Virus genome (UHGV): UHGV-0175553
Length of the DNA stretch: 13,868 nt
Source of the DNA: a virus
Reading direction: 5' to 3' (one strand)
Shown here: positions 1 through 13,868 of the stretch, one piece after another
Position numbering within the stretch: position 1 is the first letter of the stretch
How the letters are laid out: every line of letters begins with the position of its first letter
The notes under the pieces: generated by a model
What the model saw: the letters and a program-made list of their open reading frames with translations, nothing else
Told to the model about the DNA's origin: nothing
The model's database searches: none
Translations under genes and position numbers: made by a program

Positions 1-60
1 CTGCTACAGGTGCTGCCGCTGGTGTAGGCGCTGCTACAGGTGCTGCCGCTGGTGTTACGC
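1..60. repeat. 30-bp direct repeat, 2 copies (ctgctacaggtgctgccgctggtgtaggcg / ...ttacgc), truncated by window start
   Basis: Positions 1-25 are identical to 31-55. Lies in the C-terminal Ala/Pro-rich tail of the minus-strand DUF2815-like gene. Shares the 13-mer tgctacaggtgct with the 21-bp repeat at the window end. Confidence 0.9.
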
Positions 61-655
61 CGATCAGACGTGCACCTTCAGGCATTGCAGGAGCAGCACC
101 GAACACAGAGGCAGGAGCCGGACCAGAAATGATTTCTTCACCTGCATAAAGCAGTTGCGCCATTTCCATGTTGATATACACACCAGCCTGATTACCTGTA
201 CGACCGTTTGCAACAGATGATCCGCTGATACGGTAGTAATAACCTTTTTTCGCCAGATTTTTATCAATAACTGGCTGGTACGCCGCGTTATAAACCGGAC
301 ACGCGTCAATAGCCACGTTGCGTGAGAAACCAATTACCCAGTGACCAGCATAACCAGTTTTACTCGCATGTTTCGGATCATCACCGTTAATAATTTTCCA
401 TGCGAAAGTAGGTTGTTGTGGTTCGCCGTTCACATAGTGTGAGTTAGCCGCTCGCATAATCGCCTGGAATACCGCACCCAGTTCACCTTGTTCTTCCCAC
501 CAGTTCGCCGCTGTTTTAGGAAACGCCAGACCAACCCACCAGTTGTGTTTTTCAGGTGCTAACGGTTTATTTTCGTGGTCATGAGTGTTGATATCGAAAA
601 AAGAACCGCCAACCAGACGACCAACCGGAGTTACAAAAGATTCTTTCTGTGCCAT
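1..655 (-). CDS. Putative gp2.5/DUF2815-like ssDNA-binding protein, C-terminus runs off window start
   Basis: Not in the supplied ORF track (no stop inside window). Minus-strand ATG at 655-653 with RBS AAGAAGG 8 nt upstream; open frame continues to position 2. Translation begins MAQKESFVTPVGRLVGGSFFDINTHD...WWVGLAFPK...YYYRISG...GVYINMEM and ends in an Ala/Pro-rich tail (GVTPAAAPVAAPTPAAAPVA). Sits immediately downstream of the DUF2800-like nuclease, the usual partner arrangement. Family call is by context and pattern only. Confidence 0.55.
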   Translation of the reverse strand, partial: MAQKESFVTPVGRLVGGSFFDINTHDHENKPLAPEKHNWWVGLAFPKTAANWWEEQGELGAVFQAIMRAANSHYVNGEPQQPTFAWKIINGDDPKHASKTGYAGHWVIGFSRNVAIDACPVYNAAYQPVIDKNLAKKGYYYRISGSSVANGRTGNQAGVYINMEMAQLLYAGEEIISGPAPASVFGAAPAMPEGARLIGVTPAAAPVAAPTPAAAPVA

Positions 656-670
656 GTTATTAACCTTCTT

Positions 671-1816
671 TTAAAGTGGACGTGCGCCAGTCGGCATCGT
701 CACGGGTTTATTAAAAACAGATTCTGCCAGTGTGCTATGACCTTTACGCGGGTCACTGTCAGGTACTAAAACTGGCTGACCTTCTGGTTTTGTCGTACAC
801 ATGTCAACAAGTGCCGGAGGCAGTGATTTTTCCAGTGTTGACAACGGTTTTAATTTACGTTCGTACAATGTTTCAGGGTTTACACCAAACATAGGTGCAG
901 CACCGATCAGTTTACCTTCGTCCGTAAGCTGACGTCGGGTTTGCTTTGTTGCAAGTTTAAAACCCGGTAAAGCCTTACCCATACGTACAAAATGTAACCC
1001 CTGAGTATGTAACGCTGTTTTTGCTTCAGAAGAACGCGTATACAATTCTTCAAGAAGTGCCAGACGACGCGCTACTTCTTCTGGCGTAAGTGATGGTGGT
1101 GCATCAAGAACAGTAGCCAATTCTAAAACCCTCTCATACATCGCCGGACACATACCACGCGCCGGACAGTAATGACAATGACTACCAACATTTAACGGTG
1201 CGTCTGGTTTATGTGCTTCGTTAAACCCGTGTTTAAATCGTTCAGCCCATTCCATCAATGTTGCCCGGTTAAACTCCCATCGTCTTACAGGTCCGAGTGG
1301 GTGATAAGCCCGTGGCTGAACAATTGTGAACACAACGCGCTTAACAGTATCAATACAACGTTGGTCCAGTGCGTAATAGACCCCCTGTGAATTATCAACT
1401 GCTTCAACTGCAACATGACCGTATTTATAATCCCATACGTAAAGCGTATCAGTATTAAAGTCATACCAGCGATAATCACAGGTTCCGTACTGACCGGGTA
1501 ACAACCAGTCAATGTGAATGCGAACTTCTGAAAACAGCGGATCAAGTTTCGCACCAACTGAAAGAACATCTGCTATAAAGTCATCCGCATAAATATGCAT
1601 GTCTTCAGTAACCTGAACACCGTTAGGAGCAAGACACGGCATTAATGGCGGTTTACCTTTAATCTTCTGTTCTAACACCCAGTGCCCGGCTGTACCTTCT
1701 TCAGCACTGGGTGATGATGGTTCTACATAGTCAATCCGCTGTGACAGTTGAACGCTACCCGGACAAGCTAACCAACGTTTTGATCCACTGGCACTAAAGG
1801 TAGCGTGACTGCTCAT
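671..1816 (-). CDS. Cas4-like PD-(D/E)XK nuclease with Fe-S cysteine cluster (DUF2800-like)
   Basis: 381-aa ORF. N-terminal RWLACPGS cysteine, VWDYKYG (D-x-K catalytic-type motif), C-terminal HCHYCPARGMCP (C-x2-C-x5-C) giving a 4-Cys Cas4/RecB-like arrangement. Start overlaps the stop of the upstream gene at 1816. Confidence 0.8.
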   Translation of the reverse strand: MSSHATFSASGSKRWLACPGSVQLSQRIDYVEPSSPSAEEGTAGHWVLEQKIKGKPPLMPCLAPNGVQVTEDMHIYADDFIADVLSVGAKLDPLFSEVRIHIDWLLPGQYGTCDYRWYDFNTDTLYVWDYKYGHVAVEAVDNSQGVYYALDQRCIDTVKRVVFTIVQPRAYHPLGPVRRWEFNRATLMEWAERFKHGFNEAHKPDAPLNVGSHCHYCPARGMCPAMYERVLELATVLDAPPSLTPEEVARRLALLEELYTRSSEAKTALHTQGLHFVRMGKALPGFKLATKQTRRQLTDEGKLIGAAPMFGVNPETLYERKLKPLSTLEKSLPPALVDMCTTKPEGQPVLVPDSDPRKGHSTLAESVFNKPVTMPTGARPL

Positions 1817-2568
1817 CAGAATGCTCCACCCATTTGTTTAACAGATTCAGCCTGACCAACAATGTTTTCAGCATCAGCCGGGGCCGCGTTAATGCGTTCA
1901 ATCAGTTCGATGATAGATTTCAGTTTTACCGGGTCGTCAATCTGCATCACGTTCTGAGTTTCATACAGTCCCATGATTCGCTGACTTAATGGCGCAGCAC
2001 GGTCACCCGTAATTTGTCCAAACATCTGCATCAGTGCTGACTGAAGAACCTGTGTGTTATAAACTTTAGCCGGATCCGTGGTTACAGGTTGCTCGACAGG
2101 CGCGACTGGTGCAGCCGGTGCTGCTGGTACAACTGGAGCTACCGGAGCGGCAGGAACCGCTGGAGCAGGATCAACAGGTGCTACATAACCTGGTGCAAGT
2201 TCTGCAGGTCCGGTATAACGCCCTGCTTCAACTGCTTCAGCGATAAGTTCACGTTTAACACCGTCAACAAACGCTTCATCCAGTTTTTTCTTTTGACGCC
2301 ACAGACCATCACCTTTGTTCAGGGATTTACTGTCAGTGTGGATACGCGGATCATGACGCAAACCCCATTTGTCGAACTCTTCAGTGCTGGTTTCGTTATC
2401 GTCAACATCTTCAGTTGGTGTAGATACAACAGGCAGTGATTCAGCAACGACAGAAACGATTTCTTCTTTCGTAATCGGTGAGACACTTTTACCAGCAATC
2501 GCTGCTGCCAGATTGTTGATCGCAGTTTCCAGACCCGGAGCAGTTACAAGTAATTTAACTTCGAACAT
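1816..2568 (-). CDS. Hypothetical protein, two segments joined by an Ala/Pro/Val-rich linker
   Basis: 250-aa ORF, first gene of the minus-strand operon; RBS GAGGAAAACG upstream of ATG at 2568. Contains PAPAVPAAPVAPVVPAAPAAPVAPV linker. No recognisable catalytic motif. Confidence 0.65.
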   Translation of the reverse strand: MFEVKLLVTAPGLETAINNLAAAIAGKSVSPITKEEIVSVVAESLPVVSTPTEDVDDNETSTEEFDKWGLRHDPRIHTDSKSLNKGDGLWRQKKKLDEAFVDGVKRELIAEAVEAGRYTGPAELAPGYVAPVDPAPAVPAAPVAPVVPAAPAAPVAPVEQPVTTDPAKVYNTQVLQSALMQMFGQITGDRAAPLSQRIMGLYETQNVMQIDDPVKLKSIIELIERINAAPADAENIVGQAESVKQMGGAF

Positions 2569-2600
2569 TACGTTTTCCTCTTGTTGTTTGGTTGTCGCTA

Positions 2601-2641
2601 ACTTTAAAAGGTGTTGTGTAATCTGTCAAGAATTATTTTAC
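2601..2641 (-). promoter_or_regulatory. Sigma70-like promoter for the minus-strand operon, carrying the conserved AAAATAATTCTTGACAGATTAC element
   Basis: Minus strand reads gtaaaataattcTTGACAgattacacaacacctttTAAAGTt: -35 TTGACA (2630-2625), 17-18 bp spacer, -10 TAAAGT-like; about 25 nt upstream of ATG at 2568. Confidence 0.55.
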
Positions 2642-2678
2642 ACTCGCCTTTCGTTGATGCAGATGTTAGAGGAATAAG

Positions 2679-2707
2679 TTGCAATGCGTCAAGAACTATT
2701 TTAAAAT
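2679..2707 (+). promoter_or_regulatory. Candidate sigma70 promoter for the helicase operon
   Basis: TTGCAA (2679-2684), 17 bp spacer, TAAAAT (2702-2707), about 30 nt upstream of ATG 2739. Its spacer overlaps a second, degenerate minus-orientation copy of the conserved element (plus-strand cgtcaagaactattttaaaa, 2687-2706). Confidence 0.45.
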
Positions 2708-2738
2708 TTTTTCACGATTCGATATTACAGGGTAGAAA

Positions 2739-4400
2739 ATGAAAGCTCGTTATTATCAGACTGAAGCTATCAATAACGTATGTCAGGCATGGTCAAGCGG
2801 TGCTGACGACGTGATTCTTGTGCTTCCCACGGGGGCAGGAAAAACGTTCTGTATGTCTGAACTGGTAAAAACAAGAGACGGTGTAAAAGTCATCCAGGCA
2901 CACCGTAAGGAACTGGTTAGCCAAATCGCAATGGCTGTTGCTCGTCAAGGGTTAGCACACAGATTTATAGCGCAAAAAGATACTGTTAAGTTTGCAACTA
3001 ATCAGCAGATGAAAACGCTTGGTTACAGTACCTATTCCCCCGGCGCTGACATCGTTATTACCAGTTCACAAACGTTAAGAACAAAACAGTACGAACGATG
3101 GTACAACGACGTGTCTCTTGTGTTCAGCGACGAAGCGCATCACCTGGTACGTGGCACACAGTGGGGAGACTGCCGGGAAAAATTCCCTAACGCTAAAGGT
3201 CTGGGTGTTACAGCTACACCGATCCGTGCTGACGGTAAAGGCCTGGGTCGTCATGCGTCAGGTTACGCAGATCAAATGATCATTGGTCCGTCAATGCGTG
3301 AGTTAATCAGTCAACAACATCTGGCTGATTATCGTCTGATTATGGCTGAAACAGACCTGGAATTAACTGCAGAAATGATTTCTCACACGACGGGTGATTA
3401 CAAACCATCTGCATTAAAAAAAGCGATGGAAGATTCAAACATTGTTGGTGATACCGTCAGTACGTGGAAAACATATGCAGATGGCTTACTCACTGTTGTT
3501 TTTACGTGTGACGTAGATTCTGCTGAAGCACTGGCAAAAGAATTTCGCGATGCTGGTATTCCTGCAGAGGCGATCAGCTCACGAAACAGCAATCAGGAAC
3601 GAGCGGATATCCTGGAACGTTTTGAACGACGTAAGACGCTTGTACTGTGTAACAACGATTTATTCGGTGAAGGATACGACTGTCCGGCAATGGAATGTGC
3701 AGTAATGGACCGTCCCACAGAATCTTACTCTTTGTTTGTACAACAAATGGGTCGACCATTGCGTTTCAAACCGGGTAAAAAAGCACTGATTATTGATAAA
3801 GTCGGTAATGTTCGTCGATTTCTGGCCCGTGGTTTTCCACTTCCCGATCAGCACTACAACTGGTCTTTAGATGACCGTGACCGTCGTTCATCAAACAGCA
3901 GTGGGAACAGTAACACAACGTGTACAAACAAGGGTGATCCTGATAACGGTATTCCACCGTGTCTGAAGCCTTATCCGTCTGGTCTGCCGTGCTGCCCATA
4001 TTGTGGTCATATTCCTGAAAAAGCCGAACGCTCAGGCCCGGATCGTGTAGAAGGTAATTTACGTGAACTGACACCTGAAGAACTGGAAGAATTACGCCGG
4101 GCAGTTGTGATAATCGACCGTGACCCTGTTGCAGTAAAAGAACAAATGTTAAACGCTGGTGCACCCCCTGTTGCAGCTTACAGTGCAATGAAAAACATTC
4201 AGGCAATGAACGATGCACAGCGTAAGTTACGCGGCATGATTACCACATGGGCGGGTATTCAACGTGATAAAGGTATACCCGTTGATGACGCTTACAAGAT
4301 GTTTTACAGGGTGTTTGGTGTTGATGTACTTAGCGCTCAGGGGTTACGTACTCGTGAAGCTAATGAACTCGCTGCAAGGGTTGCAAGTTCATTAATCTGA
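2739..4400 (+). CDS. SF2 DEAD/DEAH-box helicase (ResIII-like ATPase core) with C-terminal Cys-rich extension
   Basis: 553 aa. Q-motif YYQTEAI, Walker A LPTGAGKT, DEAH box FSDEAHH, motif III TATP, motif VI QQMGRPLR. C-terminal extension has a Cys cluster CLKPYPSGLPCCPYCGH. Confidence 0.9.
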   Translation: MKARYYQTEAINNVCQAWSSGADDVILVLPTGAGKTFCMSELVKTRDGVKVIQAHRKELVSQIAMAVARQGLAHRFIAQKDTVKFATNQQMKTLGYSTYSPGADIVITSSQTLRTKQYERWYNDVSLVFSDEAHHLVRGTQWGDCREKFPNAKGLGVTATPIRADGKGLGRHASGYADQMIIGPSMRELISQQHLADYRLIMAETDLELTAEMISHTTGDYKPSALKKAMEDSNIVGDTVSTWKTYADGLLTVVFTCDVDSAEALAKEFRDAGIPAEAISSRNSNQERADILERFERRKTLVLCNNDLFGEGYDCPAMECAVMDRPTESYSLFVQQMGRPLRFKPGKKALIIDKVGNVRRFLARGFPLPDQHYNWSLDDRDRRSSNSSGNSNTTCTNKGDPDNGIPPCLKPYPSGLPCCPYCGHIPEKAERSGPDRVEGNLRELTPEELEELRRAVVIIDRDPVAVKEQMLNAGAPPVAAYSAMKNIQAMNDAQRKLRGMITTWAGIQRDKGIPVDDAYKMFYRVFGVDVLSAQGLRTREANELAARVASSLI

Positions 4401-4441
4401 TGGTAATCTGCATAGAAATATTTTAAACGTAAGGAATTGTA

Positions 4442-4948
4442 ATGCGTGATTTGATGGTTGACATTGAGACGTGTGGTACTAAACCAGGTTGTGCAGTGTT
4501 GTCAATTGGCGCTGTTTACTTTGATCGTCAGGGTGATATTGGTGAAACGTTTTACGCATCAATGGGTTTTAATGCGCTTGCTTATGGTCACACGGACCCT
4601 GACACTATGAAGTGGTGGTCGCAGCAGTCAGAACAAGCACAAAAAGATGCTTTTAGTGGTACTGCCGATCCTGTTCAGGTTGCTAAAGATTTTGCCAAAT
4701 TCATCTGGCACGATGCTAAACCGTGGGGAAATGGTTCCACATTCGATATCACTATTCTGGAAGCATGGTTTAATGCTGTTGGGGTTCGTTGCCCGTGGAA
4801 GTTCTGGAATGTTCGTGATGTTCGTACAGCTGTTGATTTGCTGGGTATTAACCCGAAAGAATTTACCCGTGACGGTACTTACCACAACGCGTTAGACGAC
4901 TGTTTACACCAGATTAAATATCTTACTAGTGGGACTAAAATATTATGA
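4442..4948 (+). CDS. DEDDh-family 3'-5' exonuclease (DnaQ-like fold)
   Basis: 168 aa. Exo I motif MVDIETCG (D-x-E) at N-terminus and Exo III motif YHNALDDC (H-x-A-x-x-D) near C-terminus. RBS AAGGA upstream. Confidence 0.8.
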   Translation: MRDLMVDIETCGTKPGCAVLSIGAVYFDRQGDIGETFYASMGFNALAYGHTDPDTMKWWSQQSEQAQKDAFSGTADPVQVAKDFAKFIWHDAKPWGNGSTFDITILEAWFNAVGVRCPWKFWNVRDVRTAVDLLGINPKEFTRDGTYHNALDDCLHQIKYLTSGTKIL

Positions 4949-5436
4949 CAACGCTTGAACAATGGGCGATTCGTCACGGTATTAGTCAGATGGCGTTGTA
5001 CGAGTTATACGCTCTTTATCAGCCTGACGGAACACCACACGAAGACGGTGTAAGTGAAAGCGCTACCAGTAAAGAGTGTGAACTGATTGCGGCACGTGCA
5101 GGGCAACGTATCTGGCGTAATAACTCAGGTGCTCTGAAAAACGAAAAAGGAATGATGGTTCGTTATGGTCTTGGTAACACCAGTGCGAAAATCAACGCTG
5201 TTATGAAGTCAAGCGACTACATCGGCATTAAAACCAAAATCGTTACACCGGATATGATCGGTTCAAAAGTGGGCGTCTTTATTGCTGCCGAAATGAAACG
5301 CCCTGACTGGCACATGATCCCCAGTGATAAACGTGCACAAGCACAGGCCACTTTCGGTGCGATTGTTGAAAACGCAGGTGGTGAATTTCGTTTCATCACT
5401 CACCCTTCACAATTTGAAAAATGGATTAAACAATGA
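4945..5436 (+). CDS. VRR-NUC domain nuclease (PD-(D/E)XK)
   Basis: 163 aa. WRNNSGA, SSDYIG and AAEMK motifs in the order and spacing typical of VRR-NUC. ATGA overlap with the exonuclease stop. Confidence 0.75.
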   Translation: MTTLEQWAIRHGISQMALYELYALYQPDGTPHEDGVSESATSKECELIAARAGQRIWRNNSGALKNEKGMMVRYGLGNTSAKINAVMKSSDYIGIKTKIVTPDMIGSKVGVFIAAEMKRPDWHMIPSDKRAQAQATFGAIVENAGGEFRFITHPSQFEKWIKQ

Positions 5437-5606
5437 ATACTGAACGCATTGAACGTCTGCAAAAACTGATTGATAACCACGGTATTGAAGCTGTTGCCAA
5501 ACGTCTGAACGTTACTGAAATTCATGTTAAACGTAATCTGCTTACCGGGCGATCTGCTATCAACCTGGTCAAACTGATGGCTGCTGAACGTCAGTTCGGA
5601 GCGTAA
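5433..5606 (+). CDS. Small helix-turn-helix protein (57 aa)
   Basis: Not in ORF track (below its length cutoff). ATG at 5433 overlaps the VRR-NUC stop; stop TAA at 5604-5606 lies 3 nt before the primase start. Translation MNTERIERLQKLIDNHGIEAVAKRLNVTEIHVKRNLLTGRSAINLVKLMAAERQFGA has an HTH-like segment (IEAVAKRLNVTEIHVKRNL). Exactly fills the gap between two coupled genes. Confidence 0.5.
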   Translation: MNTERIERLQKLIDNHGIEAVAKRLNVTEIHVKRNLLTGRSAINLVKLMAAERQFGA

Positions 5607-5609
5607 ATT

Positions 5610-7964
5610 ATGAAAGGGTTACTGAACCGTAAACAGTGGGTCATGTGGCGACTTGAGACAGTCGCCGATCGTCCAAAACCAACGAAAGTACCATACAGCC
5701 CGGTACACGGTTATAAAGCCAGTACCACTAACCCTAACGACTGGTCTGACTATCACACCGCGTTGGGTATGGCGCAAATGTACGGTATGTCCGGTGTTGG
5801 TTTTGTATTCACAGAAAATGACCCTTATTTCTTTATCGATGTTGATAACTGTCTGGTAGATCAGGCAACAGCTACGTGGTCACCTCTGGCGCATGAATTC
5901 GTAAACCGTTTCCCAAATGCTTACACTGAAGTAAGTCAGTCAGGAACAGGTTTACATATCATCTGTGCTTATACCAGCATACCGGAAGGTTTTAACAGTC
6001 TTAACGACCAGAAAACCGGGCTGGAAATGTACTGGCGTGATCGTTTCGTCGCGATGACACTCACGGGTAATGGTGATGTTGATATTGATTATACCCAGGG
6101 CATTCATGATTCTATTGCCCGGTATGGTCGTATCCGTTCAGACCGTTCCGCACGCTGGACAACAGCACCCTGTGATGACTGGTCAGGTCCGGCAGACGAT
6201 GATGAACTGATTAAAATGGCGTTAAATTCGTCCAGTGCTGCTTCAGTATTTGGTAATAAAGCGTCATTTGCGGATCTGTGGAATGCAAACGTTGAACGCC
6301 TGTCTGTGTCATATCCCAGCGACCAGGGAAAAGACTACAATGCATCTGCCGCTGATGCTGCCCTGTGCTCACACCTTGCGTTCTGGACCGGGAAAGATTG
6401 CGAACGTATTGAACGATTGTTTAACCGTTCCGGGCTGGTTCGTGGTAAATGGACAGATCGTCAGGATTACCGTGAAAACACGATTCTGGGCGCTGTGGAA
6501 CGTTGTGATACGGTTTATCGTAGTCAACCGACACTGACACCAGAACTGATGAAAGCAGTCACACCAGCGCCTACCGTCGTTCCTAACGGTGGAACACCTG
6601 CGTACATGAGTGTGAAACCCGGTGAAGGTGCATATGGTTCAAACCACACGGTTAACGCATCCACGTTCGTTAATAACTATTATCCGAACAACACATTGAT
6701 TTTCGTCCAGCAACAGCCGTACCGGTTCAACGGTCGTGTGTGGGAACGTGTCAGTGAAGATGAACTGAAACATCAAATTTCTATGGCAATGCTTGCCAGC
6801 GAACCAAAAGCTGACGTGATTAATGGTACGTACAAGGTATTGTCGTATTTATTCACACGCGCTGATCGTGAGCTTGGAACATGGCCCGGTGTTGATGTAT
6901 CACACTATATTGTTTGTCAGAACGGGATACTGGATGTACACACGGGTAAATGTGATGCACATAACCCGGATTTCTTTACGACCAGTATTTTACCGTATAG
7001 CTACGATCCATTTGCTCGTGCACCAGCGTTTGAACAGTTTTTAAATACAACTCTGGAAGGTGATCAGGAACGTATTGCACTGTTGCAGGAATGGCTGGGT
7101 TACATGCTTGTCAACTCGTATGACTATCAGAAAGCGATGCTGTTGATTGGTGCACCACGTTCCGGTAAAGGCACGATTGGTCGTATCATTCAGGCACTGG
7201 TAGGTGATGAAGCGTATGCGGGGATCACACTGGAGGGTTTAGCTAGTGATGCGGTACTTGAAACTGTGCTGGATAAATCTGTGCTGTTTATCGGTGATGC
7301 TCACAGTGTGTCCGGGCCTGATCGCAACCGAATTCTGGACCGTTTCAAATCTATTACAGGTTGTGATGCGATTCCGGTTAATCGTAAATATAAAGGTGCA
7401 TGGAACGGTCGTTTACCGGGACGTATGACACTGGCTGCTAACAACATCCCGGCATTTGCTGATGATTCCGGTGCAATGGCTAACCGTTTGCTGATCCTGC
7501 CATTCAACATTTCGTTCCTGGGTCGTGAAGATACTACTCTGGAAGCACGACTGATGAAAGAACTACCGGGGATCTGTAACTGGGCGATTGAAGGTTTACA
7601 ACGGTTACGTGCAAACGGACGGTTTACTGAACCAAAAGCAAGTCTGGAAGAACGTCAGGAAATTATGGATCAACAATCACCACTTAGAAGTTTTATCAGA
7701 GATTGTTGCGAATTGGTATCTGATGGTGAGGTGCACACTGAAGAACTCTATGGTCGTTATCGTCTCTGGAAAACACAGGAAGGTGGTCCAGCAATGACTA
7801 AAACTGCATTTAGTCGGGCGTTTAAATCCACCCTTCGTGGTAAAGTGAAAAAAGACGTTGTTAATATAAATAACGTACGACTAAACGGTTTCAGGGGTAT
7901 TCGTCTTCTCCCTTTTCAGTCAACAGCTAATGTAGTGCCTTTCCCACCTGCGAGTAACGGTTAG
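5610..7964 (+). CDS. Bifunctional primase-polymerase / SF3 helicase (prim-pol N-terminal domain, PriCT-like region, D5_N/P4-type helicase)
   Basis: 784 aa. Prim-pol motifs FFIDVDNC (acidic metal site) and SQSGTGLHIIC (SxSGxGxH). Central AADAALCSHLAFWTGKDCERIERLFNRSGL resembles a primase C-terminal (PriCT) region. C-terminal half has Walker A GAPRSGKGT and Walker B-like LFIGDAHS. Confidence 0.9.
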   Translation: MKGLLNRKQWVMWRLETVADRPKPTKVPYSPVHGYKASTTNPNDWSDYHTALGMAQMYGMSGVGFVFTENDPYFFIDVDNCLVDQATATWSPLAHEFVNRFPNAYTEVSQSGTGLHIICAYTSIPEGFNSLNDQKTGLEMYWRDRFVAMTLTGNGDVDIDYTQGIHDSIARYGRIRSDRSARWTTAPCDDWSGPADDDELIKMALNSSSAASVFGNKASFADLWNANVERLSVSYPSDQGKDYNASAADAALCSHLAFWTGKDCERIERLFNRSGLVRGKWTDRQDYRENTILGAVERCDTVYRSQPTLTPELMKAVTPAPTVVPNGGTPAYMSVKPGEGAYGSNHTVNASTFVNNYYPNNTLIFVQQQPYRFNGRVWERVSEDELKHQISMAMLASEPKADVINGTYKVLSYLFTRADRELGTWPGVDVSHYIVCQNGILDVHTGKCDAHNPDFFTTSILPYSYDPFARAPAFEQFLNTTLEGDQERIALLQEWLGYMLVNSYDYQKAMLLIGAPRSGKGTIGRIIQALVGDEAYAGITLEGLASDAVLETVLDKSVLFIGDAHSVSGPDRNRILDRFKSITGCDAIPVNRKYKGAWNGRLPGRMTLAANNIPAFADDSGAMANRLLILPFNISFLGREDTTLEARLMKELPGICNWAIEGLQRLRANGRFTEPKASLEERQEIMDQQSPLRSFIRDCCELVSDGEVHTEELYGRYRLWKTQEGGPAMTKTAFSRAFKSTLRGKVKKDVVNINNVRLNGFRGIRLLPFQSTANVVPFPPASNG

Positions 7965-7982
7965 TCATTGCACAAGGATGTG

Positions 7983-8023
7983 TAAAATAATTCTTGACGA
8001 ATTACAGATGTGTACGCTATAGT
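7983..8023 (+). promoter_or_regulatory. Sigma70-like promoter with the conserved upstream element
   Basis: taaaataattcTTGACGaattacagatgtgtacgcTATAGT: -35 TTGACG (7994-7999), 18 bp spacer, -10 TATAGT (8018-8023). A short inverted repeat TGTAC...GTACA overlaps the -10. Confidence 0.6.
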
Positions 8024-8054
8024 CTGTACATCAAGTGAACAAGGAGTGATTATT

Positions 8055-8252
8055 ATGAAAAACATATTTGACCGTTTAATTACTGTTATCGTATTTCTTG
8101 TGTCCGTAACACTCGCGTCTTGTATTGTCGGACTAATGACCCGTGGTAATCATGCGGAAACACCGTGGTGGTTTCTGGCGGATCTTGGATTATTAGCGGC
8201 TGCGGCATCAATTGGTGCTTGCATGTGGGGAGTGAAAAACGATCATGACTGA
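8055..8252 (+). CDS. Small membrane protein with lipoprotein-type signal (lipobox LASC)
   Basis: Preferred start ATG 8055 with RBS AAGGAG 8 nt upstream (the track's GTG start at 8010 lies inside the -10 region). 65 aa: MKNIFDR n-region, hydrophobic LITVIVFLVSVT, lipobox L-A-S-C with Cys at position 23, then a second hydrophobic stretch WWFLADLGLLAAAASIGACMW. Confidence 0.6.
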   Translation: MKNIFDRLITVIVFLVSVTLASCIVGLMTRGNHAETPWWFLADLGLLAAAASIGACMWGVKNDHD

Positions 8253-8460
8253 ATTCGGTGCTGTAATCAAAAAAGAAGACCGTTATGCACATATTGATAC
8301 CCGGATTACCTGGGTTGATATTAGTGACGCTACTCTGTTCAGTTCAACTTACATGGCTGGTGTTGCACTTAAAGCACTCCGTGATCAAGGTTTCAATTGT
8401 AAAAAAGTAACAATTGCACCTGTTAAAATCACACGAATCGTCGAGGAGACAGAAGGATGA
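8245..8460 (+). CDS. Hypothetical protein (71 aa)
   Basis: ORF translationally coupled on both sides (8-nt overlap upstream, ATGA overlap downstream). No recognisable motif. Confidence 0.5.
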   Translation: MTEFGAVIKKEDRYAHIDTRITWVDISDATLFSSTYMAGVALKALRDQGFNCKKVTIAPVKITRIVEETEG

Positions 8461-9137
8461 AAGTCGTCTGGTCATTATTCGATGGTTCCGGGATCATGGG
8501 TTTACCGTGGGCTAAGGCTGGCTATCAGGCTTATTGCTTTAATGCTGATTCCGGTAATCACGGGGAATATAAAATCAAAATGCAACACCCAAATCTTCAT
8601 TACGTTAATCAGTGGATTGACCCACAATTTGCAATTAAGCAGGAAATACTGGGAACACCTTTACCGTCAATTATTTTTGGTTTTCCGGATTGCACCCTGT
8701 TTGCTCAAAGCGGTTCGCAACATGACCGGGATGACGCTGAACTACAGTATGCACTGGCAAACGCAAAACTGATCCGTGAACTCGGAGAACGTTATAACGT
8801 ACCCTGGATGGTGGAAAACCCTGTCGGTGCTTTATCGCGTCCTGAAATGATGGGACCACCTAACGCTTATTTTCATCCGTGGGAATATGGCGGTTATATG
8901 ACAACAGATGATAAACCTTTTCACCCTAAAATGCCGATGTTTGACGGATACACGAAGAAAACATGTCTGTGGTTCGGTAACGGTTTCAGAATGCCTGAAA
9001 AACGTCCCGGACCGATTAATATTGGTTTCTTCTGGGGCTGGAAATATCTGGGTGGTAAGTCTGAAACAACTAAACAATTACGTTCATTAACCCCGCGTGG
9101 CTTTGCTCGCGCTGTATTTGAGGCTAATAAACAATGA
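8457..9137 (+). CDS. Short, divergent C5-cytosine methyltransferase-like protein with no room for a target-recognition domain
   Basis: 226 aa. Motif I-like SLFDGSGIMGLPWAKAG (FxGxG...GL..AG), motif IV-like GFPDCTLFAQSG (aligns to GGPPCQxFSxAG, catalytic Cys kept, PDC instead of PC), motif VI-like MVENPVGA (ENV). RBS GAGGAG 9 nt upstream. Confidence 0.6.
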   Translation: MKVVWSLFDGSGIMGLPWAKAGYQAYCFNADSGNHGEYKIKMQHPNLHYVNQWIDPQFAIKQEILGTPLPSIIFGFPDCTLFAQSGSQHDRDDAELQYALANAKLIRELGERYNVPWMVENPVGALSRPEMMGPPNAYFHPWEYGGYMTTDDKPFHPKMPMFDGYTKKTCLWFGNGFRMPEKRPGPINIGFFWGWKYLGGKSETTKQLRSLTPRGFARAVFEANKQ

Positions 9138-9529
9138 TAATTGTCGTCACAGGTGGTCGTGACTTTAACGACAGAACAGCAGTGTTTTCCGCGTTAGGAC
9201 TACTTCACAAACAATTTCCGGTTACCGAACTAATTGAAGGAGGTGCGTCAGGTGTTGATAACCTGTGTAAGCAATGGGCGCAATTACACGGTATTCCTGT
9301 GCGTAGTTGCCCGGCAGCGTGGGACGATCTGACTGTACCTGGTGCGGTTGTAAAACAGGGTAAGCACGGGGCTTATAACGCTGTTGCAGGTCATCAACGT
9401 AATCAGGCGATGTTAGAGGGTGAACCACGCCCTATATACGGTGTTATGTTCCCCGGTGGTCGTGGTACTGCTGATATGCACCGTCGCATGTTGAAAGCTG
9501 GTTTAACTGTGTGGGTTCCGTATCCTTAA
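9134..9529 (+). CDS. SLOG-superfamily protein (DprA/LOG-like Rossmannoid, DUF2493-like)
   Basis: 131 aa. IVVTGGRDF, EGGASGVD (DprA-like GGxxGxD) and FPGGRGTADM (LOG-like PGGxGT) motifs. ATGA overlap with the MTase-like gene. Confidence 0.5.
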   Translation: MIIVVTGGRDFNDRTAVFSALGLLHKQFPVTELIEGGASGVDNLCKQWAQLHGIPVRSCPAAWDDLTVPGAVVKQGKHGAYNAVAGHQRNQAMLEGEPRPIYGVMFPGGRGTADMHRRMLKAGLTVWVPYP

Positions 9530-9566
9530 AATAATTCTTGACAGATTACCAACCCTCCCCGATAAT
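9527..9566 (+). promoter_or_regulatory. Strong sigma70-like promoter with the conserved upstream element
   Basis: taaaataattcTTGACAgattaccaaccctccccGATAAT: consensus -35 TTGACA (9538-9543), exactly 17 bp spacer, -10 GATAAT (9561-9566). GAGG RBS precedes ATG 9601. Confidence 0.7.
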
Positions 9567-9600
9567 TAGCCTCAGTTAACACACATGAGGTTAAACACAA

Positions 9601-9855
9601 ATGGCTAACAAGATTGAACTTTCCGACGCTGCGATTGATGTTATTTATGCATTATTTTTCCGTGGTGCTCTTTACTCTGGCGATTTACCGTCTAAATCAG
9701 GTGCTGCTGAACTTCGCGCTTACGGTTTTGCCGCTACGTGCGATACAAAAACTGAATATCAGAAAGAAACCTATTTCACTTTCCTTACTGCAGAAGGTCA
9801 GCAGTATGCTATCGACTTTCTGGTAAAAACTAATTTCGGACGCAAACAGGACTAA
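9601..9855 (+). CDS. Hypothetical protein (84 aa), first gene after a strong promoter
   Basis: ORF with RBS; no recognisable motif. Position directly behind a near-consensus promoter suggests early high expression. Confidence 0.55.
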   Translation: MANKIELSDAAIDVIYALFFRGALYSGDLPSKSGAAELRAYGFAATCDTKTEYQKETYFTFLTAEGQQYAIDFLVKTNFGRKQD

Positions 9856-9860
9856 CAACC

Positions 9861-10628
9861 ATGGCTAACATTAACTCCCTTCGCAAGCTGTCTGATACCG
9901 ATAAAACCAACGTAAAACGTGGTAACGCATATCGCATTGATCCGCGTATCATCAAGATTCGCCCGGGTCATAACCCACGGGGTGTGTTTACCGACAACTA
10001 CTGGGAAACTGAAGCAGCACTGGCACACATTGAAAACTTTCGTCAGGCTTATACCAACGGCGATTTCGTTCCACCGATCGTGGTACAGGTTGTTGACGGT
10101 GTTCCGTATGTCCAGGATGGTGAGCATCGTTTACGTGGCGTATTGGCAGCTATTGAGGCCGGGACGCCGATTCTGACAGTAGACGTTGTTGAATCATCTG
10201 GTGATGAACTACAGCAGACCCTGACACTATTAAAAGGTAATGAAGGTAAACCGTGGTCACCTGTTGAACGTGCTGTTATTTACGGTCGTTTCCGTTCATA
10301 TGGCATGAGTGTTGAGCAGATCGCTACACAGGTCGGTAAAACCGTCCAACATGTTTACGAACAACTGAATATTCTTGATATGCCGCTGGAACTTAAACGT
10401 CGGATCCAGAATGGTGAAATCAGCGCGTCAGCAGCCATACGCCAGTTTAAAGCAGGTGATAAAGAACCAGTAGTAACGCGTCGTCCACCTGCTAAACTAG
10501 TACGATCTGCAGTGGAAGCAATCCGTGGTGAATGGTCTGTAACCCGTTCGGAAGGTGGTAAAGTCCTGGTTGAACTCACCACTGAACAGTTCGAAGCGTT
10601 AAAAGCACTGAAGGAGCACCAGTTATGA
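9861..10628 (+). CDS. ParB/Srx-fold (ParB N-terminal domain) protein with HTH
   Basis: 255 aa. ParB box-like VQDGEHRLRGVLAA (GxxRxxA arginine-finger motif) followed by an HTH-like MSVEQIATQVGKTVQHVYEQLNIL. Confidence 0.7.
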   Translation: MANINSLRKLSDTDKTNVKRGNAYRIDPRIIKIRPGHNPRGVFTDNYWETEAALAHIENFRQAYTNGDFVPPIVVQVVDGVPYVQDGEHRLRGVLAAIEAGTPILTVDVVESSGDELQQTLTLLKGNEGKPWSPVERAVIYGRFRSYGMSVEQIATQVGKTVQHVYEQLNILDMPLELKRRIQNGEISASAAIRQFKAGDKEPVVTRRPPAKLVRSAVEAIRGEWSVTRSEGGKVLVELTTEQFEALKALKEHQL

Positions 10629-10795
10629 AAACTATGTCAGACAACTTAACATCAATTTACGGTACGTTGACCTGTCGTTCTAAATTTAAACCGTTGACAA
10701 AAGAAGAAGAACGTCAGTGTAAGTTCAATAACAGTTTTCCCAGCGTTAATGAAAATCGTTGGATTGCCAAACTAACCGGGAGTAAAAAGAAATGA
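10625..10795 (+). CDS. Hypothetical small protein (56 aa)
   Basis: Not in ORF track (short). ATG 10625 overlaps the ParB-like stop (ATGA); its own stop overlaps the next ATG (10792). Translation MKTMSDNLTSIYGTLTCRSKFKPLTKEEERQCKFNNSFPSVNENRWIAKLTGSKKK. Supported only by coupling geometry. Confidence 0.35.
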   Translation: MKTMSDNLTSIYGTLTCRSKFKPLTKEEERQCKFNNSFPSVNENRWIAKLTGSKKK

Positions 10796-11007
10796 GTGAT
10801 AAATATGAAAAACTCGACAAATTGATTTTGAATAGAATTGGCAACCGATACATTCCTTTTTGTGACATATTTGAAGGTGCTATATTTGAAGAATGCGATC
10901 GGCTTACTGGCAATGAACCAGCCTGTGTTCTGGATCGTCGTTTACAAGCACTGAAAAAGAAAGGTTTAATTATTTCATGTCGCGGTAAAGGATGGGTGAA
11001 AGTATGA
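10792..11007 (+). CDS. Hypothetical protein (71 aa), possible winged-helix-like C-terminus
   Basis: ORF with coupled start; C-terminal LDRRLQALKKKGLIISCRGKGW resembles a winged-helix wing, but this is weak. Confidence 0.5.
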   Translation: MSDKYEKLDKLILNRIGNRYIPFCDIFEGAIFEECDRLTGNEPACVLDRRLQALKKKGLIISCRGKGWVKV

Positions 11008-11228
11008 CTATCCGACTGATGAATCCAACAGTTGCCCGTGATATTAAACCAGGTGACAAGATTGAAGTATTTAACGAATGGTATTGGGTACGTTATATCA
11101 ATTACCACGGGGCAACACTTACCCTTCGCTTACAACCGGAAGATGAACCGCTATCACCATTTTGTGAAAACGACCGCGTTGTGGTGACAGTACCAGAAGA
11201 TCTAATGATTGATGTCGAGGTGCGTTAA
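11004..11228 (+). CDS. Hypothetical protein (74 aa)
   Basis: Preferred start ATG 11004 (ATGA overlap with upstream stop) rather than the track's 10992. No recognisable motif. Confidence 0.45.
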   Translation: MTIRLMNPTVARDIKPGDKIEVFNEWYWVRYINYHGATLTLRLQPEDEPLSPFCENDRVVVTVPEDLMIDVEVR

Positions 11229-11648
11229 ATGACTGTGTACGAAATGGAAGGTTTTCTTCGTGGTAAATGTGTTCCGGGCGACCTGAAAGTTAACGAAACA
11301 AACGCTGAATATCTGGTACGCAAATTTGCTGAAGCGGAGGCCAAGTGCGCGGCGCTGGTTGCGGAGAATGCGGGGCTGAAGAAGTTCTGCAAAGACGCTG
11401 CATTCGATGCTGATTACGAAGCCGAGCTTGGTATGGAGCGTGGTGGATTCAGTGATGCGCTTAACGAAATCAAAACCCCAGCCACCGATGCTTTTCTGGC
11501 TGAAGTGCGTGCGCAAGGCGTGGATATGGCTCGTAACGCGATGATTGATTTTGTTGATGGTGAAGTTGGGCCAAACAAGAACGTTCCGGGGCTGATTAGA
11601 GGCGCAGAGATATGCGTAAGTATTGCTGAACAGCTTCGTAAAAGGTGA
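11229..11648 (+). CDS. Hypothetical protein (139 aa), Ala-rich, with an internal GC-rich segment
   Basis: RBS GAGGTG 7 nt upstream of ATG 11229, which directly follows the previous stop. Internal segment (about 11330-11540) is compositionally distinct from neighbouring genes. Confidence 0.6.
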   Translation: MTVYEMEGFLRGKCVPGDLKVNETNAEYLVRKFAEAEAKCAALVAENAGLKKFCKDAAFDADYEAELGMERGGFSDALNEIKTPATDAFLAEVRAQGVDMARNAMIDFVDGEVGPNKNVPGLIRGAEICVSIAEQLRKR

Positions 11649-11652
11649 GTTC

Positions 11653-11916
11653 GTGTATGAGTATCAGACTAACAGGTTCCCTCGTAACGGTTTGAAGTGG
11701 TCCGCACGAGATCTGGCGTTATTAAAAATTAATGCAGGAAAGATCAGTGCGGATGAAATAGCGTATTACCTTCGCCGGGACGTTGAAGCGGTGCACATTA
11801 AAGCGTCACGTCTCGGTATATCACTGGTGACCAATAAATGTAAACGTGGTCATGCGCGAGTTTACCAAAAAGGTAGATGGCGCTGTCCTGATTGTAGAAA
11901 ATTAAAAGGGTATTGA
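11653..11916 (+). CDS. Putative DNA-binding protein with HTH-like region and C-terminal zinc-ribbon-like motif
   Basis: Preferred GTG start at 11653 (RBS AAAAGG 7 nt upstream, just after the upstream TGA at 11646-11648); the track's start at 11623 is a TTG inside the previous gene. WSARDLALLKINAGKISADEIAYYLRRDVEAVHIKASRLGISL is HTH-like; CKRGHARVYQKGRWRCPDCRK is C/H-x-n-CxxC zinc-ribbon-like. Confidence 0.5.
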   Translation: MYEYQTNRFPRNGLKWSARDLALLKINAGKISADEIAYYLRRDVEAVHIKASRLGISLVTNKCKRGHARVYQKGRWRCPDCRKLKGY

Positions 11917-11918
11917 AT

Positions 11919-12152
11919 ATGAAAATTAAAAACATGGCTGCAAGTGGTCTGTCAGGCCGTATCTTTTACGGTACGATGGAAACAAAAGACGGTGGTCAGT
12001 CTGGTAAATGGTTAGCAGGAAAGCAAGACGTTACTGATATGGCGATCCGTGCAGTTGCTGAACATTGTCTTCTGACAGGGAACAAATATTCATTTACACT
12101 TAACGACGGTCGTGTGATTACACTGGCAGTAACAGAGGTACAACCATCATGA
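11919..12152 (+). CDS. Hypothetical protein (77 aa)
   Basis: Preferred ATG at 11919 (RBS AAAAGGG about 9 nt upstream); the track's 11913 start is a TTG. Stop overlaps the next gene's ATG (12149). Confidence 0.5.
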   Translation: MKIKNMAASGLSGRIFYGTMETKDGGQSGKWLAGKQDVTDMAIRAVAEHCLLTGNKYSFTLNDGRVITLAVTEVQPS

Positions 12153-12718
12153 CACCTGAACAATTCGCAACAGCAGCACACGGTGATCAACTTCGTAAGT
12201 ACACCAACGACCCATATGTGAACCACTGCCGGAACGTTGCTGAACTGGTTAAACGCTATGGTGGTACGCCGGATATGGTTACCGCTGCCTGGCTACATGA
12301 CGTCGTTGAAGATACGCCCGTGACCGTGGGTGATGTGTGTTCGCAGTTCGGTGAGACTGTGGCACGTTATGTTGATCAGCTTACTGATGTGAGTCGTCCA
12401 CACCACGGTAACCGTGTTAAGCGTAAAGCACGGGACATCGACCATTTATCACGGGCTGAACCTGTGGTAAAAACCATAAAACTGTGTGATCTGCTGGATA
12501 ACACCTATTCAATTGTCCGACACGATCCGAAGTTTGCTGTAACGTACCTGGCTGAAAAACAACTCATGCTTGCTCATCTGTCAGACGCAAGCAACCAGGA
12601 GTTATACGCACTTGTTGAGCGTGAATTGTTTAAAGCCAAATACAAACTAACGAACGTCCAGTTGACCGCGTTTGACAAACACTACGACGCACTGGTTAAA
12701 GCGATGGGGGAGCTGTGA
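12149..12718 (+). CDS. SpoT/Mesh1-like HD-domain small alarmone hydrolase (putative (p)ppGpp/(p)ppApp pyrophosphohydrolase)
   Basis: 189 aa. AAHGDQLRKY...DPYVNHCRNVA...AAWLHDVVEDT...IKLCDLLDN reproduces the RelA/SpoT hydrolase-domain signature (H-x2-Q-x-RK, PY-x2-H, LHDvvEDT, KLxDxLxN), i.e. the H...HD...D metal ligands. Size matches single-domain SAHs. Confidence 0.8.
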   Translation: MTPEQFATAAHGDQLRKYTNDPYVNHCRNVAELVKRYGGTPDMVTAAWLHDVVEDTPVTVGDVCSQFGETVARYVDQLTDVSRPHHGNRVKRKARDIDHLSRAEPVVKTIKLCDLLDNTYSIVRHDPKFAVTYLAEKQLMLAHLSDASNQELYALVERELFKAKYKLTNVQLTAFDKHYDALVKAMGEL

Positions 12719-12720
12719 GT

Positions 12721-12891
12721 ATGAAAGAAATAGAACAACTGGTTAAACGTTTACGTGCTGCTGGTCATCAAATTACTGTTGAAAATAACTGGATAGTGGT
12801 TAACCCACCATGTTCTTTATCTGATACGCTTTTAATTCAGAAATTGAATAAAGGTGAAAAACTGGCTAATTATATTAAGGAAAACCCGTAA
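12721..12891 (+). CDS. Hypothetical small protein (56 aa)
   Basis: Not in ORF track (short). ATG 12721 lies 2 nt after the SAH stop, with RBS GGGGGAG about 9 nt upstream. Translation MKEIEQLVKRLRAAGHQITVENNWIVVNPPCSLSDTLLIQKLNKGEKLANYIKENP. Stop TAA 12889-12891 overlaps the next ATG. Confidence 0.45.
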   Translation: MKEIEQLVKRLRAAGHQITVENNWIVVNPPCSLSDTLLIQKLNKGEKLANYIKENP

Positions 12892-13031
12892 TGAAACTAA
12901 AACTTCCAGTATACTGGTTTTCCGTAAGCTGGAACAGTTACAGTAAGTGGGGTTATTTCAAACTGTGGCATGACGGGCCGTACCGCGCATTCTGGATCGG
13001 TCGTCTTTGTTTCGAATGGTGGTGGCGATGA
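12891..13031 (+). CDS. Hypothetical Trp-rich small protein (46 aa)
   Basis: Not in ORF track (short). ATG 12891 with RBS AAGGAAA 8 nt upstream. Translation MKLKLPVYWFSVSWNSYSKWGYFKLWHDGPYRAFWIGRLCFEWWWR (8 Trp). Stop TGA overlaps the next ATG (13028). Confidence 0.4.
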   Translation: MKLKLPVYWFSVSWNSYSKWGYFKLWHDGPYRAFWIGRLCFEWWWR

Positions 13032-13249
13032 TTGCAGATAACTTACTGTGTAAACTACGTGCGGATCTGATTAACAAAAGGTTTTGTCGTGATATAAACA
13101 AACCACTGGCATTTGTAAAAGTGCTCAACGTCTACAGAGCAGGTCGTGGTTTTAAGGTTATGTTCAGATACGGTGATGACGGTCCTGTCGTATATTGCGG
13201 TTATACCAATTTTTTGAAACGTTACCCAGAGGAACTAACACATGAATAA
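13028..13249 (+). CDS. Hypothetical protein (74 aa)
   Basis: Preferred start ATG 13028 (ATGA overlap with the upstream small ORF); the track's 13007 start is a TTG. No recognisable motif. Confidence 0.45.
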   Translation: MIADNLLCKLRADLINKRFCRDINKPLAFVKVLNVYRAGRGFKVMFRYGDDGPVVYCGYTNFLKRYPEELTHE

Positions 13250-13496
13250 AGCATCGCCTGTAGAAATACGTAAGTGTCTTGAAATGGTAAACAGTCTTGC
13301 ACATGCCGGGATTAGATTTGTTCCTATACCGGTAACCAGTGATGATGAATTTAATTCGCTGGTTTCTCATTCTTACGGGATACTGGACAAAATAGTAGAC
13401 GATTTTGACACCGCTAACCGCCAGTTCGAAAGCCTCAGCAACCACAAACATCACTTCATCAACGGCACTTGCGTAGAGTGCCTGAAAAGTGAATAA
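13242..13496 (+). CDS. Hypothetical protein (84 aa)
   Basis: ATG 13242 with RBS GAGGAA 8 nt upstream. Last gene of the plus-strand operon, followed by a terminator-like hairpin. Confidence 0.55.
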   Translation: MNKASPVEIRKCLEMVNSLAHAGIRFVPIPVTSDDEFNSLVSHSYGILDKIVDDFDTANRQFESLSNHKHHFINGTCVECLKSE

Positions 13497-13519
13497 CTAC
13501 CTGTTCATACTATTCATCA

Positions 13520-13546
13520 GTGCGCTCTATGTAGCGCACGTTTTCT
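13520..13546 (+). terminator. Putative rho-independent terminator for the plus-strand operon
   Basis: Stem GTGCGCT (13520-13526) / AGCGCAC (13533-13539), 6-nt loop, followed by GTTTTCT. Confidence 0.5.
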
Positions 13547-13596
13547 ATGAGGTGTACCGATGACCATAAGACGTGTTGTGTGTGCAGAAACTGACT

Positions 13597-13625
13597 AAAA
13601 AGCGGGGCTAACTACCCCGCTATCT
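13597..13625 (-). terminator. Putative rho-independent terminator for the minus-strand gene (possibly bidirectional)
   Basis: Stem GCGGGG (13602-13607) / CCCCGC (13615-13620), 7-nt loop. On the minus strand the hairpin is followed by TTTT (plus-strand AAAA at 13597-13600); on the plus strand it is followed by TATCTTTATT. Lies directly after the minus-strand stop at 13626-13628. Confidence 0.5.
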
Positions 13626-13868
13626 TTATTGACCCATCATATCTTTATACATCATCAAAACAACATCATCCGGCATATTATCTACATCGCAATGCGGGTT
13701 GTGTGATAACGCATACAGCCTGATTTTCTCCTTCAAATCGCTGACATCGACTACAGGTGCTTCCACTCGTGCTACAGGTGCTTCCACTCGTGCTACAGGT
13801 GCTTCCACTCGTGCTACAGGTGCTTCCACTCGTGCTACAGGTGCTTCCACTCGTGCTACAGGTGCTTC
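13626..13868 (-). CDS. 3' end of a minus-strand gene encoding a heptad-repeat (APVARVE)n protein; N-terminus beyond window end
   Basis: Open frame continues to the last base of the window. The track's M at 13850 is an internal GTG (Val) inside the repeat, so the true start is outside the window. C-terminal sequence: ...(APVARVE)x5 APVVDVSDLKEKIRLYALSHNPHCDVDNMPDDVVLMMYKDMMGQ. Confidence 0.6.
   Translation of the reverse strand, partial: EAPVARVEAPVARVEAPVARVEAPVARVEAPVARVEAPVVDVSDLKEKIRLYALSHNPHCDVDNMPDDVVLMMYKDMMGQ
13751..13868. repeat. Perfect 21-bp direct tandem repeat (ctacaggtgcttccactcgtg), 5 full copies plus 13 nt, truncated by window end
   Basis: Read directly: identical units start at 13751, 13772, 13793, 13814, 13835 and 13856. 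In frame with the minus-strand CDS, encoding APVARVE heptads. Confidence 0.95.

Follow-up and report, generated by a model that had tools for sequence, protein, structure and literature searches.

The closest described relative of the methylase considered here is the Dcm protein of K42, a T1-like phage, which was reported in a bioRxiv paper on retron Ec86. In that paper, the K42 escape mutants all disrupted the 711-bp 'dcm' gene, and dcm expression raised the 5mC content of the msDNA as measured by LC-MS and was toxic together with the retron. The product of K42 Dcm co-migrated with the 5mC standard, and a C82A/E128A/K175A/K176A mutant showed neither the 5mC rise nor the toxicity; the authors assigned the Lys-Lys pair to substrate binding. 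The compact methylase family triggers a retron defence. Viral SLOG proteins have been predicted by published comparative genomics to sense or degrade NAD+- or ADP-ribose-derived immune signals, and H. pylori DprA, a member of the SLOG superfamily, reportedly binds and stimulates methyltransferases and blocks restriction enzymes. The YAcAr/DUF2493 SLOG family occurs in 655 phage records, and the literature that we found on YAcAr, DUF2493 and phage SLOG function consisted of computational predictions and a helicase fusion in ICP1, with no experimental work.

Here, we analyzed a 13,868-nt stretch of the virus genome UHGV-0175553, referred to as the window, in which a 226-aa methylase-like ORF overlaps a 131-aa SLOG-like ORF. 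The initial annotation of this sequence had proposed that the two could be a coupled module for nucleotide-level or non-specific pyrimidine modification. From the comparisons below, we consider that they are probably two independent accessory genes, a compact orphan Dcm-like DNA C5-methyltransferase beside a stand-alone SLOG.

Gene order and junctions of the accessory region

Nucleotide matches of bases 7900-9700 identify the source stretch as part of a 9NA-like (Sashavirus/Nonanavirus) siphophage. The Escherichia phages PDP46 and PJ16 and the Sashavirus BDX09P1 are 94-95% identical over 95% of these bases, and the Salmonella phages Sasha, Sergei, Solent and 9NA match them partially. The gene content of the window is that of a replication module, with a DUF2800/PD-(D/E)XK nuclease, a helicase, an exonuclease, a D5-like primase and an HD hydrolase, and the methylase and SLOG genes lie in an accessory region directly downstream of the primase gene. 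A ParB-like gene is found near the methylase. Neither the Rfam search nor the tRNA search of the window gave a match. The two genes are ordinary and have been annotated before in GenBank records that are nearly identical: the methylase is labeled 'cytosine specific methyltransferase' in the PDP46 record and 'DNA methyltransferase' in the RefSeq Sasha record, and the SLOG is labeled 'SLOG cluster4 family protein' and 'GTP-binding domain', respectively. With both genes named before and an assayed member in the methylase family, the consequence for phage biology is small.

Table 1 Features of the accessory region in the window.
Feature	Coordinates	Strand	Basis or remark
Promoter-like site TTGACG-18 nt-TATAGT	7994..8023	+	Consensus scan; AATAATTCTTGAC just before, at 7986-7998
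Lipoprotein-like ORF, 65 aa (MKNIF...LASC lipobox), first in unit	8055..8252	+	PHROG 22517 'lipoprotein', E 2e-46
71-aa ORF, stop overlaps methylase start (ATGA)	8245..8460	+	PHROG 26050, E 9e-48
Predicted compact Dcm-like DNA cytosine-C5 methyltransferase, 226 aa	8457..9137	+	PHROG 757, motifs, fold
Stand-alone SLOG, 131 aa, YAcAr/DUF2493 family	9134..9529	+	PF10686, PHROG 289, AF2 model
Promoter-like site TTGACA-17 nt-GATAAT, end of four-gene unit	9538..9566	+	Consensus scan; same upstream motif AATAATTCTTGAC, 9530-9542

The lipoprotein and the 71-aa ORF, which the initial annotation had described as co-transcribed with the pair, are both present upstream of it (Table 1). The Sasha homologue of the lipoprotein has a signal peptidase II site annotated in its GenBank record, while the 71-aa ORF belongs to no family in Pfam or NCBIfam. 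The window holds four copies of the motif AATAATTCTTGAC, which accompanies both promoter-like sites, where 0.38 would be expected. Between the two promoter-like sites lie four closely packed genes (lipoprotein, 71-aa ORF, methylase and SLOG). On the strength of these consensus matches, their co-transcription from the predicted, putatively early promoter is plausible.

The methylase and SLOG frames do overlap as first described, by the four shared bases ATGA. The same overlap joins the 71-aa ORF to the methylase, and 4-base or 1-base overlaps also join the gene pairs at 1816, 4945, 5433, 10625, 10792, 12149, 12715 and 12891. The ATGA overlap is therefore the usual junction of this genome and reflects tight packing, not an obligatory partnership, and it lends no support to the proposed coupling.

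Motifs, fold and predicted chemistry of the 226-aa methylase

The methylase motifs quoted initially are all found in the 226-aa protein, namely FDGSGIMGL (residues 8-16), GFPDCTLFAQSG (residues 75-86) and ENP (residues 120-122). Since D9-G10-S11-G12, F76-P77-x-C79-T80 and N121-P122-V123-G124 are invariant in an alignment of 35 homologues, these matches are, judged from the alignment, not due to chance. The AdoMet-binding motif I (F-x-G-x-G) stands at the N-terminus as F8-D9-G10-S11-G12, and motif VI is E120-N121-P122-V123-G124, whose Glu is at least 90% conserved and aligns with E128 of K42 Dcm. In motif IV, the invariant Cys79 aligns with K42 C82; it follows an Asp in this protein, where some homologues have Pro or Ser. 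The earlier remark that PDC replaces the canonical PC is a fair reading of this protein, but PPC or PSC stands at that position in homologues.

The C-terminal third is nearly invariant across the 35 members, including YTKKT, FWGW, LGG and TKQLRSLTPRGFARAV; the C-terminal motif is RSLTPRGFARAV, and the Lys-Lys pair is K167-K168. Only ~35 residues (173-207) separate this pair from RSLTP, and they too are nearly invariant in the 35 homologues rather than variable. The protein had been called TRD-less, that is, lacking a target-recognition domain. This description is right in that the recognition region is reduced to ~35 residues, but it probably goes too far in denying the protein such a region, the segment being almost invariant across the family.

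At the family level, PHROG 757 'DNA methyltransferase' matches the protein end to end (residues 1-225, E 1.3e-79), and at least 655 homologues were found, mostly 215-248 aa long and many of them named 'DNA cytosine methyltransferase' by NCBI. By tblastn, the compact family is present in 1,489 of 50,697 phage records; the carriers among the matches listed include T1-like phages, Klebsiella siphophages, rV5-like myophages and many others. The general profiles respond poorly: the 226-aa protein has no Pfam match at E ≤ 1, PF00145 included, and none in NCBIfam, PF00145 is weakly matched by 10 of the 35 homologues (best E 3.1e-6), and the PADLOC MTase_II profile reaches 1.8e-4. A search of PDB chain sequences returned nothing for the single protein and only M.HaeIII, at E = 1, for the family profile. 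Pfam PF00145 and NCBIfam thus miss a very common phage methylase family, and many copies are therefore still labeled 'hypothetical'.

As these sequence searches were uninformative, the fold was established by structure prediction, which bears out the C5-methyltransferase assignment of the initial annotation. The AlphaFold model of the protein is confident (pLDDT 91), and its significant Foldseek matches are DNMT3A/B, M.HaeIII, the prophage CP-933R methylase and DNMT2. The model superposes on M.HhaI over 181 residues and on DNMT3B over 194 residues, and the best structural matches are all C5-methyltransferases acting on DNA, not thymidylate synthase or dCMP hydroxymethylase. According to the model, the 226 aa make up the catalytic domain of a C5-methyltransferase whose recognition region is strongly reduced, and the protein is compact like the catalytic domain of DNMT3.

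The chemistry can be approached through Dcm of the Shigella phage JK16 (Warwickvirus), whose gene is 711 bp long and which has Cys82, Glu128 and Lys175-Lys176 at the positions of those in K42. JK16 Dcm is 42% identical to the window methylase over the full length (E 3e-60), and in the alignment Cys79, Glu120 and Lys167-Lys168 of the window protein are the equivalents of these residues. Through the assayed K42 enzyme, there is good support for 5mC chemistry in the compact family.

The near-invariant C-terminal region suggests one specificity common to the whole family. E. coli MG1655 is dcm-positive. The CCWGG specificity given for K42 Dcm in the retron Ec86 paper was borrowed from E. coli Dcm, with MG1655 as the host; because CCWGG was taken over in a presumably dcm-carrying host, the recognition sequence of the compact family could be short. 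In the window, CCWGG occurs 21 times against 15.1 ± 3.7 expected, which is neither avoidance nor clear enrichment. In the BASEL study, the Drexlerviridae, which are abundant carriers of such methylases, were mostly very restriction-sensitive, and this argues against blanket modification.

The SLOG protein and its association with the methylase

The 131-aa protein contains the three motifs quoted for it in the initial annotation, VTGGRDF (residues 5-11), GGASGVD (residues 35-41) and PGGRGT (residues 107-112). In an alignment of 38 homologues, G7-G8-R9, G36, G40, G108, G111 and T112 are invariant, and the conserved motifs are TGGRD, GxAxGxD, AxW, AGxxRNxxM and FPGGRGTADM. The protein has the Gly-rich loops of the Rossmann-like SLOG fold, one behind strand 1 and one in PGGxGT. 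Pfam PF10686 (YAcAr, 'YspA, cpYpsA-related SLOG family', formerly DUF2493) matches the protein with a score of 69.1 bits (cutoff 28.2, E 2.9e-19) and is found in all 120 homologues listed, and PHROG 289 matches as well. The AF2 model (pLDDT 95.8) resembles LOG, ShosA, DprA, ThsA and the MoCo carrier protein with TM scores of 0.55-0.69, while a search of PDB chain sequences gave chance matches only. From the Pfam and fold matches, the SLOG assignment is right and can be narrowed to YAcAr/DUF2493.

The two families are not co-distributed, and they separate even among close relatives, which speaks against the proposed functional coupling. In 9NA, the order is lipoprotein, gp77, methylase, 65-aa ORF, HNH fragment and ParB, without a SLOG; in KarinMuster (Bas82), it is lipoprotein, 71-aa ORF, 65-aa ORF and SLOG, without a methylase. 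Partial coverage suggests that 536P12 and AVIO78A likewise have the SLOG without the methylase. Among the 80 methylase loci in IMG/VR closest to the window protein, a SLOG lies within 10 kb in six, and among 80 SLOG loci a methylase of this family lies within 6 kb in six; these are the same six contigs, of one lineage, and in four of them the two genes do not overlap but are separated by 197-680 bp. YAcAr carriers among the matches listed, including Vi1-like and KVP40-like phages, mycobacteriophages and Rhodobacter phages, are mostly without the compact methylase. Thus, when co-occurrence in related genomes was checked, a test that the initial annotation itself had named, the two genes were not found to travel together. 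Close relatives with both genes, with the methylase alone or with the SLOG alone form a natural test set for the function of the SLOG.

The gene next to the SLOG on its upstream side varies widely (sigma factors, MT-A70, NinB, ERF, ThyX, VRR-NUC, HNH, Lar and integrases in 62 loci from 42 lineages), and in 40 of the 42 sampled lineages it is not a methylase. Its wider neighbors are replication and recombination genes, such as an SF2 helicase, a sliding clamp, a dCMP deaminase and a ParB-like gene. By eye, a protein resembling the DUF2800 nuclease of the window is also among them. We considered whether the SLOG stands beside DNA methylases of any kind as a general rule and rejected this: such a gene lies within 6 kb in 30 of 80 loci, at scattered distances, and is directly adjacent in two lineages only.

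One of these two is a Vibrio lineage. The primase of Vibrio phage 141O35-1 is 40% identical to that of the window over 576 residues (E 5e-129). The next gene encodes a 185-aa MT-A70 adenine methylase and ends in an overlap with the start of a YAcAr SLOG. Two contigs of this lineage, L147 and L148, have the same arrangement, with the methylase 89% and the SLOG 82% identical; L148 has a further C5-MTase ORF upstream. The slot upstream of the SLOG is thus occupied by unrelated kinds of methylase, a C5 enzyme here and MT-A70 in the Vibrio phages, and it may simply house the anti-restriction genes of these phages.

Explanations of the pair and comparison with known systems

If the two genes are independent, as we think probable, the 226-aa enzyme would bind AdoMet through motif I (DGSG), Cys79 would attack C6 of a flipped-out cytosine with the assistance of Glu120 of ENPVG, and the enzyme would then methylate cytosines at C5 in phage and host DNA that is already replicated and double-stranded. 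It should form 5mC, as expected from the 42%-identical homologue. Its likeliest role would be the protection of particular restriction sites, and as a side effect the methylation may expose the phage to defences that sense it, such as retron Ec86. The SLOG would bind or process a nucleotide or nucleotide derivative; by the published prediction for viral SLOGs, its role may be to sense or degrade NAD+- or ADP-ribose-derived immune signals, and an accessory role in DNA metabolism would also fit its gene neighborhoods. Some observations count against this explanation: Asp precedes the Cys of the window protein, in contrast to the canonical PPC of the assayed homologue, the window methylase escapes both PF00145 and NCBIfam, the CCWGG specificity of the retron paper was carried over from E. 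coli Dcm, and the MT-A70/SLOG overlap in the Vibrio phages together with the behavior of H. pylori DprA leaves room for some cooperation.

Such cooperation would be loose, with a DprA-like SLOG that binds phage DNA, keeps nucleases off it and stimulates whatever methyltransferase is encoded upstream, the two forming a facultative anti-restriction duo. The DNA bound would be incoming or replicating phage DNA. The precedent is H. pylori DprA, which has the SLOG fold and reportedly inhibits restriction enzymes and stimulates methyltransferases by physical contact; our model matches DprA structures in fold, and the MT-A70 stop overlaps the SLOG start in 141O35-1, L147 and L148 alike. Nevertheless, we regard this as unlikely, because the adjacency is seen in only two lineages that have a common module ancestry, one of them comprising L147, L148 and the Vibrio phage and the other being the one that prompted the question, and because 40 of 42 SLOG lineages have another kind of gene upstream. 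In addition, 9NA and Bas82 each live with one of the two genes, and the 131-aa YAcAr protein is a Rossmann-like core without the extra domains of DprA. Its broader form, in which the SLOG is a DprA-like helper that binds phage DNA and stimulates the upstream methyltransferase across the ~58-60 kb siphophages with this primase, seems to us more doubtful still. The partner would then be the C5 enzyme in 9NA-like phages and MT-A70 in the Vibrio lineage, and if true, this would be a facultative anti-restriction pair and a first function for the DUF2493 family.

The single module of the initial annotation, in which the Cys-nucleophile enzyme and the SLOG together carry out nucleotide-level or sequence-nonspecific DNA pyrimidine modification as a broad anti-restriction measure, would draw on the overlap of the two genes in a common predicted transcription unit, on the much reduced recognition region, on the nucleotide binding or processing of SLOG proteins and on the lack of a mapped recognition sequence for the compact family. 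We consider it highly improbable, since the two genes part company among close relatives and are not co-distributed elsewhere, the top structural matches are DNA-acting C5-methyltransferases and not nucleotide enzymes, and the K42 homologue makes 5mC in DNA with no phage SLOG expressed. [quoted passage not shown] It would be just as surprising if the 226-aa enzyme transferred a group other than methyl, such as carboxymethyl from carboxy-SAM in the manner of CmoX, or acted on RNA like DNMT2, and both activities are unlikely on motif and context grounds. In the phage CmoX literature, the candidates have an SPPC motif and a conserved carboxylate-binding Arg and usually a phage CmoA and a ligase nearby, whereas the window protein has FPDC and the window contains neither cmoA nor a ligase; the homologue product co-migrated with the 5mC standard, and DNA methyltransferases outscore DNMT2 in the structural comparison.

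With the reading of two independent genes, the locus can be set beside the known systems. It shares with the phage C5-MT hypermodification systems (C5-MT with TET/5mYOX and glycosyltransferase, and CmoA-CmoX-CmoY) a phage-encoded C5-MTase fold that would act post-replicatively, and a ParB-like gene is often near CmoX systems as it is in the window. Unlike them, it has no dioxygenase, glycosyltransferase, CmoA or ligase anywhere in the window and no SPPC in the methylase, and nothing suggests steps beyond methylation in this phage.

The SLOG agrees with YAcAr, LOG, DprA, ThsA-SLOG and ShosA proteins in its strong Pfam match, conserved motifs and Rossmann-like fold, and like phage SLOGs in general it is a small stand-alone protein. 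It has none of the accessory domains of DprA and no Macro, NADAR or Nudix fusion. The LOG motif is PGGxGTxxE with a catalytic Glu. In our reading of the alignment, Met115 of the window SLOG occupies the position of this Glu, with Asp114 adjoining, and LOG-type N-glycosidase chemistry is therefore not assured.

The canonical C5-methyltransferases (M.HhaI, M.HaeIII and E. coli Dcm of PF00145, and DNMT3A/B) have the same fold as the window methylase, the same order of motifs I, IV and VI and a Cys in motif IV, which is the predicted nucleophile here. The window protein is ~100 residues shorter than M.HhaI and M.HaeIII with a much reduced recognition region, has Asp in place of Pro before the Cys, and is encoded without a partner restriction enzyme or Vsr. 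Its nearest counterpart is the Dcm of the T1-like phages K42 and JK16 (PHROG 757), which is of the same family and architecture, with 236 aa against 226 aa here, and in which the catalytic Cys, the Glu of ENPVG, the two adjacent Lys residues and RSLTPRGFARAVF at the C-terminus are likewise conserved. Both are orphan genes among small phage accessory genes. They differ in that K42 and JK16 have the canonical FPPC where the window protein has FPDC, and in that the dcm locus of the T1-like phages is without a SLOG, whereas the window methylase adjoins one in a 9NA-like genome.

The compact methylase family and its slot upstream of the SLOG

The 226-aa compact Dcm-like C5-methyltransferase of the window (the methylase) gave no match in Pfam PF00145 or NCBIfam, and among 35 relatives of this protein PF00145 produced matches in only 10, all of them weak. 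The compact family is nevertheless present in 1,489 phage records, many of which carry it under the label 'hypothetical protein'. Pfam PF00145 and NCBIfam thus miss this family.

The position directly upstream of the stand-alone YAcAr/DUF2493 protein (the SLOG) is not reserved for this enzyme. In the lineage of Vibrio phage 141O35-1, a distant relative whose primase is 40% identical to that of the window, an MT-A70 adenine methylase gene runs into the first bases of the YAcAr SLOG. The loci lie at 2444-3336 in the phage itself (L166) and at 23-1766 in L148, a contig of the same lineage that contains an additional C5-MTase ORF upstream. Between the window phage and the Vibrio phage lineage, the slot is the same and the methylase class is swapped.

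We also observed short ORFs at this locus in closer relatives. KarinMuster (Bas82), which has the SLOG without the methylase, carries a 65-aa ORF at the methylase position that overlaps the SLOG start (L003 3768-3965), and 9NA, which has the methylase without the SLOG, carries a 65-aa ORF at the SLOG position, directly after the methylase (L165 4061-4258).

A repeated promoter-like motif and the genes downstream of the pair

The 13-base motif AATAATTCTTGAC, in which a -35-like TTGAC comes after an A/T-rich run, has four copies in the window against an expectation of 0.38. All four copies lie at the start of gene blocks, and both minus-strand copies fall in the stretch that separates a 250-aa ORF (1816-2568, -) from the helicase ORF (2739-4400, +). 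The motif looks like a promoter family specific to the phage, and promoters are annotated in the region of the copies in the AVIO78A record.

Motif copies and downstream genes in the window
Feature	Position	Strand	Basis
AATAATTCTTGAC copy	2625-2637	-	motif match
AATAATTCTTGAC copy	2688-2700	-	motif match
AATAATTCTTGAC copy	7986-7998	+	motif match
AATAATTCTTGAC copy	9530-9542	+	motif match
84-aa ORF	9601-9855	+	matches several PHROGs
ParB-like protein	9861-10628	+	PF17762 HTH_ParB; PHROG 1033
189-aa HD_4 domain protein	12149-12718	+	HD_4 domain; labels of related records

Because the PHROG profiles matched by the 84-aa ORF are far longer (179-335 positions) and the homologous stretch is only part of them, this ORF may encode on its own a domain that elsewhere belongs to larger phage proteins. 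The ParB-like gene, shortly downstream of the methylase/SLOG locus, is kept next to it in Sasha, 9NA, PDP46, Bas82 and the Klebsiella-phage relatives; proteins with a ParB domain have been reported often to lie beside, or to partner with, phage DNA-modification enzymes. The HD_4 protein, labelled 'RelA/SpoT family (p)ppGpp synthetase' or 'metal-dependent phosphohydrolase' in related records, may be an alarmone hydrolase; its gene lies in the accessory region that also holds the pair.

Comparison with K42 Dcm and Sasha

K42 Dcm, a homologue of the window methylase from a T1-like phage, triggers the retron Ec86. MG1655 carries its own Dcm, which makes it puzzling that the host enzyme does not already trigger the retron. 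MG1655 was the host in the K42 Dcm work, where 5mC formation was shown while the CCWGG specificity was assumed from E. coli Dcm (bioRxiv 10.1101/2023.08.16.553469).

At the window end, a perfect 21-bp tandem repeat (5.6 copies, 13751-13868) continues past the boundary and encodes EAPVARV heptad repeats at the N-terminus of an ORF at 13626-13850 (-). The Sasha record has a 'direct tandem repeat region' annotated at the matching place.

Follow-up and report, generated by a model that had tools for sequence, protein, structure and literature searches.

The DNA analysed here, referred to below as the window, is a 13,868-nt stretch from a 9NA/Sasha-like siphovirus whose best matches are 536P12, KarinMuster, PDP46 and AVIO78A. 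It contains an EaE-like early accessory gene of 139 codons, flanked by a ParB-like gene and an HD phosphohydrolase gene; the next gene begins with a GTG start at 11653. An ORF for a DUF2737 protein lies 430 bp upstream, and in P22-like genomes such as SE16 and the ES9 prophage, synteny places a DUF2737 gene directly upstream of the EaE-like gene. The locus can be divided into the following features:

10625-10795 (+): DUF2737 ORF (PF10930, 25.2 bits with a cut-off of 25)
11229-11648 (+): EaE-like early accessory ORF, 139 aa, phrog_614, bearing the GC anomaly
11229-11321 (+): resident 9NA/Sasha-like backbone 5' part, codons 1-31; 23/23 informative sites (11234-11321) are backbone-type
11286-11321 (+): patch P0, KVNETNAEYLVR, nucleotide sequence common to backbone and temperate alleles; the left crossover is at its 3' end
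~11329-11638 (+): block of ~310 bp, codons ~34-137, of temperate P22-like/lambdoid prophage type by identity and informative sites; read below as imported
11331-11390 (+): GC3 spike of 20 codons (35-54), GC3 0.85 and GC 65%, the core of the anomaly
11337-11381 (+): patch P1, EAKCAALVAENAGLK, 45 nt with core EAKCAALxAENAGLK, nucleotide-conserved family-wide; proposed recombination joint
11382-11474 (+): variable middle module M, KFCKDAAFDADYEAELGMERGGFSDALNEIK, GC3 ~0.43
11475-11522 (+): patch P2, TPATDAFLAEVRAQGV, second nucleotide-conserved proposed joint; amino acid identity 0.86 between alleles with unrelated M modules
11523-11627 (+): variable C-terminal module, DMARNAMIDFVDGEVGPNKNVPGLIRGAEICVSIA, one of 48 C-module types
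11628-11642 (+): patch P3 (EQLRK), where the right crossover lies; temperate to PDP46/backbone switch at 11639
11639-11652 (+): backbone-type 3' end, from the informative-site switch at 11639, with the stop codon TGA at 11646-11648

In a PHROG profile search the ORF matches phrog_614 (E 2.1e-46, residues 1-138), and its similarity to EaE-like proteins (PHROG 614, P22-like EaE) is full-length. It has 7,577 homologues at E <= 1e-3. Labels given to homologues in annotations are EaE, Eae-like or YfdS family. The last of these labels is the PGAP annotation of a prophage homologue; the ORF itself has no NCBIfam match, the YfdS model included, and no Pfam family at E <= 0.1, including PF13935 (Ead_Ea22) and PF04448 (DUF551). 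With no match in Pfam or NCBIfam, membership in YfdS (CPS-53 prophage)/DUF551 was rejected, as was identity with a known anti-phage defence protein, since no PADLOC defence-system family matches at E <= 0.1. A sequence search of the PDB returned nothing significant.

The AF2 model of the 139-aa protein is all-helical, with predicted helices at residues 23-66, 84-110 and 120-138 and a mean pLDDT of 68 (moderate confidence). Confidence peaks over patch P1, the values by block being 78 (residues 31-40), 86 (41-50) and 77 (51-60). A heptad core can be read from the sequence as L29-F33-A36-C40-L43-N47-L50-C54-A57, and P1 would encode the a/d core (C40, L43, N47, L50) of the predicted central coiled coil. 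At this moderate pLDDT, the model shares the layout of Ead_Ea22, in which a short N-terminal part is followed by a central coiled coil and then by a C-terminal domain that varies.

The original prediction drew attention to the base composition of this gene, placing 11341-11520 at about 60% GC against about 30-45% in flanking genes. The anomaly is real and beyond chance, but its level was overstated: the segment has 56.1% GC (61.7, 53.3 and 53.3% in 60-nt blocks), and the flanking genes have 36-44%. The low-GC comparator at 10801-10860, given as about 28%, measures 28.3%. Positions 11330-11540 have 56.4% GC versus a window mean of 45.4%, which is ~2.9 SD over the mean of 211-nt windows, and only 0.1% of these are as high. 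The sole other equally GC-rich region is at about 1987-2281 (2032-2281 among 211-nt windows), where GC1 is 0.81 and GC3 is 0.27, so that its richness is purely amino acid driven. The idea that Ala-rich composition accounts for part of the anomaly in the EaE-like gene holds as well: by codon position, the GC excess of 11331-11540 is +0.045 at first, +0.008 at second and +0.061 at third positions, and Ala makes up 24% of residues in the GC-rich segment versus 9% elsewhere.

The third-position component stands out after amino acid control. Codons 37-100 have a GC3 of 0.56 versus 0.33 expected from their own amino acids and the codon usage of the window (z 4.2), the largest excess among 2,683 64-codon windows of the whole stretch. 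The sliding GC and GC3 analysis proposed along with the original prediction was carried out with this control, the ‘genome-wide’ distribution being that of the related KarinMuster genome (50 kb; 15,637 codons) plus the 13.9-kb window itself, in place of the phage's own full genome. None of 10,487 64-codon KarinMuster windows reaches the corrected GC3 excess of the anomaly, and thus the segment lies outside the range into which it was to fall if the prediction were mistaken. At the 20-codon scale, the peak has a z of 5.7 versus backbone usage, and 0/14,041 KarinMuster windows are as high; against E. coli and temperate-phage usage, the z of the spike is 3.2 and 3.4, respectively. Outside the spike, GC3 is at background, 0.43 in codons 55-100 and 0.38 in codons 101-139. 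The proposed switch to GCG, GAG, AAG and CTG codons follows the same boundary: it is strong in 11331-11390 (12/14, versus 23% elsewhere in the window, p = 1.4e-6) but absent in codons 55-104 (6/21, p = 0.6).

As was also suggested, the segment and its flanks were submitted to BLAST separately, and different phage lineages were returned. Discordant best relatives and mappable breakpoints, found with both informative sites and BLAST pieces, bear out the proposal of a mosaic segment. On the left, 11229-11285 is 96.5% identical to Sashavirus 536P12 and 61% identical to the prophage allele. In 11329-11638, sub-blocks share 95.6-99.1% identity with P0010, an allele from an E. coli prophage (L118:4001-4438), compared with 0.9-70.6% for the backbone alleles 536P12 and PDP46, except in patch P2 (11475-11522), where PDP46 has 81%. 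On the right, 11634-11670 is 94.6% identical to PDP46 versus 51% to the prophage allele. P0010 sits in a P22-like early-left region with Erf, Anti-RecBCD, the EaE-like gene, Ead_Ea22, DUF551 and integrase. In megablast, the E. coli ES9 prophage aligns as one 306-bp piece (11337-11642) with 96.1% identity. A match covering 11337-11528 relates the M region to EaE of the P22-like Salmonella phage SE16 (93.8% nucleotide identity), and over 11473-11642 the identity is 98.2% with the Eae-like gene of phage Cyrano and 95.3% with a P1-like phage-plasmid isolate.

Informative sites are of temperate type over 11329-11348 and 11361-11638 and of backbone type from 11639, placing the left breakpoint between 11321 and 11329 and the right one at ~11638/11639. 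The left edge originally drawn at 11330 coincides with the breakpoint; the right edge at 11540 was too short, and the block extends ~100 bp past it. The interruption in the informative sites is a single backbone-type codon, GTT (11358-11360), which calls for an additional event, for patchy repair of a heteroduplex or for a donor allele outside the sample. The ORF ends with TGA in the window where PDP46 and the Sasha-like allele P0005 have TGT.

Matches to the block occur in 819 of 5,426 complete E. coli genomes. The GTDB species-representative genomes contain only distant relatives, which come from Enterobacter, Citrobacter, Escherichia, Kluyvera, Leclercia and others and have <= 56% amino acid identity when the whole module is compared; two short partial matches at query residues 45-68 reach 78%. 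Among these representatives, a GC-rich donor genus for the window's allele was not found.

The notion of a higher-GC source is only partly right. The block has 53.2% GC and a GC3 of 0.495, close to the temperate-phage expectation of 0.479 (z 0.3) and above the backbone value of 0.37, so the donor pool has a modestly higher GC content. Without its 20-codon spike, however, the block has a GC3 of 0.38-0.43, which is not clearly unlike the backbone, and the third-position shift comes down to 20 codons that are just as anomalous in donors. EaE of SE16 carries the same spike, also with a peak GC3 of 0.85, so donor-type alleles are outlying too. The spike belongs to a conserved patch in the sequence of this gene family and is no fingerprint of a GC-rich donor genome.

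Comparison of alleles across the family reveals how the gene is organized. Its plan is an N module, P1, an M module, P2, a C module and P3, with P0 in the N module of many alleles. The patches are 15-48 nt long and conserved even at synonymous sites, and the modules between them are interchangeable and often unrelated. P0 includes a 29-nt run identical across the window, Sasha-like and P22-like alleles and is present in 49 loci (within 20% mismatches); P2 is present in 103 loci, and P2 alone also matches genes annotated ead/Ea22-like at the DNA level. Nearly all C modules terminate in (A)QLRKGGNQ. Across 2,584 allele pairs whose M modules are unrelated, synonymous codon identity reaches 0.74 in P1 and 0.70 in P2 versus 0.39 in the intervening sequence. 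Among 85 distinct alleles, for example, codon 46 in P1 is GAG in 80 and codon 43 is CTG in 74. With amino acids controlled, the GC3 excess relative to an allele's own locus is +0.205 for P1 and +0.114 for P2, and the patches are enriched in 95-96% of 84 alleles, a proportion that does not represent 84 independent observations because the family members share patch ancestry. The variable modules of the same 84 alleles are slightly GC3-depleted relative to their own loci. P0 and P3 are as conserved, yet AT-rich (GC 0.39-0.40); GC-richness is thus not a general trait of the joints.

Reassortment of the modules is extensive. The 104 sampled alleles comprise 81 N-M-C combinations, and four-gamete quartets are seen; the M type of the window occurs in 36 of the 104, where it is combined with N-terminal modules of 12 types and C-terminal modules of 20. 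Sister phages have other modules between the same patches, or the EaE-like gene is missing. In the Sasha-like allele P0005, the left junction is inside P1. Each patch is found once per locus, with no repeated copies that could act as paralogous exchange partners. The sampled EaE-like alleles also include one that bears an HNH sequence (L071).

These observations favor, with a probability of about 0.82, the reading that the GC-rich stretch forms the 5' portion of a ~310-bp block gained by homologous recombination from a gene of a temperate P22-like/lambdoid phage or prophage. The EaE-like gene of a 9NA/Sasha-like E. coli siphovirus would have recombined with the corresponding temperate gene, with crossovers at the end of P0 and within P3, and the G/C-ending codons would belong to P1, the core of the predicted coiled coil. 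Nearly all temperate-phage P1 alleles are GC3-rich and resident Sasha-type P1 alleles are more A/T-ending; thus, a fresh import stands out against a backbone of 44-45% GC. Most probably, the patches act as joints in homologous recombination and would be the substrates of these exchanges. Homologous breakpoints can only be placed between informative sites, and junctions will therefore always map to conserved stretches; for this reason, the coincidence of junctions with patches is no independent proof that the patches promote exchange. Distribution and composition, rather than a rooted phylogeny, suggest that the transfer was from a temperate phage to a Sasha-like phage.

Other explanations differ in what they make of the composition. 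If nothing had been imported, the GC peak could simply reflect an Ala/Glu/Gly-rich coiled coil combined with chance codon choice. About 40% of the GC excess does come from first codon positions, consistent with the high Ala content, and the region at 1987-2281 is an example of a GC peak with a purely amino acid origin. Nevertheless, the corrected GC3 z-scores of 4.2-5.7 lie above all of the KarinMuster windows of either size, the codon switch is highly significant, and the recombinant block is seen directly in the informative sites and the identity to the prophage allele. As a sole cause, composition plus chance is refuted by the z-scores and informative sites, leaving this account highly improbable. 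A different possibility, compatible with import, is that recombination itself gave P1, and less markedly P2, their G/C-ending codons, by GC-biased mismatch repair or gene conversion in heteroduplex. GC-biased gene conversion has been proposed for bacteria. Exchange would also homogenize the joints, and the patches are far above the modules in synonymous identity; only P1 and P2 are GC3-enriched relative to their own loci, and the modules have been extensively reassorted. However, P0 and P3 are the conserved crossover sites of this particular gene and are AT-rich, and P1 and P2 include several fully conserved synonymous sites with A/T endings (AAT 69/85, GCT 78/84, GAA 82/84). We consider this origin of the codons unlikely. 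The broader proposal that P0-P3 are in-frame recombination joints kept at the nucleotide level, with the GC3 enrichment as a footprint of GC-biased conversion, is tentative, and only slightly less doubtful.

Conservation of synonymous sites in P1 and P2 well above baseline might instead point to a function of the nucleic acid, whether an RNA structure, a DNA site or an overlapping or antisense gene, which would account for both the conservation and the GC-richness of P1. In the window, the antisense frame is indeed open across the whole ORF, but 1-8 stops interrupt it in relatives and it matches no PHROG, and an antisense gene was rejected on these grounds; a long overlapping gene is also excluded because the conserved stretches are 45-48 nt and are split by unrelated sequence. 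Furthermore, a scan of the whole window found no Rfam family at gathering score, 11320-11540 folds as RNA no better than shuffled sequences do (z +0.39), and there is no Chi site (GCTGGTGG) anywhere in the window. Near-matches to Chi exist in the GC-rich segment. Overall, a nucleic-acid function is improbable. Marginally more so is transfer in the reverse direction, in which the block was born in 9NA/Sasha-like phages and given to temperate prophages. Several Sasha-like contigs do contain the same allele or alleles 96-98% identical to it (P0001-P0009). On the other hand, the M and C modules are widespread in P22-like/lambdoid phages and prophages, including those in the 819 E. coli genomes, and the M type is common among sampled alleles and occurs in many combinations; close Sasha-like relatives have different modules or no such gene, and the GC3 of the block fits temperate phages and not the backbone.

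With import from a temperate phage as the preferred reading, the case is one of ordinary phage mosaicism, with a small twist in where the GC signal is located, and the current understanding of such mosaicism is unchanged. The value of the example is mostly methodological: a local GC3 spike flagged a true recombination breakpoint, partly for the wrong reason. The signal came from an intrinsically GC3-rich conserved patch instead of the donor's bulk composition, and most of the imported DNA is compositionally invisible. The analysis also documents a flow of gene fragments between temperate P22-like/lambdoid prophages and a 9NA/Sasha-like siphovirus; members of the latter group have been isolated and used as lytic phages, so this flow is relevant to the choice of phages for biocontrol. 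The EaE-like family provides a tidy example of intragenic domain shuffling and could serve for studies of how much homology phage recombination requires. Should the tentative reading of joints and GC-biased conversion be true, the family would be a compact natural system for biased conversion and minimal homology in phage-phage recombination, in which short homology cassettes let virulent and temperate enterobacterial phages exchange domains of early accessory proteins.

The closest known counterpart is EaE from the early-left ‘ea’ region of P22-like phages (Lederbergvirus). Homology is full-length, with 76% amino acid identity to SE16 EaE, and the P22-like genes and related prophage genes (annotated by PGAP as ‘YfdS family phage-associated protein’ or ‘hypothetical protein’) have an upstream neighbour of the same type, a DUF2737 gene. 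Unlike these, the window's gene is in a non-lambdoid 9NA/Sasha-like siphovirus, and its first 19 codons are backbone-specific; SE16 EaE differs further in having a 21-codon insertion before P1 and another C module. Early regions have been described as highly mosaic, and gene 31 of epsilon34 is an in-frame fusion of the eaE N-terminus with an HNH endonuclease (PMC2629481); both ea22 and eaE genes have been described as mosaic in-frame fusions (PMC10834534, PMC2629481).

Ea22 of lambda and Stx phages (Ead_Ea22; PF13935, IPR025153) is likewise an early accessory protein, encoded in the exo-xis/ea region, and resembles the EaE-like protein in its short N-terminal part, central coiled coil and swappable C-terminal domain; this family is explicitly mosaic (PMC10834534). 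Homology between the two was rejected: hhalign of an alignment of the EaE-like family against the PF13935 protein adjoining the prophage allele gave a probability of 0.15%, and PF13935 itself was not matched. The C-terminal module in the window is predicted to be all-helical, whereas the C-terminal domain of lambda Ea22 is mixed alpha/beta (PMC10834534). Lambda Ea22 forms tetramers and has pro-lysogenic activity (PMC10834534), a role with no obvious meaning in the window's phage group, where relatives are described as lytic isolates. If lambda Ea22 is a guide, the EaE-like protein is probably an early protein that forms oligomers and contacts host or phage partners through its variable modules.

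At the level of evolutionary process, the comparison is with the modular evolution of lambdoid phages, for which short conserved joints have been set against random illegitimate exchange followed by selection. As in those phages, unrelated modules are flanked by conserved stretches, module combinations are many and four-gamete quartets testify to reassortment. Here, however, the conserved stretches fall within a single ORF instead of marking gene boundaries, their conservation extends to synonymous sites, two of the stretches show GC3 enrichment, and the exchange joins temperate phages to a non-lambdoid siphovirus.

By its best DNA matches (Sashavirus 536P12, KarinMuster_Bas82, PDP46 and AVIO78A), the window belongs to a 9NA/Sasha-like E. 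coli siphovirus; KarinMuster has been described as a Nonanavirus related to phage 9NA of Salmonella (PMC11990801). Small accessory ORFs are strung between the ParB-like and HD phosphohydrolase genes, and the set varies among sister phages. Searches of Pfam, NCBIfam, PADLOC and the PDB returned no match for the 139-aa ORF at 11229-11648 (plus strand). It is matched over its full length by phrog_614 (E 2e-46), and its relatives are annotated as EaE/Eae-like in P22-like phages, while those in E. coli prophages carry the label ‘YfdS family’ or hypothetical. The full-length profile and DNA similarity place it among the EaE-like genes; it does not qualify as a member of Pfam Ead_Ea22, of YfdS/DUF551 or of a known defence family. 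Part of the ORF is matched in 819 of 5,426 complete E. coli genomes, at least 80% of it in none.

A close relative, Sashavirus BDX09P1, has no EaE-like ORF where the window has 11218-11668, so the gene is dispensable within the phage group. The stop codon TGA (11646-11648) is TGT in PDP46 and in a Sasha-like allele, P0005, whose ORFs are four codons longer and so extend over the GTG with which the next gene begins (11653, 87 aa); this single-base difference thus gives a shorter protein here and no overlap. On the minus strand, the in-phase antisense frame of 11229-11648 runs through all 140 codons in the window without a stop. In relatives this frame contains 1-8 stops, and it matches no PHROG, so it is open by chance and is not a gene.

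Measurement confirms the original prediction of high GC inside the ORF, though at lower values and over a shorter stretch than predicted. Against a window mean of 45.4% and 36-44% in the genes next to the ORF, GC is 56.1% over 11341-11520 (60-nt blocks 61.7, 53.3 and 53.3%) rather than the predicted 60% or so; the low-GC comparator 10801-10860, put at about 28%, measures 28.3% and falls within a second mosaic insertion (10796-11003). GC of 11330-11540 is 56.4%, which exceeds the 211-nt window mean by about 2.9 SD and is reached by only 0.1% of such windows. In codons 37-100, GC3 is 0.56, whereas 0.33 would be expected for these amino acids at the codon usage of the window's other 22 ORFs (z 4.2, top of 2,683 windows). 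As a genome-wide stand-in we used 50 kb of the related phage KarinMuster (85 CDS, 15,637 codons, GC3 0.37). With amino-acid composition controlled in the sliding comparison, the excess of the segment is reached by 0 of 10,487 64-codon KarinMuster windows and that of its peak by 0 of 14,041 20-codon windows; the anomaly lies outside this distribution and is therefore real.

The third-position effect is limited to a narrow spike, codons 35-54 (11331-11390), where GC3 is 0.85 versus 0.29 expected (z 5.7; the spike was chosen as the scan maximum, making its z-values post hoc). Outside it GC3 is at background level (0.43 in codons 55-100, 0.38 in codons 101-139). Likewise, the proposed switch to GCG/GAG/AAG/CTG holds in the spike (12/14, p = 1.4e-6) but not in codons 55-104 (6/21, p = 0.6). 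By codon position, the GC excess of 11331-11540 is +0.045, +0.008 and +0.061, the first-position share being contributed to by Ala (24% of residues), as had been suggested. The only other equally GC-rich region, 1987-2281 in the minus-strand gene 1816-2568 (up to 58.9%), codes for a linker rich in Pro, Ala and Val (PAPAVPAAPVAPVVPAAPAAPVAPV), where GC1 is 0.81 and GC3 just 0.27; that peak is purely amino-acid-driven, a useful internal contrast to the spike.

The features of the ORF referred to below are as follows.

Conserved patches and imported block in the EaE-like ORF (all plus strand)
11286-11321: patch P0, short, conserved and AT-rich
11329-11638 (approximate): imported block
11337-11381: patch P1, codons 37-51, EAKCAALxAENAGLK, conserved down to synonymous sites
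11475-11522: patch P2, codons 83-98, TPATDAFLAEVRAQGV, conserved down to synonymous sites
11628-11642: patch P3, EQLRK, short, conserved and AT-rich

When segment and flanks were compared separately by BLAST with fetched loci, different relatives were found. Similarity to sister phages covers 11004-11370/73 (91-93%) and resumes from 11630-11676, whereas the segment is matched by EaE of the P22-like phage SE16 (11337-11528, 93.8%) and the Eae-like gene of Cyrano (11473-11642, 98.2%). A P22-like prophage of E. coli strain ES9 covers 11337-11642 as a single piece (96.1%). A protein search identified P0010, an E. coli prophage allele of 145 aa whose amino-acid identity to the entire ORF is 94%; its locus is a typical P22-like early-left region (Erf, Anti-RecBCD, EaE-like allele, Ead_Ea22, HNH, DUF551, integrase). 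In a map of informative sites comparing the window with P0010 and backbone (9NA/Sasha-like) alleles, all 23 sites up to 11321 are of backbone type, those at 11329-11348 and 11361-11638 are of temperate type, and backbone (PDP46) type resumes at 11639. Within the block, identity to P0010 is 95.6-99.1%; it is 61% over 11229-11285 and falls to 51% past 11634. Together these define an imported block of roughly 310 bp, so that the predicted left edge (11330) stands and the right edge (11540) moves about 100 bp outward. The lone backbone-type codon within it, GTT (Val44, 11358-11360), is at a residue that is Ala (GCT/GCA/GCG) in most family members; it may stem from heteroduplex repair that was patchy, from a second exchange or from a donor allele outside the sample. 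P0005 fuses a Sasha-type P1 to the window's M module, placing its left junction inside P1.

Family diversity was sampled from 80 IMG/VR loci and 26 loci of GTDB species representatives encoding relatives of the segment, from which 103 usable ORFs were extracted and codon-aligned with the window's ORF. The patterns used to find the loci were degenerate back-translations, which did not select for synonymous sites. Some codons are nearly fixed: GAG (80/85) and AAT (69/85) at codons 46 and 47 in P1, GCT (78/84) and GAA (82/84) at codons 91 and 92 in P2. Across 2,584 allele pairs with an unrelated intervening region (16% amino-acid identity), same-residue codons are identical at 0.74 in P1, 0.70 in P2 and 0.39 between them. 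With locus-specific codon usage and amino-acid control, GC3 excess is +0.205 in P1 and +0.114 in P2 (enriched in 95% and 96% of 84 distinct alleles); the variable modules N, M and C are slightly depleted. When the parts between patches are clustered, they fall into 43 N types, 34 M types and 48 C types, which occur in 81 combinations; the window's M type is paired with 12 N and 20 C types. Four-gamete quartets are seen for M x C (8) and for N x C (4).

Homologous exchange of the phage's EaE-like gene with a temperate-phage allele, for example during growth in a lysogen, is the best-supported account. On this account the crossovers fall where the alleles share sequence, one at the end of P0 and the other within P3, and the spike is P1 in its temperate-type version. 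Junctions can be mapped only to conserved stretches, so their overlap with the patches is not independent proof that patches promote exchange. Amino-acid composition or chance as the cause is rejected by the corrected GC3 scans and the informative-site map, and no support was found in the window for a hidden RNA or Chi site, nor for an overlapping gene. Reverse transfer, from backbone phage to temperate phages, is unlikely given distribution and composition.

The mosaic reading is supported; the proposed higher-GC source only partly so. Relative to codon usage pooled from 37 temperate-phage loci, GC3 of codons 31-135, covering the block, is as expected (0.495 versus 0.479, z 0.3), and it is not far from the value expected with the usage of sampled E. 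coli core genes (0.542, z -1.0); with the backbone at 0.37, a modestly more GC-rich donor pool is supported. The spike is an outlier on every background (z 3.4 with temperate usage, 3.2 with E. coli usage; just 0.01% of 20-codon E. coli windows reach z of at least 3), and SE16 EaE, whose overall GC3 is 0.47, has the same peak (0.85). The temperate-type P1 of the import is conspicuous because resident Sasha-type P1 alleles are more A/T-ending (e.g. GAA AAT AAA TGT versus GAG GCC AAG TGC). GC-biased repair in recombination joints is an attractive explanation for the GC3-richness of P1 and P2, but the AT-rich P0 and P3 and the A/T-ending codons conserved inside P1 and P2 speak partly against it; equally possibly, slow-changing patches retain an older, more GC-rich state.

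Among neighbouring genes, the ORF at 10792-11007 (71 aa, 36.6% GC, phrog_7185) is 90% identical to the Salmonella 9NA-like phage FSL SP-062. The phage's closest relatives from E. coli, namely KarinMuster, 536P12 and PDP46, lack it (10796-11003), and their homology jumps from 10795 to 11004. Small ORFs at 10625-10795 and 13242-13496 match DUF2737 (PF10930, barely above cut-off) and DUF1382 (PF07131), both typical of lambdoid/P22-like ea/exo-xis regions; thus, this end of the 9NA/Sasha-like genome gathers temperate-phage accessory genes. An HD-domain phosphohydrolase (12149-12718, PF13328 HD_4), with relatives annotated as polyphosphate hydrolase or RelA/SpoT-like, and the preceding DUF7446 ORF (11913-12152) are conserved across 9NA/Sasha-like relatives.

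An AlphaFold2 model built with a 50-sequence alignment is all-helical and moderately confident (mean pLDDT 68; helices 23-66, 74-80, 84-110 and 120-138), with highest confidence over P1 and P2. The 3-4 heptad spacing of L29-F33-A36-C40-L43-N47-L50-C54-A57, read from the sequence, suggests that P1 is probably the core of a coiled coil with a buried Asn. Lambda Ea22 has an N-terminal segment, a central coiled coil and a swappable C-terminal domain, and is tetrameric at full length (PMC10834534); the predicted architecture of the ORF resembles it, although profile searches detect no sequence relationship with Ead_Ea22.

The ORF adds one more recombinant to a gene family already known to be mosaic. 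Mosaicism of ea22 genes is established (PMC10834534), and so are fusions of eaE in frame and the strong mosaicism of early regions in P22-like phages (PMC2629481); a 289-aa allele on an IMG/VR contig, with an HNH-endonuclease-like C-terminal module in frame after P2, recalls the eaE-HNH fusion of epsilon34 gene 31 (PMC2629481). Particular to this case are a host genome that is 9NA/Sasha-like and not lambdoid, and intragenic joints that are conserved at synonymous sites, two of them GC3-enriched.

Follow-up and report, generated by a model that had tools for sequence, protein, structure and literature searches.

The window, by which we mean the whole 13,868-nucleotide stretch of viral DNA that was analyzed, carries on its plus strand an open reading frame that runs from an ATG to a stop codon and encodes a protein of 189 amino acids. 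From its sequence and predicted structure we identify the product as a single-domain RelA/SpoT-type hydrolase, that is, a small alarmone hydrolase (SAH). The gene belongs to a string of plus-strand genes between positions 8010 and 13496, in which 13 of the 16 successive gene junctions overlap and one abuts; the first-pass annotation had described a string of small coupled ORFs here, accurately. Both junctions of the SAH gene are 4-nt overlaps, ATGA upstream and GTGA downstream. The locus comprises the following features:

9538-9566, plus strand: candidate promoter, sigma-70-like TTGACA-17-GATAAT, an 11/12 match, identified by consensus match only.
10679-13183, plus strand: mosaic accessory block of 2,505 bp with about ten small genes including the SAH gene, precisely missing from Salmonella phage Sasha (blastn against Sasha and Bas82; Sasha annotation).
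11913-12152, plus strand: upstream gene for a 79-aa DUF7446 protein (Pfam DUF7446, E = 2.5e-19), its stop overlapping the SAH start.
12134-12138, plus strand: Shine-Dalgarno-like AGAGG, 10 nt 5′ of the SAH start codon and within the end of the upstream gene (from the sequence).
12149-12718, plus strand: SAH coding sequence with a single HD_4 domain, stop codon included (ORF list and translation, Pfam, AF2 model, fold search).
12715-12891, plus strand: downstream gene for a 58-aa protein of PHROG 5649 (unknown function), its GTG start overlapping the SAH stop (ORF list, PHROG).
13601-13621, no strand assigned: GC-rich hairpin resembling a bidirectional terminator, at which the plus-strand string and a converging minus-strand gene end (from the sequence; the Sasha record has an annotated terminator in the homologous position).

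The source of the window is a virulent E. coli siphophage of the 9NA/Sasha type, with a genome of ∼58 kb. DNA identity to Escherichia phage KarinMuster_Bas82 is 97.0% over window positions 1-8060 and 92.7%-96.2% over the remaining shared segments, which bears out the phage origin proposed at first pass. The Bas82 ortholog of the SAH gene, Bas82_0088, is annotated as a "metal-dependent phosphohydrolase," and the two genes differ by 18 synonymous and two nonsynonymous codons; as judged from codon differences, the SAH gene is subject to purifying selection. A DUF7446 gene occupies the same position in Bas82, although the two are only 32% identical. We considered DUF7446 and SAH as a general two-gene module and rejected it: DUF7446 is not found beside the SAH gene in Salmonella phage SSU5, a Burkholderia prophage, or Endozoicomonas.

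The entire accessory block is missing from Sasha, Sergei, and Solent, and the SAH gene is an accessory gene within its own phage lineage. The block is a mosaic, with matches to EaE genes from P22-like as well as Stx phages. GC content is 0.446 in the block and 0.488 in the SAH gene, not meaningfully different from the 0.457 of the remaining window; base composition thus gives no indication that either was recently acquired from a foreign source. The candidate promoter is the best match for the SAH-containing string and falls in the sole sizeable intergenic gap upstream (9530-9600). However, a scan of the region found seven promoter-like sites, fewer than the 11.1 in shuffled sequence, and we therefore claim no promoter beyond noting the match to the consensus.

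In Pfam, the SAH protein matches HD_4 and HD only, with no synthetase, TGS, or ACT domain. HD_4 (PF13328), the profile named in the first-pass annotation for such a search, scores 55.8 bits against a gathering score of 27.2 (E = 5.9e-15, residues 5-122), and the general HD family PF01966 scores 22.9 bits, barely over its cut-off. TIGR00691 (spoT_relA) aligns only at its positions 4-122 of 687, which correspond to the N-terminal hydrolase part, and PHROG 990 matches with E = 7e-38. The top sequence matches in the PDB are single-domain SAHs (Lmo0812, 9e-15; human MESH1, 1.9e-13), followed by Rel/SpoT hydrolase domains. Database searches returned 1870 homologs at E ≤ 1e-5, and PF13328 is present in all 120 of the matches listed. 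In the phage collection, homologs occur in 285 phage records, which include phiKZ-like jumbo phages as well as Caulobacter and Rhizobium phages; SSU5 is among the best matches outside the protein's own clade. A distant blastn search of 5,426 complete E. coli genomes found no match in E. coli prophages. The family is already described, is annotated in GenBank, and has been tested through a 51%-identical homolog; the window gene adds one member to it.

The first-pass annotation had called the protein SpoT/Mesh1-like on the strength of four motifs, all of which are found in the translation. Residue equivalences were taken from a HMMER alignment to human MESH1 (3nr1), and conservation was scored over 21 homologs. 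The motifs and the predicted active-site codons are as follows:

12179-12199, plus strand: motif HGDQLRK, residues 11-17 (translation).
12194-12199, plus strand: R16-K17, a pair predicted to bind the base and phosphate of the substrate, counterpart of MESH1 R24-K25 (alignment to 3nr1; invariant in 21 homologs).
12212-12226, plus strand: motif PYVNH, residues 22-26 (translation).
12224-12226, plus strand: H26, predicted first metal ligand, equivalent to MESH1 H35 (alignment to 3nr1; 21 homologs).
12284-12316, plus strand: motif AAWLHDVVEDT, residues 46-56 (translation).
12296-12313, plus strand: H50-D51 (predicted HD metal ligands, MESH1 H61-D62) to E54-D55 (predicted catalytic ED dyad, MESH1 E65-D66) (alignment to 3nr1).
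12479-12502, plus strand: motif KLCDLLDN, residues 111-118 (translation).
12488-12502, plus strand: D114 (predicted fourth metal ligand, MESH1 D122) to N118 (MESH1 N126) (alignment; both invariant).

The metal ligands, whose alignment had been named at first pass as a deciding comparison, fall on their MESH1 counterparts in all four cases, and the tetrad is invariant among the 21 homologs. Of the catalytic dyad (HDxxED) in the stretch LHDVVEDT, all of these homologs retain E54 and at least 90% retain D55; R16, K17, and N118 are invariant. The AF2 model (pLDDT 96.5, pTM 0.91) has 10 helices. Its best Foldseek matches are MESH1 structures (TM 0.75-0.81, rmsd 2.0-2.4 Å, 27%-28% identity), and further top matches include PaSAH, RelH, a Leptospira SAH, and SpoT; according to the fold-search descriptions, PDB entries 7QOC, 7QOD, and 7QOE are C. 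glutamicum RelH and a Leptospira levettii SAH. [quoted passage not shown] Profile search, residue alignment to MESH1, conservation across the family, and fold search thus uphold the original assignment to the alarmone hydrolases.

On balance, we think it likely that the product of this accessory gene is an active 3′-pyrophosphohydrolase of the RSH family, stand-alone and metal-dependent, which reverses an RSH-based arrest imposed by the host. A metal, most probably Mn2+, would be held by H26, H50, D51, and D114, and E54 and D55 would activate the water that attacks the 3′-pyrophosphate ester, with the nucleotide positioned by R16, K17, and N118. From (p)ppGpp and (p)ppApp the enzyme would regenerate GTP/GDP and ATP/ADP. 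The analogy of MESH1 and the antitoxin ATfaRel suggests that it would also remove the 3′-pyrophosphate placed on tRNA CCA ends by defense toxins of the CapRel, FaRel2, and PhRel types, which are toxic alarmone synthetases (toxSAS); SAHs are reported to reverse such tRNA CCA pyrophosphorylation (bioRxiv 10.1101/2021.04.30.441581). The protein would be made from the replication-side operon, and the arrest of growth or translation that the host brings about by RSH chemistry would be undone, so that phage production continues. The roles suggested at first pass, namely, blunting the stringent response or countering synthetase toxins and defense, agree with the published view, in which the SAHs of phages SSU5 and PVP-SE1 neutralize all toxSAS tested (PMC7229694), the SSU5 enzyme being the 51%-identical homolog. 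The part played in infection, whether counter-defense or blunting of the stringent response, is what we infer from this evidence, and early expression would follow from the position of the gene.

As to what the enzyme mainly does in infection, one tentative proposal, which we hold to be possible but by no means probable, is counter-defense through tRNA repair: It would strip the 3′-pyrophosphate added by CapRel-type toxins from tRNA CCA ends and let a virulent siphophage escape abortive infection. CapRel-type systems are fused toxin-antitoxin defenses of enterobacteria. The evidence to date that phage SAHs neutralize toxSAS is all from plasmid co-expression, and to our knowledge none has so far been demonstrated as an anti-defense factor in infection. 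The DUF7446 gene, which swaps rapidly and is always coupled upstream of the SAH gene in this phage clade, might belong to the same anti-defense cassette.

Alternatively, the main job of the same enzyme could be to degrade host (p)ppGpp and thereby blunt the RelA/SpoT stringent response, rather than to counter toxSAS. This is compatible with the reversal of a host-imposed arrest, and we give it a minor though real chance. Coliphages including T7 are restricted by the stringent response, and means of suppressing (p)ppGpp synthesis have evolved in phages (bioRxiv 10.64898/2026.01.27.700999); the SAH that Pseudomonas phage Adele carries has been proposed to act in this way (PMC12846349). The protein also keeps R16, the Arg that stacks on the base in (p)ppGpp-hydrolyzing enzymes, and the occurrence of homologs in very different phages fits a universal target such as (p)ppGpp. 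However, the gene is dispensable and patchy in its own lineage, being absent with the block from Sasha, Sergei, and Solent, and this suits a host-specific counter-defense better than a general physiological need.

A metabolic role appears improbable. Here the main substrates would be nonalarmone 3′-phosphorylated metabolites, comparable to the NADPH and PAPS on which human MESH1 acts. The top structural matches are indeed human MESH1 complexes with NADPH and PAPS (5vxa, 9chy), and an orphan bacterial SAH has been reported to be metabolically promiscuous (PMC9765508). But the MESH1 match reflects a shared fold at only 27%-28% identity, the phage context holds no NADPH-related partner genes, and the closest tested homolog, that of SSU5, acts on toxSAS products in E. 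coli.

Still less probable is self-immunity, with the SAH as an antitoxin for a phage-encoded synthetase toxin such as a MuF-Apk2 polymorphic toxin or the toxin of a FaRel-like pair. SAH-type hydrolases are known in such roles, with ATfaRel a type IV antitoxin and Aph1 an immunity protein beside phage MuF-Apk2 toxins (PMC7229694; PMC12226406; PMC10083569). Here, however, the neighboring genes encode only 79 and 58 amino acids, too few for a synthetase, and the similarity to Aph1 is marginal (E = 0.0099). The MuF head-morphogenesis protein of Bas82 has just 319 amino acids, with a Phage_Mu_F domain and no C-terminal toxin; the Burkholderia and Endozoicomonas homolog loci likewise have no synthetase neighbors. 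A Pfam scan found no RelA_SpoT synthetase or toxin domain in the Bas82 MuF protein or in the Bas82 proteins of at least 200 aa annotated as hypothetical (Bas82_0069 being covered through its window ortholog); neither the window nor Bas82 yielded a cognate synthetase toxin. We reject an antitoxin role, which the toxin-free scan largely refutes.

Finally, it is scarcely credible that the protein has no relation to alarmones and is an inactive relic or a general HD phosphohydrolase (dNTPase or nucleotidase): The vague GenBank labels on orthologs ("metal-dependent phosphohydrolase," "polyphosphate hydrolase") and the PF01966 match slightly over its cut-off would allow it, but HD_4 outscores that profile by far, the RSH-specific ED dyad and the R and N substrate residues are present and conserved, the fold matches at E ≤ 1e-3 include no HD enzyme from outside the RSH family, and purifying selection is evident.

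Phage alarmone hydrolases are a plausible, poorly documented arm of counter-defense and host takeover, and the window gene offers an example in a tractable setting. KarinMuster (Bas82), publicly available in the BASEL collection, infects E. coli K-12 whose O-antigen has been restored, and for this host CapRel-type toxSAS defenses and stringent-response mutants exist. In this setting a knockout could be the first to show whether a phage SAH matters in infection, and what its target is. The BASEL authors could recognize no supplementary function in the additional DNA that phages of this group carry (PMC11990801); the SAH is one candidate for such a function. Against the panel of defense systems used in the same study, Bas82 showed no extra robustness, and the gene is not mentioned there (PMC11990801); we count the panel result against the explanation that the enzyme reverses a host-imposed arrest.

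Among known enzymes, the hydrolase domains of the long RSH enzymes SpoT and Rel (7qpr, 1vj7, 6s2t, 5xnx; E ∼ 1e-9 to 1e-11) share the Pfam family and catalytic machinery of the window protein. Unlike these, it has no synthetase, TGS, or ACT domain; since it lacks these regulatory parts, it should be constitutively active rather than regulated by the ribosome or ACP. MESH1 (human and Drosophila; PDB 3nr1, 5vxa, 3nqw) is likewise a single-domain SAH, with all metal and catalytic residues aligned, and hydrolyzes (p)ppGpp, (p)ppApp, and pyrophosphorylated tRNA (bioRxiv 10.1101/2021.04.30.441581; PMC10083569). It differs in being a metazoan enzyme, for which NADPH has been argued to be the physiological substrate, at the low identity given above, and the window protein has an extra C-terminal helix relative to it.

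ATfaRel and the PVP-SE1 SAH (both PbcSpo) share the proposed mode of action, in which the product of the toxin would be degraded and the toxin itself would not be bound; in sequence they are far more distant. ATfaRel, a type IV antitoxin SAH that cross-neutralizes all toxSAS tested (PMC7229694), shares an operon with its toxin, whereas the window gene does not. In PVP-SE1 the sole HD_4-like ORF that we found is gene 220, which aligns over 64-73 residues with ∼36% identity and stays under the HD_4 cut-off; it is probably the enzyme tested in that study (PMC7229694). Aph1 (7smg), from prophage MuF-Apk2 modules, is also a phage-borne HD hydrolase of 3′-pyrophosphorylated purine nucleotides. Its structural match is modest (TM ∼0.5 query-normalized, 0.65 target-normalized), and it has eight helices, with Asp where the base-stacking Arg would be (PMC10083569), whereas the window protein has 10 helices in its model and keeps R16. 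In these two features the protein appears to resemble (p)ppGpp-capable or promiscuous SAHs, not the (p)ppApp-specific Aph1; no Apk2 or IapK neighbor was found in the gene surroundings in the window or in the Bas82 protein scan.

The closest known system is SSU5_099, the SAH of Salmonella phage SSU5, which is 51% identical over residues 6-147 (145 columns, E = 1e-44). Both are stand-alone phage HD_4 hydrolases with RKYT, NH, LHDVVEDT, and KLxDLLDNT; each is an orphan that lacks a neighboring synthetase, and both phages infect enterobacteria. The phages themselves differ, SSU5 being a temperate 103-kb phage-plasmid and the source of the window a virulent siphophage, and the C-terminal ∼40 residues of the two proteins (189 aa in the window, 213 aa in SSU5) are unrelated. 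Jimmy et al. 2020 (PMC7229694) assigned the SSU5 enzyme to a subfamily named "PaSpo," and pairwise identity, as distinct from the published subfamily HMMs, suggests that the window protein belongs to the same subfamily. P. aeruginosa PaSAH (6yvc) is weakly similar to both (E = 2.8e-5 for the window protein, 2.2e-4 for SSU5_099). The SSU5 enzyme neutralizes all five toxSAS families tested, namely, CapRel, PhRel, PhRel2, FaRel, and FaRel2 (PMC7229694), and as PaSpo it has been employed to detoxify CapRelSJ46 in protein production (PMC9712102).

The first-pass annotation had placed a SpoT/Mesh1-like phage small alarmone hydrolase (SAH) among small early genes, and the ORF lies exactly where it had been located:

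12149-12718, + strand, SAH ORF, ATG to stop, 189 aa (ORF list and translation)

All four motifs quoted for this protein are found (residues 11-17, 22-26, 46-56, and 111-118), and a Shine-Dalgarno-like AGAGG lies 10 nt 5′ of the start codon. In profile searches, the protein hits the RelA/SpoT-type hydrolase family Pfam HD_4 at 55.8 bits (curated cut-off 27.2), well above the 22.9 bits of the generic HD family. NCBIfam spoT_relA is matched solely along the N-terminal hydrolase portion of the model, and PHROG 990 is matched at 7e-38. Among PDB entries, two single-domain hydrolases come out on top by sequence, Lmo0812 (9e-15) and human MESH1 (1.9e-13), and Rel and SpoT hydrolase domains rank next.

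Alignment with MESH1 pairs R16-K17 with R24-K25, E54-D55 with E65-D66, N118 with N126, and the metal ligands, the check named in the first-pass annotation, H26, H50-D51, and D114 with H35, H61-D62, and D122. Between them, these residues account for metal binding (the tetrad), catalysis (the Glu-Asp dyad), and substrate contacts; across an alignment of the SAH with 20 homologs at 44-88% identity, all are invariant except D55 (≥90% conserved). A very high-confidence AlphaFold2 model built from the alignment with these homologs has ten helices (mean pLDDT 96.5, pTM 0.91). Foldseek against the PDB ranks MESH1 first (TM 0.75-0.81, rmsd 2.0-2.4 Å), followed by P. aeruginosa SAH, C. glutamicum RelH, Leptospira SAH, SpoT, Rel enzymes, and Aph1; at E ≤ 1e-3 there is no PDB match from outside the SAH/Rel/SpoT hydrolase class. 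Every sequence and structural criterion that could be checked (HD_4 profile, MESH1 residues, fold) thus places the protein in the SAH class, as had been claimed. Comparison with the ortholog in Escherichia phage KarinMuster_Bas82 (BASEL collection) gives 18 synonymous and two non-synonymous codon differences, indicating that the gene is maintained by selection. A generic HD phosphohydrolase or a dead enzyme is contradicted by the RSH (RelA/SpoT homologue)-specific residues, the fold matches, and this purifying selection.

The window derives from a virulent E. coli siphophage of the 9NA/Sasha type. Window 1-8060 shares 97.0% DNA identity with Bas82 and the remaining shared segments 92.7-96.2%, and gene order is common to both: exonuclease, helicase, exonuclease, primase, SLOG protein, ParB-like protein, and then small genes. 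Bas82_0088, the SAH ortholog (98.9% identical), is annotated "metal-dependent phosphohydrolase"; other near-identical phages carry the labels "polyphosphate hydrolase" or "RelA/SpoT family (p)ppGpp synthetase." The BASEL paper does not mention the gene, and its authors describe the extra genome content of Bas82's phage group as without recognisable supplementary function (PMC11990801).

The SAH gene belongs to an extended + strand string of small genes that overlap one another, 3′ of the replication module. The description of its surroundings as tiny coupled ORFs holds: from 8010 to 13496, 13 of the 16 consecutive gene junctions are overlaps and at one the genes abut, the upstream stop overlaps the SAH start as ATGA, and the next gene downstream begins with a GTG that overlaps the SAH stop. 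The string ends at the following feature:

13601-13621, bidirectional terminator-like hairpin, end of the + strand gene string

Neighboring genes belong to PHROGs of unknown function, including DUF2737, EaE-like, and DUF7446 proteins. A block of about ten genes including the SAH (10679-13183; 2,505 bp) is precisely missing from Salmonella phage Sasha, and three of its sub-segments are replaced in Bas82; the SAH is therefore cargo of a mosaic accessory region.

Within this block, ORF 11229-11648 (PHROG 614) shares 88-94% DNA identity with EaE genes from P22-like and Stx-converting phages, a likeness indicating that virulent 9NA-type phages have exchanged DNA with temperate lambdoid ones. The DUF7446 gene coupled directly 5′ of the SAH (11913-12152, +) encodes a protein only 32% identical to its Bas82 counterpart at the same position (L001:12259-12504), the final residues TEVQPS being common to both. 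Window 11931-12130 has no blastn match in Bas82, and from 12131 onward the SAH DNA is 96% identical, a pattern suggestive of local allele replacement at a gene of unknown function, with a sharp recombination boundary.

Elsewhere, this virulent phage carries a ParB-like protein gene (9861-10628, +; ParB HTH domain, E = 1.3e-6) directly 5′ of the block, whose product may act in a partition-like, nuclease, or transcriptional role. The SLOG-family protein (9134-9529, +; Pfam YAcAr/YspA, E = 2.9e-19), whose Bas82 annotation reads "GTP-binding domain," belongs to a group with links to nucleotide signalling or modification. Its gene is translationally coupled to that of a 226-aa protein without a Pfam match (8457-9137, +), whose gene matches the Sasha C-5 cytosine methylase gene at the same position only at its ends (8457-8549 and 9084-9137), so the middle (~8550-9083) has apparently been replaced. 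Between its SLOG and ParB-like genes Sasha carries an HNH endonuclease gene, gp76 (L008 4517-4945), where the window has only a 71-bp gap (9529-9600) with the best sigma-70-like promoter match (9538-9566). Window 13751-13868 is a perfect tandem repeat with a 21-bp unit (5.6 copies, 100% match) that extends past the last base of the window; on the - strand it codes for EAPVARV heptads of a protein (ORF 13626-13850 and beyond). In the homologous Sasha gene gp81, a "direct tandem repeat region" with a different copy number is annotated. Window 1-55 matches a 30-bp-period tandem repeat, with multiple offset matches at L001 65-269, inside a Bas82 gene annotated as a Gp2.5-like ssDNA-binding/annealing protein.

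Orthologs at least 90% identical occur in six E. coli phages of the window's lineage and in Salmonella phages FSL SP-062 and SP069; the gene is absent from Sasha, Sergei, and Solent, and its DNA has no match in 5,426 complete E. coli genomes. Database proteins matching at E ≤ 1e-5 number 1,870, most of ~167 aa, and distant homologs (<60% identity) occur in ~275 other phage records, including phiKZ-like jumbo, Erwinia, Caulobacter, and Rhizobium phages. The Burkholderia and Endozoicomonas copies examined lie within prophage-like strings of small genes. In the prophage-like region of the Burkholderia chromosome (L009:5391-6857), a homolog with 53% identity is surrounded by small genes of unknown function that overlap (128, 76, and 112 aa), and a gene for a phage lysozyme follows ~1.5 kb downstream; placement amid small coupled ORFs thus recurs in unrelated phages, without shared neighbors.

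From established knowledge of RSH hydrolases, we infer that the SAH is a Mn2+-dependent 3′-pyrophosphohydrolase acting on (p)ppGpp and/or (p)ppApp; an Aph1-like enzyme restricted to (p)ppApp is made less likely by the retained R16 and the ten-helix fold (PMC10083569). It would most likely strip 3′-pyrophosphates from alarmones, and probably from tRNA, thereby relieving RSH-mediated arrest in the infected cell. Either a dedicated toxic alarmone synthetase (toxSAS) defence or the housekeeping stringent response, which is reported to restrict coliphages (bioRxiv 10.64898/2026.01.27.700999), may be the selective target. That the gene is accessory and patchily distributed within the lineage leans toward host-specific counter-defence; the spread of the family across unrelated phages leans toward (p)ppGpp. 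A MESH1-like metabolic phosphatase is possible, but the genomic context offers nothing in its favor. A self-immunity or antitoxin role against a phage-encoded synthetase toxin is not supported: Genes flanking the SAH are far below synthetase size, the Bas82 MuF protein (319 aa) lacks a toxin extension, the RelA_SpoT synthetase family is matched by none of the Bas82 proteins of ≥200 aa annotated hypothetical, and the Burkholderia and Endozoicomonas loci examined hold no synthetase genes. The alarmone hydrolase reading is easy to test, with a model phage at hand, and unsurprising to a specialist.

The concept, family, and a tested homolog are already in the literature, to which the window gene adds a member. 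SAH genes have been proposed to let incoming phages bypass alarmone-based abortive infection, and each of the five toxSAS families is neutralised by co-expression of the stand-alone SAH from Salmonella phage SSU5 (PaSpo subfamily) or PVP-SE1 (PbcSpo), as shown by Jimmy et al. 2020 (PMC7229694). Most toxSASs pyrophosphorylate tRNA CCA ends, which the SAHs MESH1 and ATfaRel reverse (Kurata et al., bioRxiv 10.1101/2021.04.30.441581), and CapRelSJ46, a defence system carried by enterobacterial prophages, is routinely detoxified with SSU5 SAH (PMC9712102). PVP-SE1 gene 220, the sole HD_4-like ORF found in that phage, is only distantly similar to the window SAH, and P. aeruginosa PaSAH is weakly similar to both the window protein and SSU5_099. 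The SSU5 enzyme is the closest experimentally tested relative (SSU5_099; 51% identity over 145 columns, E = 1e-44, all motifs conserved), and on this pairwise identity the window SAH may provisionally be labeled PaSpo. The two differ in the C-terminal ~40 residues of the window SAH, which are unrelated, and in the host element: a virulent siphophage here, a temperate phage-plasmid in SSU5.

Follow-up and report, generated by a model that had tools for sequence, protein, structure and literature searches.

Phages Sasha, Sergei and Solent were reportedly described by Zeng et al. (2019, J Virol 93:e00848-19), and two of them carry an annotated counterpart of the repeat array analysed here. The GenBank records label the array a 'direct tandem repeat region' in gp81 of Sasha (KX987158, 52088-52369) and in gp91 of Sergei (KY002061), and give neither a function nor a comparison for it. 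Arrays of this kind have been studied in Borg extrachromosomal elements, where perfect in-frame tandem repeats (aaTRs) create intrinsically disordered regions (Schoelmerich et al. 2023, PMC9879509). The Borg units are joined perfectly head to tail, their length is divisible by three and includes 18 and 21 nt, close relatives differ in how many copies they carry, most of the encoded repeats are disordered, and assemblies are interrupted by them (PMC9879509). In all of these respects they are like the array described below. Borgs differ in being archaeal elements with hundreds of arrays, which are enriched in extracellular and membrane proteins (PMC9879509), whereas here we deal with two arrays in a 57-kb phage, both in proteins predicted to be cytoplasmic and DNA-binding.

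Three other known systems invite comparison. Ala/Pro-rich interdomain linkers occur in the E2 chains of 2-oxo acid dehydrogenases, and TonB has a Pro-rich spacer. Like the repeats studied here, these linkers are A/P/V-rich with interspersed charges, and they form an extended spacer between folded modules, as the phage heptads probably do. However, they have no homology to the heptads, and they are not known to be encoded by perfect DNA repeats or to vary in copy number at such a rate. In phage lambda, the oriLambda iterons lie inside the linker-coding region of gene O. The likeness is that the repeats sit in DNA encoding the place where a DNA-binding N-terminal part meets a C-terminal interaction domain. 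The repeat-gene protein, in contrast, has no Pfam match to O and belongs to a family found only in 9NA-like phages, its array is missing in many family members and has no adjacent AT-rich region, and its perfect units are hypervariable in number. Finally, the XRE/Cro-CI phage regulators (P22 C2, TP901-1 CI, Aca proteins and C-proteins) differ from the repeat-gene protein, which has no sequence-level family match and possesses, in addition, a conserved helical domain in its centre and a C-terminal module of 40 aa. Phages carrying the repeat gene have been reported to be without lysogeny genes (PMC10612097).

The DNA analysed here, referred to as the window, is the whole stretch of 13,868 nucleotides of virus genome UHGV-0175553. 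An exact-protein look-up showed that it is an entire short-read SPAdes metagenome contig (ena:ERZ1035001:NODE_837_length_13868_cov_40.35). It was 96-97% identical over 84-90% of its length to Sashavirus/Nonanavirus (9NA-like) siphophages of Escherichia and Salmonella, including PDP46, Bas82, PJ16, AVIO78A, Sasha, Sergei and Solent.

Tandem Repeats Finder (TRF) located 5.6 copies of the 21-bp unit CTACAGGTGCTTCCACTCGTG, with 100% matches and no indels, at positions 13751-13868. No stop interrupted the minus-strand frame between the window edge and the TAA at 13626-13628, and its translation gave (EAPVARV)5-EAPVVDV followed by a non-repetitive 40-aa tail. These results bear out the proposal of the initial annotation, made from the letters alone, that at least 5.6 identical copies lie in frame in the minus-strand gene at the window end. 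Of the coordinates that it gave, 13626-13868, only 13751-13868 are repetitive. Positions 13626-13750 are the non-repetitive 3' end of the gene, identified by translation and homolog alignment, and encode a conserved C-terminal module of about 40 aa (DVSDLKEKIRLYALSHNPHCDVDNMPDDVVLMMYKDMMGQ) and the stop codon. Its 125 nt of C-terminal coding sequence were 100% identical to PDP46, and the motif N-P-x-C-D...P-D-D-V within the module was kept in the 9NA and Klebsiella homologs. A bidirectional rho-independent terminator, a G+C-rich hairpin with T-runs on both strands, lies at 13601-13621. It separates the repeat gene from the convergent plus-strand genes, and a terminator is annotated at the matching place in the Sasha, Sergei and AVIO78A records.

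Because the unit equals seven codons, the gain or loss of copies never breaks the frame, and we rejected frameshift-type phase variation by the array. The array belongs to the class of in-frame VNTRs, or amino-acid tandem repeats, that encode disordered interdomain linkers. It shares with the Sasha and Sergei arrays the orthologous gene, the insertion point, the 21-bp period and the E-x-P-V-x-R-x heptad, and the C-terminal coding sequence is nearly identical. The unit in those phages differs at 2 of 21 nt, encoding EPPVARA there and EAPVARV in the window, where at least five copies are present. The window array is an allele of the tandem-repeat locus that the GenBank records of these two phages point out, and it belongs to the well-known minisatellite class.

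The initial annotation had also recognised that the window edge cuts the array, and this edge proved to be the end of the contig. In fact, both contig ends lie inside tandem arrays, the right end in the 21-bp array and the left end in a 30-bp array, and an independent Logan contig (L022) ends in the repeat gene too. We infer that the assembler broke the contig at the two arrays, which account for the breaks in short-read assemblies of these phages at these places. Since the contig edge cuts the array, 5.6 copies is only a lower bound. Short-read assemblies may collapse arrays, and long arrays break contigs (the window, L022, P0029 and P0012), so that the copy-number distribution in the databases is biased to low counts, and copy numbers from such contigs are untrustworthy. 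That the assembler itself created or expanded the array has next to no probability. The array does stand at the very end of a short-read SPAdes contig, and its copy number here is unreliable. However, it was present in the matching frame and place within the gene in nine complete genomes from independent laboratories and in dozens of contigs. The array itself is hence no assembly artefact, but its length here may be.

In the complete genomes, the repeat gene is the last gene at the right end (PDP46_0097, Sasha gp81, Sergei gp91, Solent_091, Bas82_0094, AVIO78A_105, PJ16_098 and 9NA gp84). It adjoins the replication module and shares a divergent intergenic region with terS, away from which it is transcribed. 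The genes at the start and the end of the window, whose identity as one or two genes had been raised as a point to check, were distinct, lying about 13.9 kb apart in the complete genomes. A single gene joined across the two window ends on a circle was rejected by this synteny.

The length of the array varied widely among relatives. In about 40 genomes and contigs, the heptads of the orthologous last-gene protein numbered from 0 to 13. The gene was 726, 735, 756, 756, 777, 798, 798, 882 and 966 bp long in the nine complete phage genomes, and in eight of them the lengths differed by exact multiples of 21 bp. The exception was the 726-bp gene of BDX09P1, which also has a shorter, divergent N-terminal cassette. 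Heptads numbered 2 in Solent and BDX09P1, 3 in 536P12 and Bas82, 4 in AVIO78A, 5 in PDP46 and PJ16, and, as in the deposited genomes, 9 in Sergei and 13 in Sasha. Thirty further proteins from two 90%-identity clusters had 0, 1, 2, 3, 4, 5 or 7 heptads. Sasha, Sergei and Solent differed by no more than 3 substitutions in the approximately 3.9 kb around the gene, with 0-1 inside it, and yet had 13, 9 and 2 units in the deposited sequences. Therefore, copy number changes far faster than point substitution. Variation of copy number, and hence of linker length, between isolates had been anticipated in the initial annotation, with an invariant count among relatives as the opposite outcome. The counts ranged from 0 to 13.

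Units were alike within a genome but different between genomes, reading EAPVARV, EPPVARA, EPPVSRV or EPPVTRV. The differences between genomes were mostly non-synonymous, at first or second codon positions, and among A, P, S, T and V. The skeleton E-x-P-V-x-R-x was constant, and third codon positions were nearly invariant between the units of different phages, which may leave some room for constraint at the DNA level.

Homologs without the array were found in 9NA, FSL SP-062, four Klebsiella phages and a Salmonella contig (P0006). They were 40-53% identical and aligned on both flanks of the array, with the junction at ...GTGTPF-x-x-M / S-x-x-I-R-E.... The more distant members P0010 and P0011 had a non-repetitive linker with EPQPVVD, and the Sasha-type protein P0031 had zero full units and only a single EPPVVDV. 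The array-less homologs, the EPQPVVD linkers and P0031 indicate that the array arose when a short motif already present at the domain boundary was amplified. As judged from these alignments, the array is an insertion of the Sashavirus branch that separates the conserved N-terminal part of the protein from its C-terminal module, which has two helices and is likewise conserved. In the Klebsiella phages Carvaje and KP13-27, a central helical module of about 85 aa (DVW-RF-CG...W...N) is duplicated internally, with no linker array (L011 328-1263, L013 1498-2424).

We then asked what kind of protein contains the array. A full-length ortholog gave no Pfam or NCBIfam family at E <= 1, and no HTH family profile in these collections (HTH_3, HTH_31 and similar) matched. 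Searches of the PDB with the ortholog, as a single sequence and as a profile, gave no sequence match, and a deep homolog search of two very large libraries gave no distant annotated relatives. In a PHROG scan, for which the full-length PDP46 and BDX09P1 orthologs rather than the window fragment served as queries, both matched PHROG 25538, a family of function unknown (E = 3.6e-173 and 5.3e-132). The family was confined to 9NA-like phages, with 7 clusters in a library of 5.8 billion proteins, 7 representatives in one of 1.84 billion, and 23 phage records.

Structures were predicted with AF2. The first model, which included the repeats, had an overall pLDDT of 59, and Foldseek gave no significant match to it in the PDB. 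In this model, of the repeat-bearing ortholog P0002, an N-terminal helical domain (residues 1-57, pLDDT 77-91) was followed by a helical central domain, then by the heptads (residues 185-217), which had pLDDT below 50 and no helix or strand, and then by two C-terminal helices. The model of an array-less homolog, with a mean pLDDT of 77.9, also had two C-terminal helices. The structure of the C-terminal domain, which the initial annotation had suggested predicting, is thus modelled as two helices in orthologs, and the heptads are predicted to encode a disordered spacer. The N-terminal part of the predicted structures, which were built on shallow alignments of 7-9 sequences, showed similarity to the XRE/Cro-like (lambda-repressor-like) HTH fold. 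The protein is probably an XRE-type DNA-binding protein with exchangeable specificity cassettes that acts next to terS.

The divergent region of about 500 bp between the repeat gene and terS contains eight same-strand TAGTGCAC-GTT-GTGCA-like palindromes, against 0.77 expected, which resemble TAGTGCACGTTGTG (TGCAC-GTT-GTGCA type). Inside the window, this type of palindrome occurred at chance level only. A stretch of 17% G+C adjoins the palindrome cluster. The divergent region (L001 17464-17640 and 17689-17750; L009 3716-4180) has an operator-array or iteron-plus-AT-rich architecture, and could, for example, control promoters or be an origin or a pac site.

In BDX09P1 and cluster P0003, about 70 aa at the N-terminus are different, and so are about 200 bp of upstream DNA contiguous with them. 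The upstream segment carries other palindromes (TAATCCTGTCATAGT / ACTATGATAGT), and the sequence is conserved on both sides. In 9NA, a third N-terminal HTH type is accompanied by TAACAC-GTT-GTGTTA repeats. There are thus three specificity types, each with its own palindromes (L004 3657-3850 vs L009 3675-3900; L010 1-249; L012 281-490). In SP-062, the full-length gene is preceded by an additional, separate ORF of 69 aa that is of the 9NA HTH type. The HTH and the nearby repeats are exchanged together like a cassette, as in repressor/operator or initiator/iteron pairs; with so few independent events, the pattern suggests such a pair and does not prove it.

The same comparison bears on the idea that the 21-bp units, which span two helical turns, are themselves a cis element, that is, iterons or protein-binding sites like oriLambda in gene O, with the peptide as a by-product. 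The period of 21 bp, the near-invariant third codon positions, the place of the array between a DNA-binding N-terminal part and a C-terminal module, and the adjoining replication module are all consistent with it. However, the unit did not resemble the upstream palindromes, so that a relation between the two was rejected. The unit also remained unchanged when the HTH cassette was swapped, which argues against its being the protein's own binding site. Furthermore, the array is absent from the 9NA, SP-062 and Klebsiella homologs, and P0031, from contigs of about 57 kb, has zero full units. An origin would be expected to vary far less than 0-13 copies, and no AT-rich segment lies next to the array, the flanks having 39-44% GC against a locus mean of 44%. 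Single-strand folding of the array was weaker than that of shuffled sequences (z = +3.25 for DNA). On this evidence, a cis element is very unlikely. The folding result also led us to reject structured RNA or hairpin-prone DNA at the array, and Rfam and tRNA scans of the window gave no matches.

The array at the left end of the window lies in the gene for a putative single-stranded DNA-binding protein (SSB), as the initial annotation had suggested. The minus-strand gene occupies positions 1-655, where its 5' two-thirds, cut by the contig end, were identified by translation, by the PDP46 ortholog and by PF10991. The match to PF10991 (E = 1.7e-5, 25 bits) was below the gathering score of 26; the orthologs are annotated as Gp2.5-like in PDP46 and Bas82, and we regard the protein as Gp2.5/Enc34-like. 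Its C-terminal region contains two in-frame copies of a 30-bp repeat, (AAPTPAAAPV)n, at positions 1-60 of the same strand, between the OB-fold core and the C-terminal tail. This array differed in copy number in all relatives, with about 2-3 copies in Solent, 3-4 in Sergei, 4 in PJ16, 6 in Sasha, 8.7 in PDP46 and about 10 in Bas82 and AVIO78A. The GenBank records of Sasha and Sergei mark it as a repeat region.

A third linker is found in the 250-aa protein. It lies on the minus strand at 2083-2193, is A/P/V-rich and is an imperfect repeat with a 27-bp period in 1.9 copies (TRF). In relatives it varied by one APV (9 bp). The protein had no Pfam family. An InterPro 'TonB box' label is attached to it in Solent, where it (window positions 1816-2568) is named 'putative TonB receptor protein', and in PDP46, PJ16 and AVIO78A it is named 'helicase'. 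The ortholog of the 553-aa helicase (2739-4400) is, in turn, named 'exonuclease' in PDP46 and AVIO78A. The relatives' product names for the 250-aa and 553-aa proteins look unreliable. Elsewhere in the window, a 24-nt motif with a TTGACA box, GTAAAATAATTCTTGACAGATTAC, occurs in three copies, on the minus strand at 2618-2641 and on the plus strand at 7980-8003 and 9527-9548. Each copy heads a gene block in the direction of transcription, and the motif is probably a shared early or middle promoter.

Three window proteins, namely the SSB, the 250-aa protein and the repeat-gene protein, therefore carry A/P/V-rich linkers, as had been observed at the outset. The initial annotation went further and proposed that their DNA is near-identical and could serve as a substrate for recombination between the genes. 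Part of the underlying observation was accurate. The 13-mer TGCTACAGGTGCT and its APVA peptide are common to the two arrays, the word occurring exactly at positions 2 and 32 and five times in the 21-bp array, where 0.01 was expected for that word. It covers GCA CCT GTA GCA plus 1 nt and encodes APVA in frame in both places, and, given the codon usage of the window, APVA would be written in precisely these codons with a chance of about 0.9%. A related sequence, CAGGTGCTACAT, is present once in the linker of the 250-aa protein, at 2175. However, a stretch of 13 nt is short. Some 15 further independent pairs of places far apart in the window have at least 13 nt in common, so that a 13-mer shared by one pair of places is not exceptional. 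Near-identity across the three genes did not hold up, because the third linker uses other codons. APVA in the 250-aa gene is encoded by GCTCCGGTAGCT and GCACCAGTCGCG, and all that the gene shares is the 10-mer GTAGCACCTG, in another register. In Sasha-type units, the stretch in common with the SSB array is only 11 nt. No rearrangement was found in the complete relatives, 9 of 9 of which keep both genes intact and syntenic, and a crossover between the direct arrays would delete about 13.7 kb of replication genes. Recombination between the linkers is hence highly improbable.

The behaviour of the two arrays raises the question of whether their length is under selection. The spacer could be an adaptive tuning knob or contingency locus, in which its length determines how far the C-terminal module can reach from the DNA-bound part, and changes in copy number are selected for host adaptation or for escape from a defence that senses the protein. 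The A-to-P change, which makes Pro-Pro motifs, may also alter translation speed. The very fast turnover relative to substitutions, the perfect homogenisation within genomes and the mostly non-synonymous differences between unit variants would fit such a role, as would the second array in the SSB of these phages, which varies too, from about 2-3 to 10 copies, and the predicted action of both array-bearing window proteins on DNA. However, all lengths from 0 to 13 heptads occur with no preferred count and no link to host genus (E. coli phages 2-5, Salmonella phages 2-13), and relatives without any array exist. We consider selected tuning of this kind unlikely. A broader version would make both arrays (13751-13868 and 1-60) selected tuning knobs, with heptad turnover and the A/P switching of Pro-Pro stalling motifs altering the reach or dosage of a regulator at the terS-proximal region, as a contingency mechanism by which virulent 9NA-like phages would adjust to new hosts or escape a defence that senses these proteins. 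This seems more doubtful still.

The explanation that we prefer, and hold to be quite probable as a whole, is that of a hypervariable minisatellite spacer in a DNA-binding protein. The array would be an in-frame minisatellite of the Sashavirus branch of 9NA-like phages, amplified from a pre-existing E-P-P-V motif at the junction of two conserved parts of the last gene (Sasha gp81, 9NA gp84, PHROG 25538). Replication slippage or unequal recombination would add and remove copies, 21 bp at a time, and the same processes would keep the units identical within a genome. The Pro/Val/Ala-rich heptads, each with one Glu and one Arg, would form a disordered and probably extended spacer. Its length appears to be weakly constrained, since 0 to 13 units all occur in genomes that are intact in other respects. 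Most likely, the protein binds DNA in a sequence-specific manner and either regulates transcription or binds an origin. The palindromes in the divergent region toward terS would be the target of its N-terminal XRE/Cro-like HTH, and the two-helix C-terminal module, tethered by the spacer, may function in oligomerisation or partner binding.

Compared with what the GenBank records already contain, the new elements are the breadth (0-13 copies) of the polymorphism and its speed when set against point substitution, the finding that the array originated at a domain junction in one lineage, the recognition of both contig ends as repeat-induced breaks, and the recognition of the host protein as a probable XRE-type DNA-binding protein with exchangeable cassettes. 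The practical value of the array itself is modest. It provides a ready VNTR marker to separate near-identical Sashavirus isolates in biocontrol or therapy work, and it marks a domain boundary in an ORFan protein. The assignment as an XRE-type protein is directly testable in Bas82, which can infect a derivative of E. coli K-12 whose O16 O-antigen has been restored. If the length of the linker is functional, the array would represent a rare contingency-type repeat in a phage regulatory protein.
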